Shown here: piece by piece, positions 1 through 58,478 of the stretch | Position numbering within the stretch: position 1 is the stretch's first letter | How the letters are laid out: every line of letters starts with the position of its first letter | Translations under genes and position numbers: made by a program | The notes under the pieces: model-generated | The model's input: only the letters and a program-made list of their open reading frames with translations | Databases searched by the model: none | What the model was told of the DNA's origin: nothing | From: a virus | Lineage: Duplodnaviria; Caudoviricetes | Length of the DNA stretch: 58,478 nt | IMG/VR virus record: IMGVR_UViG_3300046010_007871 | Span: 1 to 58,478 of that record | Direction: 5' to 3' (one strand)

Positions 1-126
1 GTCGATGGTGATGGTCGGTTCGTTCGTGCTCATGTGTTCCCTGTCCCTTTGCTGAGCCGCCTCATGTAGAAAACCGCAGCGAGGGCAGCGTCTCGCGTGT
101 GGCTGTTGTCTGCGCCCCTCGGCATG
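1..126. repeat. Terminal direct repeat (circular assembly overlap), left copy
   Basis: Bases 1-126 are identical to 58350-58475. Joining them places the start of ORF 57888-58382 in an ATGA overlap with the RuvC-like stop. Confidence 0.95.
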
Positions 127-593
127 GTGATGCCCATGCGATGGAGCGCAAGTTTGACCTGTGCATCGTTGGCGGTGGGCGAGCCGCAAAACATGCGACG
201 CACCTGGGCAGCCGTCACGATGGCATCATCCTCTAGCTCGAGGTGCTTGGCGAGCACCATGCCTACCACGCTTGCCTCGGTAAGCGCACGCGTAAGCGCG
301 CTAGACGAAGCCTTGCCTGGGTATGTGCCCATGGGCACCTCGACGACGGCGCCCATCTGACTGATGTTCTGCCAGATGTCGCGGTCCTCGTAGAGCGGCC
401 TCGTGACTGCGTCGCACCAACCAACCGACCACGCGTTGCGCACCTCGACAGCCTGCGCATGCCTGCACGAGAGCCGACCCGAGGCGTCACGATGCACCAC
501 GGCGAGGCCAAGATGCTTGCCAGCGTCAATACCTAGCACAAGCATCTCGCCGCTCTTTTTGCGAGGCTTTAGGATCATCGGTGTTAGGAACAT
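30..593 (-). CDS. RuvC-like Holliday junction resolvase
   Basis: LVLGIDAG, VVEVP and DNSHTRDAA match the RuvC acidic active-site pattern. Confidence 0.75.
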   Translation of the reverse strand: MFLTPMILKPRKKSGEMLVLGIDAGKHLGLAVVHRDASGRLSCRHAQAVEVRNAWSVGWCDAVTRPLYEDRDIWQNISQMGAVVEVPMGTYPGKASSSALTRALTEASVVGMVLAKHLELEDDAIVTAAQVRRMFCGSPTANDAQVKLALHRMGITMPRGADNSHTRDAALAAVFYMRRLSKGTGNT

Positions 594-1186
594 CTCGCGG
601 CCTTCTTTGCTTCGATCACCGCACGGTGTCTCTCGCGTCTGATGCGATCGGCTTCGCGCTTTTGCTCTCGCGTGCGATGGTCCTTGTACGGTGGCTTGAC
701 GATGACGTCCTCGTCGGCATCGCCGACCATGTTGATCGCGCTCGACAGCAGCGACTGGGCATGGAGCACGCGAGCATGCGGCGGCACGGCCTCAAGGTAC
801 TCGCACTGCTCTGGGCATTCGCACCACAGCGCATCCGGCATCACAGTCGCAACGTCGCACACGCACTGGGTCTCATGGCGGCAGTCGTGACGGCGGATCT
901 CATCGCCGCGCAAGTTCCACCCAACGAGCATCTTCAGCGCCACCTTGGCTCGCCTGTGCTCCTCGAGCACCCTGCGCCGGTACTCGGTGGCACCATCTTG
1001 CGGGATGCGCCGATGCAAGACCTCGAGCCGCACGAGCATGATCAAGATGCGCGACAGCTCGCGAGGCGAGACGTGCGGCATCTTTGCGTGCAGCGAGACG
1101 GCGTTGTACCAGGCGCCATTTGCCATGGCGTCTAGCACCTCCGACCGCAACACGAGGTCGGCGATCGACGGCGGCGCGCGCTTCAT
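584..1186 (-). CDS. Hypothetical protein (possible winged-helix N-terminus, Cys-rich middle)
   Basis: Overlaps both neighbours in an operon-like way; CRHETQC and CECPEQC motifs. Confidence 0.55.
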   Translation of the reverse strand: MKRAPPSIADLVLRSEVLDAMANGAWYNAVSLHAKMPHVSPRELSRILIMLVRLEVLHRRIPQDGATEYRRRVLEEHRRAKVALKMLVGWNLRGDEIRRHDCRHETQCVCDVATVMPDALWCECPEQCEYLEAVPPHARVLHAQSLLSSAINMVGDADEDVIVKPPYKDHRTREQKREADRIRRERHRAVIEAKKAARCS

Positions 1187-1419
1187 GTCGCGGTGATATC
1201 GACCGGCGCAGGTCCGTCGAGCAGACGTGCGAGCTCCACGAGCGGCAGGTCAAACGCCTTGCTCAGCGCCGCTCGCGTGCCATACGATGTGAGCTGGTTG
1301 CGTCCGCTTTCGATGCTGCGAATGAGCGAGAACTTGAGCCCCGCGCGGAGAGCCAGGGCCTCCTGCGTCATGCTGCGATCTTGCCGCAGTTGCCTGATAA
1401 TCTCTCCGACTTGGGCCAT
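1183..1419 (-). CDS. XRE-family helix-turn-helix regulator
   Basis: IRQLRQDRSMTQEALALRAGL...IRSIESGR is a classic HTH_3 pattern. Confidence 0.9.
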   Translation of the reverse strand: MAQVGEIIRQLRQDRSMTQEALALRAGLKFSLIRSIESGRNQLTSYGTRAALSKAFDLPLVELARLLDGPAPVDITAT

Positions 1420-1426
1420 GAGCTAG

Positions 1427-1498
1427 CCCCTAGCGCGGCGACAGCAACGTGTCAAGCATCGCGAGAGACTTGACACGCTAGAGACGGTGCGCTAGATG
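1427..1498. promoter_or_regulatory. Back-to-back divergent sigma70-like promoters (XRE gene and bet)
   Basis: + strand TTGACA(1470)-17 nt-TAGATG; - strand TTGACA(1455-1450)-17 nt-TAGGGG; each lies 7 nt before an ATG. Confidence 0.7.
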
Positions 1499-1505
1499 TT
1501 CGCGC

Positions 1506-2375
1506 ATGTCCAATCTCGTCACAACCAACAGCCGTTTTGACACCGCACAAATCGACCTGATCAAGCGCACCATCGCGAAGGGCAGCACCGACGACGAGCT
1601 GACCCTGTTCGTCGAGCAATGTAAGCGCACTGGGTTAGACCCATTCGCGCGCCAAATCTACGCCGTCAAGCGGTGGGATAGCCGCGAGCGCCGCGAGGTC
1701 ATGTCCATTCAGGTCGGCATCGACGGGTTCCGACTCGTGGCCGACCGCACGGGCAAGTATCAGGGGCAACTCGGGCCGTTCTGGTGCGGCAAGGATGGCC
1801 AGTGGCGCGACGTGTGGCTCAGCGACGAGCCGCCCGCTGCGGCCAAGGTCGGCGTGCTGCGCTCGGACTTCCGCGAGCCGCTGTGGGCCGTGGCTAGGTT
1901 TAGCTCCTACGTGCAGACGAGCAAAGAGGGAGCGCCCACGCGCTTTTGGGCGCAGATGCCCGACCTGATGATCGCCAAGGTCGCCGAGGCCCTGGCATTG
2001 CGCAAGGCGTTCCCGCACGAGCTCTCTGGCCTCTACACCGCCGAGGAGATGGCGCAGGCCGAGAACGTGGCCCCCGCGCCAGTGCCTGTCGCTGCGCCTC
2101 GCCAGGTGGCCGCGCAGCGCCCGCAGCAGGCTCGCCCCGCGCCGGTGCCAGCGCCCGTGGTGCCAGACGCAGAGGTGGAGGCCGACGACGCCGACACGTT
2201 CAGCCCGGTGCTCGGGTTGTTGCACGACCTCACGCTTGTATCGAACGCCGAGGAGCTCGCGCTCGTGCGCGAGCAGCTCGTGGCGATCAAGCCGTCGTGC
2301 ACTCGCGAGCAGATCGCCAGCCTCGGGCAGGCATACAAGACCGCAGAGAAGCGCATCGCCGAGGTCCAGGCGTGA
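1506..2375 (+). CDS. bet: Phage recombination protein Bet (RecT/Redbeta ssDNA annealing)
   Basis: [58 protein letters not shown]. Confidence 0.95.
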
Positions 2376-2614
2376 GCGCATACGTGGAGCAAGCCATCGT
2401 AGTGGCAGACCACGAGGCCGAGGTGCGCCTCGTGATTGAGCCTGGATACATTGACGATCGCGACCGTGAATGCCTGCGATTCATGGTCACGATCAAAAAC
2501 TCCACGGGCGAGCTTCGCTTGCCTGTGCCAGATGCCAAGACACTCGCAAAGCGCCTGCTTGAGCAGGCTCTTGGCCATGCGGTTAAGCTGACCATCAGGC
2601 GGGGAGCGCGATGA
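2372..2614 (+). CDS. Hypothetical protein
   Basis: GTG start overlaps the bet stop (GTGA). Confidence 0.55.
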
Positions 2615-2699
2615 ATATTCTAGAAGCAAACAGGCTGCGCCGACCCCGAGGGAGGATGGCGGCGGGTGGACGTACGCCACGTGGTCGTGGGGTGGAAGG

Positions 2700-3308
2700 G
2701 TGGAAGGCGAAGCCGTGAAGCCTAACAAGCCGGTAGCGAGAAGAAAAGACTACCAGTTTGACGAGGGGTCGCACGGCGAGGCTGTCGAACTAATCCGTGC
2801 TTACCACTACGCGAAAGGGGCCGCGAACACCTCGACGGCGAGAACAATCATGCGGCGCGAGCAGCGAGCCGTAGGCGCCGCTCTTTGGATGCCACCGACA
2901 GCAGGAGCGGCTAAGGCCCTCGCCAAGAGGCACCTTGGAAGCGAAAACCTGCACAAGAAAGTGCTCGCTCTCTCTCGCCTCGTTGTAGTTCCAGGCGAAC
3001 CGCAAAATGCCGCTGGTATTCTGCTGGGGAGAACGACGAAAGACGTTGCGCGCGACGAGAGATGGGCGCTCCTCGTCACCTACGCGGACGAGGCGCAAGG
3101 ACACGAAGGAACGATCTACCGAGCCACAGGCTGGACATTTGACGGGTTCACCGAGCCGCAAATCGCTTGGCATTTGGACGGAAAACAGGTTTCCCGCCTC
3201 TCTACCAAATCAAGAACCTATGAAGAAATGAGAGCGATCGGAGCAACACAGTCGAAGTCAAGAAAGAGAAGGTTTTACAAGATTGTAGGGACGGTGCGCG
3301 ATGAATGA
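2700..3308 (+). CDS. Mom-like adenine modification protein (GNAT fold)
   Basis: YHY near the N-terminus, LSRLV, LVTYADEAQGHEGTIYRATGW and a C-terminal KRRF resemble Mu Mom-family proteins. Confidence 0.75.
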   Translation: MEGEAVKPNKPVARRKDYQFDEGSHGEAVELIRAYHYAKGAANTSTARTIMRREQRAVGAALWMPPTAGAAKALAKRHLGSENLHKKVLALSRLVVVPGEPQNAAGILLGRTTKDVARDERWALLVTYADEAQGHEGTIYRATGWTFDGFTEPQIAWHLDGKQVSRLSTKSRTYEEMRAIGATQSKSRKRRFYKIVGTVRDE

Positions 3309-3332
3309 TTGCATCGCAGAGGCGGTCGGAAA

Positions 3333-4478
3333 GTGAAGCTCCCCACAGCATCAAGCTTTGACCTCGCGTCGAAGTGCGCGCACCCGTGGACCAGCGGCAT
3401 CCCGTGGTCGCGCCCCGATGACCCATCGGTGTTCGCCTTTGGCAACGCCGTGCACGAAGCCGCCGAGCTCGCCGTTGGCTGCGGTGAGGTCGACCTCGTC
3501 AGGCTCGCGAGCAAGTACGAGCTGGGCCGAGACGACGTGCGACGCCTGGGCGCTACGGCGCGCAGCGCGTTCGACCGCGTCAACGCATACGCCGCCGAGG
3601 GCTGGCTCATGTTTGCCGAAGTCGCGGTGGCGTACCACGTCGGCAAGCGCACTGTGCGCCTGATCGACAAGTACACCCACCGGCAGGCCAACCAGGCCAA
3701 GCCTGGCGAGCTCATCGGAATCATCGACCTCGTGTGCGTGCGCCATGGACAGGTGCACGTGGCCGACTGGAAAACCGGCACGTGGCAGCGCGACGCTACG
3801 CCGGGGCTGCAGGTGCAGTTCGCCGCGATGGCAGTGGCCAAGCTCGTGGGCGCCGATAGCGCCTCGGGCTCGCTGCTCTACGTGGACGAGCGCGGCGTGC
3901 GCGAGGTGTCGGCCTCGTGGGAGTGCTGGGACCTCGACAGCACCGCCGACGTGCTGCGGCGCATCCATGAGACCACCAGCGGCGCGCCGACGCCGCCAGT
4001 CGCAGGAGACTGGTGCAAGCGCTGCAACATCCTGGGCAAGTGCTCGGCCACCGCCCTGGCCGTGCGCGACGTCGAGAGCGTGGCCACGAGCATCGCCACA
4101 GCCGAGGATGCCGCGCGCATCCACGAGATGATGCCCGCACTCGAAAAAACGCTAAAGCTCGCCCGCGAGCGCATCCGCGAGATGGCATCACGAGCGCCGA
4201 TCCCGCTCAGCAGCGGCAAGCGTCTCGTGGTGCAAGAGCGCACCCGCACGACGGTATCGGACCTCACGCCAGAGGCCGTGGCCTACCTCAATGCTCAGCA
4301 GCTACAGGCCGCGCTGGAGTTCTCGACGAGCGCCGCGGCCATCAAGCGCGTAGGTGGCGCAAAGGTCGAGCGACAAGTGATGGCGCACCTGCGCGAGATG
4401 GGATGCGTCAAGGAGAGCGTCTATACGACGCTCGCAGAGGTAGCAGATAAGGGAGGAAACAACGATGACACCGCGTGA
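3333..4478 (+). CDS. PD-(D/E)XK exonuclease (Cas4/AddB-like, DUF2800-like), probable Bet partner
   Basis: GNAVHE, AEVAVAY, GIIDLV, VADWKTG, LQVQF and the WCKRC...C Cys cluster. Confidence 0.85.
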   Translation: MKLPTASSFDLASKCAHPWTSGIPWSRPDDPSVFAFGNAVHEAAELAVGCGEVDLVRLASKYELGRDDVRRLGATARSAFDRVNAYAAEGWLMFAEVAVAYHVGKRTVRLIDKYTHRQANQAKPGELIGIIDLVCVRHGQVHVADWKTGTWQRDATPGLQVQFAAMAVAKLVGADSASGSLLYVDERGVREVSASWECWDLDSTADVLRRIHETTSGAPTPPVAGDWCKRCNILGKCSATALAVRDVESVATSIATAEDAARIHEMMPALEKTLKLARERIREMASRAPIPLSSGKRLVVQERTRTTVSDLTPEAVAYLNAQQLQAALEFSTSAAAIKRVGGAKVERQVMAHLREMGCVKESVYTTLAEVADKGGNNDDTA

Positions 4479-4650
4479 CTTCTATGTGCTCGCCCGCGAC
4501 GGCGAACGCTCCGAGCTGCTAGACCTGTTTGACGCGCTGGCAGAGAGCCGCAAGGTGCGCGGCGCTTGCGTCGTGCGTGCGAGCGACGGTAAGCGAATGA
4601 GCGAGACCGTGAGGGGCCACGTCATGCCACAGCGCCCCGAGGAGCGATGA
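4465..4650 (+). CDS. Hypothetical protein
   Basis: GGAGG RBS; overlaps the dUTPase start. Confidence 0.5.
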   Translation: MTPRDFYVLARDGERSELLDLFDALAESRKVRGACVVRASDGKRMSETVRGHVMPQRPEER

Positions 4651-5132
4651 CCGTGCCCTACTTGTCCGATCTCGACGTGTGCGTGCAGTTGACCAGGCCC
4701 ACGGGCACGCTGCCAGAGCGAGCCACCGATGGCGCCAGCGGCTACGACCTGCGCATGGCCGGATGGCGCTGGCCATGGTCGCAGGAGGTGCAGCACGGGC
4801 ACCTAATCCTCGACGCAGGCGAGCGAGCGCTAGTGCTCACCGGCCTCGCCATGTCGCTCTCGGAGGGCTGGGAGGCGCAGATCCGTGGGCGTAGCGGGCT
4901 CGCGCTAAAGCACGGGCTACAGGTCGCCTTCGGCACGATCGACAGCGACTATCGAGGCGAGGTAGGCGTGATCGTCTACAACGTCGGCGACCGCATCACG
5001 CTTCGGCCTGGCGACCGCATCGCGCAGATGGTGTTCGCTCGCGTGCCTCGCGTGCGGCTGCTCGAGGTGGCAGAGCTCACGAGCACCACCAACCGCGGCG
5101 TCGGTGGCTTCGGCTCCACGGGGCAGTCGTGA
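4647..5132 (+). CDS. dut: dUTPase (trimeric)
   Basis: ASGYDL, RSGLA, GTIDSDYRGE, RIAQ, RGVGGFGSTG. Confidence 0.97.
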   Translation: MTVPYLSDLDVCVQLTRPTGTLPERATDGASGYDLRMAGWRWPWSQEVQHGHLILDAGERALVLTGLAMSLSEGWEAQIRGRSGLALKHGLQVAFGTIDSDYRGEVGVIVYNVGDRITLRPGDRIAQMVFARVPRVRLLEVAELTSTTNRGVGGFGSTGQS

Positions 5133-5374
5133 CAACCTACGCTCGCATGATGCGAGATCTACTCGGAACCGAAAAGCGCCCAACTCGACGACAAGGATCC
5201 ATGACGCCCACCCACGACGAGGAGATGGCCCACGAGCGCGCCTACTGGCACGAGCGCATCGTCGAGGCCCTGCAGCGCGTGCGTCAACTCGACGCCGACC
5301 TGACAGCCGCGCGCGACGACAACAAGCGGCTCGTGGCCGAGCTGCGCGAGCTGCGCGAAAGGCTGCCCAGATGA
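5129..5374 (+). CDS. Hypothetical coiled-coil protein
   Basis: Overlaps both neighbours; heptad-like C-terminus. Confidence 0.55.
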   Translation: MTTYARMMRDLLGTEKRPTRRQGSMTPTHDEEMAHERAYWHERIVEALQRVRQLDADLTAARDDNKRLVAELRELRERLPR

Positions 5375-7146
5375 TCCAGCTGCACCACGGAGACTGTCTA
5401 GACGTGCTCCGCACCATGCCAGACGCCAGCGTCGACGCCATCGTGACCGACCCTCCGTACGGCCTGCGCTTCATGGGGAAGAAGTGGGATTACGACGTGC
5501 CCACGACAGAGGTGTGGGCCGAGTGCCTGCGGGTGCTCAAGCCTGGCGGGCACCTGCTCGCGTTCGCAGGCACCAGGACGCAGCACCGGATGGCGGTGCG
5601 GATTGAGGATGCAGGGTTCGAGATTAGAGATCTGATCATGTATTGCTACGGGTCAGGATTTCCAAAAAGTACAGACATATCGCGGCGCATTGATTTAGAA
5701 GAGCAAAAAAGATGGCTTGACGTTTCCAAGGCGCTTGACAACTTGGAAACTGCGGCCATAATGGAAGCATGGAAAGACCACTCAAAAGCTGCGAGCACTG
5801 CGGGGCTCTCATTCGCAAAGAGCCCAACCGCAACTGGAATCAGTACGCCAAAAAGCGGTTTTGCTCCCGAGCCTGTTCTGCTGCAAGCCGATCAAGAAAG
5901 CAGCGATGCACTTGCGCTGGTTGCGGAGTTGAGTTTCAAAGAAGCCCATCTCACGTCCAAAGCGGAGATCAATTCTGCTCCCATGCCTGCCGCCGCAAAC
6001 GAATCACAAGACCCTGTGAAGTGTGCGGAACACTCACTGAAAAGATCCAATGCAATATCTACGAACGCTGGTATTGCTCAATGCGCTGTCAAGGAATGGC
6101 CAAGCGCAAGCATGGGGGGCAATCTCAAGGCCGTCGAAGCCCTGAGGATCTGGCTTGGAAGCAAGCCGTCATCAATGCAGGCAGTTACAAATGCGCTATG
6201 TGCGGTACTGACCGCCGACTTGAAGCACATCACGTTAAGCCAATCAAAGACTTTCCAGAGCTTCGACACGACACGTCAAACGGCTTGTGCGTCTGCCATC
6301 AGTGTCACTATTACGGAATCCATGGCGGAAAGCCTAATCTCATTCACGGTCGATACGCTAAGAAAACAAGCGATTGACCGGGCGGCAGGAGCGGAGCGGG
6401 AAGTCACCGCCCCCGCCACCGACGCCGCTCGCCGATGGCAAGGCTGGGGCACCGCGCTCAAGCCCGCCCTGGAGCCGATCACCGTGGCCCGCAAGCCCCT
6501 GGAGGGCACCGTGGCCGCCAACGTGCTGCAGTGGGGAACTGGTGGGATCAACGTGGACGGGTGCAGAGTGGGCACCGACCTCATCACCCAGCACGGGCGA
6601 GGAGACAGCGCGAATATTGCTATGTCTGGGCGAAACTACGCTGAAGAAGCTGGGCGCAAGTGGACCGGTCGCTGGCCCGCCAACCTGATCCATGACGGCA
6701 GCGAGGAGGTGGTGGGGTTGTTTCCGCAGGGACGCAGTAGTGGTATATATTCTCCGACTGACCACTCTCAAGGCAAACGTGCAAAATGGGTAATAAACTT
6801 CGGCGGAATGGGGGTCCCCTCTGTTATGTATTCCGACAGCGGCAGCGCCGCCCGCTTCTTCTACACCGCAAAGGCCGATGCGACAGACCGAAACGATGGG
6901 CTCTCACCAGGCGAACGCAATAAGCACCCAACGGTCAAGCCGGTTGACCTGATGTGCTACTTGTGCCGACTCGTGACGCCGCCAGGTGGCATCGTGCTCG
7001 ACCCATTCATGGGCAGTGGCAGCACCGGCAAGGCATGCGTGACTGAGGGGTTCAGCTTCATCGGAATCGAGCGAGACGCCGACAGTTTCGCCACCGCGCA
7101 AGCGCGCGTGGTATCGCCGATGCCACTGTTCAAGGATGTGCTGTGA
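5371..7146 (+). CDS. DNA N6-adenine/N4-cytosine methyltransferase (beta class) with a large in-frame insertion
   Basis: HGDCL, VTDPPY, YGSGFPKS, GWGTALKPA, HPTVKP, LDPFMGSGSTG; ATG 5371 overlaps the upstream stop. Confidence 0.92.
   Translation: MIQLHHGDCLDVLRTMPDASVDAIVTDPPYGLRFMGKKWDYDVPTTEVWAECLRVLKPGGHLLAFAGTRTQHRMAVRIEDAGFEIRDLIMYCYGSGFPKSTDISRRIDLEEQKRWLDVSKALDNLETAAIMEAWKDHSKAASTAGLSFAKSPTATGISTPKSGFAPEPVLLQADQESSDALALVAELSFKEAHLTSKAEINSAPMPAAANESQDPVKCAEHSLKRSNAISTNAGIAQCAVKEWPSASMGGNLKAVEALRIWLGSKPSSMQAVTNALCAVLTADLKHITLSQSKTFQSFDTTRQTACASAISVTITESMAESLISFTVDTLRKQAIDRAAGAEREVTAPATDAARRWQGWGTALKPALEPITVARKPLEGTVAANVLQWGTGGINVDGCRVGTDLITQHGRGDSANIAMSGRNYAEEAGRKWTGRWPANLIHDGSEEVVGLFPQGRSSGIYSPTDHSQGKRAKWVINFGGMGVPSVMYSDSGSAARFFYTAKADATDRNDGLSPGERNKHPTVKPVDLMCYLCRLVTPPGGIVLDPFMGSGSTGKACVTEGFSFIGIERDADSFATAQARVVSPMPLFKDVL
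5769..6377 (+). CDS. HNH endonuclease with three Cys zinc-finger repeats, nested out of frame inside the methyltransferase
   Basis: CxxCG...(F/Y)CSxxC three times, then CAMCG-LEAHHVKP-NGLCVCHQCH. Confidence 0.85.
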   Translation: MERPLKSCEHCGALIRKEPNRNWNQYAKKRFCSRACSAASRSRKQRCTCAGCGVEFQRSPSHVQSGDQFCSHACRRKRITRPCEVCGTLTEKIQCNIYERWYCSMRCQGMAKRKHGGQSQGRRSPEDLAWKQAVINAGSYKCAMCGTDRRLEAHHVKPIKDFPELRHDTSNGLCVCHQCHYYGIHGGKPNLIHGRYAKKTSD

Positions 7147-7961
7147 TGACCTACGCCGCACGCATTCTTGCCGACAGTCTCGCGCCGAGTGGCGTGCGGC
7201 TCACCACGTTTGAGGTCACGTTCCCGCGCTTCATCCTGGCCGAGTGGAACACGCACCGCATGCTCTCGCGCAACGCTGCGAGCTCGCGCGCCGTGCCAGT
7301 GCGCAAGCTGCTCGAGCAGGTCGAGACCGAGCCCTTCGTGCCCGAGTACTGGGGAGCCAACAGGCCAGGCATGCAGGCCACCGAGGAGCTACCCGAGCGC
7401 GACGCAGCAGACGCTCGCGCCACGTGGCTACAGGCTCGCGACGCAGCGTGCGACCACGCCCGAGTCTTGATGAGCCTCGGCGCGCACAAGCAGCTCGCAA
7501 ACAGGCTGCTCGAGCCGTTCTTGTGGTGCACTGTCATCGTCAGCGCCACCACGTGGGACAACCTATTCACCCTGCGATGCCACGCCGACGCACAGCCAGA
7601 GTTCCGGCGCATCGCATGCATGATGCGCGACGAGCTTGGCACATCCACGCCACGAGCACTCGCCATCGGCGACTGGCACTTGCCGCTCGCGCCAGACGTC
7701 GACGAGCTGCAGGCCGAGGGCTACACCATCGACGAGCGCGCGCGCATCAGCGCCGCCAGGTGCGCTCGCGTGAGCTATCTTACCCACGATGGCAAGCGCG
7801 TGCCTGCCACCGACCTAGAGCTCGCGCGCAGGCTCCTCGAGGCTGGCCACATGAGCCCGTTCGAGCACGTTGCGCAGCCCAGCAGCCAAGAGCACACGCG
7901 CAGCGGCAACTTCCACGGCTGGTATCAATACCGAAAGCGCCTCGAAAGCCGCGCTTTGTAA
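7143..7961 (+). CDS. thyX: FAD-dependent thymidylate synthase
   Basis: NTHRMLSRNAASSRA, HKQLANRLLEPF, LRCHADAQPE, ARCARVSY, HMSPFEH. Confidence 0.93.
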   Translation: MMTYAARILADSLAPSGVRLTTFEVTFPRFILAEWNTHRMLSRNAASSRAVPVRKLLEQVETEPFVPEYWGANRPGMQATEELPERDAADARATWLQARDAACDHARVLMSLGAHKQLANRLLEPFLWCTVIVSATTWDNLFTLRCHADAQPEFRRIACMMRDELGTSTPRALAIGDWHLPLAPDVDELQAEGYTIDERARISAARCARVSYLTHDGKRVPATDLELARRLLEAGHMSPFEHVAQPSSQEHTRSGNFHGWYQYRKRLESRAL

Positions 7962-7989
7962 CAATCGACATCGGGCGTGTAAAAAAGAC

Positions 7990-8046
7990 TTGCGCGCTGC
8001 GCTGGCTGCGCTATTGTCTCCGTACCGACACCCCACAGCGGGACGG
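7990..8046 (+). promoter_or_regulatory. Promoter (TTGCGC-16-TATTGT) plus conserved leader hairpin, copy 1
   Basis: A-tract upstream; hairpin ccgACACCCCacagcGGGAcgg at 8025-8046. Confidence 0.65.
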
Positions 8047-8063
8047 CAACAAGGAGAGAACCA

Positions 8064-8282
8064 GTGACCACGCGACAGAACTACATCGATTTCTGCCAGG
8101 AACATGGAACCGATCCGGTCGAGTACGAAAACCAAGTGCTTTCGATCGGCAGCGAATACTTGCCCGGGTGTGCGCGCCGTGTCCGCGACAGCGGAAAAGC
8201 GAGCGCTGCCTACTGGCGCTGGTTGACAGAGCAGCTGGCTTTGGAAATCATGGAAAACGAGTGCCGACCCAGCTTTGATTGA
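8064..8282 (+). CDS. Small hypothetical early protein
   Basis: AAGGAG RBS before GTG. Confidence 0.7.
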   Translation: MTTRQNYIDFCQEHGTDPVEYENQVLSIGSEYLPGCARRVRDSGKASAAYWRWLTEQLALEIMENECRPSFD

Positions 8283-8336
8283 CACGACACATCACACGAG
8301 ATACATCACGACCACGGACACCCCACAGCGGGACCG
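8279..8336 (+). promoter_or_regulatory. Promoter (TTGACA-17-TACATC) plus leader hairpin, copy 2
   Basis: Hairpin cggACACCCCacagcGGGAccg at 8315-8336. Confidence 0.7.
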
Positions 8337-8355
8337 ACAGGAGACCAAGGAGACC

Positions 8356-8547
8356 ATGACCATGATCATCAGCATTCGAGCAAATCAACTGCGAGTAGGC
8401 GACAAGCTCGTCGCCATCGAGTACGTGTATAACGAGAAGATCACCAAGCTCACCACGCTGCCCAACGGCAGCGTCGAGATCATCATGGGCCGCGGGCGTC
8501 GCGTGCGCACCGTCGCCCCCACCACCGAGTGCGAGGTGTCGCGATGA
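8356..8547 (+). CDS. Small hypothetical protein (beta-rich, SH3-like)
   Basis: AAGGAG RBS; ANQLRVGD motif. Confidence 0.65.
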   Translation: MTMIISIRANQLRVGDKLVAIEYVYNEKITKLTTLPNGSVEIIMGRGRRVRTVAPTTECEVSR

Positions 8548-8927
8548 GCGCCGCCGCACTGCAGCCGAGCCCCGAGCTGTGGGCCGAGATGCGCCGCAGC
8601 AAGCAGCTGTTCTTCAGCGTCGGCTACCCCTATCACAGCACCTACCTTGCGCAGCCCGAGCGCGCGGGTTTCATGCTGTGGCGCAACGAGTGGGGCCAGC
8701 CGATGCTCGACATCGTCGGCCCGTGCAAGGGCAAGAGGCAGTGGCAAAAGACGGTCACCGAGGGCTGGCGGCAGGCCCTTGAGGTCATCCCCGCCGACCT
8801 CTTTGCATGGGGCCCGCTCTTGCGCGACTTCGGAGACTACGGCACCACCATGGCCTTGCACAAGCTCGGGCGCATCAGCGCGTGCGATACGCGCGTGGCC
8901 ATCGCGGAGATGACGACGCGGGCTTGA
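8544..8927 (+). CDS. Hypothetical protein
   Basis: GAGG RBS, ATGA overlap. Confidence 0.6.
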   Translation: MSAAALQPSPELWAEMRRSKQLFFSVGYPYHSTYLAQPERAGFMLWRNEWGQPMLDIVGPCKGKRQWQKTVTEGWRQALEVIPADLFAWGPLLRDFGDYGTTMALHKLGRISACDTRVAIAEMTTRA

Positions 8928-8983
8928 CACGACCTTTCACGCGAGATACATCACGACCATGCCGACACCCCACGAGGGACGGC
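8924..8983 (+). promoter_or_regulatory. Promoter (TTGACA-17-TACATC) plus leader hairpin, copy 3
   Basis: Near-identical to the copy 2 promoter; hairpin gccgACACCCCacgaGGGAcggc at 8961-8983. Confidence 0.7.
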
Positions 8984-8998
8984 CACAACGGAGACACC

Positions 8999-9625
8999 AT
9001 GATCATCAACTGGTACCAAGCAGGACTTAGCAAAAAAGCATGGGATGGCAGCCATAACGACGTGGCCTTCGCGGGCCATGTCGACGCGAACCCGCAGCTT
9101 GTGTTCTGGCCCACGTGGCCAGAGCGAATCCGAGCACTGGGCGCGGTGCGCATCATCGACTGCGAGCGCATGCACGCGATCGCTCGAAACTGGACGGCAG
9201 TGGCGCAGCCCTCAGTCCGACCGATGTCGGACGACCAGTGCAGCCGCTACCACTTCGAGGGATGGGCGCTGTCTCGCCTCATCGCGTCCGAGCTCTGCGC
9301 CATCGAGGCCATCGAGAGGCGCGATGGCGAAGAGGCCGCGATGATCATCGAGGCGGCGCAAGCCTCGTCGTCGATGACCATTGAGCCCAACTCGTGGGCG
9401 CATCAGTCGGCGCACACGGCGATGGCATGGCAGTACGATGGCCCGCACGAGTGCGTCAAGCTCATGCTGGCTCGACGCGGATTCCGCGTGTGCTCGGCGT
9501 ACGAGCACTCGGTCGAATACCCCGACAGGCGAGGCCAGACGTGGCTCGAGCCACGCCAGCCGCCACGAACGGACTGGCTCGCGGAGGCCAAGGCCTTCTG
9601 GCTGACGAAGCGAGGTGCGCTGTGA
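8999..9625 (+). CDS. Hypothetical protein (probable paralog of the next gene)
   Basis: GGAG RBS; C-terminal PRTDWLAEAKAFW. Confidence 0.65.
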   Translation: MIINWYQAGLSKKAWDGSHNDVAFAGHVDANPQLVFWPTWPERIRALGAVRIIDCERMHAIARNWTAVAQPSVRPMSDDQCSRYHFEGWALSRLIASELCAIEAIERRDGEEAAMIIEAAQASSSMTIEPNSWAHQSAHTAMAWQYDGPHECVKLMLARRGFRVCSAYEHSVEYPDRRGQTWLEPRQPPRTDWLAEAKAFWLTKRGAL

Positions 9626-10209
9626 GCGCCGTGTCCGTACGCTGGCGCAAGAGCGGCACGGTGGCCGCTTTCACGTCGCCCGGCGACCCATGGTGGTCGC
9701 TCGAGCGAGACTGGCACGTGCGCGCGCACCTGGCTGGGTGCGTCGCCATCCTCGACTATCAGGTCATGGCCGCGGCTGGTGACCTGCCAGGCGCGACCTA
9801 CAGCGGCGACACCATCACGTTTACCGGCGAGGCCCTAGCAGCGTTGCGCGCCTCGGAGCTGGCCGCCGTGGAGCGCCTTGAGCAGCAGGGCATGGCCGAC
9901 GCGGAGCGGCTGTTTGCCGTGGCAAAGGCAAACGACTGGCGGCTGCCCGCGGAGGCGCCAATCACGAGCGCAAAGTACGACGGCGAAACGATCGTCCGCA
10001 CGCGGCTCTACGTGCTCAGCCGCGACGCGGCGTGGCACCAGATGCACGACGCACTCGGCCTGTGTGTCGAGCGGTTGGGGTACCAGATCGGATGGCGCGA
10101 CAGCTTCATGCCGTGCGCGACCGCACAGCTCGTGCCCCTCGAGGGGCCGCGCGTTGACTGGCTCGAGGAGAGCCGAGCCTACTGGCAATTGCAAGGAGTG
10201 GAGCCATGA
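9622..10209 (+). CDS. Hypothetical protein
   Basis: GTGA overlap; C-terminal PRVDWLEESRAYW. Confidence 0.65.
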   Translation: MSAVSVRWRKSGTVAAFTSPGDPWWSLERDWHVRAHLAGCVAILDYQVMAAAGDLPGATYSGDTITFTGEALAALRASELAAVERLEQQGMADAERLFAVAKANDWRLPAEAPITSAKYDGETIVRTRLYVLSRDAAWHQMHDALGLCVERLGYQIGWRDSFMPCATAQLVPLEGPRVDWLEESRAYWQLQGVEP

Positions 10210-10490
10210 CCATCTCACGCAAAGCACTGGCTTCCATCCGCGCAGCGCTGCACCAGATCGGCGCCGCCATCCGAGACGAGGTACAGCAGGAGCGCTCCAC
10301 GCTCATCGGCGCCGAGTACGTGCGTGGCGGCTGCGATGGCATCTGGACCGTCAAGCTCGACACGGGCAACACAGTGCAGCTGCGGTGCGGCGACCGCTAT
10401 GCGTTCGTGGCGCGCTCCGAGCTCGACGGCCCGCTGTGGACCCGCCTCGACCGCGTCTACGGCACCACGCCCACGCAGGGCGACGCGTGA
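10206..10490 (+). CDS. Hypothetical protein
   Basis: GGAG RBS, ATGA overlap. Confidence 0.6.
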   Translation: MTISRKALASIRAALHQIGAAIRDEVQQERSTLIGAEYVRGGCDGIWTVKLDTGNTVQLRCGDRYAFVARSELDGPLWTRLDRVYGTTPTQGDA

Positions 10491-10759
10491 CCACCGACTT
10501 CGACGTGCGGCTGCTCGAGCTGGTCGAGCAGCTGCGCGAGGGAGAAACCACCATGCGACGAGAGTACAACCACAGCCCGCTCGGCCTGCTACCGAGCACG
10601 GGCAAGTCAACGATCAACATCCGCTACAGCCTGCCAGTGGAGCTCGTGGACTGGGTGCGCTCGGAGTCGCAGGCGCTAGGCATCAGCGCGAGCGAGTTTG
10701 TCGAGGCGCAGCTCGACACCGCGCGCGACAACTGGGACGACATCCACAGCGACGACTAG
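10487..10759 (+). CDS. Ribbon-helix-helix (CopG-like) DNA-binding protein
   Basis: INIRYSLPVELVDWVRSESQALGISASEFVEAQL fits the RHH pattern. Confidence 0.65.
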   Translation: MTTDFDVRLLELVEQLREGETTMRREYNHSPLGLLPSTGKSTINIRYSLPVELVDWVRSESQALGISASEFVEAQLDTARDNWDDIHSDD

Positions 10760-10780
10760 TCAAGCGCAAAACGACGTCGC

Positions 10781-10818
10781 AAAAAAACGCACCTGCTTGC
10801 CATGGGTGCGTTTTTTTT
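10781..10818. terminator. Intrinsic terminator, potentially bidirectional
   Basis: AAAAAAACGCACC-loop-GGTGCGTTTTTTTT. Confidence 0.8.
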
Positions 10819-10820
10819 AC

Positions 10821-10885
10821 TTGCGCATCTGCCAGGCTGCGCTATTGTCTCTCTCGTCAGCAGCGGACACCCCGAGCGGGACCGC
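10821..10885 (+). promoter_or_regulatory. Promoter (TTGCGC-16-TATTGT) plus leader hairpin, copy 4
   Basis: Shares ACTTGCGC...GGCTGCGCTATTGTCTC with copy 1; hairpin gcggACACCCCgagcGGGAccgc at 10863-10885. Confidence 0.65.
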
Positions 10886-10904
10886 GACAACCAGGAGACC
10901 GACG

Positions 10905-11321
10905 ATGGACAAGCTAAGCATTCGCAACCACGTGTATTCCACCGGCAGCTCGTACGCTCCGATCAAGAGCGTGACGCCGTGGCAACAGCGCCTTGCGCCC
11001 AGCGCCGGCAGCGCGTACCAGCCCGAGCCGCCGCGCGATGCGGTGCTCGAGATGATCGTAGTGATGGACAACCCCGCGACCGGATATGGGGTTGAGTACG
11101 AGGTTCTGATCTGCGCAGACCTGATTCCTGCGCAAAACGGCGGCATGTGGGACCCCAGCTGGCCCGCCCACTTCGGCGAGGCCGAGGCATGGTACCACCG
11201 CGAGAACCGAGGTTGGAAGCGCCTCGAGCTCGACAGGCAGGGCGTGGCTCAGGTGGAGCGCGAGCTTGAGCGCGAGATGAGCTACATCGAGGTATACGGC
11301 CCGCGGGCCATGACTCGCTAG
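10905..11321 (+). CDS. Hypothetical protein
   Basis: AGGAG RBS after the hairpin. Confidence 0.65.
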   Translation: MDKLSIRNHVYSTGSSYAPIKSVTPWQQRLAPSAGSAYQPEPPRDAVLEMIVVMDNPATGYGVEYEVLICADLIPAQNGGMWDPSWPAHFGEAEAWYHRENRGWKRLELDRQGVAQVERELEREMSYIEVYGPRAMTR

Positions 11322-11323
11322 GC

Positions 11324-11372
11324 CACAAAAGCACGAAGCGCCCAGGTCATGCCTGGGCGTTGTCGTTTTGTG
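11324..11372. terminator. Hairpin between the convergent early and late blocks
   Basis: CGCCCAGG-tcatg-CCTGGGCG flanked by CACAAAA and TTTTGTG. Confidence 0.65.
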
Positions 11373-11401
11373 CAACGTGTAAGCTTAGCTTACCGGTTGG
11401 G

Positions 11402-11680
11402 TCAACTCCATTTTTCGCGGTCGCTCCAGTAGGCCGCGCTCAGCTTGCCCTTGGCGATGTTCTTGGCGTGCCGAGCCTTGAACGACTTGCGCCGCGCCTT
11501 GGCTGCCTCGCTCTCGCCCTCTCGAGGTGGCGAGCCCTTGGTGCCCTGCTCGCCGAACCTGATTAGCTTGATCACGTCGCCCTCTTTCGCGAGCACGGCG
11601 TGGCTCTTGGTCGGGTGATTGGGCGTGCGCTTGGGCTTGTTGTAGCCAGCGAAACGTTCTCCTCGGTACTCAAGAGCCAT
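11402..11680 (-). CDS. Conserved small basic phage protein
   Basis: GYNKPKRTPNHPTKSHAVLAK...IRFG...SFKARH...SAAYW, a motif I recognise from other phages. Confidence 0.8.
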   Translation of the reverse strand: MALEYRGERFAGYNKPKRTPNHPTKSHAVLAKEGDVIKLIRFGEQGTKGSPPREGESEAAKARRKSFKARHAKNIAKGKLSAAYWSDREKWS

Positions 11681-11689
11681 GATGCCTCC

Positions 11690-12232
11690 TCACTTTGCCT
11701 TGACGAGCACGACGGTCATCGAGTAGTCCACGTGCGCCGCGTTGTGCTTGGTCGTGCCGCCGCGCTGCACGATCGAGCCAGGGTCACGCGAGCGCAGGTA
11801 GAAGCCGAAGATGGCCGTGCGGCCCACGGGCGCCTGCACCCAGTGCTTTCCGATGGTCCACGGCATCTGTCCCTCCTCGAGCTGCGCGAGCTTGAGCGCC
11901 ACGCACACGTCGTGGCGCCGTGCCCACTCAGGGCTCGACATGCGGTGGTCTGGCGGCTGCGCGCACATGCTGACGATGCGCACCTGCGGGTCGCGCGCGA
12001 TGGCCTCGCACTCTGCCGCCGTGGGCAACCTAGCGCCGAGCTCTACTGCCACCTCACGCGCACGGCGCTCGGATGCACGCGCCCACACGATGCCCTGCTC
12101 GGCCTCAGGCCCGGTGGTGCGTAGCGGCTCGCGCGTCACGAGCAGCCCAGGCAGCGCCGCCAGCTCGACCCACTCAGGCGCGCCAAAGTGCTCCAGCGCA
12201 GTCTCGTAGCGCCCGACGTTAGGCAGCGTCAC
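11690..12232 (-). CDS. Hypothetical protein
   Basis: In operon with neighbours; GARLPT and HVDYS motifs. Confidence 0.6.
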   Translation of the reverse strand: MTLPNVGRYETALEHFGAPEWVELAALPGLLVTREPLRTTGPEAEQGIVWARASERRAREVAVELGARLPTAAECEAIARDPQVRIVSMCAQPPDHRMSSPEWARRHDVCVALKLAQLEEGQMPWTIGKHWVQAPVGRTAIFGFYLRSRDPGSIVQRGGTTKHNAAHVDYSMTVVLVKAK

Positions 12233-12432
12233 GACAGCCTCATCGCGCCGTCAGCCGTCACGGCGATGGGCATCAGCACGCCAGCGCTCGTGCGGCCATA
12301 CACGAGCACGCCAGGGCCCTTGGCGAGCGTCACGCTAGGCGTGCCTGCGTCGGCAATGGATAGCTCGCCCGTAGCCGTCACGCGAAGCGCGACCTGGGGA
12401 CCAGTCGAGGTGCGACCGAAGGAGGGGAGCAT
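12229..12432 (-). CDS. Small protein with two GR-x3-G-x3-(P/A)-x2-V-x3-G repeats
   Basis: FGRTSTGPQVALRVTATG and YGRTSAGVLMPIAVTADG. Confidence 0.6.
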   Translation of the reverse strand: MLPSFGRTSTGPQVALRVTATGELSIADAGTPSVTLAKGPGVLVYGRTSAGVLMPIAVTADGAMRLS

Positions 12433-12435
12433 AGA

Positions 12436-13353
12436 TCAAGCCGCCTTCAATAGAAGCGTGTTGTCGCGAATCTGCGATGCTGTTTTGGCACTATTGGTTA
12501 AGCTAACCCAACCTACGATTCCGGCTCCTCCCAACAAAAGAGCCAGTTGTGTGAATGGGTTTGTGAATGCTGCAAAAGAGCCGAGCGAAATGCTGCTTGT
12601 GCCACCTGCCGCTGATGAAACGACAAATCCGTCTACGTACAGAGTTAAAGTTACTGCCGACGAATTTGTCCTGTCTAGCACGATCGCCAAGTGAACAGGT
12701 CTTGATGTAATCAATCCAGCCGGTATTCCAATCGTGCCAACCGTACTGCCTGCTCGCTGAACTTCCAAACTAAACCCAATGTTAGAACCTCCGGTCGAAG
12801 TGCTAGTGATGTTGATAGCATTCGCGCCGATTCCAAAGTCATTCAAGATTAGTGGAAAAGTTCTTCCTACTACTACGATCCAAGAAAAGTCAAGTTGCAA
12901 GTACGCCTCAATCGTAATCGAGCTATTTTGCCATGCGGCGCTGAACGTATTTGCAGCGGTTAGCACTCCTTCGCTTGAGCTGTTGATTGCATATCCGCGA
13001 AGCCCGGTGCGTCCAGATGGCCACAATCCTTGGCTGGAAGGCGTAGTGCCTGGTGATGTGCTTCCTGCCGTTGCCTGTGCTGCACCTGCGGTGCCTTGAT
13101 TTGCATATGGTCCAGCGCCGGATGGGATCCACGTGTAATCACCAACCGATGGCAAGCTGCCACCATTCCTTAATGTTCCAGAAGATAACGTGAGACCTGT
13201 GCCGACGTTGACCGCCGTGCCATCGCCTGCGGTGAGCTGCGAGCTGGTGCCAGGCCACGAAGTGCTACCGCCGCTCGTCTGCACGATGCCGTTGCCGTCC
13301 ACGAGTAGCGGAACCTGGTTTCCGTTTGCATCTCGGCCATAGAGTAGTGTCAT
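12436..13353 (-). CDS. Putative receptor-binding/virion protein with LamG (concanavalin)-like C-terminus
   Basis: ITIEAY, VHLAIV, LTLYVDG; visibly AT-richer than its flanks. Confidence 0.6.
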   Translation of the reverse strand: MTLLYGRDANGNQVPLLVDGNGIVQTSGGSTSWPGTSSQLTAGDGTAVNVGTGLTLSSGTLRNGGSLPSVGDYTWIPSGAGPYANQGTAGAAQATAGSTSPGTTPSSQGLWPSGRTGLRGYAINSSSEGVLTAANTFSAAWQNSSITIEAYLQLDFSWIVVVGRTFPLILNDFGIGANAINITSTSTGGSNIGFSLEVQRAGSTVGTIGIPAGLITSRPVHLAIVLDRTNSSAVTLTLYVDGFVVSSAAGGTSSISLGSFAAFTNPFTQLALLLGGAGIVGWVSLTNSAKTASQIRDNTLLLKAA

Positions 13354-13541
13354 CGTCGTGGCTCCTCAGTCGTTGTAGGTCTCGCGCTTCGACAGGTCGT
13401 CATCGTCGCCCACGAAGCGCATGCGCGGGCGCTCGTGGGACTCAGGTTGTGCGAGCATGGTGCGCACCCAGTCGAGCAGCGGCTCTACGCCACGCGCAAG
13501 CGCAGCGGCACGTAGCTCGGACTGCGCAGCCCGCGAGAGCA

Positions 13542-14282
13542 TCACTTGCCGCCGCTCAGCGCATCGTTGCGCGCGTCGTGCATGGCCTTGGTCGCATCGG
13601 GTGCGACCATTTTGCGTAGCTCGAGCTGCTGGCTCTGCAGCGCGGCCACGATGGCCTCCACCGCGACACCAAGGGCCTTCGCAAACGCTTCGATCAACGA
13701 TGCATCCATCTCTTGCTCCTCTTCAATCTCGACCCAGCCAGCAGCCTCGCTCGTGCGAAGGATGCTCAGCACGCGCGCTCGCACATCGCCAGCGGTGATG
13801 CGCCCGTCGCGGTTGCCGTCGAGCCCACTGTTTTGCGCGTAGACTCGACCGCGCGTGAACTTGGCGTTGGGCACGAGCTCGGTGGAGTCCTTCTCGCCGA
13901 TTAGGAACGAGTCAGGCTTGCCTACGCCAGCGGGCCAAAAGACTTGCAGATACGCATCGCCAGGCATGCGCCACTTGGGCATGCGCGCGAGGTACGCCTT
14001 GACGTAGTCGAGCTGCTGCACGGCGCTCATGGCTGCGAGTTGGTCGGTGGTGGTACCAAGCATCTTAGCCGTGCTGGGCATAAACTGGATCAACCCCGTG
14101 GCGCCGCCGCTCGGATTGCGCACGCTGGGCGACCACGTCCACGACGACTCGAACCCCATCAGCGACGCGAGCTCGCCCGGTGGGATGCCGACGTCGATTG
14201 CGACCTGGTAAAGCTTGCGCCGAAACTCTGGCGTCGTGCGCTGGATAAGATTTTTTACCTTAGGAAGCTTTCGAGCAGTCAC
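13542..14282 (-). CDS. Lytic transglycosylase/endolysin (SLT family)
   Basis: MGFES...ATGLIQF...MSAVQQLDYV...GLDGNRDGRIT. Confidence 0.85.
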   Translation of the reverse strand: MTARKLPKVKNLIQRTTPEFRRKLYQVAIDVGIPPGELASLMGFESSWTWSPSVRNPSGGATGLIQFMPSTAKMLGTTTDQLAAMSAVQQLDYVKAYLARMPKWRMPGDAYLQVFWPAGVGKPDSFLIGEKDSTELVPNAKFTRGRVYAQNSGLDGNRDGRITAGDVRARVLSILRTSEAAGWVEIEEEQEMDASLIEAFAKALGVAVEAIVAALQSQQLELRKMVAPDATKAMHDARNDALSGGK

Positions 14283-14524
14283 TGCACCACCTCCTCGCGT
14301 CGAATCACCGTTCCGCATGCGATGCACAGCGTGACGCCGTCGCTAATCTCGAGCGTCTGCGCATGGTACACCTTGCGCGCGTCCCATGTCTCGCGGAACG
14401 CATCACCAACGATACAGATGGCGTCGTCGCTCGAGGTGGCACCACGAGGCGCGTGCAACACGTGGAGCCTGTACGGCAAGCCAACGTGGTCGTAGTAGGA
14501 CACGTTCGCGCCGACGTTGATCAC
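14279..14524 (-). CDS. Hypothetical protein
   Basis: GTGA overlaps at both ends. Confidence 0.5.
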   Translation of the reverse strand: MINVGANVSYYDHVGLPYRLHVLHAPRGATSSDDAICIVGDAFRETWDARKVYHAQTLEISDGVTLCIACGTVIRREEVVQ

Positions 14525-15090
14525 GGTTTCTTCGGGCTCCACGCTTCGACGGTGTGCCATCTGTCCCAGCGTGCGGCGGCGCCGCGGAGCCCTGTAGCGC
14601 ATGTCCCTCGCATGTACGCGCTGAGCCTGTCGCGCGCCTCTAGTTTGCGGCACATCGAAAGAGAGCCCACGGCCAGCGCCAACGCCTTGCGCGCTGCGAG
14701 CTTGCGGTCGGCCTGCAGCATGGCACCCGTCACGCGCGAGCCATCGGCCTTGGTGTACGACTTGAGCTGCCACACCGAGAACGACGTGCCACCATCACAG
14801 CGCGACCACCACCCGCCACCTGGCTTGCCTCGGTAGCAGGGCCCCACGTCCACATCCTGTGAGAGCGCGCTTTCCTCGAGCGCCAGCGCCAGCAGCAGCG
14901 CGGCCTCGCTCTTGTCGCTGAGCCCCGTGCCGCTCGCGTCGAGTGCCGCTGCTTCGATGGCCTCCGCGATGGCCTGATAGCGCGCACGCGCCTCGGCCTC
15001 TGTCTCGCTCCAGCCGGGAAACTTCTTCGCACTCGCCGGCGGCGCGAACGCCATCATCGCAGCCACGAGCCACGTCACCAGCGCGCTCAC
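14521..15090 (-). CDS. Secreted lysozyme-like protein (putative second muralytic enzyme)
   Basis: Signal-peptide-like N-terminus; LEES...DGGTSFSVWQL resembles the E-S...G-x-x-Q layout. Confidence 0.5.
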   Translation of the reverse strand: MSALVTWLVAAMMAFAPPASAKKFPGWSETEAEARARYQAIAEAIEAAALDASGTGLSDKSEAALLLALALEESALSQDVDVGPCYRGKPGGGWWSRCDGGTSFSVWQLKSYTKADGSRVTGAMLQADRKLAARKALALAVGSLSMCRKLEARDRLSAYMRGTCATGLRGAAARWDRWHTVEAWSPKKP

Positions 15091-15530
15091 TTGCGCCCCT
15101 GCATGGCCCTGACGCTCTCGGCCAAGCTCTCGCCCGCCTTGGCTGCCTGCACGCCGATACCGAGCAGCGTGGCCGCGTCGGGAGCCTTGCCCTTCTCCGC
15201 AGCCTGCGCCGCGATGATGGCAGCGATGGCCGCGATGTGCGCCGCTCTCGCGCTGTCGTACGCCGTGGCGAGCGGGAGGCACAGTTGGTCGAGCTTGGTC
15301 ACCGCTGCAACCCGCTTGGCATCGTCCATCGTCGCCGCATGGTCAGCGATGGCACGATAGGGCCGCGTGCACCGCTCCTCGACGATGGGCGCCGTGGCGT
15401 CGAGCATGTCACCGAGGCCGTTGCTGCTCGCGATGGCGACGTTGAGCGCGCTTACGCAGCCAGAGCACCACGTCGAGATGATGAGCAGCACCAAGGCCGC
15501 GATGGTGAATGTGCGTTCGGGGTGTCTCAT
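15087..15530 (-). CDS. Putative lipoprotein (spanin-like)
   Basis: Hydrophobic signal with an SGC lipobox-like site; helical body; lysis context. Confidence 0.5.
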   Translation of the reverse strand: MRHPERTFTIAALVLLIISTWCSGCVSALNVAIASSNGLGDMLDATAPIVEERCTRPYRAIADHAATMDDAKRVAAVTKLDQLCLPLATAYDSARAAHIAAIAAIIAAQAAEKGKAPDAATLLGIGVQAAKAGESLAESVRAMQGRK

Positions 15531-15745
15531 GGCGTCTGTCCCTTCTTCGTCTTGCGCATGCGCTCGAGCGCCGCTGGCGCATCGGTGGTCAGTAGAGCTC
15601 GCAGCGCACCGACCATCTTTGCCTCGCGCTTGTAGCCGCGCTTCTCAAGCATGCCTTCGAGCTGGTGGAGCAACACCGAGAGCAGCGACAAGCCAGCGAC
15701 GATCGCCACCACGAGCAGCACGTCGGGCAGCTCGGAAAGACTCAC
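15527..15745 (-). CDS. Small membrane protein (holin candidate)
   Basis: N-terminal TM helix, basic C-terminus. Confidence 0.45.
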   Translation of the reverse strand: MSLSELPDVLLVVAIVAGLSLLSVLLHQLEGMLEKRGYKREAKMVGALRALLTTDAPAALERMRKTKKGQTP

Positions 15746-16122
15746 CGCCGCGGCCCTTTCATGGCGGCAACGATGCCCACTACCATGGTGGCGATGACCA
15801 CGCCGACCTCGCGCGCCATGGGCGATAGGTCGGTCATGCTGCCGAGCAGCGACTGAGCCAAGAGAAACGTGCCGCTCGAGCTCGTCACAATCCAGGTGCG
15901 ATCGACGGTTGGCAGCTTGCTCTTGATCTCGGCGATGTCTGCTTCAATCCGCGCGAATCTGTCTTTGTTGCCGCGGCTCTCTTCAATCAACCGACGCAGC
16001 GCCGCAGCCGAGGCGATGGGGTCGCTCGAGATGACGTCGGCGTCATCGTCAGCCGGTGGCGATGGCGGGACCGAGAGAATGGGCATGGATGCGCTAGCGC
16101 CGTTCATATTCGAGGCTCCCAT
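15742..16122 (-). CDS. Membrane protein with coiled coil and C-terminal TM segments
   Basis: FARIEADIAEIKSKL followed by hydrophobic segments. Confidence 0.5.
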   Translation of the reverse strand: MGASNMNGASASMPILSVPPSPPADDDADVISSDPIASAAALRRLIEESRGNKDRFARIEADIAEIKSKLPTVDRTWIVTSSSGTFLLAQSLLGSMTDLSPMAREVGVVIATMVVGIVAAMKGPRR

Positions 16123-16124
16123 GG

Positions 16125-17933
16125 TCAGATGGCTCCGATATTGCCGACGATGTGGGCATCCCACTCGTATGTTTGTCCTGTGACTCCAAGCACCTCGAGG
16201 GTGATGTCGTTTCCGCTCACTGACCAACGCCAGTTAGTGGACGCATCGTCCTCATGGCTAAAACCTGTTTGGGTGCTGGAAACGACAGGTGCCGCGCTAC
16301 CAGTGCGCTTGCACGCTGCGTAGGTGTACACCTGGGTTGCGTTGCCCTCCACGTCGGTGCGCTTGCCCACGAGGTAAGCCGTCAGCATTGCGACCGAAGA
16401 AACAGGCATCGAGATGGTTGCGCATGTCGTGTACGTGTTGTTCGTGGTCTGCACTCGCCCATGCTGGTGATGGTAGTGCTTGGTCGTTAGACCACCCGAC
16501 ACGCCGATCGGCGACATGTCAGCGGTGACGCCGTTGGGCGAGCGCGCTGCGAGCGCATGGCCTCCTGCGTAGAGCAGCTGCCCGCTGACCGGATTGGCCG
16601 TGGGGGCCGTCGCATAATCGGCGATGTACAGCACGCGGTCACCGGTGCCAGCAGGGAGTTCCGTCGCTGTCACAGCGGCACCGAGGCCGAGCACGACCGC
16701 TCTGCGCCCCGTGGCGACCTCCGCGACCTCGACCATGGGCTCTGCGCTGGTCTCGTCGAGCGAGAGTCGCACGCCGCCCTTGAGGCCCGTGCCGTGCGGC
16801 GAGCCCCCAGCGAGCGCAAGCGTGCCGCCGTTGCCGTTGCCTCCCAGCGAAGTCTGCGCGGCAATGGTCAGCGTTGTGCCGTTGCCGGTGGTCTTGTCCT
16901 CCTGGTTGATAAGCGGAGTTGCTAACGTTTCGTCAATAGCGATCGTGCCGCCGCTGGTCGGGCCTGGGATGTAAATATATGGACCGCCGCTAAGCCCAAG
17001 GCTGACGAAGTTGGTGCTATCAAGCACCAGATTGTTTCCAGACGTCAGCGTAATATCGCTTGGTGCTGTGACGGTGACACTGTTGCCATCGACGAACGTC
17101 GGATAGCTTGACGTGCCTAGCTCGACCACGTCGGCGTTGACTGCGCCGAACGCGAGCACCGTTGCATCTGCCGCGTCGGCAAAGTCTCGCGCCTGCACCG
17201 TGAACGCCTGCGGCAAACGCACCTCGCCAGCTGTGGCGATGGGGTTTCCGCCTTGCGTAACTGCCAGATACGACAGAGCCGTCGCGCTGTTGAGCTGCGT
17301 GCCCGAGACGTCTGCAGTTGCGCTCAGCACACCCGAGCCGTTGGTGATTACCACGCGGTCAGCCGTGAGCGAGCTTGGAAGGATGGCGTCGACCTTGGCC
17401 TTGTCTGCCGCCGACATGCTGCCAGCAGCCACCGAGCTTGCCGCAGTGATGGCAATGTTTGGCGATGCGCCGCCGCTCGACGTGATGGGCGCGCTAGCCG
17501 TCACGGTCGAGACGCCGCCAGAGGCCACGTTGCGCACGGCGCTGTTGACGATGCCAGTCCAGCCGAACGCAGCCGAGCTCTCCGCGTTCTCGCCCACGCA
17601 CGCGACCTCGAGGCTGGTGCCAGTGGCAGGAACCCACCACTTGCGCGTGGTGCTGTAGCTCGTGTCGAGCTGACCTAGCTGGTTAATGCCGCCGTTGATC
17701 GTGCACCGAAGGATCGCAGCCGTGCCAGCTGCGCCCGCTGTGATGGTGGCCACGCTGCCCAGCGTGCCGCTCGTGGCGATGGTGTATGTGCCGCTCGTCT
17801 CGTCCGTGCCGACGATGCTCCACGACACCGACGACACGCCCGTCAGCGATGTGAGCGTTGCGACAACAGAACCTGCCGCGGTGGCCTGGTACTTGTTGAC
17901 GCTGCCCGTAAATGTAAACGCAGGAGAAGGCAT
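16125..17933 (-). CDS. Tail fibre / virion appendage protein
   Basis: 602 aa rich in Gly/Thr/Ser/Ala, AAGSMSAADKAKVD motif, downstream of the baseplate. Confidence 0.7.
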   Translation of the reverse strand: MPSPAFTFTGSVNKYQATAAGSVVATLTSLTGVSSVSWSIVGTDETSGTYTIATSGTLGSVATITAGAAGTAAILRCTINGGINQLGQLDTSYSTTRKWWVPATGTSLEVACVGENAESSAAFGWTGIVNSAVRNVASGGVSTVTASAPITSSGGASPNIAITAASSVAAGSMSAADKAKVDAILPSSLTADRVVITNGSGVLSATADVSGTQLNSATALSYLAVTQGGNPIATAGEVRLPQAFTVQARDFADAADATVLAFGAVNADVVELGTSSYPTFVDGNSVTVTAPSDITLTSGNNLVLDSTNFVSLGLSGGPYIYIPGPTSGGTIAIDETLATPLINQEDKTTGNGTTLTIAAQTSLGGNGNGGTLALAGGSPHGTGLKGGVRLSLDETSAEPMVEVAEVATGRRAVVLGLGAAVTATELPAGTGDRVLYIADYATAPTANPVSGQLLYAGGHALAARSPNGVTADMSPIGVSGGLTTKHYHHQHGRVQTTNNTYTTCATISMPVSSVAMLTAYLVGKRTDVEGNATQVYTYAACKRTGSAAPVVSSTQTGFSHEDDASTNWRWSVSGNDITLEVLGVTGQTYEWDAHIVGNIGAI

Positions 17934-17942
17934 GGTGTTACC

Positions 17943-18569
17943 TCAGGCCCAAGAGTCCTCGATCGCCGCGAGCACCTGCAAGGTGGTCGGGCTCCACGTG
18001 ATGGGCAGCCACTGCGACCCAGTCCACATGAGGTGCAGATATGCCCACTTTTCCGCGCGAAAGTTGATCGGTGTTCCACCGAAAATGATTGTGGACACAT
18101 GATTGCTAGGAGCGGTGTTGGCCATGTTTACGCTTGCTCGCACAATGCGAAGCACGTGCCCAGTCTTTGGCACAGGTGACGTGCCTAGGATGGTGTAAAT
18201 GCGATTGCCGGTCAGCGTCACCGGAATCATGAGCACGTCACGCGTCGCGCCCTGCACGGTCTGGTCGGCATCGTTGAGCGTAAGCAAGCGAAGGCCGATG
18301 CCAGCGTTGTTGCCGCTGAGTACAACCTGGCCAGTGACCGTCTCGGTGCCGCTGACGTTGAGCGCGCCTGCTACCGCAAGCGTGTTCGATGCGCCGATGG
18401 TGACGCCAGCGCTACCCGCAAGTGTCAACGCGCCGCTCGGGCTGTAGGTGCCGCCTGCGTTGCCATCGATCGCGCGCGACTGGTTCAAATCGATCTGGTT
18501 GATCTGCGCGGCTGTGATGGTGTCGACGTTGTCCGTCCACCCGGTTGGCTTTGCTCGTGAAAACGTCAT
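17943..18569 (-). CDS. Tail fibre-associated protein, paralog A (208 aa)
   Basis: MTFSRAKPTGWTD...SRAIDGNAGG. Confidence 0.65.
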   Translation of the reverse strand: MTFSRAKPTGWTDNVDTITAAQINQIDLNQSRAIDGNAGGTYSPSGALTLAGSAGVTIGASNTLAVAGALNVSGTETVTGQVVLSGNNAGIGLRLLTLNDADQTVQGATRDVLMIPVTLTGNRIYTILGTSPVPKTGHVLRIVRASVNMANTAPSNHVSTIIFGGTPINFRAEKWAYLHLMWTGSQWLPITWSPTTLQVLAAIEDSWA

Positions 18570-18578
18570 CGCATCACC

Positions 18579-19205
18579 TCACGACCACGAATCTTCAATC
18601 GCCAGCGCCAGGTCAATCGTGGTGGGCGACCACTCGACGGGATACCACGCCGAGCCGTCCCACATGATGGACCAAAACGCGAACTTATCCTCGAGCAGAT
18701 CGGTGTTGACTGCTCCACCAAAGTCGATGGTAGCGCGATGGCTGCTGGGCTTTGCGCTAGACAGATCACGCAACGTGCGCACAATCTTGAGCATGTGCCC
18801 CGTGACTGGCACGGGCGAGGTTGCGAGCACCGTATAGATGCGATTGCCCGTCAACGCTGCCGGAATGCGAAACACATCCACCCGACCACCCTGAAACGCA
18901 AGGTCGGAGTCAGACGCATCAAACACGCGCTGCGACAGCTGACCGTTGCCTGACAGCACGAGTCCGCCTGTCTGCGTCTGCGTGCCAGACATCGCGAGCG
19001 TCCCTGCCACTGTCAGCGTGTTGGACGTGGTCACGTTGACGCCAGCCGAGCCGCCGAGCGTGATTCCTACGTTGGGCAGGTACGACCCACCAGCGGAGCC
19101 GTCGAGCGCACGCGAGATGTTGACGTCGACCTGGTTGAGCTGCGGCGCAGTGATGGCGTCCACACCATCGGTCCAGCCTGCAGGTAGTGCGCGCGTGAAC
19201 GTCAT
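18579..19205 (-). CDS. Tail fibre-associated protein, paralog B (208 aa)
   Basis: MTFTRALPAGWTD...SRALDGSAGG; ATGA overlap. Confidence 0.65.
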   Translation of the reverse strand: MTFTRALPAGWTDGVDAITAPQLNQVDVNISRALDGSAGGSYLPNVGITLGGSAGVNVTTSNTLTVAGTLAMSGTQTQTGGLVLSGNGQLSQRVFDASDSDLAFQGGRVDVFRIPAALTGNRIYTVLATSPVPVTGHMLKIVRTLRDLSSAKPSSHRATIDFGGAVNTDLLEDKFAFWSIMWDGSAWYPVEWSPTTIDLALAIEDSWS

Positions 19206-19855
19206 ACGAACGTACTCCCAACGATTCCGACGCCAGCGATAAACGACGACCCGACGCCGATGCGATAGGACATCCAAGCCGGAATCATGCCGTCAATGAG
19301 CTCGGCGGCTCGAGCCTTTTGCTGCAGGAACTCGGTGTCAGTGAGTGCGCCCTGTTGCACTTGCACGCCGACGATGGCGCGGTTGCTGGTCCACTCGAAT
19401 CCAGGTGGACCTGGATTGACGCCTGGCCAGTACACGACCTCGCCAGCCACTGGCACAAACACCAGCTGCACGAAGCTCGCGCCTAGCAGCTCCTCAAGCG
19501 CCGCGCTCATGTCGCCTACGGTCACGCCGATGAGACCACGCAGCCGCGAAGCCACGCGAGCCCTGCGCACCTGCACGCCATCGCTCGAGCTAGGACGGGT
19601 GCGACACGCCGTCTCCCACGACGTCAGCGTCTCGAGCATGCGCGCTGGGATGAGCGAGCACCGCGCGCGCCCAGCTGCCACCCACGCCACAGTCACGCCA
19701 AGCGCCTGCGCCAGCGCCTCGGGGTAGACCTCGGAGTCGGCGGTCACGTCGAGGTACGGCGTGAGCGCGTCAAGCAACGCCTCGTGCTCGAGCTCGACAG
19801 TGTGTTTCTGCCCGCCCCAGCGGCGAGGAAACGGAGAGCGGCCCCACCTAGCCAT
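19202..19855 (-). CDS. Baseplate wedge protein (Mu gp48/YmfQ-like)
   Basis: ETLTSWE...RRARVASRL...MIPAW; follows baseplate J. Confidence 0.55.
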   Translation of the reverse strand: MARWGRSPFPRRWGGQKHTVELEHEALLDALTPYLDVTADSEVYPEALAQALGVTVAWVAAGRARCSLIPARMLETLTSWETACRTRPSSSDGVQVRRARVASRLRGLIGVTVGDMSAALEELLGASFVQLVFVPVAGEVVYWPGVNPGPPGFEWTSNRAIVGVQVQQGALTDTEFLQQKARAAELIDGMIPAWMSYRIGVGSSFIAGVGIVGSTFV

Positions 19856-19858
19856 GGG

Positions 19859-20341
19859 TCACCAGGCCACCACGCCGACCTTGGTGCCAGCGGTGTAGTC
19901 TACCAGGGTGCCTGCCATGTCGAACGTGTAGACCGTCGCCACGGCGCCGGAAACGGTGCATTGCACCACGCCTGGCACCGTGCCGCTCTCGACGGTGCCG
20001 ATGGCCTTGAACAACGAGAACGTCTCAGTGATGTTGAGCCCGTCGAGGTAGCTCGTCGAAAACGTCGCCGTGTAGGTGCCAGTGCCGGTGCGCGTCACCA
20101 CCGGCTTGGTGCTCGCGCCGAGACCGTACTGCTGGCGACAGTTGACGTTGGCCGCCGAGACCGTGCCCGAGGCCACGCATAGGAAGTCGAACACCGCCTT
20201 GGGGCTCGTGCGCGTGCCCTGCGCGGTGTCCTCCGCGTGCCGGTTGTAATCGTCGGCTGGCTGCTCGTTTACAGGGTTTTCGACGGGCAACGCGTCCTGG
20301 TATGGCGCGCCGTACGTGGTGAGGTCTCGCGGTAGCGTCAT
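19859..20341 (-). CDS. Virion structural protein (hypothetical)
   Basis: RTGTGTYTATF motif; tail context. Confidence 0.55.
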   Translation of the reverse strand: MTLPRDLTTYGAPYQDALPVENPVNEQPADDYNRHAEDTAQGTRTSPKAVFDFLCVASGTVSAANVNCRQQYGLGASTKPVVTRTGTGTYTATFSTSYLDGLNITETFSLFKAIGTVESGTVPGVVQCTVSGAVATVYTFDMAGTLVDYTAGTKVGVVAW

Positions 20342-20345
20342 GGCG

Positions 20346-21875
20346 TCACGTCGTGGGCCGCAGCGCGGCGTGGGCTAGGGTGATGATCTCTGGTGGCTGG
20401 CTCGTCGTCGCTGGCACCACGGGGCTCGTGCGCGGCGTGCTGGTGCCTTCATCTACTCGAGCGAGCCACGATACGTCCTCGATCTCGTCGAAGTTGCCAT
20501 CGAGGTCGCTGAGCACCTGCGAGCTCAAGTTGGCAGGGTTAGCCACGTCGATTGCTGGCTGTCTGCGACCACGAGGCAAGATGTCCGTGCTCGTTGTTTT
20601 TTCGCCAGGTCCCAACGCTCGGATGCTCTGCGCGATGCGTAGCCCGTAGTCTAGGATGCGCGTTGCATCGGGCGACACGTAGCTGTTGAGCGGCGAGACG
20701 GTGAACCCGCCGTTGACCTGGATCTGCCAGGCCGATGCGCTGCCTGCCACGTTGGTCACGACGTACTGACGGAAACCACCGAACGCCCCCGTGATGCCGT
20801 TGATCGTCACCACCTTGGCCGCGTCCCAGATCGCGATGTGCTGGCCCACCACTGGTGCAATCACGGTGCGCACGTAGGCCGTCGAGCCGATGAGACCGAT
20901 GACCTTGCCATCGTCACCACCCATGATGAACGTGCCTCGAGGCCACGGCGAAGCGTCAAGCCAGCCTCCACCGCTGCCACCTGCCGTGATGGCGTACGGA
21001 AGGCTGATGCCGATGAGAACGTCGACGCGGCGTGGCGTGACGGTCGTCACGTTGACCGACTCGTGCCCAGGTAGCTGCGAGGTGATGTAGCTCGCAACGC
21101 TCGAGACGTATTGAGCGTCGACGGTGCGGTTTGCCGCCGTGCTGGCCAGCGCCACGTCGATGCTTGCTGGCCCTCGCACGGCAGCGTAGACGTACGCCTT
21201 TTCGACGGCTGCCGTGGTGGTCTCGGCCCAGGCCTTGACCTGCGCGACGTTGCCGCCTCCCTGCGGAAACGACAGCCGATCAAAAAGTCTCTGGCGTAGC
21301 ACCTCCTCGGAGTCCGCATCGCTGCCGCCAGTCAGCCCACCGCTCACCGTGCACGTGGGGAGCAAGAACCCGATCGACGCGCTGTCCCACGTGCACGCCA
21401 CACCCGCACCAAGGTTGCTCGAGGCGCCACCCTCTTGCGCGATGACAGGCACGAGAGCGCCGTTGGCCACCGATACGCTGGTGCCAGTGGTCTGGTACTT
21501 GATGCCGCTCGGGCTAGTGAGCACGTAGCCCGCGGGGATGGTCACAGTGCCCGACGAGACCTGGATCGCCACGTTGCCCGCTGCGGGGCTCGCCTCGCGC
21601 CTGGTGACGCCGTAGACGCTCGCCAGGTCCTCGAGATACTGACCCGTGGCCTCGGTCGGCGAGAGCTGCGCGATGGTCGCCTGCAAGTTGGCGAACGCGA
21701 TGCTCACGCGCTTGGAGATGGCGTCGTGCCGGATGTAGTGGTCGCTACCCGGCAGCACGTTAGCCGAGATGCCACGCCGCGCAAAGCCGAGCACGACGGT
21801 GCGCAGCAGCGCCGCGCGCAGCTCGGACGGTGTCGGGTAGTTGGCTTGGTCGACCGCAGGAAGCGTCATGGTCAC
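20346..21875 (-). CDS. Baseplate J-like protein (Mu gp47)
   Basis: ATGQYLE...YGVTRREA, GGSDADSEEVLRQRL...GGG...WA...RGPASIDV. Confidence 0.9.
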   Translation of the reverse strand: MTMTLPAVDQANYPTPSELRAALLRTVVLGFARRGISANVLPGSDHYIRHDAISKRVSIAFANLQATIAQLSPTEATGQYLEDLASVYGVTRREASPAAGNVAIQVSSGTVTIPAGYVLTSPSGIKYQTTGTSVSVANGALVPVIAQEGGASSNLGAGVACTWDSASIGFLLPTCTVSGGLTGGSDADSEEVLRQRLFDRLSFPQGGGNVAQVKAWAETTTAAVEKAYVYAAVRGPASIDVALASTAANRTVDAQYVSSVASYITSQLPGHESVNVTTVTPRRVDVLIGISLPYAITAGGSGGGWLDASPWPRGTFIMGGDDGKVIGLIGSTAYVRTVIAPVVGQHIAIWDAAKVVTINGITGAFGGFRQYVVTNVAGSASAWQIQVNGGFTVSPLNSYVSPDATRILDYGLRIAQSIRALGPGEKTTSTDILPRGRRQPAIDVANPANLSSQVLSDLDGNFDEIEDVSWLARVDEGTSTPRTSPVVPATTSQPPEIITLAHAALRPTT

Positions 21876-22300
21876 TCACTCAGGGCCGCAAGGGCCGTCT
21901 GTTTCGTGCGGGTCTTGAGGTTGGTGAATGCGATGCGCGCGGCGAGCTGGCCTGCGCGCTCCGATACGACGTCGATGGTGTCGAGCGTGATGGATCGCTC
22001 GACGTTGATCATGTCGCTCAGCGCTGCGATGACGGCCTCTCGGATGCTCGAGATAGCCCGCGGCGTAATCTTCGGCGGCACTCGCACGGCACCGCTCACG
22101 AGCAGCACCACGCGCTGGCCTGTGTCGTCCATGCCCTCGAATCCGCCCTGCGCGTTGCCCACGTAGCGCTGCGTCACGAAGTCAATCCGCCTCGAGCTCG
22201 TCAGCGTCGTCGGTGGCTTCGCGTTGGCTGCCTCTGGCACGGCGTACCCTGCCGTAACCACGCCGAACGGACCCACGCCCATGGCCGAGTAGATGCTCAT
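21872..22300 (-). CDS. Baseplate protein (gp25/Mu gp46-like)
   Basis: Size and position between spike and J. Confidence 0.5.
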   Translation of the reverse strand: MSIYSAMGVGPFGVVTAGYAVPEAANAKPPTTLTSSRRIDFVTQRYVGNAQGGFEGMDDTGQRVVLLVSGAVRVPPKITPRAISSIREAVIAALSDMINVERSITLDTIDVVSERAGQLAARIAFTNLKTRTKQTALAALSE

Positions 22301-22986
22301 GGCAGCGCGTACACCCTCGTCGAGGGCACCGTGCCAGGCCCCGACTGGATAGCGACAGGCAGCAGAGCGCCAGATGGCGCGCCCGCAGTCACCTCGAACA
22401 CAGGCACCCCGCCAAACGTCACGGTGACGTTGCCGCTAGGTGCGATGGTTAGCTCGGTGGCGCCCACGGCTGCAGTGATACCAGAGCTCGCGCTCACTGT
22501 CGCGGTCGAGCTGCCTGCTGTCACCGTCGTCGAGTCGCCGCTGATGCTCACGCTTGTTGCCTGCGCGTTCTCGAGCAGGATGGTATCGTTTGGCCCGTCG
22601 AGCACCACCTGCACGGGGGTGCCCGCGTTCTCGGTGTAGAGTTCGACCACCTCGCTCTGCTTGACGATGCGGATACGCGGCGCGCCATCGGTCACGATGG
22701 CTCGGTCACCTGGAGCTAGCGCACCAGCTCGCGTTGCGATGCGATTGTCGCGGCACGCAAACACGCGCTTCATGTTGCCGTCGACCAGGTACAGCGCGCG
22801 GCATGCCGAGCCCTGCGACGCCGCGTTGGGTACAGCGATGTACCCATCGGGACCCCACATCGCTGCATCTGCGCCCCAGCCGTCGCCATCGATGCTGTCG
22901 CCGATCGTGACATAGACCTCGCCAGATGAAACCTGCGAGCCGAGCACATCCGAGATGTCGGTGAGGTAATCTGCGTTGCGCGGCAT
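22297..22986 (-). CDS. Baseplate spike (Mu gp45/gpV-like)
   Basis: GYIAVP...CRDNR...LAPGD followed by beta-helix-like repeats. Confidence 0.7.
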   Translation of the reverse strand: MPRNADYLTDISDVLGSQVSSGEVYVTIGDSIDGDGWGADAAMWGPDGYIAVPNAASQGSACRALYLVDGNMKRVFACRDNRIATRAGALAPGDRAIVTDGAPRIRIVKQSEVVELYTENAGTPVQVVLDGPNDTILLENAQATSVSISGDSTTVTAGSSTATVSASSGITAAVGATELTIAPSGNVTVTFGGVPVFEVTAGAPSGALLPVAIQSGPGTVPSTRVYALP

Positions 22987-22987
22987 G

Positions 22988-23473
22988 TTATGCCCCCACC
23001 TGGAGCGCCGACCAGATGTCGATCCACTGGATGGCGAAGTCGGAAGGTCGCTGAATGTAGAAGTGCAGGTATTTGCACACCGTGTCGAGCTTGGCCTGGC
23101 TGTCGATCGGGTCTTGACCGAACGGCCCCACGATGCTGCCAAACTCGGCGATGCCCGCGGCGCTCACCGAAATCTCCCACCCCCCGATGCTGGCGGGATC
23201 TTCGATGAGCGTGAACAGTGGCGACGAGCTCTCGCGACGCTGCGAGAGATACGCTCGGTATGCAGGCGGTCCGGCTACGTTGCCCGAGATGTAAAACACC
23301 AACGGAAACGAGAACGGCACCGTCGGCGCGCGCGTCGGCAGGTTGGTGAATCCTGCGTCGAAGCCGTTGGCTCGCACGAGACTCGACGGATACACCTCGT
23401 ATCCATCGTTTCCGATGACCTTGCTCTGCGAGAACGCGTAGCGGAAATCGCTATAGCTGTTCAGGATCGCCAT
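22988..23473 (-). CDS. Hypothetical protein between hub and spike
   Basis: GAGG RBS; fills the gap exactly. Confidence 0.55.
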   Translation of the reverse strand: MAILNSYSDFRYAFSQSKVIGNDGYEVYPSSLVRANGFDAGFTNLPTRAPTVPFSFPLVFYISGNVAGPPAYRAYLSQRRESSSPLFTLIEDPASIGGWEISVSAAGIAEFGSIVGPFGQDPIDSQAKLDTVCKYLHFYIQRPSDFAIQWIDIWSALQVGA

Positions 23474-23480
23474 GGTTGCC

Positions 23481-24668
23481 TCACTGTGGGATCTCGCCGA
23501 GCACCAGCGCTCCGAGCGGGATGAGCTTCAAGCGTGTACGCTGGCCAGAGTTGCGATCTTGCGAGAGCTCTCGCTCGAGCACGTACATGGGCTCGTTAAT
23601 ACCAAATGCCTCGCACACGACGTTCGCCACCGTGTCCACCTGCCACACTGCGCCCGTCGCCGACACAATACCAGGCACCTCGCACGTAAACTGGTATGCG
23701 CTCACCGCTGGCAAGCTAAGCGCAAGCGTGGCGATGTTTTGGCTGCGCTGGATGTCGCGCGCTGTCTTGTCCTTGATGATGCGTGGCTTGCTTAGCTGAA
23801 AGGTCGACGAGTACGCGCTGCGAGCTGGGAGCGCGCTTGCTGGCACTGTGACGTCAGGCTCTGCCACCGTTTGCACTGCCTGCTTCTCGGCGCGGGTTCC
23901 ACGCACGCGCACCTCGGAGAACTGTCCGTCATTCGTGGAGGTGTCGCTGCACGAAAGCATGACGTCGGCGTCGACCGGATATCGCCCGTTGAAGCTCTGC
24001 GCCACGGTGTAGAGCGGCGCCTGTGTGTAGTCAGGCGCGCAAACGAGTAGCTTGCCATCGTAGCTCTGACGCAGCACCACGCCGAGTCGATTGACGATGC
24101 GCGCGCAGAACGCATAGGCCGTCTCGCCCTCTTGCGCCTGACAATCTTGGTGCTTGAGCGCTGGCACCGGCACGCCTGTGCCTCGGCCTGATACCGGCTT
24201 GCCACTCGCCGCAAACACGCTCGCCGTGTTGTCGCCGATGACAGTGCCGAAGCCGAACGGAGCCATCACCTGGAGAATCAGATCGGCGACAGGCACATCG
24301 GTTGTTGCGCTAAAGGTCAGGCGCGGGTTGACGCTGGCCTCGTACGCGGCATGGAGCAGCGTCTTGGCAGTGCACGAGAACACCACGCCGTTTTGCCGCG
24401 ACAGGTTGCGGCTCACGCTCGAGATGACGTAGGCACCCTGAACAGCGCCGTTCACGTAGATCAGCACGAGCTTGCCCTTGACCAGAAGCTGATTGACGCT
24501 GGGCAGCATGTCGCGCGTCGGGATCGTCTCGAATGACAGATCGCCCACCGGGTCAGTGAACGTTTCGCGCAGCGAGAACGATATCCACGAATCGATGACG
24601 ATCTGCTGGTCATCAAACGCGCGCATCTCGACGACGACGCGCTGTCCGCTGTAGGTTTGCGTGGCCAT
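23481..24668 (-). CDS. Baseplate hub (Mu gp44/gpP-like)
   Basis: QEGETAYAFCAR...G...DGKL, FSEVRVRG, WQVDTVANV. Confidence 0.8.
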   Translation of the reverse strand: MATQTYSGQRVVVEMRAFDDQQIVIDSWISFSLRETFTDPVGDLSFETIPTRDMLPSVNQLLVKGKLVLIYVNGAVQGAYVISSVSRNLSRQNGVVFSCTAKTLLHAAYEASVNPRLTFSATTDVPVADLILQVMAPFGFGTVIGDNTASVFAASGKPVSGRGTGVPVPALKHQDCQAQEGETAYAFCARIVNRLGVVLRQSYDGKLLVCAPDYTQAPLYTVAQSFNGRYPVDADVMLSCSDTSTNDGQFSEVRVRGTRAEKQAVQTVAEPDVTVPASALPARSAYSSTFQLSKPRIIKDKTARDIQRSQNIATLALSLPAVSAYQFTCEVPGIVSATGAVWQVDTVANVVCEAFGINEPMYVLERELSQDRNSGQRTRLKLIPLGALVLGEIPQ

Positions 24669-25552
24669 CAGCCGCCGTAGAACGCGAGCGACGTGCCCGC
24701 CTTGATGATGGGCCCAGTCACCAGGCCCGAGTTCAGGCCAAGCGCATCCTCGAACGTGTTGCCGTAGAGCTTCGCAAACGCGTCAAGCGAGATGTCGTTG
24801 GGCAAGGTGATCTGCTGGACATTGCGGTAGTTCTGCGAGGCGCCAGTGGCAGCCTGCGCGCGCAAGCCCATCGTCAGGCACTCGGACAGCCACTCGACCG
24901 GCACGTCGCGCAACAAGTCCTTGACTGCCACTTGCAGCGAGACGGTGTCGGCGTAGCCAGCGATTCGCTCGGCCTCGCGCGTATAGTCCAGGCTCTGCGT
25001 TGGCAACGTGCTCAAGTTGTTCACCGCGAGCTCGAACGACTCGAACCCAAGGCCCTCTGGCACGCTATAGCCCGTAAGCTGCATCGCCTGGTCGAGTGCC
25101 TTGCCGTACACCTTCGGCGAGAGCTCGGAGCCTGGCAGGCGCACCGTCAGCTCGGTCGGGTCGAAGAAGCTCTCGACCCACGTCACTTGCAGCGTGATGC
25201 CTCCACGGTCCTTCGACGGGTCGACAGTGGCCGACCACGTCATGACGCGGGCGAACATGTTGCCCAGCACCGGATGCGATAGGCCGTCGATCTTGCCGTT
25301 CTCGAGCGAGTCTAGCCACTTCTCCAGCCTTGCTGGAAGCAGGTCAGATGCGATGGTGTTATTGAACACCAGCGTCGCGCGGATGCTGTACGGCGTGCGG
25401 CCAGTGTTGTCGTGTGCGGCGCCGTCAACGTACGGATACTTGCGCTCGGCTTGGTCATGCCCTCCGTCGAATGACGTTTCAAGGCACGGCGCTGTAAGCG
25501 CGCCCCACGTGATCTCTTGGAGATTGCCGATCCAATCGTATGCGCCGGACAT
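24668..25552 (-). CDS. Mu-like DNA circularisation protein (DNA_circ_N)
   Basis: GHDQAERKYPYVDG...TGR, GLSHPVLG. Confidence 0.8.
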   Translation of the reverse strand: MSGAYDWIGNLQEITWGALTAPCLETSFDGGHDQAERKYPYVDGAAHDNTGRTPYSIRATLVFNNTIASDLLPARLEKWLDSLENGKIDGLSHPVLGNMFARVMTWSATVDPSKDRGGITLQVTWVESFFDPTELTVRLPGSELSPKVYGKALDQAMQLTGYSVPEGLGFESFELAVNNLSTLPTQSLDYTREAERIAGYADTVSLQVAVKDLLRDVPVEWLSECLTMGLRAQAATGASQNYRNVQQITLPNDISLDAFAKLYGNTFEDALGLNSGLVTGPIIKAGTSLAFYGG

Positions 25553-25554
25553 GA

Positions 25555-27834
25555 TTAGCCGCCTCCCAAGGCAATGGCGCTACCAGTGATATTTGCCTTG
25601 CCAGCTGCGCCGACTGTCTGAAGCGCAGTCGCTGCCGCGTTTGCGGCTTGCATGAGCTTGTCGAGGGATGCTGCGTCAAGTTCTTCAGTTGGCGCAAAAC
25701 CAAGCGCCTTTTGCTGTGCACCGCTGGCCATCAAACTACGTTCCGAGATGAGTCGATCCACTAGCGCGGAAGCTTGGTCCGTCTCTTGGCCACCCGTCAT
25801 TTTTTGACCAAGCGCTCGACCAATCATTGTTGCTGGATTGATCGACTCACTCAGTGTGGGCGTCATGCTGCCAGTGGTTGCGATTCGCTCAAACGTGGTT
25901 CGTGCGCGCGATTCGAGCATCGAACGTTGCATGTCGCCCATGTCGGCGCCGCCCATCGCTGCGGTATATTTGGCGATGAAGTCCTTTTGAGACAGGAACT
26001 CCTTGCCGCCGCCTTTGCCAGTTGCAGCAGATGCGCCAGCTAGAGTGCCGGTCGACATCTTGCCTTGTATTTGTGCAATTTTGCCAGTGGCTTCCATGTG
26101 TGCAATCATGGCAGCAGCTTTTTCCTCTGGTGTCTTTGCCGCAGCCAGTTTGCGACCAGCCTTCTCTTGCTCCTTCTTTGCAACCTCCATCTGCTTGTCT
26201 AGCGATGGTCGTTTCTTCTCAAATCCAAGCATTTCGGCAAAGTCCGAAAACGCTTGCATGTTTTCCGAGATGACGTCAGCCGCAAACTCGAACGCATCAA
26301 TCATTGCGTCGAGAGCACCGCTCTCTTCAAGCTTCGTAAATGCATCAGCCAATGCTGGGAGTACTCGATCCGTAACTTTTCCAGTCGCTTTTTCCCAAGC
26401 TGCTGTGATCTTTGCGCTTGTGGATTGCTGCGCCGCAGTTGCCGCTTCTTCGATGGTGTTGCGCGCGTTTGTAACGTTGGCCGCTTCTTCCAGCTGTTTC
26501 CTAACGGCTTCACCAGCCTTGTTTAGGTCTTTGCTGCGTTTCATCTCCTCATTGAATACATCCGAAAGGATATTGATGATCGGGTCCGCCTGAGCTCCGA
26601 ACATCTTTCCGAGTTGCGTCTTGTTGCCCTCGGTTTTCTTGAAGGACTCCACCAACACGTCGTTGGTGTTGCGCAGTTGCCTACCCTTAGAGCCTGCAAC
26701 AAACACATCCACGCCAGACTTTTGGAACACGTCGGCGTGTGAGGTCATAGCGCGGAACAGGTTTTCGACGGCGGAGGTGGCTTGCTCTGCGGAACCACCG
26801 CCACGTCTCGCAATCTGCGCAAGCGCACCGACCTGAGCCACACCCCTGACGGTTTTGTCTACGTTGGCGCCTGCAGCGGCTGCGCTAATGCGGCCCATAA
26901 GCGACGCCATGTCCTTTAGCTCAAACTGGCCTTGTGCGCCTTGAATGGCGAGCACTGACAGCGCATCAGCCATATCCTCCGCGCCTTTGATGTCCATGTT
27001 GTTTGACAGTGCCGCCGCTGCTTCGGCCACATCTTGAATCTCTGCACCTGCGGCGCTGGCGACAGTGGCCAGACTCTTGAGTGTACTCACGTCGAGCACT
27101 TGCCCCGTAGCGCCTTGGAAGGCCAACGTGGCCTCGGCCAAACCCTTTGCGGTCTGCCCTGGCATCTCGCCCGCGGCCTCGTACATGTTCTGCCGGATGG
27201 TGCGTGCGTCTAGCATCTTGCCGCCAGACAGGCGCGAGTTGATGGCGATTCGACGAGCCATCTCGTCGACCTCCATGCCTTGGGCCGTCATGCTGCCGAT
27301 CGTGGCTACGCCAGCCATCAGACCGGCACCAGCTGCGCCTACCGCAGCCATGCCGAGGTCGCCCATCAGAGCTCGACGCGACTCGGCTCTTGCCTCACGA
27401 GCGCGATCCATTTTGGCCTGTGCCTTGGCTACCTCTCGCGCTCTTGCCTTGGCCGTAGCTTCTGCGGCTTTGACCTCGGCCTTCGCGGAGCGCTCACGCT
27501 CGCGTTCGGATGCCTTGCGAGCCTTGTCCTCGGCGCGTGCCTTGTCTCGTGACGCGCGGGCTTGCTCTCTCTCAATCTCTCGCAGCACGGCCTTCTCGCG
27601 CCCTACACGAGGGTCCGTTGCGGCTGGGCCAGCTCCAGCCCCACCTGCGCCTGCGCCACCGCCACGAGGCGCGCCAGGGCCACCAGCGCCTGCTGCACCC
27701 ATAGAGGCTCGCATGCGCTTAGCGGCACGCTCGGCGCGCACGGCTGCGTCCTCTGCGGCCTTGCTAATGCCCTTGTAGGCCGCGACCACCGAGTCGGCGC
27801 CCGACGCGATGAACTGATAGCGGATGACAGCCAT
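25555..27834 (-). CDS. Tape measure protein
   Basis: Long Ala-rich helical protein with GQFELKDMA; tail position. Confidence 0.85.
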   Translation of the reverse strand: MAVIRYQFIASGADSVVAAYKGISKAAEDAAVRAERAAKRMRASMGAAGAGGPGAPRGGGAGAGGAGAGPAATDPRVGREKAVLREIEREQARASRDKARAEDKARKASERERERSAKAEVKAAEATAKARAREVAKAQAKMDRAREARAESRRALMGDLGMAAVGAAGAGLMAGVATIGSMTAQGMEVDEMARRIAINSRLSGGKMLDARTIRQNMYEAAGEMPGQTAKGLAEATLAFQGATGQVLDVSTLKSLATVASAAGAEIQDVAEAAAALSNNMDIKGAEDMADALSVLAIQGAQGQFELKDMASLMGRISAAAAGANVDKTVRGVAQVGALAQIARRGGGSAEQATSAVENLFRAMTSHADVFQKSGVDVFVAGSKGRQLRNTNDVLVESFKKTEGNKTQLGKMFGAQADPIINILSDVFNEEMKRSKDLNKAGEAVRKQLEEAANVTNARNTIEEAATAAQQSTSAKITAAWEKATGKVTDRVLPALADAFTKLEESGALDAMIDAFEFAADVISENMQAFSDFAEMLGFEKKRPSLDKQMEVAKKEQEKAGRKLAAAKTPEEKAAAMIAHMEATGKIAQIQGKMSTGTLAGASAATGKGGGKEFLSQKDFIAKYTAAMGGADMGDMQRSMLESRARTTFERIATTGSMTPTLSESINPATMIGRALGQKMTGGQETDQASALVDRLISERSLMASGAQQKALGFAPTEELDAASLDKLMQAANAAATALQTVGAAGKANITGSAIALGGG

Positions 27835-27835
27835 G

Positions 27836-28195
27836 TCACTTCACCAGCTTATCGAGCGCCCGTTGCACGGCAGGCACAGCTCGAGCCGATAGGTCGTCGA
27901 TATTCATGAGGCCACGGTCGTTCACGTAGCTCGCGTAGGCCATGCTGCCTTTCGGGTTTGGTGCAAACGGACCTGCAACGAACTCCACCGCAGGGTCGGA
28001 CACGTCGAGCGCCTTGACGAGCGTACTGGCCTCGAGATAGCCGGTTCGGTTTTGATAGCCATGGGACCGCCTTGCCTGCTCCGCAAACGGAGCCACGGCC
28101 TCGAACATCGCGCGCTCGACGCTGGCGTGCGAGAGCGCCTTGATCGCGTCGCGCGCCTCGCTGACCACGTCCGACATGTCGACCTTGACGATCAC
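27836..28195 (-). CDS. HK97 gp10-like neck/tail completion protein
   Basis: NRTGYLEAS and YASYVN motifs. Confidence 0.55.
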   Translation of the reverse strand: MIVKVDMSDVVSEARDAIKALSHASVERAMFEAVAPFAEQARRSHGYQNRTGYLEASTLVKALDVSDPAVEFVAGPFAPNPKGSMAYASYVNDRGLMNIDDLSARAVPAVQRALDKLVK

Positions 28196-28204
28196 GCTGC
28201 CACC

Positions 28205-28948
28205 CTACTCCGTTCCGCTAGCCTTGTCGCGCTCGGCTGCGGCCTGCTCGGCTGCGGCCTGCTCGGCTGCGACTTGCGCATCGTCATGAATAGCGGATGC
28301 CTGCCTAGCTGCGACCAGGCGCGTGGCGAGCACCACGACCAGATGCGACAGCGCCTCTCTCTGAAACCTTGCCAGCGCCACCTGGGATGACTCAAGGTCG
28401 CTCTGCGAGATGACCGTGACGAGCACGTCGATCTCCTCAGGCGTGAGCACGCGTACACCACCGGCCTCGCTCGAGCGCACTTCGTTCACGAGCGACAACA
28501 GGCTGGCGATCTGGTCCGCTGTCAGCTTTTCGATGATCCACCGCACGCTCGGAAACGCCGGGTGCATGCCCTCGACGCCTGGGTCGTTGCCTCGCACCGC
28601 CGCGTGCAGGATGGCCGCGGCCTTGGCATCCTGAACGATGTCGTCGTCGCTTTTCAGTTGCTCTCCACCCTCGCCAGTTGCGAGCCGAGCCACGTACTCA
28701 TGCGCGCGTTTGATGGCTATGTCTTGCTCGCCCTTCGTTGGCACCCTCACCCACACCTTGGCTCCAGGCGTGCCCAAGAGCTCGGACACGTCGTACTCGA
28801 CTTTGCGCCGGTTGCCTGCGCGCTCGCGCAACGCCTTCGCGAGCTGGCTCTCGTACTCGCCAGGCGCCACGTCGGGCGAGCTCGCAACGCCTCCGCGTCC
28901 GTTCATCTGCCCGAGTCGCTGTGAGATGTTCCCCTGCTGAAACGTCAT
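28205..28948 (-). CDS. Putative tail assembly chaperone
   Basis: Between tube and tape measure. Confidence 0.5.
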   Translation of the reverse strand: MTFQQGNISQRLGQMNGRGGVASSPDVAPGEYESQLAKALRERAGNRRKVEYDVSELLGTPGAKVWVRVPTKGEQDIAIKRAHEYVARLATGEGGEQLKSDDDIVQDAKAAAILHAAVRGNDPGVEGMHPAFPSVRWIIEKLTADQIASLLSLVNEVRSSEAGGVRVLTPEEIDVLVTVISQSDLESSQVALARFQREALSHLVVVLATRLVAARQASAIHDDAQVAAEQAAAEQAAAERDKASGTE

Positions 28949-28951
28949 GCG

Positions 28952-29515
28952 TTACCCCTTCGTGCTCCATGCTGCGTCGAAGGCCATCCATTGGCCGTCC
29001 GTAAGTTGTCCCAGTGGCATGCCGAAGAACCGATCGGGCTGCGGCATAAAATGCGCCGTCATGGCGAGATGCGAGGCGCTTTCGATGATGCCTCGGCGCA
29101 GAGCGTGATTGCTTGGATGCTGCGCGCCTTCTCGCAGTACGACCTCCCACGCGCGGAGGTCCGAGCGCCCGTAGATCGGCGACATAACCCCAAGCGCCTC
29201 CAGCGTCGCGTTGCTGATGCCTAGCGCGTCCTCGTGAGGCGCAAGGCCGAACTGCTCCACGCTAGCAAACGCTGGCGAACCATCTGCGTTGTGCAGGCAT
29301 CGCACGACTAGCTCGTCGAGCACGACATCTTGCTTGCTCGTCATATCCTCGCCGATTGGCAAAAGCTCCTCCAGCTCGTGCCCTGTCATGGCCTCGACGT
29401 AGAGATCTGGCAGCTCAAGCGCCGCAAACGAAACACGCCACCGAGGGCGCCTCGCAACCGAGCACAGCGTTCGAAACAGCTGAGCCGGGGAGACATCCTT
29501 CGGTGGCGTGCGCAT
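28952..29515 (-). CDS. Putative tail assembly chaperone
   Basis: Follows the tube; FFGMPLGQLTDGQW C-terminus. Confidence 0.5.
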   Translation of the reverse strand: MRTPPKDVSPAQLFRTLCSVARRPRWRVSFAALELPDLYVEAMTGHELEELLPIGEDMTSKQDVVLDELVVRCLHNADGSPAFASVEQFGLAPHEDALGISNATLEALGVMSPIYGRSDLRAWEVVLREGAQHPSNHALRRGIIESASHLAMTAHFMPQPDRFFGMPLGQLTDGQWMAFDAAWSTKG

Positions 29516-29541
29516 GATGCCTGCCTACCAGGTCGCGAGCG

Positions 29542-29910
29542 TCAGGAGAAGGGCGCTGCCTGCACCGTCATGCTCACGTCGAGGCGGCTCGGGTCAGCGG
29601 GCGAGCTCGAAAGCGCGGGGCCGTTGATCATGCCCTGCGCGATCATGGTCTCGCCGCTGTCGGTGCTGACCTTGACCGACACGATCGAGTTTGCGAGGAA
29701 GTAGCCCACGTAATCCACGCGGTCGCCGCTCGAGGGGATGAAGCCCTTGATGCTCACGGTCGCGTTCTTCGGCGGGATGTAGAAGCCCGCAAGGTCTTGC
29801 ACGAGTGTGCTGATGGGCATCGGGTCGCCGTTGTACTTGACGTCGACGCTCTCGGCCTCTCCGTCAAGTTTTCCCTCGATGCTCACGTAGTAGCGCGCGT
29901 AAAATCGCAT
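29542..29910 (-). CDS. Tail tube protein
   Basis: 122 aa beta-rich protein directly after the sheath. Confidence 0.65.
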   Translation of the reverse strand: MRFYARYYVSIEGKLDGEAESVDVKYNGDPMPISTLVQDLAGFYIPPKNATVSIKGFIPSSGDRVDYVGYFLANSIVSVKVSTDSGETMIAQGMINGPALSSSPADPSRLDVSMTVQAAPFS

Positions 29911-29928
29911 GGTCGTTCTCGGCTCCTA

Positions 29929-31488
29929 TCAGTAGGCGGGAGATGCCTCGCGGAGCGTGAACTCCGAGAAGAGGTTGTGCTGTACGGCGTACAGGTTGAA
30001 GCTCGCGGCGAGACCACCGGGCCGACGCTGCACGAGGATGCTGTCGAGCGAGCTCGCGAGCACCGAGGGCGACGGGTCGAGGATGGGCGAGCCGTAGAGC
30101 CCGAACGGCGCAGGGCCAGAGGCGGCGACGAACACGTTGCGGATGAGCGCTCCGAGCGTCTGCGGCGTGTCCACACCGGGCACAGGCTTCGCGCCAGGCA
30201 ACGGATCGTCGGCTACCTTGCCCTGCTTCTGCTCGCGGTAGCGCGTGCTGATGACGTCCCAGATGGTGAACATCACCGAGGTGATGTGACCTTCGCTCGC
30301 GCGATAGTCCTTGGTGCCTTGGTCGTTGAGCGACCTCGAGGTGATGTGGCGCACGAGGTATGCCTGGCCGAGGGCGCGCGCGCCGATGGGGCAAACGCCG
30401 TCCTTGAGCAGCTGCTCGATCTCGGTGGGCGTCCACCAGTCCGACTTGCTGTACGGCACCGGGCAGTCGAACCTGGTGGTGTCGGTGTTGGTGTAGCCAG
30501 CGAGGTTGGCCGCAGGGTCGGCCATCTGCTGCGAGCGCATCACGCCGCAGAGATGCGCAGCGATCATGCCTGGCGTCCAGTCGCTGTTCTTCGATGCGAA
30601 GAAGAACGCGTAAACGCTGTTGGCGTCGCTGTCCGTTGCGACGGTGGAGCTCTGCGCTTGCGTGCCGACCAGGCCGAACACCACCATCTGGCTCTTGCCG
30701 TTGATCGGCAAGGCTTGATCGCGGATCATGGCGATGTGCTCGCCCACGCCGTTGTCGGTCGCGGTCGGAGCCGACGTCGAGAACTTGGGCGAGATCTGGT
30801 AGGTGTACTCGCCGAGCGCCGCGGTCGTGATGGCAGTCGAAAAGTCATCCTCGTTGGTGCCGTTGGTCAGAGCTCCGACGCTCACGGTCGTGGTCACGAT
30901 GGACGTGGGCGCGACGATGTAAGCGCGCACGCGAGCAAGCACGTAGTCCTGTCTCACGCCAAGGTTGGCCGTGGTCAGAGTCACAACGCCGGTCGAGGCG
31001 CTTGCGGTCAGTGGGAGCGAGCCATCGGCGAACGCGTTGATCGCATCGCGGCAGGCTTCGCCGATCTGCGTGGCAGTCTGCGCGTTCGTGATGGGGAACG
31101 TGATGTCCTGTCCCAGGATGGTCACCACGCCCGTCGTCGCAGCCGTCGAGGTGTTGGTGAACGTGATGTCGATCGTCGCCGCCGTGCCGCTGCCGCTCTC
31201 TGGTGGAGCGATGATGTACACGCGCGCCTCTGGATTGATGGCGACGAACTGCCGATACAGCAGGCGCGCCTCGCTCTTGCGCCCGAAGCGCAGCACGCAA
31301 TCCTCGTCGCTCGCGATGGGAGCGCCGATGGTGTTGGTGGTCTCGCTGCCTGCGCTCGTCTTGTTGCCGAAGATGAGCACGGGCCGGTCGCTCGAGACAC
31401 CGGACGAGATACCAGCGCCGAACACGAACTCGCGCACGATGCCGGGCGTGCGTCGAGTGGGGGAGAGTCCAGTAAGTGCCATCGTCAA
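29929..31488 (-). CDS. Tail sheath protein (Mu gpL-like)
   Basis: RTPGIVREF, VLIFG, FGRKSE, DPAANL, EIEQLLKDGVCP, VRHITS. Confidence 0.85.
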   Translation of the reverse strand: MTMALTGLSPTRRTPGIVREFVFGAGISSGVSSDRPVLIFGNKTSAGSETTNTIGAPIASDEDCVLRFGRKSEARLLYRQFVAINPEARVYIIAPPESGSGTAATIDITFTNTSTAATTGVVTILGQDITFPITNAQTATQIGEACRDAINAFADGSLPLTASASTGVVTLTTANLGVRQDYVLARVRAYIVAPTSIVTTTVSVGALTNGTNEDDFSTAITTAALGEYTYQISPKFSTSAPTATDNGVGEHIAMIRDQALPINGKSQMVVFGLVGTQAQSSTVATDSDANSVYAFFFASKNSDWTPGMIAAHLCGVMRSQQMADPAANLAGYTNTDTTRFDCPVPYSKSDWWTPTEIEQLLKDGVCPIGARALGQAYLVRHITSRSLNDQGTKDYRASEGHITSVMFTIWDVISTRYREQKQGKVADDPLPGAKPVPGVDTPQTLGALIRNVFVAASGPAPFGLYGSPILDPSPSVLASSLDSILVQRRPGGLAASFNLYAVQHNLFSEFTLREASPAY

Positions 31489-31841
31489 TCGCTCCTATTG
31501 CGTGAGTCGTTTTTGCGTGTGGAACCAGGCTGCGCCACGGGCGCAAGCTTCGCTTCTGCGAGCGCACGCGTCGGAGCGTCGCACTCGCCGAGCAATCGAA
31601 TCTCCCCGTCAGCTGCTGCGCGTCGGATGCGCAAGTGCTCCGAGCGCTTCACCTCCACGAGCTCGCGCACGACGTCGAACGCCTCAATGGCCTTGCGCGT
31701 GTCTCGCGTGCCTTGCTGGTCAGCTGGGCGCGCTACGAACTTGAGGCCGATGTACCGCGGCGGCTGCCCCTCCGACGCAGCCCCATCGGGATGCGCCACG
31801 AGCGAGCCCTTGATCCCCTCGACATGTACCCAGAGCGGCAT
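31485..31841 (-). CDS. Hypothetical protein upstream of the sheath
   Basis: AGGAGG RBS; HLRIRRAAADGEI. Confidence 0.55.
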   Translation of the reverse strand: MPLWVHVEGIKGSLVAHPDGAASEGQPPRYIGLKFVARPADQQGTRDTRKAIEAFDVVRELVEVKRSEHLRIRRAAADGEIRLLGECDAPTRALAEAKLAPVAQPGSTRKNDSRNRSD

Positions 31842-31851
31842 GCGCTCCCTC

Positions 31852-32361
31852 CTACCAGGTTGAGACGCTGCGGAGCAGCCAGTTGTTGCCGTCGAAACAC
31901 GCGCGCACGTTCGCCGCGCTCGAGACGGGCATCGTGTAGAGCGTGCCGCCACCGACGCCACCGTTTACGACGGCAACCGTGTAGGCGTTCGTGTCTGTGC
32001 GAGTGAGCTCAAGCACGTCGCCCGCGGCGGCGTTCGTGGTGCTCAAGGTGATGGTCCGGTTGCCCGAGAGCGGGCCAACAACGCGTCGCCACGCGCCTTG
32101 CCCCACGGTGATGGTGGGCGACGCGTCGGCGATGTCTGCGCCCTTGTCGTCGTTGCGACAGAGCAGCCAGCGCCCTTCGTAACCGCTCGTGCCAGCGATG
32201 ACCGTGCGACCATCCGCCGTGCTCTGGTCGTTCGGCACCCAACGAAAGAGTTGCGAGCCGCTGTCGAGCGTGTGCCCGAACCGATAGAACGGCACGCCAT
32301 AGACGCCCGCCAACAGCGCGCGCGACTGGTAGACATCCGGCTTGGCATCTTGCGTGGTCAT
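31852..32361 (-). CDS. Virion structural protein (fibre-like fragment)
   Basis: FRW...ADGRTVI...GRW motif and NRTITL repeat. Confidence 0.55.
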   Translation of the reverse strand: MTTQDAKPDVYQSRALLAGVYGVPFYRFGHTLDSGSQLFRWVPNDQSTADGRTVIAGTSGYEGRWLLCRNDDKGADIADASPTITVGQGAWRRVVGPLSGNRTITLSTTNAAAGDVLELTRTDTNAYTVAVVNGGVGGGTLYTMPVSSAANVRACFDGNNWLLRSVSTW

Positions 32362-33128
32362 GGCAGATAGCCCTCTTTCACAAGCACCACGTCGCCTGGG
32401 TCTGCGACCTCGGTATTGGTGTAAATCCCAGCGTCGACGAATGCGTTTTCGTCGGCTGGCAGCGAGAACGTGTCGAGCCCGATGAGCTCCCAGATCGTGA
32501 GCTTGCACAGGAGCCCGAGAAACACGCGCTGCACGCGTCCATCTGCGTCCATGCCTCGCCCGCCTGCGCCGCCTGGAATGGCTGCGAGTAGCTGTGGCTC
32601 GCCACCGCCATACTCGACGCTAAAGTCCTCTAGCTTACCCGTGAGCATGCCGCGGATGTTCTCGCCAGCCGGGTAGCCGTTGAAGGTAAACGTCGGGTGC
32701 GCGAAGCGGTCAAACGCACGCACGAGCACGGCGTCAACGTCTTGCATCAGGCCAGCGCGCATCGTCATCGCGCTCGGCATGTGCATCTCGGCGAAGATGT
32801 AATACAGCGACAACGGACGAACGCGATACGAGTAGACCAGCGTGCGGTCCACCATCGTGCTCGGCCCACTCTGCCACACGAATAACGCAGGCTTGCCGAT
32901 CTCCTCGCGTAGCCACACCTGCTCAGGATTCCACGAGTAGACGTTCGCCGCTGGGCATGCGTCCGCGCTCGTGGGCGTCTGCACTGCTAGGCGCGCGTCG
33001 AGCATGGCCTTTAGCCAGTGCCTCGCATACGCTGCGATGAGGTCAATCGCGAGGTCGCGTGTCGGGTCTGCGATGGTGCCCGCTGCGAGCGGGAGCGAGA
33101 CGCCGCCGACGTTGCTATCGACAGCCAT
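32358..33128 (-). CDS. Putative tail terminator/neck protein
   Basis: Position; PALFVW motif. Confidence 0.45.
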   Translation of the reverse strand: MAVDSNVGGVSLPLAAGTIADPTRDLAIDLIAAYARHWLKAMLDARLAVQTPTSADACPAANVYSWNPEQVWLREEIGKPALFVWQSGPSTMVDRTLVYSYRVRPLSLYYIFAEMHMPSAMTMRAGLMQDVDAVLVRAFDRFAHPTFTFNGYPAGENIRGMLTGKLEDFSVEYGGGEPQLLAAIPGGAGGRGMDADGRVQRVFLGLLCKLTIWELIGLDTFSLPADENAFVDAGIYTNTEVADPGDVVLVKEGYLP

Positions 33129-33538
33129 CAGAAGGGCCTCGTGCGCTCAAGCGTGCGCAGCATGAGGTGCATGCGAAAGGGTCGGCTCGTGTCAATATCC
33201 ACGAGCTCGTAGCGGCGTGTGCCGTTGTTGCCGATGACCAAGAAAAATAGCTCTTGATTGCTCGACATCGTCGGCCTCACGTCGGCGTACGTGTACCCCA
33301 CGCCGAGCATGTTTGGCGTGATGGGTCCGACGTCGACCTCGTCTCCAGATCTCATCTCGCGAGCCTTGGGGATTGGGCTGAACTGCAAGACGTCGTCGGT
33401 ATACGAGCCAAGGTTGACGCCTGGCCCGGTCCACGTGCGCACCACGCGCTGCACGATGTTCGTTCGCACGCCGAGCTGTTCGGGGATAGCTCGGATGCCG
33501 TCGATCTCTGGGATGAGACCATCGCGCAGGGTCGTCAT
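33128..33538 (-). CDS. Putative head closure protein
   Basis: Position after the adaptor. Confidence 0.45.
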   Translation of the reverse strand: MTTLRDGLIPEIDGIRAIPEQLGVRTNIVQRVVRTWTGPGVNLGSYTDDVLQFSPIPKAREMRSGDEVDVGPITPNMLGVGYTYADVRPTMSSNQELFFLVIGNNGTRRYELVDIDTSRPFRMHLMLRTLERTRPF

Positions 33539-34149
33539 CAGTAGATGCTCACAGTGGCGGCGCTATCGCTGACGCGGCGCCAGTAGTTCGGCACGCTGAG
33601 CGCGCTGCACAGCTCGTCGCGGATGCGCATCTGCGCTTCGTAGAGCATGCGAATTCGCGAGCCGCCAGTGGGGTAGCTGTTGCCGTAGAACTCGACCTCG
33701 TCGACCTTCTTGATTCCGGCAGACTGGTAGCCGATGGCGATGGCTGCTTGCACCTGGTCGAGCCGTCGCAGGAGCGACCGCACCATGCCCTCGCCACCGT
33801 CCACCGTGACTGGATAGGTCCCGGTGTGCGGGTTTTGCAGCTGCACCGTAATGGTGCTGCCAGCGATGCTTTGCACCGTTGCTGATTCTTGCCGCGTGTC
33901 TACGTCAATCCACACGCGTTGTCCTGCGGCAAAGCCTGTGGCGCTTGCGAGCGTGAGCGCAACTGGCACGGGCGTGGTCACGTCCACCACCGTGGTCGAG
34001 CTCGTCGTGGTCGCGCCCGCTTGCATGTAGGTTGCAATGACCTGATTGAAGATGGCCACCACGGACACGTATGGCTCAGCGCCTGCATTTAGCACGTTGT
34101 ATCCGCACTCGAAACGCAGTCGCATGATCTCGGATTCTAGGAGTGCCAT
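33538..34149 (-). CDS. Putative head-tail adaptor
   Basis: MALLESEIMRLRFECGY, GIKKVDEVEFY. Confidence 0.5.
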   Translation of the reverse strand: MALLESEIMRLRFECGYNVLNAGAEPYVSVVAIFNQVIATYMQAGATTTSSTTVVDVTTPVPVALTLASATGFAAGQRVWIDVDTRQESATVQSIAGSTITVQLQNPHTGTYPVTVDGGEGMVRSLLRRLDQVQAAIAIGYQSAGIKKVDEVEFYGNSYPTGGSRIRMLYEAQMRIRDELCSALSVPNYWRRVSDSAATVSIY

Positions 34150-34186
34150 GCGTGCCTCGTGGTGGTCATGATGTCGCCGTTACGCC

Positions 34187-34612
34187 TCAGGCGCCGCGGA
34201 CGTACTTGTACTGGATCGAGTAGGTGTCCGTCGCGCCGCCCGTTGCCACGCCGTTCACCACGACGAGACGAGCGAACGACCAGGCGTACACCGCGGAAGG
34301 CGCAGGAAGCACCTCGGTTACAGCCGCGTCAGCGCCAGCCGTACCGGTGGCAAGCGCCACGTTGGCGGGGTTGTTGGCTGCAGCCGAGACGTCGTACCAG
34401 GTCGAGCCGTCCTCGCTCACCTGCCAGTAGGCCGTCAGGGTGAGCGTGTTCGTCTCGGCGTCGACGATGACGAGCCCAGCGAGCGTGCCGTTGACCACGC
34501 CGCCAGCGGGACCCCAGATGCTGACGCTTGCGCCAGGCTTGACGGTGCCAGCGACGTCCGTGTTGAAGTTGCCCGTCGTCGCGGGCGTGAGCGGAATGCG
34601 TTTGCCGTCCAT
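34187..34612 (-). CDS. Putative capsid decoration protein
   Basis: Follows the MCP; WQVSEDGSTWYD. Confidence 0.5.
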   Translation of the reverse strand: MDGKRIPLTPATTGNFNTDVAGTVKPGASVSIWGPAGGVVNGTLAGLVIVDAETNTLTLTAYWQVSEDGSTWYDVSAAANNPANVALATGTAGADAAVTEVLPAPSAVYAWSFARLVVVNGVATGGATDTYSIQYKYVRGA

Positions 34613-34632
34613 GGTCTAGTCCTCCTGTTGGC

Positions 34633-35715
34633 TCAGGCCGAGCGGACCGAGACCACGAAGCGGTTATCGGCGAGTCCGAAGGCGGCGTACATGAGCCACA
34701 CCACCAGCACCTGCTCGCCGTAGTTGTCGTTCGTGTTGGGCATCACGCGCGGCAGGTCGCCGATCGCCGAGAGCAACACGCCAGGCCCGAATGCGTGGCC
34801 GTACTGCACCGGCACGCTCGAGGTGTTAAGCGTCGTCGAGAGCGTCTGGCTTTTGTAGATGCTCAGGCGTCCGATCGACTTGTAGTAGCTCTTGGCGAGC
34901 AACGGGTTGGCCGGGGGCTCGAACACCGCGAGACGCTGCGCCGAGGGGTCCACCATGAGCTGCTGGATCTGGAGCGGCGTGAGCACGCAGATGTACTTGC
35001 CATCGCCGAAGGTGGGGATCTTGGCGTCCTCGAGCGTGCGCTCCACGCGGGTGAGCTGCTCGAAATCGAGCGGGAACGAGTTGGCGGCGAGCGCATCGTT
35101 GGGCGCGCTCATGCCGGTGGGGTACACGGCGGACGAGGCTTGGTCGAGCAGAGCCACGAGCCACGAGTCGATCGACTTGTCGAAGTCGCGCTTGAGGTAG
35201 TGGCCGACGAGCTCGGACACGTTGTGGATCGCGCGGGTCGCATCGAAGCGATCCACGCCGTAGGGCTGCACGCTCGAGGCGCCGTAGGGGCCAGCGTAAC
35301 GCTGGATGGTCAGCGGCACCTGCTCCATGGAGATGTTGAGCGGCGTGGTCGAGATGGTCGCGCCAGCGGCGATGGTGCGGCTCGTGAGGGTGTACGTCGA
35401 GTCGGTGTAGAACGGGCGGTTGATGCGCACCGTGTGGCCGACGCCAGCGCCGAGCTCGGGCACCACCTTGATGGTCTGCGAGCTGACGACGTCGTCGAGT
35501 ACGAGGCGCATCGACTCGATCGGAGGCACAGCCGCGCCGGTCTGGAGCAGCTGACGACCGGGGAGGCCGAGGCCCGCGGGCTGCGGGAGAGCGGCGCCGA
35601 GCGCGCTCTTCCACATCTGGGCGTACATGTACTGAGGCTCGGGCTGGATGAGGAGCATCGCCGACGTGATGTCGAAGAACTCCTCGGGAAGAGACGCGCG
35701 AGAGATGACGGGCAT
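34633..35715 (-). CDS. Major capsid protein
   Basis: 360 aa after the scaffold; GHTVRINR, YICVLTPLQIQQL, DNYGEQ...WLMYAAFG. Confidence 0.8.
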   Translation of the reverse strand: MPVISRASLPEEFFDITSAMLLIQPEPQYMYAQMWKSALGAALPQPAGLGLPGRQLLQTGAAVPPIESMRLVLDDVVSSQTIKVVPELGAGVGHTVRINRPFYTDSTYTLTSRTIAAGATISTTPLNISMEQVPLTIQRYAGPYGASSVQPYGVDRFDATRAIHNVSELVGHYLKRDFDKSIDSWLVALLDQASSAVYPTGMSAPNDALAANSFPLDFEQLTRVERTLEDAKIPTFGDGKYICVLTPLQIQQLMVDPSAQRLAVFEPPANPLLAKSYYKSIGRLSIYKSQTLSTTLNTSSVPVQYGHAFGPGVLLSAIGDLPRVMPNTNDNYGEQVLVVWLMYAAFGLADNRFVVSVRSA

Positions 35716-35761
35716 GGTTCAGTCCTCCACAGCCCGAGCGACAGTGCCGGGCATGATCTGG

Positions 35762-36433
35762 CTACTTCTGCGGATAGATCTCGGTGCGGTACGCCGCGAG
35801 ATAGTGCGCGGCGAACACCGGGTTTTGCGCTCGGAGTCGATCGTACTCCGCGCGATGGTCCACGAGCTGTGCCGCCGTCGTTGACGCTGGCTGGCTCGTG
35901 GCGGCGCTGGTAGACGCAGGGGCGACTCGCGGTGCCGCTGCGGGCGTTGGCGCTGCTGTGGGCGCCGTAGGGGCCGCTGCAGCCGCTGCCGCTGCCGCTG
36001 CTTGCCACGTGGGCCGCAGGGCAGTGATGGCGCGCAGCTGCGAGGCCTTGTCGTCACCGGCGAGCGACGTTACCGCCGCGCGCTGGGCATCGGTGAGCGT
36101 CGAGAGCTCGACATCGGCGCGTTGCGAAAGCACGCCCTCGAGCTGCTCTGCACGCTTGGCTGCGGCCTCGAGAGCGACGGTGCGCTCGGTGAGCCGCTGC
36201 AGTTCGGTCTTGCGCTCGTCCTCCAGCTTGCGTGCCGCCTCGAGCTGGGCCTTGGCCTTGTCGAGGTTTTCCACGCCGAGCATGCGCGCGATGTCGTTCA
36301 TCGCTGCGGCCTTGGCGCGCTCGAGGCGCGCGTTGAGCCACGACGGGTCTGGCTGCTCGGCTGCGACGGGCGCATCGGGCACGACCTTGACGTCGGCGGG
36401 GTTGACGAGTTCTTCCGTGTCGGGCGTTTCCAT
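35762..36433 (-). CDS. Capsid scaffolding protein
   Basis: Coiled coil (KLEDERKTELQR) with an Ala/Pro linker, upstream of the MCP. Confidence 0.7.
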   Translation of the reverse strand: METPDTEELVNPADVKVVPDAPVAAEQPDPSWLNARLERAKAAAMNDIARMLGVENLDKAKAQLEAARKLEDERKTELQRLTERTVALEAAAKRAEQLEGVLSQRADVELSTLTDAQRAAVTSLAGDDKASQLRAITALRPTWQAAAAAAAAAAPTAPTAAPTPAAAPRVAPASTSAATSQPASTTAAQLVDHRAEYDRLRAQNPVFAAHYLAAYRTEIYPQK

Positions 36434-36503
36434 TCGCTATCTCCTGCCGTGATTGCCGCTCACGTGGGCGTTGGTTGTGGAGATGCGACCGAGCCTCCTA
36501 GAA

Positions 36504-36935
36504 TCAGGAGAGCGAGATCGCGACGATGAGCTGGAAGGGCCGATCCTCGACGCCAGAGGCCGCGTTGACCTCGGTGCCGCTGCTGTTGGCCACGTTGAAC
36601 GTGAGGTTTCCGCTCGAGATGACGAAGCTGCCAGCGAAGAACTCGGTCGACCCTTGGAGGCCCGACTGCACCATCATCGCCGCGTTGACGTTGGTGGCCG
36701 CGGGCAGGCCGAGGGTCACGGTCTTGCCGTCGCGGCGAGCCGCCTGGATGAGCTGAGCGAGCGTGCTCGTCGTGCTCACGCCGTTGTTGCTGCCGCCGCC
36801 TCCGAGCTGGCCGTTGTCGCTGGCGGCGGTGTACGCGCCGAGCGTAAACGAGACCAGAGCAGCGCCCTGCGAGCCGCCGGAAACGGGCTCTTGGATGACT
36901 TTGATACCGCGAATCGCACCGTAGATCGTTGCCAT
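36504..36935 (-). CDS. Virion structural protein (hypothetical)
   Basis: AGGAG RBS; Gly/Ser-rich beta protein. Confidence 0.6.
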   Translation of the reverse strand: MATIYGAIRGIKVIQEPVSGGSQGAALVSFTLGAYTAASDNGQLGGGGSNNGVSTTSTLAQLIQAARRDGKTVTLGLPAATNVNAAMMVQSGLQGSTEFFAGSFVISSGNLTFNVANSSGTEVNAASGVEDRPFQLIVAISLS

Positions 36936-36971
36936 GTGTCGTGGCTCCTAGTGAGAGAGTGAACGAGACGA

Positions 36972-37160
36972 CTAGAGACGCCGACGACGGCGCTCGGGGA
37001 CGGGGGCAGGCGCGGGAGCTTCCTCGACGGGCTCAGGCGCGATCGCGACAGGTGCAGGCTTTGGCTCTGCCATCGGCTCCCACGATGCCTCGCCGCACTT
37101 GGGGCACGTCGCCGCGTTGCCGCTTTCGATGTGTTTGCAGATCTTGCAACGCCTCATCAC
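36972..37160 (-). CDS. Small zinc-ribbon protein
   Basis: CKIC...CPKCG. Confidence 0.6.
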   Translation of the reverse strand: MMRRCKICKHIESGNAATCPKCGEASWEPMAEPKPAPVAIAPEPVEEAPAPAPVPERRRRRL

Positions 37161-37510
37161 TTCCGCTCCTGTGCCGCGCGCACCATTCGGCGCAGCATTG
37201 TGCGCTCGCGCTTGAGTTGCGCGAATCGCTGTAGCTCGGTCTCGACCTGCGCCAAGCGAGTGCGCGCCTGTTCGGCCAGATCCATGGCTGAGCTACTAGC
37301 CGATGGATGCGCTACGACCTTCGCAGGCTGACTAGGCGCTTGCGCCGCTGGCTTTGCCTGTGCCTGCTCACCAGGCATCGTGTCGATAGAGCGCTGCGTC
37401 TTGTACGCTTTGCCGCACTTGGTGCAGCAGTCTAGGATCTTGATGGCGCCGCCCTCTTGCACCATCGCCGCCCCTGCGATGGTGTCGAGGTCGCAGTATT
37501 CACAGTGCAT
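37157..37510 (-). CDS. Zinc-binding hypothetical protein
   Basis: CEYC...CTKCG plus a C-terminal coiled coil. Confidence 0.55.
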   Translation of the reverse strand: MHCEYCDLDTIAGAAMVQEGGAIKILDCCTKCGKAYKTQRSIDTMPGEQAQAKPAAQAPSQPAKVVAHPSASSSAMDLAEQARTRLAQVETELQRFAQLKRERTMLRRMVRAAQERK

Positions 37511-37521
37511 GTCGTCCCTCG

Positions 37522-38337
37522 CTAGCGAGTGCCTGCGCCGTACGTAAGGATAACCATGCATCTGCAATACGGGTGGACAGGCGGCTCAAGGTCAAAGTCT
37601 TGATCGGCTGGAATGCGCTGGCCGTCAAGGGCTCGGCACACGGGACACGTTCGCATGTCGAGCTTAGCCACCCACTCACGCATGGCCTCTGGCGCGACCA
37701 CCGAGGCCACAGCTTGTGCGCGTCGCATCTCCGCGTTTGCCTGGTCCCACGTCTCCACCGTGACGATTCGAGTGACGCCGCCTTGAGTAGCGTCGCGAGC
37801 TCGTTCGAGCGCGCCTGCCATGTCTGGCTTTGCCACTGCACCAGGTGGTGGCACTGGTCGGAACGGTGCAATCGGTCGAAACGGTGTGCCAGGTGCTGGC
37901 ATCGGTCGAGATGGTGTAACGACCATCCGAGACGGCTCGACGCGGGTCAACGCCACGCGGCGGAAGCGGTCAGTCACCGATGCAACCGCGCGACGTAGCA
38001 GCGTCTCGGGCCTCGCCGTGGGCACCATGCGCACGCGAGTCAGGATGCCTCCCACAACGGCGCTGGCGAGGCCGATGCCGGTGAGGTTGCGCTGCGCTGC
38101 ATCGATGCCAGCTCTGCTCGAGCTGCGCCGACGAAGTAACAGATAGGCAAGCAAGGCAACCGCTGCGACTTTGGCTGCGCGGTCAATCTTGGCCTTTGCG
38201 GTCTCGGGCGTGTCGCGCCGAGTCACCTCGTACTGTTTGACGATCGCTGCGAGCTCTTGCTCGGCGCCCCGCAGCGTTTCTTCCTCAGCTGCGAGAATCG
38301 GTTGCGCTATTCGCGCTGCCTCGCGATCGGAGATCAT
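37522..38337 (-). CDS. Head morphogenesis protein (SPP1 gp7/Mu gpF-like)
   Basis: WVAKLDMRTCPVCRALDG...PPVHPYCRC. Confidence 0.85.
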   Translation of the reverse strand: MISDREAARIAQPILAAEEETLRGAEQELAAIVKQYEVTRRDTPETAKAKIDRAAKVAAVALLAYLLLRRRSSSRAGIDAAQRNLTGIGLASAVVGGILTRVRMVPTARPETLLRRAVASVTDRFRRVALTRVEPSRMVVTPSRPMPAPGTPFRPIAPFRPVPPPGAVAKPDMAGALERARDATQGGVTRIVTVETWDQANAEMRRAQAVASVVAPEAMREWVAKLDMRTCPVCRALDGQRIPADQDFDLEPPVHPYCRCMVILTYGAGTR

Positions 38338-40184
38338 CGCGCACGACGGCGCTTGCTGCCCAGCGTCTCGGGCCGTTGCGTGCTCGGAATGGGCTCGTCG
38401 TCATCCTCGCCAGGCTTGCTCGACGGCGGTGCACCTGGCTCGCTTGGTGGCGCACCAGGCACGCTCGACGGAGGCCCACTCGGCGGCTCGCTATCTGATG
38501 CCTCGTCATCGGCGCCTGCCTCGAGTGCCTTGGCGTTCTGCTTGGCCACCGCAGCCGCCTCGTGCATGGCTTGCTCGGTGAGCTCGTGCTCCATCTCCTC
38601 AGACAACTTCTCGCTGTCGTCGTGCGGATAGATGTTCTGCAGCTTCTCGAGCGCAAGGCGCAGCGGAATAACCTGCGCGTTGTATGCGTCGACGGTCATG
38701 CGCACGACCTCGGCCTCGTCCTGCGAGGTGAGCCCGAAGTAGTGACCCCAACGTGCGCGGAGCCGCGGCGGCATCCACATTGGCACGCCTGCCACGTCGA
38801 CCGTGAAGGTGTCGAGGATGGGCATCACGCGCCGCACGCCGTGCACGTAGACCGAGCCTGGCGTGCGCTTCTCCTGCGTGTGCACGACGCGGTTGAGCAG
38901 GTTGATGACCGGGCACATCCAACCGTGCCAAAAGTCTTGCCGAAGGCCGTCCACGAAGCTCGTGGTGCGATGGTAGAGAAACGCAAGCGCCTTGCCGCTG
39001 ATGGCGCCCTTGACGGTCTCGGGGCTCGCCTTGGTGTAGCCGAGCACCTCGCCGATCTTGTCGCAGATGTCGGCGACGTGGTCGCTGATGCTGTTGAGCG
39101 CATCACCTGGGAGCGAAAGCAGGCCGACCTTGGCCTCTGGGTTCTCGTAGCTCCACACGGTGCCAGCGCCCTTCTTGCGCGCTGGCCTGCCACCGGTGGT
39201 CGAGCCGAACACGTAGCCGCTGCCATCCTTTGCGGGGACGATCGCAGCGCGGCCCATGCCACCAGCTGGTGGCGCTTGCGGGTCCACGCCCGTCTCGTAT
39301 GCCTGCGGGTCGCCGCTGTAGATGGCCGCGCGCCCACGCTGCGAGAGCGAGTAGTTGAGCGCGTCGAGCTCGTCGAGCTGCGTGCCGTGAATGGGGTAGC
39401 CATCCAGGTCGCTCGCGTGCTCGTAGCTCGAGCGCAGCTTGTACCAAACCACGGGGCAGAACCCGAGGTTGTGCGTCACGCTCTTGGCTGCGTCCTCCTG
39501 CCAGTCAATCTGGCCGAGGCCCATCTGCATCATGTCGACCGGCTTGTAGACCACGTCGCGCGTCTCATCGATGCGACGCCGGTAGAGCTTGGCGTAGACC
39601 ATCCATTGGCCCTGGTCGCTCTTTTCGTACGAAAAGAACGGGTATTGCACCTCGAGGGCTTTGATGGTCGAGCCGCTGTCGTCGAACTCTGGCTGACACC
39701 ATTTTGCGCGCAGCGTGTGGATCGCAGGGCAGCCGTTGACGAGCGCCACCACGGAGACCGCCGTGCCGCATGCTTCGGCGTTGGCTAGCGCATCGACGCA
39801 CGCCTCGGGGAAGCACGCGTGCCGCATGAGCAGCCGCAACCATGCCTCGTAGAGCTGCGCCATCTCATCGGGCATACCCTCGCCGAGTAGCCGCTCGTCG
39901 TCGTCTGCGGCGGCGCTCATGCCAGGGAATCGACCTTCGCCGAGCGCGAAGTCGCAGTGCTGCCGAATCGCGGCCTCCACGATGGAGTGCACGATGTTCG
40001 GCGCGCGCTCCATGAGCGGCACGTCTTGCTTCGGGTTGAAGAAGTCGGGGAGGCCTTCGTATTGCTCGCCAACGACGTAGCGCTCGAGCCTGTCGAGTTT
40101 GCGGTACCGCGGCGATAGCCACTGTTGCGCAAGTCGCTCGGCCTGCGTGAAGCCTGCGATATTGGTGGCGTAGAGGCCGTGCAT
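38334..40184 (-). CDS. Portal protein
   Basis: Size, position after TerL, HNLGFCPVVW, SGKAL, acidic tail. Confidence 0.8.
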   Translation of the reverse strand: MHGLYATNIAGFTQAERLAQQWLSPRYRKLDRLERYVVGEQYEGLPDFFNPKQDVPLMERAPNIVHSIVEAAIRQHCDFALGEGRFPGMSAAADDDERLLGEGMPDEMAQLYEAWLRLLMRHACFPEACVDALANAEACGTAVSVVALVNGCPAIHTLRAKWCQPEFDDSGSTIKALEVQYPFFSYEKSDQGQWMVYAKLYRRRIDETRDVVYKPVDMMQMGLGQIDWQEDAAKSVTHNLGFCPVVWYKLRSSYEHASDLDGYPIHGTQLDELDALNYSLSQRGRAAIYSGDPQAYETGVDPQAPPAGGMGRAAIVPAKDGSGYVFGSTTGGRPARKKGAGTVWSYENPEAKVGLLSLPGDALNSISDHVADICDKIGEVLGYTKASPETVKGAISGKALAFLYHRTTSFVDGLRQDFWHGWMCPVINLLNRVVHTQEKRTPGSVYVHGVRRVMPILDTFTVDVAGVPMWMPPRLRARWGHYFGLTSQDEAEVVRMTVDAYNAQVIPLRLALEKLQNIYPHDDSEKLSEEMEHELTEQAMHEAAAVAKQNAKALEAGADDEASDSEPPSGPPSSVPGAPPSEPGAPPSSKPGEDDDEPIPSTQRPETLGSKRRRAR

Positions 40185-40624
40185 CAGCGCGTGATCGCCT
40201 GACCAATGATCGTGACGGACTGCGAAGCACCGGCGCTTGTGCCGGTTCCACCGTCGAACAGCAGCCGCATCATGTCACCCCACGCGCCGCCTAGGATGGT
40301 GTCGACCGCGAGCGCGGCGCTGAGGCCAGAGCCGATCGTGGTAGCAGCGGTCACAGCCGTGGTGCGGTTGACCTGATACGCGCTAAGCGATGCAGCAGCA
40401 CCCGCGCTCAGCTGCGGAAAGTGCGCGTAGTCATACCAGGTCGTGCCGCCGTCGTATGACGTCTGTAGGTACACGTCGAGCGTGCCACCGGTGCCGCCTT
40501 GCAGGTTGCCGATGATGGTCAACGCATCGAAGCCGGAAAGACCGCCGACGATGCCAGTGCTGGGCGCGTTCGGGCTTGCTGCGCTTGGGCTTGTGGCCGT
40601 GATGGTGACAATCTTCGGGCGCAT
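40184..40624 (-). CDS. Virion structural protein (hypothetical)
   Basis: LDVYLQTSYDGGTTWYD, similar to 34187-34612. Confidence 0.55.
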   Translation of the reverse strand: MRPKIVTITATSPSAASPNAPSTGIVGGLSGFDALTIIGNLQGGTGGTLDVYLQTSYDGGTTWYDYAHFPQLSAGAAASLSAYQVNRTTAVTAATTIGSGLSAALAVDTILGGAWGDMMRLLFDGGTGTSAGASQSVTIIGQAITR

Positions 40625-40627
40625 GGT

Positions 40628-41980
40628 TCATCCCCAGTCAAACGAGCCATCCGATAAGCCGGTGGCGCGGTAGGCCTTGGTGTGTAGTGCGTCGAACGCT
40701 GCAACAAACGCGTCGACCTGGTCATCGTGTCTGTCTTTGATGCCTGTGAAGCTACAGACCTCGTCGACAAAGTCTCGCAGCCACGGCGCCTCGCGCGGCA
40801 CGTGCACGCGTTGGCTTGACCACGCCGCCGCGGTCGAGGTCGCTCGTGAAAGCTTGTCCATCTTGGCCGGGTCGGGCCGAAACGGAATGCCCTCGCGGCG
40901 CAAGAAGTCCACGGTGCCCTTCTCGGTGCCGCCGATGTAGCCGTACAGCTTGGCACCTGGGAAGCGCTCGGTGAGCTCGCGAAGCGTTGCGGCAAACTCG
41001 GTTGCCTTGGCCTGCATGCGCCGCACGTCGAGCACGTACCATGCGTCGAGCTGCGCGTTGTGCGCCATGACTACCGCGACGCTGTAATCGGCGTAGCTGC
41101 TTTCGCTGTACGCGAGGTCGATGCCGATGCTCACTCGATAGGTCTCGGGCAGCTTGTCGTAGAACGACACTCCAGAGAAAAGCTGCCCACCTCGAGGTCG
41201 CGGGCTGCCCATGTAGAGCGCCCACCAATCGTGCTCGCCGACGTCGCGGCGCACGCGCTCGAGGAACTTGGGCGGTCGCTTGTACCAGAGGCTCTTGCCC
41301 TCGTCGTCGAGCGCCGGGAGGTTGATGACCTCCCATGATTGCCCCTCTTGTCGAGCAAGCTCGCCGATGAGGTCGTCGGGATGCCACCTCGTGTGGCATA
41401 CGATGATGCTGGCGCCTGGGTGCACGCGCGTGAGAGCGGCGCTTGTCCACCAGTCGCGAATCTTGCCGCGTACGAGCGCGCTGTCGGCCTCCTCGCGGTT
41501 CTTGTACGGGTCGTCGACAACCAGCACGCCCGAGATGCCGTGGCCTGTCAGCGGGCCACCTACGCCGGTAGCGAGCAGTCCACCACCTGCGTCGGTGCGC
41601 CACTCGGCCATGGCTGAGGAGTCGCCGCGGAGCTTGACCCCCGCGGCGCGCGCGTAGTCACGGCAGAGCCTCGAGCGGCTGTGCGCGTAGTCGGCGCCAT
41701 ACGAGGTGAACGCGTTGGTCTTATCGGGCTTTGCTGCGATGAGCTGCGCAAGCCCGTGCAGGATGCAGAACGTCTTGCCGTGCTGCGGAGGCACCGACAC
41801 CAGCAGCCGCACCTCTTCGCCGTTGCGGATGCGATCGAAAGCGCGACACAGGGCGCCGAGGTGCCGAGGCTCCTCGAGCAGCGGCGACACGCGAGGCACG
41901 AACTCCGCGAGCGGCAGGCGCCACAGCGGCCTATTCGCCGCGCGCTGCACTGCCCAAGCTTGGAGTAGGGGCGTCGTCAT
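40628..41980 (-). CDS. terL: Terminase large subunit
   Basis: VPPQHGKT, LTGHG...VVDDPYK, TRWHPDDL, IDLA...DYS, HDDQVDA. Confidence 0.95.
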   Translation of the reverse strand: MTTPLLQAWAVQRAANRPLWRLPLAEFVPRVSPLLEEPRHLGALCRAFDRIRNGEEVRLLVSVPPQHGKTFCILHGLAQLIAAKPDKTNAFTSYGADYAHSRSRLCRDYARAAGVKLRGDSSAMAEWRTDAGGGLLATGVGGPLTGHGISGVLVVDDPYKNREEADSALVRGKIRDWWTSAALTRVHPGASIIVCHTRWHPDDLIGELARQEGQSWEVINLPALDDEGKSLWYKRPPKFLERVRRDVGEHDWWALYMGSPRPRGGQLFSGVSFYDKLPETYRVSIGIDLAYSESSYADYSVAVVMAHNAQLDAWYVLDVRRMQAKATEFAATLRELTERFPGAKLYGYIGGTEKGTVDFLRREGIPFRPDPAKMDKLSRATSTAAAWSSQRVHVPREAPWLRDFVDEVCSFTGIKDRHDDQVDAFVAAFDALHTKAYRATGLSDGSFDWG

Positions 41981-42112
41981 GGCGCCGAGAGTAGGAGGGC
42001 GCGCACGCGGAGGGGATACACGGCGCGCCCAGCTGACGAGGGACCGACGCCAGCACCACGCCAAACGAGGGAGACACGTCTAGCTGTGGCGAGCAAGAGC
42101 ATACGCTGTAGC

Positions 42113-42460
42113 CTAATCATGAGCAACCGCGTCGAGTGTAGGGCTCGACTCCACGCTATCTACCACGCTCGCGAACATCTGCGCCAGTCGAGTGTTGCGA
42201 GCGTAGGCATTTCGCTCGATCCCATGTGCTCGCCCCATGCACACGCACCGGCAGATGTTGCACGCGGCTGCCTTGCAGCGCTTGCCGCATGCGTGAGGCG
42301 AAGCCACTGGCGACACATACACCACGCGCAGCCACCGCAAACACCTCGAGCACGTGCGCCCAAAGCCAGGAAGCGGCAGCTGCAAGCCGTCGCATGGCGT
42401 GGCGTCGTCGAGCTCGGTCACCACGAGCTGGCACGCGTCGCAGTGGCCAACGAGCTTCAA
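42113..42460 (-). CDS. Cys-rich zinc-binding protein
   Basis: CDAC, CSRC, CGKRCKAAACNICRCVCMGRAHG. Confidence 0.6.
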   Translation of the reverse strand: MKLVGHCDACQLVVTELDDATPCDGLQLPLPGFGRTCSRCLRWLRVVYVSPVASPHACGKRCKAAACNICRCVCMGRAHGIERNAYARNTRLAQMFASVVDSVESSPTLDAVAHD

Positions 42461-43044
42461 TCCTGCACCATCTCCCAGGCTGACGAGTATGCGCTATTCG
42501 CGAACAGCGCTGCCACGCCAGCCACCTGCTTATATCGGTGCACGGCGTCGAGCTCCATGCCGAGTCGTTGCGCCACTTCTTGCTCGGTCAATCCTTGCTC
42601 GATGAGCGAGCGCACCACGTCTGCGTCGAGGTCAATCGCGTGCACCCCTCGAGCCTTGTTGAACTGGACGGTCGCTGCCATCCGCTTCGTCATATCGTGC
42701 GAGAGCACCACGACAGGCAAGTAGTCGAAGTCCAAGAACTCGTCGCTACCGATGCGCGATCGGTGGAAGCCATCAATGATGACAAACACCCCGTCAGCAT
42801 CATCCCAGATGGTGACGATCGGAAAGCAGAATCCGTTGTCCAGCACGCTTTGCTGTAGTAGCTCCATCTTGTCGGAGCTGACCGCGTTGGGGTTGTATGT
42901 GTTCGCTACGACCAGTTCTCTTTTTACGAGCAGCGTGTTGGCGCATGGCACAAGCACCTGGCCTCGGGTGCGGCTCTGAATGTACACCGGCTGCATCTGT
43001 GCTCGCTCGGCTAGAAAGTCTTGCATTGTATCTATGCGCTTCAT
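42457..43044 (-). CDS. ibrB: IbrB-like ParB-N domain protein
   Basis: ANTYNPNAV...LLQQS...GFCFPIV...IIDGFHR...ATVQFNKARG. Confidence 0.88.
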   Translation of the reverse strand: MKRIDTMQDFLAERAQMQPVYIQSRTRGQVLVPCANTLLVKRELVVANTYNPNAVSSDKMELLQQSVLDNGFCFPIVTIWDDADGVFVIIDGFHRSRIGSDEFLDFDYLPVVVLSHDMTKRMAATVQFNKARGVHAIDLDADVVRSLIEQGLTEQEVAQRLGMELDAVHRYKQVAGVAALFANSAYSSAWEMVQD

Positions 43045-44204
43045 CACATCACCCCTTCGTAGTACGCCAGCAAGCTCTCCCGGTGCACTTGCCACGGGTC
43101 TGGCTTGTTATCGATCGGCAGGTTGTTTTCGTAGTCATTGAGCACCAGTTGTCGGCACTGCTGGCGCGCAACGTATTCGTTTTGTAGTTGAGCCTCAAAG
43201 CGCGCCTCAAAGATTGGTCGCCGCGCTTGGTCAAGATGTGTGGCTAGCAACAAATTGCGATAAGCTGTCCACGTCTTGTGAGCCTTCGGCAGCTTGGTGC
43301 ACTTGAGCATCTTGGCTGCCTTGCCTGTCTCTTGGGCAAGGGCGATGCCCTTGATGCGCTTCAGCAATCGCTCGTAGGTCTTTGGCTCAAACTCGGGGAG
43401 GTCGGCAATCGACTTGAAAGCGCGCTCGTGAATCAACGACGAGATGCGCATCTGCGTCGGATAGACGCCCTTCTTGTGCATGTGGTCATAGACTTTATGA
43501 TATTGCAACTTCTCGTCGTGGATGTATCTCCACACGTCCGAGACGTCCCAGTCGAATACTGGGTAAAGCGTCCAGTTTCTGCCTCGCTTGCTGCCCCAAT
43601 AGACTTGTTGCCCACCGATGGTAACTGGATGGTCTACAACGGCGCGCCATCGGTTAAGCGACTCGCCCTTGGCACGCAAGCCCACGAGCCACGCCGTGTG
43701 ATCGTAGCATCGCTCGAAGTTCTGAATGACGCCGTAAAAGTCGAGCCTCTTGCAACCTGAGCGAAATCGCTCTTGGGCTTCTGGCCATGGCTTGTGCTTG
43801 ATGGTGCCAGGCGCGTTGCGCTTCTTGCGCATCCATCGCGCGCTCTCGCCTGGCGCCCACGCTTGCAGCTCGGCCTCGCTTACGCTGGTAGCGTTGGTCA
43901 GCGTGAACGGCACCTGCAGCCACAGCGGCGTGGTGTTTTCTGGGTAGAGCTGCATCATGTACTCCACCTGTTCGATGGTGGACTGATACATCGCCTCCTC
44001 GTCAAGGAAAAACAAACCGATGCGTCGATTGCGTCTGTTTGCTTCCACGAGTGCAAGATGAGCCAGCACGGTGCTGTCTTTGCCACCGCTGATGGAGCAG
44101 ATAATCTGCTTGATGTGTCCCAGCTCTACCTGGTCAAACAGCCAGGAGATGCGTCGCCTTGCGGCTGCTAGTACGGTCTCACCGGTCAAGATTTTGCGCG
44201 GCAT
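43044..44204 (-). CDS. ibrA: IbrA-like PAPS-reductase-family protein (DUF3440)
   Basis: SISGGKDS, LDEEAMY, VGLRA..ESLNR, YPVFDW...DVW, MRISS. Confidence 0.88.
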   Translation of the reverse strand: MPRKILTGETVLAAARRRISWLFDQVELGHIKQIICSISGGKDSTVLAHLALVEANRRNRRIGLFFLDEEAMYQSTIEQVEYMMQLYPENTTPLWLQVPFTLTNATSVSEAELQAWAPGESARWMRKKRNAPGTIKHKPWPEAQERFRSGCKRLDFYGVIQNFERCYDHTAWLVGLRAKGESLNRWRAVVDHPVTIGGQQVYWGSKRGRNWTLYPVFDWDVSDVWRYIHDEKLQYHKVYDHMHKKGVYPTQMRISSLIHERAFKSIADLPEFEPKTYERLLKRIKGIALAQETGKAAKMLKCTKLPKAHKTWTAYRNLLLATHLDQARRPIFEARFEAQLQNEYVARQQCRQLVLNDYENNLPIDNKPDPWQVHRESLLAYYEGVM

Positions 44205-45084
44205 CGTTCACCCTCTGCGCCCATGCGCTCCAGCGGTCCCAGTACCAGGTGTCCGCTTTTGTGTCGGCTACCATCACTGGCAGCCGCTCTTGCTCTGTGA
44301 CCGTCAAGAAGTCGGTCATCTCGAGGTGATTGTGAGGCAACTCTAGCGCGATTCGTTCGCCTTGGCTAGTCACTTCTCGGTAGCTAGTCACGTCTGGCAA
44401 ACGCAGGCGCTGGTTCCTGGCGACGTACCGCAGCAAGGGGTTGGCTTGCGCCGCCTTGTCCTTGCCGGTCACCAGGGCAAGTGACCTCGGGATAATGTGC
44501 GGGTCCTTGTCTGGATCGTTGCGCACCTGCTCAAAGAGCTTGACTCTTTCCGCGGCGTAGAGCTCATGCGTGCGTCGACTCATCTGCACGTCGATTCGCT
44601 CAAGATGTAGTGGTCGCCTGATCACTTGCAGATCGACCTCCTCGAGCATCGATCTGTCGTAGCCTCGGTCGAACCACCTCGAGTTGGTCTCCCAGTCTAG
44701 GAGCGTCATGACGTCGTCGGGTTGCTCGATCAACGGGTATCGCTGGAAGATAGCCCGATGCTGCAGGTTGTGAAGGAACGTGCGCACGCAGTTGTTTTCG
44801 AGACACTTTCGTTCTCGGCCTCGCAGGCACTCGTTGAACACCAGCAGCGTGCGGTCTGCTGGCATCTGCAGGATGCGATAGTAAAACCGATACGCAATGA
44901 CGTCGGGCCAGTGCAGGAACGTGCCAGGCTCGTTTAGGTCGTCCGGCTGCACGACTCGACGCCGAGCGAACGACGGCGCCAGCTGCTCTGGAGATATGAC
45001 ACAAACGCGGTCAAGGCCATGCGCGGCACAGTAGTCGCGAACAGCCTTAGTCTTGCCCGCATCGTCAAGACCGATACGAATCAT
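44179..45084 (-). CDS. Hypothetical protein upstream of ibrA
   Basis: ATGA overlap; LLVFNECLR looks like a degenerate Walker B. Confidence 0.6.
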   Translation of the reverse strand: MIRIGLDDAGKTKAVRDYCAAHGLDRVCVISPEQLAPSFARRRVVQPDDLNEPGTFLHWPDVIAYRFYYRILQMPADRTLLVFNECLRGRERKCLENNCVRTFLHNLQHRAIFQRYPLIEQPDDVMTLLDWETNSRWFDRGYDRSMLEEVDLQVIRRPLHLERIDVQMSRRTHELYAAERVKLFEQVRNDPDKDPHIIPRSLALVTGKDKAAQANPLLRYVARNQRLRLPDVTSYREVTSQGERIALELPHNHLEMTDFLTVTEQERLPVMVADTKADTWYWDRWSAWAQRVNDAAQNLDR

Positions 45085-45269
45085 CTGTGAGCCTTTCTCA
45101 GCCACGTCAGCGTGACCTCGAGGGTCGCCGGATCGGTCATGTGCTCGGCTGCCCATGACGGCGCGAAGCGCGAAGGCGAGAGGACGTAGACCTTCTTGAT
45201 CTCGTGCTCCTCGCGGTAGCGCGTGACAATCTCGCCCTTTGCGGTGTCGTCGAGCCCCAGGTGAATCAC
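45081..45269 (-). CDS. Truncated paralog of the N-terminus of 44179-45084
   Basis: IHLGLDDTAK..Y...H.I.KV.VLSP..FAPSWA versus IRIGLDDAGK..Y...H.L.RV.VISP..LAPSFA. Confidence 0.55.
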   Translation of the reverse strand: MIHLGLDDTAKGEIVTRYREEHEIKKVYVLSPSRFAPSWAAEHMTDPATLEVTLTWLRKAHR

Positions 45270-45625
45270 GGCATTGGCTCTCGGCGCATGAACCATCCAC
45301 CGTTGCCGCGGCGCCAGTTCACGAATCCTGTCCGCTCGTGAAGCCTGCGCGATGCCGGGTTTGAGTCCGAGACGAAGGCGCAGAAACGCACGCTAGGCCG
45401 CGCCCGGTAGTAGGCCGTCACGAGCCCGCGCCCGCGGTACTCTGGCAAGACGAAGATTGGTCCGAGGCGATGCCCCCAGCGGTGCTCATGCGGCGTCACA
45501 AACCCGACCACGCGCCCGTCGCAGACGAGCGGGTCTCTCGCGTCGGCCCGTCGCACGAAGCCACGGACCTCGTAGGTCCTGTTGGCCTGTCGCAGCATCT
45601 CTATCGGCACTTCGAGCGCAGCCAT
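45266..45625 (-). CDS. GNAT acetyltransferase
   Basis: IFVLPEYRGRGL...NPASRRLHERTGF. Confidence 0.85.
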   Translation of the reverse strand: MAALEVPIEMLRQANRTYEVRGFVRRADARDPLVCDGRVVGFVTPHEHRWGHRLGPIFVLPEYRGRGLVTAYYRARPSVRFCAFVSDSNPASRRLHERTGFVNWRRGNGGWFMRREPMP

Positions 45626-46242
45626 GTTGCCGTCCTTTCGAGGCGCGTCGCGTTCATCTCGGTGCCGCGAAACGACGCACCGAGCTTGTGTGCCCACCTG
45701 GCCGTCATGCCGAGCCCCGTGCATGGGTCGAGGACGAGGTGGTTTGGCTGCACGCAACAGGAGAGAACATGCTTGGTTACCGGCTCGCCGTGAGGCACTT
45801 CGGGCCAGTCTCGGTCAATCTCTTGCGTCAGCATGTGCAGGCGAGGCATGGCCTCTGCCCGACCGAACAGGTTGAGCGTGACCGGCAAGGGCTTGCTCTT
45901 CGGGCCGTACGTCATCATCCATTGGCGCACGTGCTCAAAGCCATGCGCTGCCATGGTCTCCGAGAGCTGGTCAGCCCACCGGCATCCCATCTCGATGAAC
46001 ACAGGCGCCTCTGGTTTGGTGTGCGCCATGGCAACGCCTGCGAAGGCGTCGAGGAACTTTTCCCATGACGTGCGCGGAGCAGAGCCTCGCTCGCGCATCG
46101 TGTGCCAGTATTGCTGATTCCCAGGCCCCCACGGTGGGTCGCTGTAGAGCACGTCCGCGAGCTCTGCGCCCATGAGCTGCGAGACCGCAGCGGTCGTAAT
46201 GTCGCCCACCATGAGGGCGTGCGTGCCGATTTGAATCTTCAT
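45601..46242 (-). CDS. DNA methyltransferase (N6/N4 beta-like)
   Basis: HALMVGD, YSDPPW, VLDPCTGLGMTA...GTEMN. Confidence 0.8.
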   Translation of the reverse strand: MKIQIGTHALMVGDITTAAVSQLMGAELADVLYSDPPWGPGNQQYWHTMRERGSAPRTSWEKFLDAFAGVAMAHTKPEAPVFIEMGCRWADQLSETMAAHGFEHVRQWMMTYGPKSKPLPVTLNLFGRAEAMPRLHMLTQEIDRDWPEVPHGEPVTKHVLSCCVQPNHLVLDPCTGLGMTARWAHKLGASFRGTEMNATRLERTATWLRSKCR

Positions 46243-46475
46243 CGGTCCTTTGCGATCTGGTATGCGAGCTCGCGCACCTGCGTCGCACTGAGGTTGCGCC
46301 AGAAGGTACCGGCGCTCGACATATGTGGATTCTTGTTGCAGAAGATTCTAGCCTGGCGAGCCAGGGCGGCGCGACGCGACGAGCTGAGGTTGCGGAAGGC
46401 GACGACCGATTGGTTGCTCCAGTCGGCGTGGAGGTGCGCGGCTAGGATGTTGTCCATGTCTTGAAGCTGTTTCAT
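46239..46475 (-). CDS. Small protein, tandem copy B
   Basis: Shares SVVAFRNLSSSRRAAL...LSATQVRELAYQIAK with copy A. Confidence 0.7.
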   Translation of the reverse strand: MKQLQDMDNILAAHLHADWSNQSVVAFRNLSSSRRAALARQARIFCNKNPHMSSAGTFWRNLSATQVRELAYQIAKDR

Positions 46476-46478
46476 CGG

Positions 46479-46664
46479 TCAGCCCTTTGCGATCTGGTAT
46501 GCCAGCTCGCGCACCTGGGTGGCGCTCAGGCCTTGCCACCACTTACCCGCGCTCGCCATGTGCGGGTTTTGGTTGCAGTAGATGCGAGCCTGTCGCGACA
46601 GGGCGGCGCGGCGCGACGAGCTGAGGTTGCGGAAGGCGACGACCGAGGGGTTGTTGTTGTCCAT
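46479..46664 (-). CDS. Small protein, tandem copy A
   Basis: First gene after a near-consensus promoter. Confidence 0.7.
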   Translation of the reverse strand: MDNNNPSVVAFRNLSSSRRAALSRQARIYCNQNPHMASAGKWWQGLSATQVRELAYQIAKG

Positions 46665-46670
46665 GCCCAG

Positions 46671-46699
46671 ACAATAGCGCTAGACCTCTCGCGTGTCAA
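46671..46699 (-). promoter_or_regulatory. Sigma70-like promoter, apparently leaderless
   Basis: TTGACA-17-TATTGT, 6 nt before ATG 46664, with an upstream A-tract. Confidence 0.75.
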
Positions 46700-46716
46700 G
46701 CGTCGCGGTCACTTTT

Positions 46717-47520
46717 TTAGCTGACGGTGTCGAGGGCTGGCATGAAGTCGCGCCACAGGCGGTGCAGGCTGGGGTAGTAGTGCCGCAGCCATGCGGCATG
46801 GGTACGGCTACGCCCGCACACCCACCAGCTCTTGCGCACGGTCCACGGCGCATCTCGGTGTATGTACCCGATGCAGCGGTAGAGGGGCAGCAGGGGCACC
46901 TCGCGCGAATGCACGTATGCCAACACGTCGAGGCCCGACCACCACGCTAGCGGGTGGGCATGCACCCTGCCACACTTGAGGCGCGCGACTGGGCCAGCGG
47001 TAGAGAGGCGCATCATGCGGGCGTCGTTCTCTTGCGCTCGCAGCCCCATCATGACGCACCCGTAGGCTGCGCTGGCTCGGTCAACGAGGTCGTAGAACAC
47101 CACACGCGACAGGCCAGCGGAGCGCGAGTGCAGGTCCTGGTCGACCTCGCGCATGTGCTCGCGCAGGTAGTCGAGCGCCGAGACATCTGGGCGTAGCACC
47201 TCGAGCTGTGCGCCCCAGCTGACGGCGAGCTCGCGCACGAACGCCTCTTCGCCTGGGTAGTCTAGGTCGTCCTTCTGCGAGATAAGCGGCACGTGTGTGA
47301 GGCCCAGCTCGTGCACGACGAGATGCGCGAGGCAGGTGGAGTCCTTGCCAGCCGACCACATGACACACGCGCGCGGCTCCAGCTCTAGCGCCTCGAGCAC
47401 GTAGCGCTTGGCTTGCGTTACGCGGCGCTGGAAGCCTGGCGAGCGCGCATGCACGTCGCACACGCGCCGCCAGTAGTCCCACGCCTCATGGTCCTCGCGA
47501 CGTAGGACGGGCTCTATCAC
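46717..47520 (-). CDS. CysH-like PAPS-reductase-family protein of the type IV-B locus
   Basis: WSAGKDS PP-loop, MGLRAQEN..R, HPLAWWSGLDV; GTGA overlap with csf3. Confidence 0.85.
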   Translation of the reverse strand: MIEPVLRREDHEAWDYWRRVCDVHARSPGFQRRVTQAKRYVLEALELEPRACVMWSAGKDSTCLAHLVVHELGLTHVPLISQKDDLDYPGEEAFVRELAVSWGAQLEVLRPDVSALDYLREHMREVDQDLHSRSAGLSRVVFYDLVDRASAAYGCVMMGLRAQENDARMMRLSTAGPVARLKCGRVHAHPLAWWSGLDVLAYVHSREVPLLPLYRCIGYIHRDAPWTVRKSWWVCGRSRTHAAWLRHYYPSLHRLWRDFMPALDTVS

Positions 47521-48191
47521 TGTCGGATGGCCTCTGCAGGCACGGCGATCGGCACTTCTAGCCACCTGGTCCAGTAGGGGTAGGTGAGCGTGCCTTGGCT
47601 GAGCTGCGCCTGGTCCGAGAGGCCAGGATAGTCGGCTGGCAGGTTGCGCATCGGCATGCCATCTCGCAGCACTGGGAAGCCAGGCCACAGCTCGTCGTCG
47701 CGCATCTCACGCACGGCCCACGCGATGACTCGCCCGCATCCGGTCGAGCGCTTCTTGCCCACGTACGAGATGAGCTGCAGCAACCGCCACACCTCGTCTC
47801 GGTCGCCGACGCACCACCAGGTCATGCGGTCACCTGCAGCGTGAAACGTGCGCAGAGGCAGCCGATACGAGCGAGCCGCGCCTGCATCGATGCGATACGA
47901 CCGAAACCGTTGCTCTCCCAGTGCTTGCGCCTCTTGCTGCGGGAAGCGTCGGTTGATCCACCGCTGCTCTGACTCCTCCACCTCGCAGTGTCCGACGCTG
48001 GCGAGGTGAAAGCGTCGCGAGTCATGCCATGCGACTGGGATGTCGACATGCCTTAGCTCGGTCTCTAACGGGGCGTTGTAGATGCCCTGCTCCATGGCGA
48101 CGGCTGCGGCGAGCAGCCCATCGAGTGCGAGCGGTCCGTTTGGCAGCGCTACGGCGCCTCGGAGCGTTGCGACGACCTCGAGCGCCCTCAC
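47517..48191 (-). CDS. csf3: Type IV Cas5-like RAMP (Csf3)
   Basis: LALDGLLAAA, VGD...LL...VGKKRSTGCGRV G-rich loop, MRNLP, YPYW. Confidence 0.85.
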   Translation of the reverse strand: MRALEVVATLRGAVALPNGPLALDGLLAAAVAMEQGIYNAPLETELRHVDIPVAWHDSRRFHLASVGHCEVEESEQRWINRRFPQQEAQALGEQRFRSYRIDAGAARSYRLPLRTFHAAGDRMTWWCVGDRDEVWRLLQLISYVGKKRSTGCGRVIAWAVREMRDDELWPGFPVLRDGMPMRNLPADYPGLSDQAQLSQGTLTYPYWTRWLEVPIAVPAEAIRQ

Positions 48192-49201
48192 GCTTCCACC
48201 TGTCCGAGGAAGCTTCGGATTTCGGTCTTGCGCTCTGCGACGTGCGCGCGGAAGAGCTCGCCCACGCGCGGCGCTAGCTCAGTTGGTGCGATGGGCAACA
48301 GCGTATCGGCGGGTCTCGCCAGCTCGATGTCCCACGCCTTGACCGGGCGCACCTCACCATGCCCTGTGCCTCGCTTGCCACCGACGCGAGCGCGAGACAG
48401 GAAGCCCACCGCGGCCAGCCGGAACGTGTCGAGCGCGAGCGCGCTGTAGACCGTGGCCTGGCACCCCCAGTAGAGGAGTGACCCTTGCGCAATGCGCTCG
48501 TATCGGCGCGGCATCATGGCGCTCTTGCTCCTGCCTCGTGCGACGGCGTCGTCGCTCTCGCTAGCCGCTTCGCTGTCTGCGAGCTTGCCGAGCAGCTTGA
48601 CCTGGTCCTCGCCAGTCGTGAGCTCACGCAGCGATGGCCGTAGCATCGGGTCCATGCGCACGCGCTGCACCTCCTCGACGTGCTCGCGCGCGGTGGCGAT
48701 ATGCGCGCCGGTCTCGCGCACGTACGCCATGACGTGCTCGGGCACGAAGCGCGCCGTCTCGTCGCAGATGACCGTGGCATCGTCCACCTCGAGCATGCCT
48801 GGGATCATGCGGTTCTGTGCGCATCCTCCGAACAGCTCAAGCGCTGGCACGAGCTCGCACAGCTTGCGGTACTCGTCGAGGCGCACGACGGCACCATCCG
48901 AGCCGCGGCCCTTGATCATGCCGCCCGCAAATAGCAGGCGCAGCGCGGCCTCGTTCAGCGTGTTGCGCTCGAGCAGCCCCGCGGCGTCGAGAAACATGTA
49001 CGCCGCAGCCTCGCGCATGCCGTGGCGCATCGTGTCGGCGGTCACGATGGGCACGAGCGAGAATCGGCCATCGGCGCGGCGCACCTTGCGGCGCATGATG
49101 ACGGCCTCGTTTCCGATGGACTCGGCGTGGTGCGCGATGGGCTGTGCAGCCTCGAGCACGAAGTCGTAGCGGTGGCGTTGCATGCTGGTCTTGTCAGACA
49201 T
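48188..49201 (-). CDS. csf2: Type IV Cas7-like backbone (Csf2)
   Basis: PIAH, VPIVTADTMRHGMRE, LLFAGG, LFGG...MIPGML, VGGKRGTGHG. Confidence 0.9.
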   Translation of the reverse strand: MSDKTSMQRHRYDFVLEAAQPIAHHAESIGNEAVIMRRKVRRADGRFSLVPIVTADTMRHGMREAAAYMFLDAAGLLERNTLNEAALRLLFAGGMIKGRGSDGAVVRLDEYRKLCELVPALELFGGCAQNRMIPGMLEVDDATVICDETARFVPEHVMAYVRETGAHIATAREHVEEVQRVRMDPMLRPSLRELTTGEDQVKLLGKLADSEAASESDDAVARGRSKSAMMPRRYERIAQGSLLYWGCQATVYSALALDTFRLAAVGFLSRARVGGKRGTGHGEVRPVKAWDIELARPADTLLPIAPTELAPRVGELFRAHVAERKTEIRSFLGQVEA

Positions 49202-49592
49202 CGTCAATCTCCCCTTCGTGTGCCCTGCGTTCCTCTGCGCGCGTCTCGGTGATGAGTCGCGCCATGGCCATGAGTAGCCCCGTTTCTCGCTCGACGAGGT
49301 CGAGCACTTCGCGGTCGCCGTGGTCGCGTGCGACCTTCGACAGATCCCACAGCGTTTGCGCGCCCAGCTTGTCGAGCGTCGTGGGCAGCTGCAGCCCGCG
49401 CAGTACCGCCGTGGTCCACTCGTCGACCGTGCCGCAGCGTCGAGCTGCACTCAAGATGCGCCCCTGTAGCTGCTCCCAGTGCTTGAGCACTACCGCGGCG
49501 CCATAGGTGCGCAAGTAACGGCGGCGCGCTGCGAGGATAAACTCAACCAGCGCGGTGCGCGCCTTGTCTGCGTGTTGTTCGCCTAGACTCAC
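49194..49592 (-). CDS. cas11: Type IV-B small subunit (Cas11-like)
   Basis: About 132 aa, all-helical (HWEQLQGRILSAA), between csf1 and csf2. Confidence 0.65.
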   Translation of the reverse strand: MSLGEQHADKARTALVEFILAARRRYLRTYGAAVVLKHWEQLQGRILSAARRCGTVDEWTTAVLRGLQLPTTLDKLGAQTLWDLSKVARDHGDREVLDLVERETGLLMAMARLITETRAEERRAHEGEIDDV

Positions 49593-50466
49593 TGCGTTTC
49601 CCCTTCTCTTCAATCATGCGCGCGGCGACGGTCTCCTCGTCGCGTTGCGCGAGCCACAGACAGAGCGCAAACCACGCGAGCGACCTCGCGTATCTCCAGT
49701 CGCGCTCGAAGTGTTCGATGCGCTCACGGCATCGCTGGTATGCGTGCGAGGTGTACGCGCCGCGCTGAATCTCCTCTTTGGTGGCGCCCGCGGTCAGGAG
49801 CTCGGTCGTGTCGCCGACCAGGCCCCAGAGCCGAGACGACGCCGGTGGGATGAACACCTCGGACTCCTCGAAGCGCACGCGCCCGCTGCCTCGGCGCATG
49901 TTGATGGGCGTGTATGGCAGCACGTGCCTTTGGCCTGTGTCGGAGATGGCGGCAAACCATGTGCAGGGCTCAAGCGGGCTCGACGTTGCCATGCGGCGCA
50001 AGAAGGCCAGGATCTTGGGCTTCTCTCCCTTGGTTGCGTTGTCGAGCGTGTGCCCGTCGTACAGGTGCGTGAAGTTGCTCCACCTGCCTGCGCTTTCCTT
50101 GCGGCACGTGCCGTCGCACTTGGCGCATGGCTGCCCAGGCTCGCGGTGCCCTCGGTTGCCTTTGCGAGCCTGCGCTTGCGATGGCTCGACGCCGGTGCCG
50201 TTGCATCGATCGCACGGCTTTGGCTCTCGGCCCACGACTGGCGAAAACCGAGCGCGCACGTACACGCATGCCTCGCATACGTGGTCCGAGTGCGGCGAGC
50301 AAAACGACGTCTGGTCAGTCAGCGATGAGCCGATAAACTCCCACACGAGTTTGCCGCGCGTGCTCTCACCACCGCACACCGCGCACGGCTCTGCCTCGTG
50401 TGCGGCGCAGCCCTCGACGGCAGGTCGACCAACGTAGGCATGCGCGAGCTGCGAGGCCGAGATCAT
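49543..50466 (-). CDS. csf1: Type IV large subunit (Csf1/Cas8-like)
   Basis: CAVCG...SSLTDQ...VCEAC zinc finger, WSNFTHL, AISDTGQRHVLP; position in the operon. Confidence 0.75.
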   Translation of the reverse strand: MISASQLAHAYVGRPAVEGCAAHEAEPCAVCGGESTRGKLVWEFIGSSLTDQTSFCSPHSDHVCEACVYVRARFSPVVGREPKPCDRCNGTGVEPSQAQARKGNRGHREPGQPCAKCDGTCRKESAGRWSNFTHLYDGHTLDNATKGEKPKILAFLRRMATSSPLEPCTWFAAISDTGQRHVLPYTPINMRRGSGRVRFEESEVFIPPASSRLWGLVGDTTELLTAGATKEEIQRGAYTSHAYQRCRERIEHFERDWRYARSLAWFALCLWLAQRDEETVAARMIEEKGKRSESRRTTRRQGAHRAG

Positions 50467-50744
50467 CGCTTGACCATCCGCGCCGACTGATAGGGCAACA
50501 TCTGCCGCATGCGCCACTCGCGCAGCGCGCTGGTGTGGGCGCGCACTTCGTTGTTAGCGATGTCGAGGAACACCGGCAGCGGGTCGCGCTTGCGGAGCGC
50601 CAGCTGCCTCGCGTTCTGCGGGGTGATGTCGCCGAGCTGCGCCGCGATGTGCTTCCACGACGAGACCCAGCCGTGCTCGAGCGTGCCCTCTAGCTGCGCC
50701 ACGCGGGCCTCTAGGTCCTCGAGACGCGAGAGCGCATCTTTCAT
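50463..50744 (-). CDS. Small DNA-binding protein (excisionase/MerR-like HTH)
   Basis: SWKHIAAQLG...DPLPV...ALREW. Confidence 0.55.
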   Translation of the reverse strand: MKDALSRLEDLEARVAQLEGTLEHGWVSSWKHIAAQLGDITPQNARQLALRKRDPLPVFLDIANNEVRAHTSALREWRMRQMLPYQSARMVKR

Positions 50745-50971
50745 GGCTTGGCGGCTCGGTAGCGCCGGATGTGCACCACCTTGTAGGTGATGGTCTTGGG
50801 CGATTCTTGGCGCAACGCACGAGCTCGAAAACGTGCGGCGCCGCGCGAACCAAACTGCGTGGTCGGCAAGATGGCGGTCTTGTCGCCGATGGGGCCGCGT
50901 CGCTCGCCGTCGACGTAGTAGATCACCTGCCAGTACTCGGCGATGAGCTTGCGTTCAGAAGGGAAGTTCAT
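50741..50971 (-). CDS. Hypothetical protein
   Basis: GGAGG RBS; ATGA overlap downstream. Confidence 0.5.
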   Translation of the reverse strand: MNFPSERKLIAEYWQVIYYVDGERRGPIGDKTAILPTTQFGSRGAARFRARALRQESPKTITYKVVHIRRYRAAKP

Positions 50972-51407
50972 CGACGCCTCCCTCGGGCGAGTAGTCCGCG
51001 ACCTGCGGCTGTGCTCGTCGAGCTCCACCGCCGTGGCTGCCGTTGCCGCGTGCGCCCTGCTCGCTCTCTGGCCCTCGGCCTGCGAGGTAGACCTGGCTGG
51101 CGTGCACCTCGGTCTTGTAGCGCTTCTCGCCGGTTTTCTTGTCGTCGTAGCTCGTGGTGCGCAACGAGCCCTCGACGATGACGGTGGAGCCCTTGCGCAG
51201 GATGCGTGCGAGCCCCTCGGCCCGCTTGCCCCACACCACGACGCGCACCCATTCGGTGCGTTGCTGGCGCTCCTTGTTTGCGTCGAGGTAGCTTTCGTTG
51301 ATTGCGAGCGAGAGCGTCATCACGCTCGCGCCGCCTTGCGTGCTGCGCAGCTCGGGGTCTTGTCCGAGGTTGCCCATCACGATGACCCTGTTCATTCCCT
51401 CAGCCAT
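50955..51407 (-). CDS. ssb: Single-stranded DNA-binding protein
   Basis: NRVIVMGNLGQDPELR...TEWVRVVVWGK...VEGSL, C-terminal DELPF. Confidence 0.97.
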   Translation of the reverse strand: MAEGMNRVIVMGNLGQDPELRSTQGGASVMTLSLAINESYLDANKERQQRTEWVRVVVWGKRAEGLARILRKGSTVIVEGSLRTTSYDDKKTGEKRYKTEVHASQVYLAGRGPESEQGARGNGSHGGGARRAQPQVADYSPEGGVDELPF

Positions 51408-51906
51408 GTCGTGTCCCTTTCCATGCTTCACTTGCGGCCATGAAGGCCTCGATTGTTTGCGTGATGATGCTGGCGAGCGCCGGGTGCTGCGAGCTGCAGG
51501 ACAGGGCGAGCCAAGCTTTGACGCTCAGCTTGGGCGCCTTGGCCTTGCGCTGGTCTGCCTCGTACGCCTCGCGCGTGGCTGGCATGTGCGCGGCCAAGTT
51601 GGCGAGCTGGCCCAGGTGAGCCACGGTCTGCGGTGGTGCGTTGGCGCCTCCGTAGACGTGCCAGAGCGCGCTAGCGTGCTCGGTCGTGAGAGCGTCGAGC
51701 CGCTTGCGGATGGCTCGGTGCCGTGCTGTCGCGCGCATGTGCGCGTCGGTCATGCGCTGGTCGGGCTTGGCAGCGCTGCCACCGAAGGCGCCCTGAGCGG
51801 CTGACACCATCGGCCCCCAGCTGCTGGCGATGCCCATCTCGCTGGCCGACTGTTGCCAGTACCAGGTGAGGTCGTCGTTAGCTATGGGCCGCGGCTTCGG
51901 TCGCAT
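51400..51906 (-). CDS. Hypothetical protein
   Basis: In operon with its neighbours. Confidence 0.55.
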   Translation of the reverse strand: MRPKPRPIANDDLTWYWQQSASEMGIASSWGPMVSAAQGAFGGSAAKPDQRMTDAHMRATARHRAIRKRLDALTTEHASALWHVYGGANAPPQTVAHLGQLANLAAHMPATREAYEADQRKAKAPKLSVKAWLALSCSSQHPALASIITQTIEAFMAASEAWKGTRHG

Positions 51907-51908
51907 GG

Positions 51909-52229
51909 CTAGTTGACTCCGCTTTGCTTTCTTGCGCGCAGCGCCGCTAGCTTTTCGCCATACATTCGGAGCACCTTCAGGATGGCATCGGCGGCGACGT
52001 CGCCCGTGTCGCGAGAGGCAGCGAGAAGCAGCATGGCGAGGTCGCCCGCGGTGTCGCCCGTGAGCACGAACGTGCCTTGTAGCTCTCCCGTTGCGCTGTA
52101 GAGTCGGATGGCGACTTGCATCGTGGTGGATGCGTCGCCGACGATGACATCCGCGGTCGACACCGCGAGTTCTATCGCTGCGATGCGACCCTCATCGTCG
52201 AGGATGTGCAGCGACAGGCGAGGCGTCAC
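51909..52229 (-). CDS. Hypothetical protein
   Basis: GTGA overlap; part of a run of small ORFs up to 52849. Confidence 0.5.
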   Translation of the reverse strand: MTPRLSLHILDDEGRIAAIELAVSTADVIVGDASTTMQVAIRLYSATGELQGTFVLTGDTAGDLAMLLLAASRDTGDVAADAILKVLRMYGEKLAALRARKQSGVN

Positions 52230-52835
52230 AGCGTCTCGCGCACGTGCTCAGCGCGCAGCCATGAGCCTCGGTCGTCGAGCAGTCGATCTCGATTCTCGTA
52301 GGCACACATCTCGCCGCTAAGGAGCAGCGCAATCGGCCCCTCGGGTGTCGAGCCTGCGATGTCGACGACCTCCCAGGCAAACCCAGGCATCGCGCGGAGC
52401 CAAAACGTATCCCCTACTTGTACATCGCTCATGGTTGGTCCCTTTCTCAATCTGCTACCACAAGACGCTGCCACTCGGGCAGCTGGTCGTCGTCGATGAT
52501 GGCCACGAGGTTCCCTGCCTCGGCCACGTACTGTCTGCCATGCTCACGCTCGCGAATCTCGGTGATCGAGAACACGAGCGCGGTGTAGTGCCGTGGCGCT
52601 GGCGGCTCCCACGCCCTGCGCCGGATGAGGTCGCCCAGCTGCAGTCTCGCCGCATCAGTCATGGCTTGCGCTCGGGAACATGTATCGCACGCAAAACCCC
52701 ACGCGGCTCTTGGTCTGAATCCTCCCGGTGCGCACGCATTCGTGCTGCACGTGGATGGCATCGATGCGCACGACCTTGCCGACGTATGCCGAGCCGTCAG
52801 CAGGAATGACGATGTCGCCAACCCTGCACCAGTAG

Positions 52836-53564
52836 TCATCGTTGCTCATGGCTTGCGCCCTCTACCACGGTGCCATCCAGTCTTGCGAGCGCAGAGCGCA
52901 CGTCGCGCAGTGCCTCGGTGCGCTCATCGTGCGGCCACTCGTCCAGTGCGGCAAGCGCCTCGAGCAGCACGTGCCGGTGCACCCTGCGGCGGCTCATGTC
53001 GTCGGTCTTGCCCCATGCGTCGGCCACCTCGGGCGGCAGTCCTGGCGGCGCTACCTGCGTGACCTCGACCTTCTGCGCGGCGTTGGCGCCCACGAGCGGG
53101 GCCCATGCACCCGTGACCACGGCGATGGCCTTGGCCTTGGCCGTAGGTGCCTCGTCGCTATCGCGCACCTCCTGCACGCTCTCCTCGAGCGCGGTAGCCA
53201 AGCGGTCTCGCACGTAGCTCGGGTCTTGCGCTCGCACGCGGCGCCACGCCTCTGCGGCCAAGCTCTCCATGGCCTTGTCGCTGAGGCCCCAACGCGCGCC
53301 GAGCTCTAGGCCAGTTCGGCCACGCACCCACGAGTGAGGCATCATGGCCATGATCGCGCGCACGCGGTCCTCTCGCGTCGGCGGACACTCCTCGGTCACG
53401 TCCGTGTTGCCGTTGGGGTTCGTCGGACCGAGAGGCGCGTCGAACATCGCGGCGATGTGCTCGGGCTCGACCTCGGTAGCCGCGCGCGCGCGCGAACCTA
53501 GGGCGGGTGCTGAAGATTTCTTTCCCCCTATTTTCCTCTGTTCTTTCGAGTGTTTAGCAGCCAC
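52836..53564 (-). CDS. HTH protein, candidate terminase small subunit
   Basis: ELGARWGLS HTH followed by LVGANAAQKVEVT, resembling the TerS LLG..AP.KVEV motif. Confidence 0.45.
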   Translation of the reverse strand: MAAKHSKEQRKIGGKKSSAPALGSRARAATEVEPEHIAAMFDAPLGPTNPNGNTDVTEECPPTREDRVRAIMAMMPHSWVRGRTGLELGARWGLSDKAMESLAAEAWRRVRAQDPSYVRDRLATALEESVQEVRDSDEAPTAKAKAIAVVTGAWAPLVGANAAQKVEVTQVAPPGLPPEVADAWGKTDDMSRRRVHRHVLLEALAALDEWPHDERTEALRDVRSALARLDGTVVEGASHEQR

Positions 53565-53682
53565 TAGCTTATGTCCCTTCTAGCTGGTCAATCACTTACC
53601 ATCTTGACACGATGCCCGAACCGGGGCGAGGCTACGCGCGCGGTCTCTGGTAGCGCTCTGGTGCTTCTCCCCCCCCTGCAGA

Positions 53683-55068
53683 TCATGGATGGTCGGACGG
53701 GTCGAGGTTGTCGAAGCGCGTAGAGTGCCCGGTCCAGCGCAGGGGCACCTTGCCGGTGCTCCCTGCACGGTGCTTGGCGACGATGACCTCGGCCATGTTG
53801 GTCTTGGGCTTGTCGTCGCCGGTCGAGTAGTAGTCCTCGCGATAAATAAAGATCACGTTGTCGGCGTCCTGCTCGATGGCGCCGGATTCGCGGAGGTCGG
53901 AGAGAAGCGGGCGCTTGTCGGCTCGGGACTCGACGGAGCGAGAGAGCTGGGAGAGGGCGAGCACGGCGACGTGGAACTCTTTGGCGATGGCCTTGAGGTC
54001 GCGGGAGATGGAGGAGATCTCCTGCTCGCGCGAGTCGCCGCGGCCTGTGACGAGCTGCAGGTAGTCGACCACGACTAGGCCGAGCTCGCGGCCTGCGGTG
54101 ATGGCGTCGCGCTGCTGGCGTCGGACGCGGCTGCGGATCTCGGCGGTGCTGATGGTGCCGCGGTCGTCGATCCACAGGCGCAGCTTGGACATGTCCGAGG
54201 CGCTTTCGACTAGCGACTGGTAGTCATGGCTGGTGCATCGCCCTACCTGCACGAGCTGGCTGTTGACGCTCGCGTCGGTGCAGTTGATGCGCAGGGCGAT
54301 CTGGTCGGCTGGCATCTCGAGCGAGAACACGAGCGTGTCGAGGCCAGCGCGGGCGCAGGCGAGGGCGTGCTGCATGGCCAGGGAGGTCTTGCCCATGCCG
54401 GGGCGAGCCGCGAGCACGGTGAGGGTGGAGGGGGCGTAGCCGCCGCTGAGCACGGTGTCGAGGTCGGTGTGGCCGGTGGCGACGCGGTTGGTGGCGCGAC
54501 CGTTGTTGCGCGCGGCCTCGATCTCGCTCCAGGCGGCGTGAAGGTGCGCGGCTAGGCTGTCGTCGGTGCGCTCGGTGTTGTTGTCGGCGATCTGCGCGAC
54601 GCGCTGCGCCGCGTTGGACATCCACTCGGGCACGTTCGGCACGTCGCCGTAGCCCTCGGCCACGAGGCGCTGGCACTCGAGCACGAGTAGGCGTCGGCTG
54701 TGGAGGTCGCGCACGATGCGCGCATGGTCCTCGGCGTGGGCCACTGCGGGCGTGGCGTCGAGGATCTGGATGATGTACGCGGCGCCTCCGACCTCGTTCA
54801 GCTGGTCTTTAGCCTGTAGCCGCGACGCGACGGCGATGCTGTCGATCTGCTGCCGCGCTTGGTCAATCTCGAGCAACGACTCGTAGATGCGCTGGTTTGC
54901 CCACGAGAAGAACATCTCGGGCTTGGGCAGGATATGCAGCACCGAGTCGAGCCGCGCCGGGTCGAGGATGATGGCCGAGAGCACCGCCGCCTCGGCGTCG
55001 AGGTCGCTCGGTGGCATGCGCCCAGCGATGCGCAGGATCGTGGCTGGCTTCTGCTCACGAGGCTTCAC
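53683..55068 (-). CDS. dnaB: Replicative DNA helicase
   Basis: AARPGMGKT, FSLEM, VVDYLQL, LSQLSR, SDLRESGAIEQDAD. Confidence 0.98.
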   Translation of the reverse strand: MKPREQKPATILRIAGRMPPSDLDAEAAVLSAIILDPARLDSVLHILPKPEMFFSWANQRIYESLLEIDQARQQIDSIAVASRLQAKDQLNEVGGAAYIIQILDATPAVAHAEDHARIVRDLHSRRLLVLECQRLVAEGYGDVPNVPEWMSNAAQRVAQIADNNTERTDDSLAAHLHAAWSEIEAARNNGRATNRVATGHTDLDTVLSGGYAPSTLTVLAARPGMGKTSLAMQHALACARAGLDTLVFSLEMPADQIALRINCTDASVNSQLVQVGRCTSHDYQSLVESASDMSKLRLWIDDRGTISTAEIRSRVRRQQRDAITAGRELGLVVVDYLQLVTGRGDSREQEISSISRDLKAIAKEFHVAVLALSQLSRSVESRADKRPLLSDLRESGAIEQDADNVIFIYREDYYSTGDDKPKTNMAEVIVAKHRAGSTGKVPLRWTGHSTRFDNLDPSDHP

Positions 55069-56266
55069 TGGCTACCACCTTGGCCGTTGCTGGGCCGCTA
55101 AGGGGGCGCGGCGAGGCTTTGTCGCCGCTCTGGGATGGTAGGGGCCACGGCATGCCCTCGGCCCATCCTGCGGCCACCATGGCGGGGAGAGGCCAAGGCT
55201 GTAGAGGGGTCCATCCGCAGGCCTTGCGAAACCGGAACATCTCCTCGGTCCGCTGGCGCTCCTCCTCCGTGAGCGTGTCGGGCACGATGCCCACGGTCTT
55301 GGTCGTGATGGGCCGCGGCTCGGCAGCTGCGAGGCCAGGCCTGCCAGTGCGAGCGGGTAGGCTCTGGGCCATGTCGGCCTCGCTGGCGCGCTGGGCAAAG
55401 GCCAGGATCGACTTGTTCGTGGTGGCGGCGTTGTAGCTACTCGCAGCCGCTAGGTCGAGCGCGCGGCGCACGGCGGCGATGACGTGCGCGGGCTTCTTGG
55501 CGTCGGCGTGGAATGCCAACCGCTGCGCTAGCTCCTGGGCGTTGGTGCCAGTGAGGCCCTGGTAGTACCGGTCGGCCTCGAGCAGCCTTCGGAGCTCTGC
55601 CTCCAGGTCGCCCGCCTGCCCGCCCGCCTTCTGCGCTGGTTGCGGCTCTGGCTTGGGTTCTGGCGGAGGAGCCTCGCGCGCCTGCGCACGTGCGTGCGCA
55701 CGCGAAGAGGCGACGGGCTGGCTAGGATCTAATTTCTCTCTCTCTGTCTGTCTCTCTTCTGTTTCTCTCTGTCTCTCTATCTCTCTCTCTTTTGTGGACA
55801 TGCTCGGGACATCTTGGGACATGGCTGGGACATGGCTGGGACGTGCTCGAGTGATTTTGTCCCGAGCACCACTCGTGCCTGGGACATGCTCGGGACATGG
55901 CTGGGACATGGCTGGGACATGGCCTTCGCGCTTGCGCTCTCGCTGATCTTGCTTCCGAGCCGTCTCATTCCACGAACTGCTTTGCTGTTCTGCGTGCTCT
56001 GGAAGCATCAGCAATCCATCTTGCATCATGACCAGCTCGGCTTCGATTAGCTCATCCATGGCTGGTTGGATAACGTCGAGACGAGCTCCGAACACGTTAG
56101 CCAGGCCTCGCAGTCCGAACTTGCCAAGCGCAACGGATGCTTGTCTGCCAGCTGCGCGTTGCAAATGCAGGTACAAGCTTCTTGCATCATAGCTAAGCGC
56201 TTTCCAGGTCATGGATTCATGCAGAAAGACCTTGATGAAGCGTTCTCGATCCCACTGGTTCGCCAT
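55055..56266 (-). CDS. Phage replication initiator (lambda O/replisome organiser-like)
   Basis: N-terminal wHTH (WKALSYDARSLYLHL), internal iteron repeats, upstream of dnaB. Confidence 0.7.
   Translation of the reverse strand: MANQWDRERFIKVFLHESMTWKALSYDARSLYLHLQRAAGRQASVALGKFGLRGLANVFGARLDVIQPAMDELIEAELVMMQDGLLMLPEHAEQQSSSWNETARKQDQRERKREGHVPAMSQPCPEHVPGTSGARDKITRARPSHVPAMSQDVPSMSTKEREIERQRETEERQTEREKLDPSQPVASSRAHARAQAREAPPPEPKPEPQPAQKAGGQAGDLEAELRRLLEADRYYQGLTGTNAQELAQRLAFHADAKKPAHVIAAVRRALDLAAASSYNAATTNKSILAFAQRASEADMAQSLPARTGRPGLAAAEPRPITTKTVGIVPDTLTEEERQRTEEMFRFRKACGWTPLQPWPLPAMVAAGWAEGMPWPLPSQSGDKASPRPLSGPATAKVVASEAS
55796..55924. repeat. Iteron-like repeats (putative replication origin)
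   Basis: Nine direct copies of about GGGACATGGCT at 10-11 bp spacing in two blocks, one inverted TGTCCC, next to a CT-rich tract at 55731-55793. Confidence 0.75.
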
Positions 56267-56267
56267 G

Positions 56268-56501
56268 TCACACCTCCGAGCCTGGGATCGACGCCAAGAT
56301 GTCGCTCTTTCGCTCTTGCCAACGCGTCGCGACGTACATCGTGTGAGCTGGAGTGCTCATGCCTGCAAGCACGCTCATCAGACCGTGCCTCGAGATGCCA
56401 ACGGCAACCGAGATGGGCCGGATGCCCGTCCGCTCGATGGCGTCGCGTATCTCGTCGGCGATGCTCTCTGGCAGCTTATCTCGCTTGATTGGTGACCTCA
56501 T
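56268..56501 (-). CDS. Cro-like HTH protein
   Basis: GIRPISVAVGISRHGLMSVLAG. Confidence 0.6.
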   Translation of the reverse strand: MRSPIKRDKLPESIADEIRDAIERTGIRPISVAVGISRHGLMSVLAGMSTPAHTMYVATRWQERKSDILASIPGSEV

Positions 56502-56507
56502 GAGCCT

Positions 56508-56536
56508 GTCGTAGCACAGCGATCGCCATCTGTCAA
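56508..56536 (-). promoter_or_regulatory. Sigma70-like promoter of the replication operon, apparently leaderless
   Basis: TTGACA-17-TACGAC, 6 nt before ATG 56501. Confidence 0.6.
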
Positions 56537-56749
56537 CCTTTTGTGATCTTACCGGTCAGCCATCACGGCAACAAGAACCACCACGCCAAGCCCCACGCGA
56601 ACACGAGCACGCCACCGGCCAACGCCTCGGCCATCTCAGAGGCGCTAAGCGACGTGGGCTGTACGGGCTTGGCAGGCAGAGCGGAGCGGCGAACGTTGCG
56701 GCGGTTGTTCATGCGCCGACAGTACCAAGCCGCCCCGCACAGGGCCAAA

Positions 56750-56950
56750 TTACTCGCGCCGAATGCCGAACGTCGCGTTGAGATGCACGCGGATTTGACT
56801 CGTGGTGTAGTGCCGCACGATGCCGCCGTCGCAGAGCACGACGCACCAGACATCATTCTCCCACATGCCCGACGACTCGACGTACAGCGCGTAGCCCTCG
56901 CGCGTGCCCTCGACCACGACCGGCAACGGGCGGCGAAACTCGTGGATCAC
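56750..56950 (-). CDS. Small hypothetical phage protein
   Basis: HEFRRPLPV...GYALYV...ENDVWCVVL...NATFGI; GTGA overlap. Confidence 0.6.
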   Translation of the reverse strand: MIHEFRRPLPVVVEGTREGYALYVESSGMWENDVWCVVLCDGGIVRHYTTSQIRVHLNATFGIRRE

Positions 56951-57153
56951 AAGAGCGACCGCATGCGCTCCAGCTTGGCGCGCTCCGCACGTAGCCGCTG
57001 CTGCGCCTCCTCGAGCTCCAGGCGCGCCTCGTGCTCGTCGGCCTCGGCTTCGCGCACGCGCCACTCCTGGTCGCTGCGCTCGGTGCCCACCATGGCAAGC
57101 CAGAGCCATCCCACGGCCACGAGCAGCGCCACGCCGATGACCACCCAGCTCAT
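56947..57153 (-). CDS. Small membrane-anchored coiled-coil protein
   Basis: N-terminal TM helix followed by heptads. Confidence 0.55.
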   Translation of the reverse strand: MSWVVIGVALLVAVGWLWLAMVGTERSDQEWRVREAEADEHEARLELEEAQQRLRAERAKLERMRSLL

Positions 57154-57548
57154 CGCAGAGCCCTCAGCCGCTCGAACGCACGCAGGTCGTCGGGGTAGCG
57201 CTCGTCGATGCGCTCATGCGCGAGAAACGCCGTGCTGTGCCGACCGCTTGCGATGATGCGCACGAACCCCGTAGCCATCGCAGCGCCGAGCTCCACCCAT
57301 GCCCCGCGGCTGGGTAGCTCTGGCACCAAGAACCACAGCACGTCGCACTTGCGAGCCGCCGCGAGGCACCGTGCCGCAATGTCGGCCTGGCGCTTCCACG
57401 GCAGCTCAAGCTCGTGCTGCGGCGACTCGTCCATCTCGCGCACCCAGTCGAGCGCTACGCACATGCCTGGCGTGCTCGCCACGAGCTGGATGGCAGCTCG
57501 AGCGCGGTCACGCTCTGCGCTAGCTGCGGCTGTGTACACGGTGAGCAT
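57150..57548 (-). CDS. Nucleoside 2-deoxyribosyltransferase-like protein
   Basis: VYTAA...DW...CDVLWFL...SRGAWVELGAA. Confidence 0.7.
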   Translation of the reverse strand: MLTVYTAAASAERDRARAAIQLVASTPGMCVALDWVREMDESPQHELELPWKRQADIAARCLAAARKCDVLWFLVPELPSRGAWVELGAAMATGFVRIIASGRHSTAFLAHERIDERYPDDLRAFERLRALR

Positions 57549-57891
57549 AGGACCTCCGCTGCGAGTCAGAGTCGTGTGACTTTTGCTCGGACCTTGTCTC
57601 TACGCCGTTCGTGCGTCCACTCATGCTCGCATGGTAGGCCCGCACGTTGGGGTCAGGCTTGCGCTGCAAGGCGCAGCCCTCGGGGCACTCAGCCGCAAGG
57701 GCGTTGGGGCTGGTCTTGGCCACCACGTCCACGCACGCCGCCTCGTACACGCACGACAGCCGACGCGGATCGCGCATTGATAGCTCCGCAGCGCTGTACA
57801 TCGGCAACATGGGCGAGCGCGCATCGGTCTCGACGACCCTGGGCCCATTCGACCTGTTCTCGTGCGTGACGTGGCGGTTGCGAGGTTTCAT
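57520..57891 (-). CDS. Hypothetical Cys-containing protein
   Basis: ATGA overlap; C..EAAC...CPEGC, similar to the Cys motif in 584-1186. Confidence 0.5.
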   Translation of the reverse strand: MKPRNRHVTHENRSNGPRVVETDARSPMLPMYSAAELSMRDPRRLSCVYEAACVDVVAKTSPNALAAECPEGCALQRKPDPNVRAYHASMSGRTNGVETRSEQKSHDSDSQRRSYAHRVHSRS

Positions 57892-58382
57892 GCTGCCACG
57901 ACCACGATGTACTTGGCGCCGCCCTTTACGCCTTCGAGCTTGAGCTTGCCCGCCTCGACGAGGTCGCCGAGAGCTCGCGTGGCGTGCGGCGGCGGGCACG
58001 CGAAGAGGTCGATCACCTTGCTGCGCGTGAACGTGGTGGCGAGCTGGCTATCGCGCACGGCGTCCATGATGCGCACCCCGAGCACGTCGGTGATCTTGCC
58101 ACCGCTTGGCTTGGGTGCGCGTGGCGCGCGCGAAGCAGGCTTTGCGACAGCCACAGGCTTCGCCTCATGTTTTACGATGGGCGATGGTGCGGCATCCATG
58201 GTGCGCAGACTCGCAAGCGCAACCTCGATCGCCTCCTCCAGCTTGGCGCATCGCTCGTGGAGCGTCGCGAGCTCGCGTTCGTGCTCGACGATGCGATCGC
58301 GCTGCAGAATGATTGTGTCCTCGCACTTGGTCAGCGCGCGGTCGAGTTCGTCGATGGTGATGGTCGGTTCGTTCGTGCTCAT
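57888..58382 (-). CDS. Hypothetical protein (coiled coil plus C-terminal wHTH)
   Basis: TRALGDLVEAGKLKLEG...AKY. Confidence 0.6.
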   Translation of the reverse strand: MSTNEPTITIDELDRALTKCEDTIILQRDRIVEHERELATLHERCAKLEEAIEVALASLRTMDAAPSPIVKHEAKPVAVAKPASRAPRAPKPSGGKITDVLGVRIMDAVRDSQLATTFTRSKVIDLFACPPPHATRALGDLVEAGKLKLEGVKGGAKYIVVVAA

Positions 58383-58475
58383 GTGTTCCCTGTCCCTTTG
58401 CTGAGCCGCCTCATGTAGAAAACCGCAGCGAGGGCAGCGTCTCGCGTGTGGCTGTTGTCTGCGCCCCTCGGCATG
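58350..58475. repeat. Terminal direct repeat, right copy
   Basis: Identical to 1-126; the final 3 bases (CTC) differ from 127-129 (GTG). Confidence 0.95.
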
Positions 58476-58478
58476 CTC

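Follow-up and report, generated by a model that had tools for sequence, protein, structure and literature searches.

The MTase gene of a lake phage (Caudoviricetes) is very probably the site of a homing cassette that does without splicing, in which an HNH endonuclease gene is set in a variable surface loop of a beta-class DNA methyltransferase (MTase). The phage sequence is IMG/VR record IMGVR_UViG_3300046010_007871, and its 58,478 nt are the whole stretch of DNA analysed here (the window). As the pattern of selection described below suggests, ribosomes on the MTase message would cross the cassette without interruption, in the frame that lies one base downstream of that of HNH, and this read-through would add a 228-residue, partly disordered spacer to the protein. 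With the host frame free of stops, the C-terminal AdoMet-binding half of the MTase would still be made.

The methyltransferase gene, its insert and the HNH gene

The MTase ORF (591 aa; positions 5371..7146, + strand, from the ATG at 5371 to the TGA at 7146) matched PF01555 (E 1.4e-27). Its product belongs to the beta class of N6/N4 DNA methyltransferases, motif IV (DPPY; DPPYG at residues 27-31) preceding motif I (FxGxG; DPFMGSGSTG at residues 544-553). The best Foldseek matches were M.BceJIV, CcrM and M.RsrI, and target-normalised TM-scores were ~0.7 to M.BceJIV and M1.HpyAVI and 0.5-0.6 to CcrM and RsrI. In the AlphaFold2 model the core displayed pLDDT >90 and the insert segment consisted of moderate-confidence helices and disorder. 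A variable loop that relatives have after AGAEREV is absent from the window MTase.

About 230 extra codons without a stop had been noticed in the MTase frame, between YGSGFPKS and AIDRAAGAEREV. Alignment with insert-free MTase alleles (YGSGFPKSLDVSKAIDKAAGAEREV; GFPKSLDVSKAIDKAAGAEREV likewise belongs to an insert-free allele) placed this in-frame insert, the mobile cassette, at 5695..6378 (+ strand; 684 nt, 228 codons), with a boundary that slides by a few bases because ATTGA is present at both ends. The downstream part of the MTase extends from RAAGAEREV to the end (6379..7146, + strand). The insert was AT-richer than the rest, as had been noticed, with GC values of 0.46-0.55 inside it vs. 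0.65-0.70 in its surroundings (0.51 for the whole insert and ~0.66 for the genome).

An HNH endonuclease ORF of 202 aa (5769..6377, + strand) is entirely contained in the MTase ORF, its frame being shifted one base upstream relative to that of the MTase. Matches to PF13391 (3e-5), PF01844 (1.8e-4) and phrog_1271 (5.6e-22) bore out the predicted intact zinc-finger HNH nuclease in a different frame; three Cys4 zinc-ribbon modules precede the HNH core, which reads CAMCG...LEAHH...NG...CHQCH in the window, and the search against solved structures gave only chance-level zinc-finger matches (E ~0.09). For comparison, full-length inserts nested in the MTase gene were gathered into a set of 14 distinct copies from viral contigs, phage records and the window. 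The pattern CxxC...LExHH...N...CxxCH was present in 13 of these 14 copies and the HNH start codon was ATG in all of them, while the HNH stop of the homologues fell in the last insert codons or in the first codons of the downstream MTase part. BUCT618, an E. coli phage, carries a relative of the cassette, and a free-standing relative (L083) was found in front of an MTase gene. Judging by their reading frames, broken or frameshifted copies exist as well (L071 and P0012); in the predicted protein P0012, the MTase N-terminus continues in the HNH frame. Entry into the HNH frame by a -1 frameshift at the A-run 5704-5712 was ruled out by the HNH-frame stop at 5736-5738.

The original prediction had also noted a flanking peptide in three degenerate copies, suggestive of duplication at the insertion site. 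Three copies were indeed found: TDISRRID on the left (5671..5694, + strand), corresponding in the alignment to LDVSKAID of insert-free alleles, LDVSKALD in the middle (5716..5739, + strand), and KQAID on the right (6364..6378, + strand), with the HNH stop TGA (6375-6377) inside it. All three were retained in the 14 distinct homologues. The outer two are a real, degenerate flank repeat, whereas the middle copy overlaps the conserved -35 box TTGACA (5735-5740) and more plausibly belongs to the HNH promoter than to a duplicated target site.

Constraint, stop codons and splicing

The two overlapping frames differed clearly in conservation. Amino acid identity in the overlap was 0.67 in the HNH frame and 0.47 in the MTase frame, the former being higher in 91 of 91 pairs, and variability was highest at the HNH wobble position (0.92 bits vs. 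0.50 and 0.59). The MTase-frame identity (0.469) hardly differed from that of the unused third frame (0.466). Over the 25 codons preceding the HNH ATG the reverse was seen, with variability at MTase third positions and indels of whole codons. Searches of Pfam and PHROG with the MTase-frame peptide of the insert returned no family; this peptide matched 98 cluster representatives that read through the cassette. The comparison indicated that only the HNH protein is conserved in the overlap and that the MTase-frame peptide, being conserved no more than the unused frame, therefore looks like a stop-free spacer. The proposal that the HNH gene is dual-coded in a tolerant loop, without splicing, was thus supported by the comparative data with the amendment that the dual coding is asymmetric between the HNH and MTase frames.

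All 16 loci (the 14 distinct sequences, which share 58-95% nucleotide identity) had an MTase frame without stops throughout the HNH gene, and 8-26 stops in the third frame. A second, independent sample comprised 51 new distinct genome and metagenome loci, with a full-length HNH match in 42. Among these, 38 were open, two (L086 and L091) were open if TGA is read as Gly, L071 was nested and had a single TAG in the MTase frame, and L083 was not nested. All in-frame 'stops' of L086 and L091, in both frames, were TGA at conserved Gly positions. Stop depletion across homologous inserts, which had been put forward as a check on the prediction, was found in both samples (14/14 and 40/41 nested full-length copies stop-free, two of the latter only with TGA as Gly); stops were not frequent, and taken together 54 of the 55 nested full-length copies were stop-free in the MTase frame. 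In the equivalent frame, the free-standing L083 had six stops, and 3-11 stops were counted in the looser controls L037-L039, known from their ORFs alone, and L035. The latter is a relative of the ShiLan-type HNH discussed below. L037-L039 are three distant HNH-core matches, and they were all that a viral scan with P0021 (a 40%-identical HNH) yielded as a source of natural controls.

It is extremely improbable that the open frame arose without selection, as a mere by-product of the codon usage and amino acid composition of HNH. Shuffles of the window insert were stop-free in the MTase frame in 1 of 5000 cases (dinucleotide) and in 0 of 20000 (mononucleotide), whereas synonymous-codon shuffling of the window HNH ORF, a conservative null, gave a probability of no stop of only 0.10; this tenth of stop-free shuffles speaks for a by-product, as does the intrinsic scarcity of stops in the frame one base downstream of HNH (after synonymous shuffling, a mean of 1.6-3.2 stops in the host frame vs. 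9.5-25 in the other frame). Because the conservative value for the window alone is 0.10, the comparative evidence is decisive. Synonymous shuffles across the copies gave probabilities of no stop of 0.006-0.10 per sequence, whose product is well below 1e-10 even over ~8 deep lineages, the 54 open copies among 55 span 58-95% identity, and the free-standing L083 carries its six stops. All these figures taken together indicated that the open host frame is selected and not due to chance.

As the original prediction had it, neither intron nor intein hallmarks appeared in the insert, as far as computational searches can tell. A Rfam scan of positions 5200-6900 with E up to 10 returned no Intron_gpI and only chance-level matches to unrelated families, with a sensitivity that is limited for ORF-bearing introns, since Rfam models are poor at finding introns with large ORFs. 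Outside the HNH ORF the insert offers 74 nt before the ORF, which itself reaches the last bases of the insert, so that the 3' core of a ribozyme could consist only of coding sequence. The lengths of the insert and of all its indels are divisible by three, the part before the ATG evolves with the codon periodicity of the MTase frame, and splicing would not require the stop-free MTase frame found in 54 of 55 nested copies. We therefore regard a self-splicing intron (group I or other) with an HNH homing gene and an incidentally open MTase frame as a very unlikely identity for the insert, even though phage group I introns are generally known to carry HNH genes often, the base before the left boundary is a U (gaT at 5694) and the flank repeat resembles a possible guide-sequence signature discussed in the available text of PMC11855218.

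Even less probable is an unusual intein, or another segment removing itself at the protein level, with its endonuclease out of frame. The insert is in frame and at a conserved site, other members of the gene family (StAnnes, Willsammy and ShiLan) have true inteins 10 codons upstream, and inteins with out-of-frame endonucleases exist according to the accessible part of a preprint (10.1101/2025.01.02.630785), one such intein (L036) being found here too. The residues at the ends of the insert do not fit this reading: the first is Leu (LEEQ...), or Ile or Asp with a slid boundary, and not Cys, Ser or Thr, the insert ends in ...KQAID, that is in ID and not HN, and Arg or Lys occupies position +1, where an intein would call for Cys, Ser or Thr. 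In addition, Pfam gave no intein or Hint family for the insert, and a host-frame peptide conserved no more than the unused frame is incompatible with a conserved splicing fold.

Insertion site, spread and expression

The site occupied by the splicing-independent cassette was compared in 95 aligned homologues, of which 61 carried the cassette, 26 nothing and 8 an in-frame segment of 72-118 residues; by this alignment it is a naturally variable, tolerant loop. P0058 and P0079, insert-free at first sight, are truncated insert-bearing proteins. The insertion point falls between ...SKAID and KAAGAEREV..., immediately following the GFPKS loop, the counterpart of the NPMP-type loop of DpnA in the alignment, and a 228-residue addition next to this loop might impair methylation. 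The near-invariant MTase motifs DPPY, GFPK, HPTVKP and DPFxGSG were nevertheless kept in the insert-bearing copies, over more than 60 diverged sequences, the same loop naturally takes the 72-118-residue segment, and the AlphaFold2 core is intact. This makes it unlikely that the cassette inactivated the MTase and that its frame stays open only so that ribosomes get to the end of the ORF, thereby sparing downstream genes, here thyX, from polarity or permitting their translational coupling, and not for MTase activity. Such an explanation would be consistent with the overlap of the MTase stop and the thyX start (TGATG at 7144-7148; the thyX product matches PF02511, Thy1), with a host-frame peptide without sequence constraint, with the proximity of the conserved loop to the active site, and with the dispensability of the methylase in relatives given in the available text of PMC11855218.

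With the insert columns left out of the tree, presence and absence of the cassette needed 12 changes vs. a mean of 22.5 for shuffled labels, and at least five changes were forced by well-supported branches; the distribution among host-gene alleles thus appears disjunct and homing-like. The lineage comprises at least 80 clusters at 50% identity, with copies from lake, other metagenome and E. coli phage sequences, and it occurs also in contigs whose genes open only with TGA as Gly. Between the window and L005, identity was 0.92 in the insert vs. 0.75 and 0.69 in the flanks; in some other pairs the flanking gene was more alike than the insert. Identity to L005 climbed from 0.75 to 0.84-0.96 towards the junction, GC dropped from ~5600 with a low-GC tract beginning ~70 nt 5' of the insert, and the match of other MTase alleles in the lake metagenome runs to the window ended at 5624 (loose ends). 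The low-GC end of the upstream MTase part delimited in this way (5625..5694, + strand) was probably co-converted together with the insert. When four lake runs were searched for an insert-free allele of this phage, only one weak joint (5595-6442) was obtained, on one contig and with a side of 25, and it was too poor to be of use.

A predicted sigma70-type promoter, TTGACA-16-CATAAT (5735..5762, + strand; consensus 11/12), is embedded in MTase codons, its 3' end lying 6 nt ahead of the HNH ATG. Shuffled versions of the region had 0.3 sites on average. Among 55 homologous copies, 38 scored at least 10/12 at the same register and 19 were perfect; the promoter was weak or absent in the remaining 17 (7/12 in BUCT618), so that it cannot be the only expression route. 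No Shine-Dalgarno sequence precedes the HNH ATG in the window, and the arrangement suggests a leaderless HNH mRNA from the internal promoter; since this ends 6 nt before the ATG, transcription would start at or next to the A of that codon. A search for RNA runs that cover the region returned none; two runs labelled 'RNA?' contained only small shares of it, and one of these, X19, looks like DNA from other MTase alleles.

From the sequence, the HNH protein would be made separately, from its own sigma70-type promoter. The enzyme would then cut or nick insert-free MTase alleles of co-infecting phages, and recombinational repair would copy in the cassette plus a short tract of the flanking gene. 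These steps of spread are proposed on the basis of the distribution and of the known behaviour of HNH homing enzymes.

Comparison with known systems

The common view is that a homing endonuclease must reside in an intron, in an intein or between genes if it is to spare its host gene. The element described here supports a different route, in which the frame of the invaded gene passes stop-free through the nuclease gene. Gene callers miss such hidden genes, and annotation shows each of the methylases as one long protein.

HNH homing endonucleases encoded by group I introns, such as I-HmuI and I-PfoP3I, likewise target conserved sites of phage genes and their spread by homing is inferred; there a ribozyme restores the host mRNA, whereas the window has neither signal nor space for one. 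The T4 cassette of mobA and gene 60, reportedly the subject of work by Bonocora et al. in 2011, is said to combine a split gene with a ribosomal bypass in the form of a 50-nt hop. It resembles the present element in being a homing cassette with its own device for limiting host-gene damage at the translation step, and differs in that translation in the window would go straight through a stop-free alternate frame. The seg and mob genes of T4 lie between host genes, whereas the window HNH lies inside the MTase ORF.

The principle is already published, as the ShiLan domain, a hidden out-of-frame HNH in mycobacteriophage DNA methylases (Arsenault, Gosselin, Gogarten 2025, Genes 16:178, PMC11855218), and the window fits the hidden out-of-frame HNH insertion elements in phage methylases that the available text of that article defines. 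The MTase family is the same (ShiLan gp65 aligns with the window MTase), and in both systems an in-frame insert of ~200-230 codons leaves the host frame without stops. Both contain a full HNH ORF of ~200 aa, read one base upstream of the host frame and terminated in the last bases of the insert. Both also repeat the flanking peptide in degenerate form where the insert ends, show no sign of an intron or intein, and are distributed sporadically.

Within this shared family, the window element represents, by alignment and family matches, a different HNH lineage at a different insertion site. The ShiLan insert follows ALKPxxE, ~55 residues downstream of the site used in the window, where ShiLan gp65 has an uninterrupted SKAIDKAAGAEREV; the window HNH matches Pfam HNH/HNH_2 and the ShiLan-type HNH_3; and no mycobacteriophage was among the 30 tblastn matches of the window HNH, the hosts of its lineage not being Mycobacterium phages. 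The ShiLan-type copies examined have TATAAT 36 nt upstream and GGAGG before the start, in contrast with the consensus promoter 6 nt before the ATG and the missing Shine-Dalgarno sequence of the window; the available text of PMC11855218 contains no promoter analysis. The HNH of Cr-LKS3 was 49-50% identical to those of ShiLan, Mantra and Starcevich. MooMoo was rejected as a carrier of the ShiLan domain, its extra segment at the window's site being an ordinary in-frame domain without HNH.

A second out-of-frame endonuclease inside an in-frame phage-methylase insert is that of Pacc40 gp60, for which the available text of PMC11855218 gives a hidden HNH-like insertion with a 160-aa ORF in a divergent methylase-helicase fusion; as described there, it shows that hidden insertions of this kind include unrelated lineages. 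Inteins with out-of-frame endonucleases, as presented in the accessible part of the preprint, share with the window an endonuclease in another frame than the host-frame insert and an open host frame, and differ in that their insert is removed by protein splicing, for which the window has no domain. The out-of-frame nuclease trick was also found inside at least one terminase intein.

To the 2025 description our analysis adds a quantitative case that the host frame is under selection against stops and nothing more, a second, much larger and wider lineage at a second site of the same methyltransferase, and a concrete proposal for expression through an internal consensus promoter and a leaderless mRNA. 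Tentatively, and with slightly less than an even chance of being right, such cassettes could form a general, self-contained third solution beside introns and inteins, with design rules that would hold jointly: the host would always read one base downstream of the nuclease frame, as in the four of four independent nestings found here, the host-frame peptide would be a pure spacer under anti-stop selection only, and a consensus promoter in the host codons would give rise to a leaderless nuclease mRNA.

Insert boundaries and class of element

The window is an entire 58,478-bp contig and was present in metagenome runs on lake water spanning 2020 to 2025; a 906-nt contig identical to 5584-6489 was found in run X1. 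Its gene for a beta-class N6/N4 DNA methyltransferase (MTase; 5371-7146; PF01555, E 1.4e-27) is preceded by genes for a PD-(D/E)XK nuclease (3309-4478) and a dUTPase (4647-5132), with a small ORF between the dUTPase and MTase genes, and is directly followed by thyX (from 7143). The thyX start (GTG 7143 or ATG 7146; region 7143-7148) is overlapped by the MTase stop TGA (7144-7146), which suggests translational coupling.

The sequence observation behind the original prediction was confirmed. The MTase frame contained 0 stops from 5371 to 7146, and the frame one base upstream of it encodes, at 5769-6377, an intact zinc-finger HNH endonuclease of 202 aa with three Cys4 zinc-ribbon modules and an HNH core (PF13391, 3e-5; PF01844, 1.8e-4; phrog_1271, 5.6e-22). 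Alignment with insert-free MTase homologues, proposed there as the means of fixing the boundaries, placed the insert at 5695-6378 (684 nt), since insert-free relatives, which read YGSGFPKSLDVSKAIDKAAGAEREV at the junction, are contiguous where the window reads YGSGFPKSTDISRRID followed by 228 codons and then RAAGAEREV; the boundary uncertainty is the ATTGA shared at each end. In the MTase frame these 228 codons matched no Pfam or PHROG family. The insert was richer in AT than the genome, as had been claimed, with a GC content of 0.51 vs. 0.65-0.70 in its surroundings.

The window MTase passes directly from AGAEREV to TAPATDAA at 6379-6420. Every aligned relative, even P0030 with 95% identity over the kept columns, has a variable loop of 25-45 residues at this point. 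A second stretch of lower GC (0.55-0.56) lies at 6600-6850, within the C-terminal part of the MTase, a variable region. Lake runs also contained many joints skipping 132-175 nt of the gene (6494-6534 to about 6670), and MTase alleles therefore differ by an indel there.

The reported absence of intron or intein hallmarks held as well. A permissive Rfam scan covering 5200-6900 detected no intron family, and the MTase-frame translation of the insert, which begins with Leu and ends with Ile-Asp followed by Arg or Lys, matched no intein family. Only 74 nt of insert precede the HNH ORF. Its stop falls within the insert's final codons or, for some homologues, just beyond them in the opening codons of the MTase part that follows. 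Judged from its sequence, the insert is neither an intron nor an intein. This conserved MTase region is a hot spot for homing elements; true inteins also occur ten codons upstream in the relatives StAnnes, Willsammy and ShiLan (YG|C...N|SGFPKS).

The open host frame among homologues

For the window sequence alone, the verdict on whether the open frame is due to chance varied with the null chosen. Dinucleotide shuffles of the insert gave a mean of 7.6 stops and an open MTase frame in 1 of 5000 cases, and mononucleotide shuffles in 0 of 20000; synonymous-codon shuffles within the HNH ORF, a null that preserves the HNH protein and its already biased codon use, left it open in 10%. The question is settled by comparison among homologues. 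Searching with HNH peptides, which takes no account of the MTase frame, yielded 14 viral contigs; together with Escherichia phage BUCT618 and the window these made 16 loci (14 distinct sequences; insert identity 58-95%). In all 16, the frame offset one base downstream from the HNH was open over the entire HNH gene, within ORFs of 466-745 codons, and the remaining frame had 8-26 stops; the probability of no stop under synonymous shuffling was 0.006-0.10 per sequence. A second sample of two genome-contig and 55 metagenome-contig loci left, after removal of 6 repeats of earlier sequences, 51 new distinct loci, 42 of them with a full-length HNH match, and the host frame was open in 38 of these 42. 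Locus L071 had a single TAG in the host frame. In L086 and L091, TGA was the sole stop type in both frames and fell at conserved Gly positions of both proteins, the MTase and HNH ORFs being both open under table 25; in L083 the HNH gene lies in front of the MTase gene, not nested, and the frame one base downstream has 6 stops.

Over both samples, the host frame was open in 54 of 55 distinct nested full-length copies, whereas it was not open in the sole free-standing close homologue found (L083), which is a natural control. Stop depletion across homologous inserts, the check that the original prediction had called for, thus supports a homing HNH dual-coded with the host frame kept open; the functional steps of this model we infer from sequence. 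Counted within the ORF alone, three distant matches to the HNH core (L037-L039) had 6-11 stops in the corresponding frame, and L035, a relative of the ShiLan-type HNH, had 3.

Metagenome contig L095 likewise carries a nested cassette with TGA at conserved Gly in both frames, open under table 25; it, L086 and L091 probably decode TGA as Gly. The free-standing homologue of L083 (426-1268; 61% identity), just upstream of the MTase gene start, itself has one TGA at a Cys position and may represent either a source or a sink of the cassette.

Column entropy in the overlap peaked at the HNH wobble position (0.92 bits vs. 0.50 and 0.59), and mean pairwise amino-acid identity was higher in the HNH frame than in the MTase frame (0.67 vs. 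0.47; 91 of 91 pairs). The MTase frame equalled the unused third frame in identity (0.469 vs. 0.466; MTase higher in 51 of 91 pairs), so that freedom from stops was the sole constraint detected on the overlap host-frame peptide. Over the 25 codons from the left boundary to the HNH ATG, the MTase third position was the most variable (1.18 vs. 0.80 and 0.67) and indels were whole codons, a pattern that fits MTase-frame translation in a stretch also constrained by a promoter. The strict HNH catalytic pattern was present in 13 of 14 copies.

Expression, insertion site and mobility

A consensus scan revealed a candidate sigma70 promoter, TTGACA-16-CATAAT, at 5735-5762 (11 of 12 matches), where shuffles of the region gave a mean of 0.3 sites. 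The A of the HNH ATG (5769) lies 6 nt from the end of the -10 hexamer, the usual transcription start position in sigma70 promoters, and no usefully placed Shine-Dalgarno sequence was found upstream of this ATG. Transcription from such an internal promoter would give a leaderless mRNA started within the MTase gene, the likely source of the HNH product. Scored in fixed register in 55 homologous copies (two further ones were unscorable), the promoter reached at least 10/12 in 38, at least 11/12 in 35 and was perfect in 19; the HNH start was ATG in 14 of 14 aligned copies. The promoter was weak in 17 of the 55, including BUCT618 (7/12), and therefore other routes of HNH expression must exist. Three degenerate copies of the flank peptide had been read as suggesting duplication at the insertion site; the outer two stood, but the middle one is explained by the promoter, because its LDN codons (CTT GAC AAC) form the -35 box.

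The window and 94 of the 120 best-listed MTase relatives were aligned at the site (95 rows), leaving out the BUCT618 protein and matches with odd lengths or coverage. The cassette (227-279 residues) occupied the site in 61 rows, nothing in 26, and an in-frame segment of 72-118 residues in 8, counts that are not frequencies since the sample was ranked by similarity to an insert-bearing query. Most of the 8 segments were alike and resembled the extra segment of MooMoo. This ordinary segment of about 75 residues, located between KAIDK and AEREV in P0062, P0087, P0113, P0119, P0127, P0136 and MooMoo (L019), contained no hidden ORF in any of them and is possibly helix-turn-helix-like. An AlphaFold2 model of the window MTase from the 95-row alignment (mean pLDDT 68, pTM 0.60) had a core at pLDDT 90-98. 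In the insert, helices were predicted at 103-149 (pLDDT about 75) and at 253-340 (63-75), whereas 147-176 and 191-247 scored below 50 and came out disordered; the best Foldseek matches of the model were M.BceJIV, CcrM and M.RsrI. By sequence, GFPKS aligned with the NPMPRN loop of DpnA, which puts the insert near a conserved loop, where it might impair methylation.

Further alleles of the MTase from the same lake runs ceased to match the window at 5624, and identity between the window and homologous locus L005 climbed toward the junction and dropped directly after GAEREV; both fit a short co-conversion tract. The insert was more alike than its flanks between the window and L005 (0.92 vs. 0.75 and 0.69) and between L006 and L008 (0.78 vs. 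0.56 and 0.45), and less alike than them between the window and L008 (0.72 vs. 0.74 and 0.84). A FastTree phylogeny was computed after dropping the insert and the variable loop next to it; among its 87 labelled rows, the presence or absence of the insert required 12 changes (shuffled labels: mean 22.5, minimum 16), at least 5 changes being forced by well-supported branches, with FastTree support as weak evidence for individual branches; the strongly supported 6-row clade of the window held 3 insert-bearing, 1 insert-free and 2 other rows. The MTase-frame peptide of the insert matched 98 representatives from clusters made at 50% identity, 80 of them with E up to 1e-10; the matches fell mostly at residues about 110-380 of proteins of 500-900 aa. 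We infer that the HNH would cut insert-free MTase alleles.

Two proteins from short contigs departed from the nested form. In P0012, the N-terminal part of the MTase and the first part of the insert are joined to the HNH frame, by frameshift or fusion. P0027 has no insert at the site, yet after ...ECFPE it closes with the C-terminal peptide of the HNH, which hints at another insertion site or a chimeric contig.

Relation to the ShiLan domain and other hidden HNH genes

Hidden HNH genes were also seen at other sites. Within the MTase ORF of L011 (2582-4813), which ends early without the C-terminal AdoMet motifs, a second out-of-frame HNH-like ORF of 142 aa (4276-4704) follows ...ASRFF, which makes a third site; the host frame is again one base downstream, and this ORF had no Pfam match at E up to 0.001. 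The T4-type terminase large-subunit ORF of L036 (1433-3718) carries an intein (CFTGDTLV...VSN|C; Intein_splicing E 3.7e-6, below Pfam's cut-off) with an out-of-frame HNH_3 ORF (2938-3579; E 1.6e-17) hidden in its middle, where the host frame has 0 stops and the other frame 21.

The ShiLan domain is a 202-codon in-frame insert of mycobacteriophage methylases in which a 195-aa HNH is concealed out of frame; its distribution is homing-like, and it has no intron or intein signature (Arsenault, Gosselin and Gogarten 2025, PMC11855218). The text of that article contains no promoter analysis and no named non-actinobacterial example ('promoter' and 'Escherichia' have 0 occurrences each; its supplements may list more non-mycobacterial examples), and further literature searches on the ShiLan domain and on BUCT618 found no other paper. 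Among 15 MTase-embedded loci of the ShiLan-type lineage, 14 were fully open in the host frame. L026 has one host-frame stop inside the insert (about 2969), and in L025 and L028 the HNH is truncated with the host frame still open; these look like decay stages.

ShiLan-type inserts outside mycobacteriophages (L002, L020-L032) have TATAAT 36 nt and GGAGG 7 nt upstream of the HNH ATG. In ShiLan (L040:2160-2203), an in-frame GTG at 2201, with GGAGG 4 nt upstream of it, aligns with that ATG. The published ShiLan HNH start, and the statement that a ribosome-binding site was undetectable (PMC11855218), may need re-examination.

ShiLan gp65 is uninterrupted at the window's site; its own insert lies about 55 residues downstream, following ALKPSYE. 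The window HNH was 68.7% identical to that of BUCT618, and its 30 phage-collection matches included no mycobacteriophage. This different site and the lack of mycobacteriophage matches make the window element a lineage of its own, which occupies a second site within the same MTase family. The hidden HNH of Cylindrospermopsis phage Cr-LKS3, located at the ShiLan site, was 49-50% identical to the HNHs of ShiLan, Mantra and Starcevich. In both lineages the host frame lies one base downstream of that of the HNH, the HNH ORF terminates right where the insert ends, and the flank peptide recurs as a degenerate copy. Hidden out-of-frame HNH genes in phage methylases are thus already published, and the window adds a different form and mechanistic leads.

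Follow-up and report, generated by a model that had tools for sequence, protein, structure and literature searches.

A small covarying hairpin in the predicted leaders of ORFan gene cassettes of a freshwater myovirus lineage

A hairpin of 22–23 nt with seven base pairs recurs just upstream of a GGAG-type SD in front of accessory ORFan genes of a lake-water myovirus, and comparison of its copies supports a real, selected, base-paired structure. We regard it as somewhat probable that this element is a 5′-leader RNA hairpin within a promoter-leader-SD cassette similar to the promoter-early stem-loops (PeSLs) of T4-type phages, and that it doubles as homology for cassette shuffling. The window analyzed is the whole stretch of 58,478 nt. 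The phage genome is about 58.35 kb long with matching ends, and its TerL has no close cultured relative, the best match (31.5% identity) being to unrelated phages.

Results

Hairpin copies in the window and in related records

Four hairpin copies are present in the window, with the sequences and at the positions reported in an earlier note on this DNA (Table 1). The pattern ACACCCC N{3,7} GGGA matches four times in the window, always on the + strand, against 0.05 matches expected, and four or more matches were reached in none of 100 shuffles of the window. When two mismatches were allowed, 12 extra matches appeared versus 12.1 expected, i.e., chance level. Across the four window copies, the ACA/A internal loop and the CCC/GGG inner stem are invariant and the terminal loop varies, while the middle pair of the outer stem is swapped, being C-G in copies 1 and 3 and G-C in copies 2 and 4; all of this agrees with the earlier description. 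A CRISPR array was rejected, as the copies are separated by 290, 647 and 1902 nt that contain genes, spacers are absent and no CRISPR-repeat family of Rfam matched.

Table 1. Promoter-like blocks, hairpins, open reading frames and terminator-like sites in the hairpin region of the window.
Feature	Position	Strand	Remarks
Promoter-like block A, copy 1	7990..8017	+	TTGCGC, 16 nt, TATTGT; repeat at 8004 and 10835
Hairpin copy 1	8025..8046	+	3-bp outer stem, ACA/A internal loop, CCC/GGG inner stem; model R1 45.3 bits
ORFan Y, 72 aa	8064..8282	+	first gene behind hairpin 1; missing in relative G001
Promoter-like block B, copy 1	8279..8307	+	TTGACA, weak -10-like ATACAT/TACATC; repeat family D11
Hairpin copy 2	8315..8336	+	G-C replaces middle outer-stem pair; R1 39.5 bits
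ORFan Z, 63 aa	8356..8547	+	first gene behind hairpin 2; SH3-like small beta-barrel predicted
ORFan, 127 aa	8544..8927	+	start overlaps Z stop; without own hairpin
Promoter-like block B, copy 2	8924..8952	+	repeat family D11
Hairpin copy 3	8961..8983	+	4-bp outer stem, loop shorter; R1 44.5 bits
ORFan, 208 aa	8999..9625	+	first gene behind hairpin 3; homologues only at ≥80% identity
ORFan, 195 aa	9622..10209	+	overlapping start, without hairpin; missing in G002
ORFan, 94 aa	10206..10490	+	overlapping start, without hairpin
ORF, 90 aa	10487..10759	+	probable ribbon-helix-helix DNA-binding protein, candidate regulator
Terminator-like stem, then T8	10781..10818	+	between third unit and block A copy 2
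Promoter-like block A, copy 2	10821..10848	+	repeat of block A
Hairpin copy 4	10863..10885	+	4-bp outer stem; R1 48.3 bits
ORFan, 138 aa	10905..11321	+	first gene behind hairpin 4
Terminator-like hairpin	11337..11361	+	junction of + block with - strand block; from terminator scan

Altogether, 27 hairpin copies were found in five records (the window, two related virus records and two metagenome contigs), all of them on the + strand. With model R1 they score between 39.5 and 48.3 bits, while no other hit in the window and the two relatives exceeds 14.5 bits. The motif was found only within this phage lineage, among close relatives. A cmscan of positions 7000–12000 against Rfam, with E-values up to 10 and CRISPR-repeat families included, gave two unrelated weak matches and none at the hairpins.

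Pairing constraint and sequence conservation

The 27 copies collapse to 14 distinct rows in the full alignment, in which 93.9% of the cells are paired. Stem pairs 1–3 are Watson-Crick in 14/14 rows, and the 3-bp outer stem is paired in all copies. One outer pair is C-G in seven rows and G-C in the other seven, a second is U-A in two rows and C-G in the remaining 12, and no copy carries an uncompensated stem change. The observed covariation score was reached in 0 of 500 shuffles and slid controls scored at most 0.03; an earlier run on the first 15 copies agreed. Covariation, proposed in the earlier note as a check of the structure, is hence seen among related copies at two outer-stem pairs. These compensatory changes arose independently at least twice, in a set of six paralogue types from one narrow lineage, and are real evidence, though thin.

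Both flanks are less than 60% identical in 300 of 351 copy pairs, yet every one of these 300 pairs shares the same 11-nt core. The loop differs between copies both in sequence and in length (4 or 5 nt, counted from CCCC to GGG), and a short, semi-conserved A/C-rich stretch follows the hairpin. Fold z-scores range from −0.4 to −1.3, showing no unusual stability compared to shuffles; thus, the support for the hairpin is comparative rather than thermodynamic. The hairpin is part of the MFE fold of the leader in 23 of the 27 copies and lies outside it in four. No G-U pair occurs in the 14 distinct rows, so that pairing in RNA and pairing in DNA cannot be told apart from this alignment.

Position relative to promoter-like blocks and genes

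In the window, the hairpins lie behind two types of promoter-like block, A (8004, 10835) and B (8295, 8940), each with exactly two copies. The distance from the -10-like hexamer to the start of the stem is 7, 7–8, 8–9 or 14 nt, and a GGAG-type SD follows the stem. The earlier note was therefore correct concerning the spacing of 7–14 nt, the two block types and the GGAG. However, neither block was listed in a scan for strict sigma-70 consensus sites; thus, what it took as promoters is promoter-like by repetition and partial consensus only, and the predicted transcription starts depend on weak promoters. A third upstream block, type C, is found in relatives and is a consensus-grade sigma-70 site which ends 8 nt before the stem; type C passes the consensus scan (10 of 12). 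Two further hairpins (G002 1554 and G001 8085) have no recognizable promoter upstream. The motif also occurs within an operon, where two T-less hairpins precede it. Because it occurs with three block types and in two contexts with no recognizable promoter, the hairpin goes with the gene start rather than with one particular promoter.

All 27 copies are followed by an SD and, 13–25 nt after the end of the hairpin core, by the start codon of an ORF of 43–210 codons. Each hairpin precedes the first gene of its transcription unit, and genes overlapping the preceding stop codon have no hairpin. A role in the leader RNA fits, since the motif has the same orientation as the genes and is located just 5′ of the SD. 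Regarding the structured RNA element that the earlier note had proposed, selected pairing, gene orientation and the place before the SD are borne out by the comparison, and the leader-RNA role is what these three would suggest. In type d (window 10863, G002 3765), the stem starts 14 nt past the -10-like hexamer and in G002 2446 approximately 12–13 nt past it, so the hairpin would not be 5′-terminal in these copies. Two metatranscriptome runs contain pieces of the region; since these are contigs from which neither start nor strand is readable, and DNA carry-over is possible, they show the presence of the region in RNA libraries only.

Pfam and PHROG matches were found for none of the eight window ORFs downstream of hairpins. 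The ORF 10487–10759 likewise gave no Pfam, PHROG or PDB sequence match. Its AF2 model (pLDDT 61) has a strand-helix-helix arrangement in the C-terminal half, with CopG and Arc as top Foldseek matches at a non-significant E-value of about 3, which makes a ribbon-helix-helix (RHH) protein probable, although the assignment is weak. No RNA-binding partner for the hairpin was identified among the ORFs scanned. The stem at 10781–10818 is missing from the terminator scan list because its loop exceeds the limit of the scan.

Recombination at the hairpin module

Three cassettes differ in presence between the close relatives: X and V are missing in the window and Y is missing in G001. Both breakpoints of each cassette fall inside the hairpin/leader, and the alignments overlap by 36–47 nt at the breakpoints. 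In total, the window, G001 and G002 show four differences in gene content, and three of these have their breakpoints in the hairpin module. The exception is the 195-aa gene missing in G002, whose breakpoints are the gene junctions instead of the hairpin. Contigs from lake metagenomes show more joints or loose ends at 8046, 8024, 8316, 8961 and 8973/8976. The phage carries RecT-like and exonuclease genes, and no integrase or other site-specific recombinase was found among the subset of ORFs scanned.

csf-like genes

The phage genome contains a csf1/csf2/csf3-like operon together with a cysH-like gene and no array. The csf-like matches are far below the family cut-offs (45 versus 130 bits and similar). 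Motif and csf2-like gene were seen together only in the window and in one record of the same lineage, a co-occurrence that is uninformative.

Discussion

A proposed leader hairpin shared by ORFan cassettes

We propose that a small number of expression cassettes, all serving accessory ORFan genes, have this motif as their common leader; they would be ordered as promoter-like block, 22–23-nt hairpin, short A/C-rich spacer, GGAG-type SD and start codon. The hairpin would act in the mRNA, where most copies are expected to sit no more than about 2 nt from the predicted 5′ end. In this position it may protect short early transcripts against 5′-end-dependent decay and may keep the SD clear of upstream sequence. 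The invariant ACA/A loop and the C3/G3 helix could serve as a shared recognition handle for a putative phage or host protein, and a common handle on these mRNAs might allow coordinate control. In addition, hairpin and leader (36–47 nt of identity) would provide portable homology, be it a side effect or itself favored by selection, at which cassettes may be deleted, inserted or swapped, probably aided by the RecT-like annealing protein and the exonuclease of the phage.

According to the PeSL principle, accessory genes of phages carry along a small expression module of their own, and this module is where they are shuffled. If the present reading holds, it extends this principle to an uncultured myovirus from fresh water that is distant from T4. 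What the cassettes share would then be, instead of a promoter, a tiny leader hairpin of invariant sequence and constrained pairing, which suggests a post-transcriptional handle common to otherwise unrelated ORFans. The practical reach is limited, as the motif was found in one narrow lineage with no known host. Being compact and easily mutated, the element would lend itself to research on the co-regulation and exchange of uncharacterized genes in phages.

Comparison with known systems

The earlier note could not assign the element to a known family. However, a counterpart exists in the PeSLs, described as mobile regulatory cassettes of T4-type phages which combine promoter, stem-loop and SD in front of ORFans (PMC2839356, PMC4122927). 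Common to both are a repeated composite intergenic module with a stem-loop and a 3′ SD, a location mostly before ORFans in a variable region, and indels or replacements between close relatives that break inside the module. The PeSL module includes a host-type promoter; in the present module, the corresponding block is consensus-grade in type C, unlisted by the strict scan in types A and B, and not recognizable in two contexts. One PeSL subclass is reported to have the stem-loop downstream of the -10 region, as here (PMC2839356). In contrast to PeSLs, the present hairpin has seven pairs in a nearly invariant sequence with covarying positions, and it is independent of the promoter, occurring behind three promoter-like types and in two contexts with none. 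While a PeSL stem-loop was shown to terminate (PMC2839356), the hairpin here lies downstream of its own promoter-like block and bears no terminator or attenuator signature: the terminator scan listed none of the four hairpins, no T-run follows the stem, and without a U-tract it is not terminator-like. The carrier is also different, a 58-kb myovirus with a TerL below 32% identity to cultured phages, which is not T4-type.

A second similarity is with the SAS and extended SAS of Cluster K mycobacteriophages, a 13-bp SAS plus 17-bp inverted repeats, for which the function is given as unknown and a role in translation initiation is suggested (PMC3203893). These, too, are dispersed repeats in one orientation, positioned at the translation starts of certain genes, and an imperfect inverted repeat with a variable spacer precedes about half of the SAS copies (PMC3203893). 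They differ from our motif in sequence, size, host and phage group, the SD belongs to the SAS itself, and cassette shuffling at SAS sites is not described in the available text of PMC3203893.

As a short stem-loop near a predicted 5′ end and 5′ of a free SD, the motif also resembles 5′-terminal stabilizer hairpins. Those of bacterial and phage mRNAs are short stem-loops a few nt from the 5′ end with a free SD downstream, and they need no conserved sequence. Unlike in such hairpins, the 11 invariant core positions point to something beyond structure. Two other candidates were rejected. In lambda-type nut sites, a conserved loop is read by an N-type protein, with boxA nearby and terminators downstream, whereas the loop here varies in sequence and length and terminator-like sites are found only at 10781–10818 and at the end of the block. 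Integron attC sites are folded sites of 57–141 nt, located downstream of promoterless cassettes and used by a tyrosine integrase; the present motif has 22–23 nt and lies upstream of genes behind promoter-like blocks, and the subset of ORFs scanned contained no integrase.

Alternative explanations

Repressor sites are usually located just downstream of the -10 region, and the motif is an imperfect palindrome right after -10-like hexamers. It might accordingly be an operator in duplex DNA, spanning roughly +1 to +22, by which a phage regulator represses or times the ORFan promoters, e.g., the probable RHH protein (ORF 10487–10759), whose gene lies in the same block and for which the strand-helix-helix prediction and the CopG and Arc matches speak. 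The lack of any G-U pair that would single out RNA also favors this. We nevertheless consider an operator improbable, since the arms covary at two positions with zero uncompensated changes, for which a dimeric DNA binder gives no reason, and since the asymmetric ACA/A is invariant and the orientation is always that of the gene. Moreover, the inter-arm spacing varies by 1 nt, loop variation argues against a rigid duplex operator, two motif contexts have no recognizable promoter, and the evidence for an RHH protein is weak (a pLDDT of 61, a Foldseek E-value of about 3, neither Pfam nor PDB sequence match). It is decidedly unlikely that the motif is mainly a recombination site with no expression role, be it plain short homology or an attC-like folded single-stranded hairpin. 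It is true that three of four gene-content differences and further metagenome-contig joints fall at the motif, that RecT-like and exonuclease genes are present, and that attC recombination uses hairpins with unpaired bases. However, plain homology requires neither paired arms nor an invariant internal loop, no integrase or site-specific recombinase was seen among the subset of ORFs scanned, and the fixed place before the SD, together with the absence of the motif downstream of block-ending cassettes, fits expression better. Recombination among the copies is evident and the motif is restricted to close relatives in a narrow lineage, both of which would also be expected of a functionless, neutral remnant of repeated leader duplication, homogenized by gene conversion. 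This is very unlikely in our view, as paralogue flanks are at background identity and yet the 11 core positions are identical in 300/300 pairs, and only the loop and compensated stem positions vary. Another candidate is a nut-like signal in nascent RNA, or a different signal for antitermination or processing; a protein or the polymerase itself would read the hairpin and transcription would pass downstream terminators, or the RNA would be cut at this site. This has in its favor a small hairpin close behind the promoters of early-type genes, with a conserved A/C-rich stretch next to it, and the copy within an operon, preceded by two T-less hairpins, which is a plausible location for RNA processing. 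Such a signal is highly unlikely, though: the only terminator-like sites of the block are the T8 hairpin at 10781–10818 and that at 11337–11361, each unit has its own promoter-like block, no Rfam family matched, and the loop is not conserved, while boxB-type recognition depends on the loop.

The csf-like genes raise a further question, as a small GC-rich hairpin with a short, semi-conserved tail is loosely similar to class 1 CRISPR repeats and type IV-B RNA. For type IV-B, the RNA recognized by Csf3 is stated to be unknown, and the complex studied was assembled on heterogeneous RNA (PMC7937560), in which it differs from a system with a repeated hairpin. With an array-less csf1/csf2/csf3-like operon in the same genome, the type IV-B-like Csf complex might naturally assemble on hairpin-tagged leaders, a link on which the earlier note had speculated. 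Of the readings considered here, this is the least credible: co-occurrence is confined to one lineage, the copies are separated by 290–1902 nt and by whole genes, the ORFs scanned included no Cas6-like gene and no Rfam CRISPR-repeat family matched, and the csf-like matches are far below their cut-offs. Nearly as doubtful, and offered as a speculation, is that the invariant hairpin marks the leaders of early ORFan mRNAs for capture by the phage's own type IV-B-like Csf complex. Csf3 (Cas5-like) would then nucleate beside the hairpin and a Csf2 filament would cover SD and start codon; if true, this would turn a “CRISPR-less” system into a self-directed post-transcriptional switch. In a weaker form of the idea, any dedicated phage protein could read the handle and shut off the ORFan set together.

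Occurrence of the hairpin

The observation that a hairpin of 22–23 nt recurs in front of four genes of the window was confirmed and extended. All four copies are present at the coordinates and with the sequences claimed in the earlier note (see table). The pattern ACACCCC N{3,7} GGGA has four matches in the window, all on the + strand, where 0.05 are expected, a count reached in none of 100 shuffles; relaxing it to two mismatches added matches at chance level (12 observed, 12.1 expected). A GGAG-type Shine-Dalgarno sequence (SD) and then a start codon follow every copy in the window. The hairpins precede the first gene in each of four units in the + block, and genes whose start overlaps the previous stop codon carry none. 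Pfam or PHROG matches were found for none of the eight ORFs of the hairpin-bearing block.

An initial scan of viral contigs used a 14–15-base pattern; the matches listed were mostly single and inside coding sequence, and the only true relatives among them were L084 and L116, which belong to the related virus records G001 and G002. Searching these records as a whole yielded five copies in G001 (58,059 bp) and six in G002 (38,508 bp), all forward, and a reversed-pattern control gave no match in either. Two metagenome contigs, each with six copies, were added by a scan anchored on proteins. Used as anchors, the ORFans of 208, 138 and 63 aa recovered only G001 and G002 from the viral collection and two contigs from the metagenome collection. 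With a covariance model, R1, built from the first 15 copies, all 27 copies score 39.5–48.3 bits; the runner-up in the window and the two relatives reaches 14.5 bits.

A more stringent, 17-base pattern matched 12 viral stretches, four of which (L084, L116, L245) lie in G001 and G002. Applied to eight other single-match contigs plus L239, R1 scored four at 18–26 bits, with the rest below E 0.1. Three apparent carriers (L236, L241, L237) were rejected as chance matches, since they lie within coding sequence and neither an SD nor a start follows. Neither seven distant relatives by large terminase (TerL; 40–52% identity) nor one close fragment held an R1 match above 17.9 bits. Among at least 120 stretches from bacterial genomes, no prophage relative and no host were found, only unrelated single matches; the sole non-single match among the bacterial stretches listed is a 240-nt tandem coding repeat in an actinomycete MAG. 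TerL homologues are 94% and 88% identical, the next step being already 63%, and homologues of the ORFans occur only at 73% identity or more. Judged from these sequences, the motif-bearing lineage is narrow. Most sequencing runs in which the region occurs carry the label lake water. One of the distant TerL relatives, G011 (L234-L235), carries a repeated module of its own at ~40370–40430 and ~42030–42090, consisting of a consensus promoter and a long SD-containing leader with no hairpin, which is an analogous but unrelated cassette.

Pairing constraint

The 27 copies collapse to 14 distinct alignment rows. Outer-stem pairs 1–3 are standard pairs in all of them; one is evenly divided between C-G (seven rows) and G-C (seven), and another has C-G in 12 rows, with U-A in its place in the other two. 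Eight of the 14 rows form a fourth outer-stem pair; the inner C3/G3 helix is invariant. Overall, 93.9% of the cells are paired, and the covariation score was reached by none of 500 shuffles. The first 15 copies alone give the same picture, and a control with the partner slid by 1–3 columns scores 0.03 or less. Six paralogue types can be distinguished among the copies, and no change is uncompensated, which implies at least two independent double changes; this evidence for pairing is real but thin. Folding stability is no better than that of shuffled sequences (z −0.4 to −1.3).

Both flanks are less than 60% identical in 300 of 351 copy pairs (means 27% and 35%), and in all 300 of these pairs the 11-nt core is identical. 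The hairpin loop differs in sequence, and in length by one nucleotide. Taken together, the covariation, the core kept despite diverged flanks and the loop variation suggest that a folded strand with a sequence-specific core is under selection, and they speak against an operator read as rigid duplex. The 27-copy alignment contains no G-U pair, and thus pairing in RNA is indistinguishable from pairing in single-stranded DNA. No Rfam family matched at E up to 10.

Position and promoter geometry

Each of the 27 copies is followed by an ORF of 43–210 codons, whose start codon lies 13–25 nt past the end of the core. In 23 of the 27 leaders the minimum-free-energy fold includes the hairpin, and most of these 23 folds show the SD unpaired. 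Two promoter types at 7–14 nt had been proposed upstream of the hairpins. Two kinds of repeated block, A and B, are indeed found there in the window; neither is listed by a strict sigma-70 scan, and they are therefore called promoter-like solely because they are repeated and match the consensus in part. As for the spacing, type d (window 10863, G002 3765) does have 14 nt between the −10-like hexamer and the stem, and about 12–13 nt are found at G002 2446; across all copies, 6–9 nt is the usual distance. In the relatives a third kind of block occurs, type C; it is a sigma-70 site of consensus grade, and 8 nt separate its end from the stem.

At G002 1554 and G001 8085, no promoter is recognisable and the motif stands after two T-less hairpins behind a 43-codon ORF. 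These two GC-rich hairpins (L133 of G002, 1497–1549; likewise on L132 of G001 before 8085) stand between the stop codon of cassette X and the next leader hairpin, which they immediately precede, and may be a 3′ end or a processing structure.

Since several kinds of upstream block as well as promoterless copies occur, the hairpin tracks the gene start rather than one promoter. From the promoter geometry, the transcript would start with the hairpin itself in most, not all, copies.

Cassette exchange and comparison with known systems

When the window, G001 and G002 were compared pairwise by blastn, three presence/absence differences emerged (cassettes X, Y and V), each with both breakpoints inside the hairpin/leader and with 36–47 nt of overlapping alignment. 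In a fourth difference, a 195-aa gene absent from G002, the breaks are at gene junctions and not at a hairpin. In contigs from lake-water runs, 8046 is joined to 8304 and loose ends occur at 8024, 8316, 8961 and 8973/8976, every one of these sites being at a hairpin; further joints on such contigs lie away from hairpins. In the chimeric copies observed, e.g., G001 8085, the combined arms still pair. Four runs were examined over the region, two of them metatranscriptomes; as contigs only, they reveal no transcript start, strand or level, and gaps in their cover are meaningless.

The closest parallel is with the promoter-early stem-loop cassettes (PeSLs) of T4-type phages described by Arbiol, Comeau and Krisch (PMC2839356; PMC4122927). 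PeSLs place promoter, stem-loop and SD before ORFans within a variable region and are sites of indels; the modules here share this layout, mostly with a promoter-like block at the promoter position. One PeSL subclass has the stem-loop downstream of the −10 box, as in the present layout. However, the stem-loop of this phage is not terminator-like and the phage is not T4-type; the module thus resembles a PeSL in how it works but is not one. A second analogue are the SAS/ESAS repeats of Cluster K mycobacteriophages, which are start-associated, in one orientation and provided with an inverted repeat at half of the sites (PMC3203893).

The reading judged most likely, with moderate confidence, is that of PeSL-like expression cassettes with a hairpin in their leader RNA: the hairpin would act at the RNA level, and hairpin and leader would in addition supply homology for cassette exchange.

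Possible binding partners

Scans of 50 ORFs against Pfam, PHROG and NCBIfam named no RNA-binding protein or recombinase. The main rival reading, a duplex DNA operator, draws on ORF 10487-10759 of the same block. This 90-aa product has no Pfam, PHROG or PDB sequence match and only three homologues in the representative library; its AF2 model (pLDDT 61) has a strand-helix-helix C-terminal half, and Foldseek ranks CopG and Arc first, with an E of about 3, which is not significant. It is probably a ribbon-helix-helix DNA-binding protein, on weak evidence. Against an operator speak the covariation, the variable arm spacing and the promoterless copies, none of them decisive. A 63-aa ORFan (8356–8547, +) is confidently modelled as a small SH3-like beta-barrel (pLDDT 93.8), best matched, weakly, by the N-terminal domain of eIF5A/EF-P; the model thus replaces the CsrA-like fold that had been suspected, and it points to nothing specific.

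The earlier note also proposed the hairpin as RNA ligand of a guide-less Csf complex, which is speculative. The genes at 46717–50517 (−) have a phage-borne type IV-B layout with no array, all matches being far below the family cut-offs. Published work describes a type IV-B complex assembled on heterogeneous RNA and states that the RNA which Csf3 would recognise is unknown (PMC7937560). Two further contigs with a csf2-like gene gave no hairpin match; both are fragments (19% and 38% complete) which, by coordinate mapping, stop short of the ORFan block.

Genome context

The window, an IMG/VR record of 58,478 bp, is the genome of a myovirus: tail sheath, baseplate wedge, tape measure protein and large terminase are encoded, and a portal is weakly matched. 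By third-position GC, genes lie on the + strand from ~1506 to 11321 and on the − strand elsewhere. None of the scanned ORFs stood out as an RNA polymerase gene, so transcription is presumably by the host enzyme. The collection labels the record linear and 79% complete; its ends are repeated (1–126 = 58350–58475, 100% identity over 126 nt), and the genome is thus probably complete and circularly closed at ~58.35 kb.

Features of the window and of its relatives' cassettes
Feature	Coordinates	Strand	Remark
RecT-like protein and exonuclease		+	in + block
dUTPase		+	in + block
DNA methyltransferase		+	in + block
ThyX-like gene		+	in + block
Mom-family protein	2700-3308	+	E 2e-19; shares + block with the five genes listed above
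Promoter-like block A	8004; 10835		window repeat
Promoter-like block B	8295; 8940		window repeat
Hairpin copy 1	8025-8046	+
Hairpin copy 2	8315-8336	+
Hairpin copy 3	8961-8983	+
Hairpin copy 4	10863-10885	+
Cassette X			43 codons; absent from window
Cassette Y	8064-8282		absent from G001
Cassette V			69 codons; absent from window
ORF 10487-10759	10487-10759	+	90 aa; in hairpin-bearing block
Terminator-like site	11337-11361		closes + block
PAPS-reductase-domain (cysH-like) ORF	46717-47688	−	after csf3-like ORF
csf3-like ORF	47517-48191	−	44 bits (cut-offs 130-140)
csf2-like ORF	48188-49450	−	45 bits (cut-offs 130-140)
csf1-like ORF	49543-50517	−	29 bits (cut-offs 130-140)

Several further features lie on the − strand. 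About eight tandem or near-tandem copies of an 11-nt unit (55813–55932) are found inside ORF 55055-56266, which adjoins a DnaB-like helicase gene (53683–55068); they look like origin iterons within an initiator gene. A 175-nt tandem duplication (46242–46416 and 46479–46653, 82% identical) spans two small adjacent ORFs, 46239-46475 and 46479-46664. A PAPS-reductase + DUF3440 protein, the second of the genome (43044–44204), lies beside a ParB-like protein (42457–43095), and this pair is directly upstream of the terminase gene.

Follow-up and report, generated by a model that had tools for sequence, protein, structure and literature searches.

Does the array-less type IV-B gene set of an uncultured lake-water myovirus work together with the IbrA/IbrB genes beside it, or do two self-sufficient systems share one neighbourhood? 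The window analysed here is the whole 58,478-nucleotide stretch of IMG/VR record IMGVR_UViG_3300046010_007871. From 50466 to 42113 every gene lies on the minus strand, the type IV-B genes being followed by the second set and then by terL; the strand, coordinates and gene order up to terL given by the first-pass annotation all hold. In this order, the features are:

49543..50466 (-): csf1, Cas8-like Cys-rich large subunit, 307 aa (PADLOC Csf1_0_IV PDLC01721, E 3.9e-16)
49194..49613 (-): cas11, small subunit, 139 aa (PADLOC typeIV_Cas11, E 5e-6 to 2.5e-4)
48188..49201 (-): csf2, Cas7 backbone, 337 aa (PADLOC Csf2_0_IV, E 1.6e-39; phrog_22746)
47517..48191 (-): csf3, Cas5, 224 aa (PADLOC Csf3_0_IV, E 1.8e-36)
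46717..47520 (-): cysH-like PP-loop enzyme (CasCysH), 267 aa (PF01507, E 1.3e-9)
46671..46699 (-): promoter-like site of sigma-70 type, TTGACA-17-TATTGT
46479..46664 (-): sm1, 61 aa, lineage-specific paralog of sm2
46239..46475 (-): sm2, 78 aa, paralog of sm1
45601..46242 (-): beta-class N6/N4 DNA methyltransferase (MTase, DPPW motif), 213 aa (phrog_498, E 2.9e-8)
45266..45625 (-): GNAT acetyltransferase-fold protein, ~119 aa (PF00583, 28.2 bits, E 2.5e-6)
45081..45296 (-): 71-aa ORF, 5' end left over from a displaced U allele (U: next entry)
44179..45084 (-): U, 301 aa, modelled as a minimal SNF2-like two-lobe protein (AF2 model and structure alignment)
43044..44204 (-): IbrA-like PP-loop enzyme (PAPS_reduct + DUF3440), 386 aa (phrog_2302, E 5e-72)
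42457..43044 (-): IbrB-like ParB-N/Srx-fold protein, 195 aa (phrog_2159, E 1.8e-44)
42113..42460 (-): Cys-rich ORF, 115 aa, lineage-specific, directly upstream of terL
40628-41980 (-): terL

The first five genes are those of the subtype IV-B Csf complex of Mycobacterium sp. JS623, in the same order; array, Cas6, helicase and adaptation genes are absent there, and none was found in the window. The PADLOC matches of csf2 and csf3 are stronger than those to TIGR03115 (E 6.5e-12) and TIGR03116 (E 1.6e-11), while csf1 matches TIGR03114 below its cut-off (E 6.2e-7). csf1 starts at an ATG (50466) overlapping the stop codon of its upstream neighbour, and a Shine-Dalgarno-like GAAGGGGAG lies upstream of csf2. 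As in the descriptions of subtype IV-B excerpted from PMC8175902 and PMC7038947, the CysH-like protein has a PP-loop and no catalytic cysteine; its family keeps the SxGKDS motif in 40-41 of 41 members. The solved type IV-B complex is bound to heterogeneous small RNAs (PMC7937560, excerpt). Unlike that described system, the type IV-B set of the window is found in a tailed phage and adjoins an MTase-GNAT-U-IbrA-IbrB module, which in other lineages is inserted between csf3 and cysH. Only 'N6-MTase' is listed among type IV-B neighbours in a figure legend of Shmakov et al.

Judged by annotations, the core of the second set is the gene pair of the E. coli ECOR-9 IbrAB island and of K-12 YbdN/YbdM, which in excerpts of PMC9068703 is annotated as a PAPS-reductase/DUF3440 protein and a ParB-like nuclease-domain protein. 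Unlike the E. coli pair, that of the window comes with a putative SNF2-like adaptor, a methyltransferase, a GNAT protein and a type IV-B complex. IbrA matches PF01507 (E 2e-13) and PF11922 (E 2.1e-7), has a fold resembling those of FAD synthase, APS reductase and CysD (Z 14-15), and carries an SxSGGKDS motif that is invariant in 64/64 sequences. IbrB matches TIGR00180 (E 2.7e-4) and, by profile, Noc 7ol9_A (E 1.8e-5); its residues D91, G92, H94 and R95 are invariant.

The first-pass annotation had pointed to DndC and SspD, on the analogy of which IbrA, CasCysH or both would put sulfur into the DNA backbone. A theme is indeed shared with the Dnd, Ssp and Dpd systems, in which a ParB-fold protein (DndB, DpdB) accompanies an enzyme that modifies base or backbone, such as the PP-loop enzymes DndC and SspD, together with ATPases or helicases, among them the SNF2-type DpdE (excerpts of PMC10853773 and PMC12839542). 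The ParB-fold partner beside a PP-loop enzyme specifically recalls DndB/DndC (PMC10853773), and IbrA matches DndC models weakly, both matches being far below cut-off (PADLOC E 1.8e-4; TIGR03183 E 1.7e-3). Phosphorothioation is nevertheless disfavoured because no cysteine is invariant among 64 IbrA sequences (the best, C351, occurs in 55/64) or among 41 CasCysH sequences (best column 24/41), and Taylor et al. argue likewise for CasCysH (PMC8175902). Moreover, the PADLOC models for cysteine desulfurases, DndD, DndE and SspB/C find no counterpart among the 15 ORFs of the region. Unlike the Dnd, Ssp and Dpd systems, the region also has no TGT or restriction component, and genes of its type are phage-borne rather than located in host defence islands. 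We therefore consider sulfur insertion very improbable.

The 301-aa protein U, which the first-pass annotation had left as unknown, indeed has no match in Pfam, NCBIfam, PHROG or PADLOC, but its structure can now be modelled. The AF2 model (pLDDT 91.6) aligns with CSB 7oob_b over 289 residues (VIA-align; Z 18.7, rmsd 3.5), so that the predicted fold is a minimal two-lobed SNF2 type whose ATPase motifs are degenerate, an assignment that is new here. Canonical Walker A/B motifs are absent from the family, GK[ST] occurring in only 1 of 72 members. The family comprises 220 cluster representatives among 1.84 billion, three of which (P0191, P0199 and P0201) are fused to true SNF2 helicases, as is U of locus L054. 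Modelled with IbrA and IbrB, U reaches a median complex score of 0.64, compared with 0.00 for the best control, with at least 77% contact agreement between runs and partner pLDDT of at least 83. Of 157 solved complexes, 116 attain 0.64, as do 2 of 215 mismatched pairs; both counts apply only roughly because analysis-specific alignments were used. The modelled interface takes in the family-invariant U residues Y65, Y69, N98, C99, P195 and P199. Thus, U is predicted to be the key adaptor linking IbrA and IbrB.

The remaining genes differ in how widely they accompany this trio. An MTase homolog is present in nearly every U-IbrA-IbrB locus, the window's own protein scoring slightly below the PF01555 cut-off (26.3 against 26.7 bits). 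A GNAT homolog adjoins the MTase in L002, L015, L021, L055, L097, L179, L181, L187, L190, L226 and L238. Judged by gene neighbourhood, U-IbrA-IbrB-MTase is a conserved module. The two small genes had been described as duplicated, and 48 of 59 aligned residues of sm1 and sm2 are identical. Both they and the Cys-rich gene, which had been counted in the cluster, are specific to the phage lineage of the window and fall outside the conserved module. Homologs of sm1 occur among L001-L007 only in L002 and L003, and additionally in L178 and L181; neither sm1 nor the Cys-rich ORF matches a family in Pfam, NCBIfam, PHROG or PADLOC. The Cys-rich ORF is 89-90% identical in L001-L003, independent of the cassette carried, and probably lies outside the module. 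The 71-aa ORF, overlooked in the first-pass annotation, shares its N-terminus with P0010 and P0012 and over 58 aa matches the beginning of the L002 U allele with 98% identity; on this sequence evidence it is a recombination scar, the remnant of another U allele.

Co-occurrence around csf2 had been proposed as a check and was surveyed from both sides. The module-side set holds 72 distinct loci with full-length U; it combines 54 viral loci with 19 from genomes, those collected before and that of the window, less 6 duplicates and 4 loci without full U. Genes such as csf, cysH and IbrA were called with HMMs built in this analysis and iterated on six-frame ORFs; curated-library calls were confined to the window, L001 and L004-L006, and PADLOC verified csf genes in both distant loci checked, L005 and L006. 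At least two csf families lie within ~2 kb in 20 of the 72 loci. The suggested association of type IV-B with the MTase/GNAT/301-aa/IbrA/IbrB genes is thus upheld above chance, related loci forming single co-directional, often interleaved operons. From the other side the expectation fared worse, 88 of 100 Csf2-found loci being without IbrA/IbrB.

A second line of evidence for cooperation is the exchange of partners. Where an SNF2 helicase gene is present, it lies directly upstream of U, while csf genes and cysH are adjacent or interleaved. Among the 68 scorable loci, SNF2 alone occurs in 45 and csf alone in 19, while 1 locus has both and 3 have neither (kinship ignored, raw Fisher p = 8.7e-13). 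In a metagenome replicate (80 loci), SNF2 was found in 28, csf in 25, both in none and neither in 5; of the rest, 6 had only cysH in view and 16 were not scorable. The U tree is poorly resolved, and a kinship-aware check leaves only 3 independent pairs on well-supported branches, for which a sign test is non-significant (median p 0.5). No SNF2 homolog was found in the window. Taken together, the gene contents indicate that the module exists in two nearly exclusive forms, one with an SNF2 helicase gene and the other with type IV-B csf genes and cysH.

Helicase partners are familiar in type IV systems: in IV-A (DinG) and IV-D (RecD), the Csf complex works with a helicase-family protein (PMC7038947, excerpt), and the putative SF2/SNF2-like fold of U is reminiscent of this. 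Unlike those partners, U has no canonical Walker A/B, and beside the module Csf would substitute for SNF2 rather than recruit a helicase. Some other type IV-B loci of phages (L091, L102 and L096) do have genuine SNF2 or ResIII helicase genes at their flanks, and the L004 helicase has PADLOC matches to DpdE and ZorD.

The csf-type loci are co-directional and tightly packed, often with interleaved genes, and at least 12 gene orders were counted among them. With A, B and M standing for IbrA, IbrB and MTase, the order is csf1-(cas11)-csf2-csf3-U-A-B-M-cysH in L130, L168 and L005; csf1-U-A-B-M-cysH-cas11-csf2-csf3 in L074, a Desulfobulbales MAG; csf1-csf2-cysH-U-A-B-M-csf3 in L025; and csf2-csf3..M-GNAT-U-A-B-cysH in L015, whose IbrA and IbrB alleles are the nearest to those of the window (63% and 70% identity). 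The MTase-GNAT-U-A-B block of the window thus lies between csf3 and cysH in L015, and likewise in L179.

Such interleaving in many orders in other lineages, the recurrence of this block, and near exclusivity with an SNF2 gene at the same position all speak against mere adjacency, by which type IV-B and the IbrAB module would be self-sufficient and share an accessory hot spot between replication genes and terL without cooperating here. The window itself is kinder to that explanation. Its csf-cysH operon is intact and closed ahead of the promoter-like site, which, as the first-pass annotation had cautioned, splits the two halves; each half also stands alone in most loci. The site matches the consensus at 10/12 positions and sits in a 52-base gap, the sole sizeable gap of the stretch; by itself it is weak evidence, since 2 sites were observed in the region against 1.4 expected. 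Only 12 of the 100 Csf2-found loci carry IbrA/IbrB, 9 of them from the window's lineage or seed contigs; the remaining loci lack the pair in 25/25, 39/45 and 24/27 cases per scan. Three loci found by Csf2 alone do have an IbrB..IbrA pair (L132 and L134, interleaved, and L119). Conversely, csf genes are absent from most module loci (45/68). The Csf2 of the window falls in a well-supported clade of 29 whose other 25 members are all without the module, so the juxtaposition here is recent. Type IV-B (L083, L088) and the module (L009, L010, L017) each lie directly upstream of terL elsewhere, and a shared accessory-gene hot spot could bring the two together.

Close relatives of the window cut both ways. 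Each of the four phages of its lineage retains an IbrA/IbrB pair in the space from cysH to terL despite swaps of the cassette, which is 33-61% identical among them compared with 94-99% in the flanks; the exchange leaves the csf genes untouched. DNA homology between the window and L001 ends at 46662, immediately downstream of the promoter-like site, that with L002 stops at 45124, and the conserved right flank starts at 42448, in the Cys-rich ORF. The cassette of L001 and L003 is IbrB-x-IbrA and lacks both U and MTase; U is therefore dispensable beside a window-type IV-B. Weighing these points, we regard independent neighbours as a rather unlikely but serious explanation.

Gene regulation is a further alternative to bulk modification: the IbrA/IbrB pair would activate late or accessory phage genes, Csf being an unrelated RNA-binding factor. 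Judging by its title, Sandt et al. 2002 reported that E. coli ibrAB activates prophage eib genes, to our knowledge its sole known phenotype. The K-12 ybdNM genes form a repressed operon (PMC9068703, excerpt), the module lies upstream of terL, where the late region begins, and IbrB has a ParB-type DNA-binding fold. On the other hand, the extreme conservation of IbrA (74 invariant columns in 39 sequences, PP-loop intact) and its company of a methyltransferase and an SNF2-type partner point to enzymology on DNA, and cassette swapping among near-identical phages is unlike a core late activator. A purely regulatory role is, in our opinion, improbable.

We lean towards a single composite system of phages: in place of an SNF2 motor, the Csf ribonucleoprotein would serve as the arm that engages nucleic acid for the PP-loop enzymes and the methylase. 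In the csf form, Csf would do the motor's job of engaging nucleic acid, possibly via bound RNA, and would bring the enzymes there or hold them in place, with U bridging IbrA and IbrB. IbrA and CasCysH, using ATP, might adenylylate a group on DNA or an RNA:DNA hybrid, enabling its substitution, and the methylase would supply a second mark. The purpose would most likely be anti-restriction, the phage marking its own DNA before packaging, in keeping with a cassette that close relatives exchange and that is polymorphic in one sample. In the literature searched, no link of type IV-B to IbrA/IbrB, ParB or SNF2 and no description of a composite type IV-B–IbrAB system was found. A guide-less CRISPR-like complex at the place of a helicase motor offers a testable clue to the role of subtype IV-B.

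The island at 42113..50466 belongs to a myovirus, whose tail sheath, baseplate, portal and terL genes lie in the window together with genes for RecT, an exonuclease, a dUTPase, a thymidylate synthase, an SSB and DnaB; the IMG/VR record estimates the completeness of the window at 79%. Every gene from 50466 down to 42113 is on the minus strand, and ORF calls combined with family matches give the following order.

Gene order of the island, read along the minus strand
csf1, cas11, csf2, csf3 and a cysH-like gene
52-base gap, containing TTGACA-17-TATTGT
two small paralogs (48 of 59 aligned positions identical)
DPPW methyltransferase
GNAT
45081-45296, minus strand, 71-aa ORF
44179..45084, minus strand, U, a 301-aa protein
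IbrA
43044 (start), minus strand, IbrB, abutting the ibrA stop
42113-42460, minus strand, Cys-rich ORF
terL

The first-pass annotation had described this gene content, and the family matches (PADLOC, Pfam and PHROG) confirm it, with all genes on one strand. Neither the small paralogs nor the Cys-rich ORF was retained as part of a conserved system, since their occurrence is limited to this phage lineage. Megablast against 50,697 GenBank phage records returned no match to 42000-50600, and no Rfam family matched in the window at gathering thresholds. Elsewhere in the window, two stretches that seemed to be non-coding (12.2-13.5 kb and 25.5-27.8 kb) proved to be occupied by long ORFs. A second, large DNA methyltransferase (4972-7143, plus strand; a 724-aa ORF, phrog_67, E 1.3e-75) lies between the dUTPase and thymidylate synthase genes (4647-7961, plus strand), which brings the number of DNA methylases in this phage to two or more. 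At 55796-55923 there are two groups of 11-base direct repeats, GGGACATGGCT-like and in six 33-nt registers, which are preceded by a TC-rich run (55735-55790) and fall inside or beside a 403-aa ORF (55055-56266) adjoining DnaB; the repeats resemble replication-origin iterons.

The effector genes csf1, cas11, csf2 and csf3 are all present, being matched by PADLOC type IV models at E 3.9e-16, 5e-6, 1.6e-39 and 1.8e-36, respectively; NCBIfam equivalogs match them too, below their cut-offs. Subtype IV-B is distinguished by an adjacent cysH-like PP-loop gene without the catalytic cysteine of PAPS reductases, and such a gene (PF01507, E 1.3e-9) adjoins the csf genes here. Its family retains SxGKDS in 40-41 of 41 members, and the best cysteine column reaches 24 of 41; a CysH-like protein without the conserved cysteine is likewise described by Taylor et al. 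(PMC8175902). On gene content, the csf1-cas11-csf2-csf3-cysH-like set can be assigned to subtype IV-B. PADLOC matched no Cas6, DinG/RecD helicase or adaptation gene among the region's 15 ORFs; the rest of the window was covered by a PHROG scan. No CRISPR array was found by TRF in the whole window or by a repeat search of 40000-58478; lacking CRISPR-like repeats, the window offers no candidate guide RNA, though short RNAs may still be encoded. Among the 50,697 GenBank phage records, Csf2 had a sole match, in Skermania phage SPI1 (27% identity).

In the second half of the island, IbrA has the architecture PAPS_reduct then DUF3440 (PF01507, 51.2 bits; PF11922, 31.3 bits; both over cut-off) and matches phrog_2302 (E 5e-72). 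This shared Pfam architecture, together with annotation, putatively links the window pair to IbrA/IbrB (YbdN/YbdM-type) of E. coli. Conservation of IbrA extends to 74 invariant columns among 39 sequences; in a set of 64, every sequence has the PP-loop SxSGGKDS, and no cysteine is invariant. An AlphaFold-type model of IbrA (pLDDT 84.4) matches FAD synthase, APS/PAPS reductases, CysD and TilS at Z 12-15 over residues 5-270, the C-terminal part (~270-386) being barely covered by the fold search. A sequence-profile search of solved structures gave marginal matches only, to FAD synthase and CysD. IbrB (phrog_2159, E 1.8e-44) carries the DGxHR motif of ParB/Srx proteins, with D91, G92, H94 and R95 invariant, and its profile search of solved structures matched Noc, ParB and SbnI. 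The methyltransferase, a candidate for the beta-class N6/N4 DNA enzymes, scores 26.3 bits against a cut-off of 26.7 for PF01555 and matches phrog_498 (E 2.9e-8); DPPW is at residues 35-38, and the C-terminal region aligns to the end of the PF01555 profile. The GNAT exceeds its cut-off (PF00583, 28.2 versus 20.7 bits).

Phosphorothioation-type chemistry, raised in the first-pass annotation by analogy with DndC and SspD, is not borne out. Neither IbrA nor the cysH-like protein has an invariant cysteine of the DndC/SspD type across its family; PADLOC matched no desulfurase, DndD/E or SspB/C partner among the 15 ORFs of the island region; and DndC models match only at E 1.8e-4 to 1.7e-3, far under cut-off. 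Sulfur insertion is disfavoured on these sequence grounds, and the PP-loop fold family points to adenylylation-type chemistry.

U matches no known family (in Pfam, SNF2-rel_dom and Helicase_C included), and tblastn found no relative in the 50,697 GenBank phage records at E 1e-3. A word-based search recovered 19 relatives, all without a Pfam domain or name, and a profile search of 1.84 billion sequences yielded 220 cluster representatives at E ≤ 1e-3 and did not spread into helicases, indicating that the family is small and closed. Its AlphaFold model (pLDDT 91.6) aligns by VIA-align with CSB (7oob_b) at Z 18.7 and rmsd 3.5 over 289 of 301 residues, and with SWR1, INO80 and SNF2h at Z 16-17; the top Foldseek matches are SNF2 remodellers as well. 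U is thus predicted to possess the two RecA-like lobes of the SNF2 ATPase core. The motifs are uneven: of 72 members, 71 retain the Walker A lysine, the window's own copy is the sole one with GK[ST] (a canonical GxxxxGKT), and the Walker B position reads NE, DE, DG or SE. An R-N-x-R motif (R223, R226) is invariant, and its position suggests a possible equivalence to the arginine fingers of helicase motif VI. Because the motifs are degenerate and no helicase is matched in sequence, we regard U as SNF2-like in fold and do not class it as a helicase. The U domain also occurs fused C-terminally to true, full SNF2 helicases, in fusion proteins of 752-1144 aa, namely the U relatives P0191, P0199 and P0201 and an ORF (8576-10861) of locus L054.

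Structure prediction supports binding of U to IbrA and IbrB. A three-chain model scored 0.64 (median of three runs) against 0.00 for the best control; of 157 solved complexes 116 score that high, as do 2 of 215 mismatched pairs, counts that are only rough here because our own alignments were used. The runs agreed in at least 77% of contacts, with partner pLDDT of at least 83. In the model, U makes contact with the final IbrA helix (372-386) and with a C-terminal segment of IbrB (165-190), and its contact residues include family invariants such as Y65, Y69, P195 and P199.

Scans with a U alignment returned 54 viral and 19 genome loci; after removal of six duplicates and four without a full U, 72 distinct loci were kept. 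Their genes were called on six-frame ORFs with custom HMMs iterated from seeds in the window, L005 and L006, the seed annotations being confirmed by PADLOC and Pfam. In nearly all 72, U, IbrA, IbrB and the methyltransferase stand together in this order on a single strand, and this module exists in two forms according to the genes upstream of U. An SNF2 helicase gene occupies that position in 45 of the 72 (once as a fusion), and type IV-B csf genes do so in 19, accompanied by cysH in every case except L050, whose contig ends at the methyltransferase. One locus (L006) has both, three have neither, and in four the flank is too short to score. The SNF2 form is present in the cultured strains Bergeyella porcorum CECT 9006 (L063), Anaerobacterium chartisolvens DSM 27016 (L077) and Peptostreptococcus sp. 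D1 (L080). Among the best 80 of 168 relatives from a metagenome scan, three being contigs already in hand, 28 have SNF2, 25 csf, 6 only cysH in view, 5 neither and none both, and 16 are unscored. The raw Fisher p for exclusivity in the 68 scorable loci of the first set, which ignores relatedness, is 8.7e-13. On a poorly resolved U tree the csf state requires 11 changes, at least four of the changes being forced by supported branches; a test on phylogenetically independent pairs, with only three pairs on supported branches, was not significant.

Neighbouring genes of csf-type loci overlap or abut, and their order varies.

Gene orders in csf-type loci, among others (A, IbrA; B, IbrB; M, methyltransferase)
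csf1-(cas11)-csf2-csf3-U-A-B-M-cysH
csf1-U-A-B-M-cysH-cas11-csf2-csf3
csf1-csf2-cysH-U-A-B-M-csf3
U-A-B-M-csf1-cas11-csf2-cysH-csf3-csf3
csf..M-(GNAT)-U-A-B-cysH
csf..cysH-M-U-A-B

The window-type block, methyltransferase-GNAT-U-IbrA-IbrB, is found between csf3 and cysH in L015. Several variant arrangements were also observed. Tandem IbrA/IbrB pairs (U-A-B-A-B) occur in L021 (3995-7300) and L055, and two tandem csf3 copies in L048 (15915-17338), L049 and L051. A single 411-aa ORF of L005 (7231-8466) comprises Cas11 and Csf2. In L006, a 113-kb contig that also encodes flagellin, a Cas6e-like gene (14721-15305) lies between csf2 and csf3.

We read the 8-kb island as one composite system. Going from gene pattern to mechanism, we infer that the Csf ribonucleoprotein would occupy the place held by the SNF2 motor in the commoner form of the module, and would be the part engaging nucleic acid for the two PP-loop enzymes and the methylase. 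The main rival explanation is that, in this particular phage, the two halves are independent neighbours in an accessory-gene hot spot.

The view from Csf2, which has at least 797 relatives, argues against a strict link. Three scans, in which divergent clades were represented by two three-sequence alignments, gave 100 loci. None of the 25 new loci in the window's own clade contains U, IbrA or IbrB, and in two divergent clades the module is confined to the seed contigs, apart from three new loci (L132, L134 and L119) with an IbrB..IbrA pair and no U. The co-occurrence around csf2 proposed as a check in the first-pass annotation is upheld in part: in L132 (csf3-IbrB-x-IbrA-cysH) and L134 (csf2-IbrB-IbrA-cysH-csf3) the genes are interleaved with the operon. 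In the phylogeny of Csf2, the four-member group that includes the window is nested in a supported clade of 29 whose remaining members stand alone, which makes the juxtaposition in the window young. The module is an optional, not a fixed, partner of type IV-B.

Phage type IV-B operons also have neighbours of other kinds. Where the IbrAB module is lacking, SNF2 or ResIII helicase genes touch the operon in L091 (6725-8890), L102 (6994-8709) and L096 (10684-12012), and a DinG-like gene does so in L104 (6909-8657). Methyltransferase-GNAT sits between csf3 and cysH in L097 (3955-6055), and a methyltransferase takes the cysH position in L084 (11619-12248). L085 (12666-14647) has a ParB_N-methyltransferase fusion followed by a dATP/dGTP diphosphohydrolase domain, and L082 (13318-17684) encodes both a SpoU-like methylase and a second PAPS reductase. 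The helicase, ParB-methyltransferase and methyltransferase-GNAT neighbours are suggestive.

Within the window's own phage lineage (contigs L001-L003), the segment between cysH and terL behaves as an exchangeable cassette. From csf1 to cysH, and in terL, protein identity to the window is 94-99%, and the intervening genes differ. L002 has a methyltransferase 91% and a GNAT 100% identical to those of the window, but identity drops to 43% in U and to 61% in both IbrA and IbrB. In L001 and L003 the set is instead IbrB-x-IbrA-y, at 33% and 40% identity (L001 11293-14362), and lacks U and methyltransferase. Its x and y proteins, 259 and 215 aa, were considered as U relatives and rejected (hhalign probability 9.9% and 0.1%). 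DNA homology with L001 ends sharply at 46662, just past the promoter-like site in the 52-base gap, and begins again where the Cys-rich gene starts, at 42448; that with L002 stops at 45124. The 71-aa ORF is the residual 5' end of an L002-type U allele, a recombination scar. G+C content is 57.4% from U to IbrB versus 66.4% from csf1 to cysH.

Metagenome contigs break exactly at the cassette junctions (window 42416-46641). One lake run contains a contig with the window's U-IbrA-IbrB at word depth 12 and a second contig, sharing only 45122-45254, at 18.5, the flanks being at 29 and 35; these per-contig figures are consistent with two cassette alleles coexisting in one phage population. In another run the window allele is about as deep as its flanks (56 vs 53). 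At least 98% of sampled words were found in 18 lake-water runs from 2020-2025, and many of these runs could represent the source samples. No RNA dataset is listed for the stretch; two runs carry an RNA-Seq label but resemble DNA data and contain 90-99% relatives.

For this phage, we consider the independent-neighbour explanation less probable than the composite system, but of appreciable weight. The composite-system reading, extended to the whole family, would mean that a Csf complex and an SNF2 motor can stand in for each other as the front end of a single phage machine made of U, IbrA, IbrB and the methylase. Type IV-B would then serve not in interference but, guided or scaffolded by RNA, in recruiting PP-loop "writer" enzymes (IbrA and CasCysH, the cysH-like enzyme of the operon) that install an undescribed adenylylation-dependent mark on DNA or RNA:DNA hybrids. 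We put this forward as a tentative possibility. The purpose would, at a guess, be to mark phage DNA against restriction, which fits the location ahead of terL and the rapid turnover of the cassette; the target is likewise a guess.

Reviews, in the portions consulted, present type IV-B as a CRISPR-Cas subtype still without a function and name the CysH-like gene as key (PMC8175902, PMC7038947). Neighbours mentioned in portions of the type IV-B literature are cysH, an ADP-ribosyltransferase and an N6-methyltransferase (PMC8175902, PMC7038947, PMC10848311, 10.1101/270033, PMC7937560); IbrA/IbrB, ParB or SNF2 were not found as neighbours in those portions, supplements aside. Literature searches joining type IV-B, SNF2 and CRISPR found nothing, those joining type IV-B with ParB and methyltransferase nothing relevant, and DUF3440 literature nothing on CRISPR. 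The module is not described in the consulted sections of comparative Dnd and BREX papers (PMC10853773, PMC12839542).

The CysH-like gene thereby obtains a concrete context: its recurrent partners, with genes interleaved, are a DNA methylase and an SNF2-like adaptor as well as IbrA and a ParB-fold protein, and there is a natural either/or pattern versus an SNF2 helicase. "Function unknown" can be turned into defined experiments, with genes to co-express, a complex to pull down and a nucleic acid to analyse, for which natural test variants are offered by the cassettes exchanged between near-identical phages and by the alleles that apparently coexist in one lake sample. The widespread, unstudied IbrA/IbrB (YbdN/YbdM-type) pair gains a predicted dedicated structural partner and a DNA-modification setting. 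If the proposed role is true, the long-unexplained CysH association of type IV-B would gain its function.
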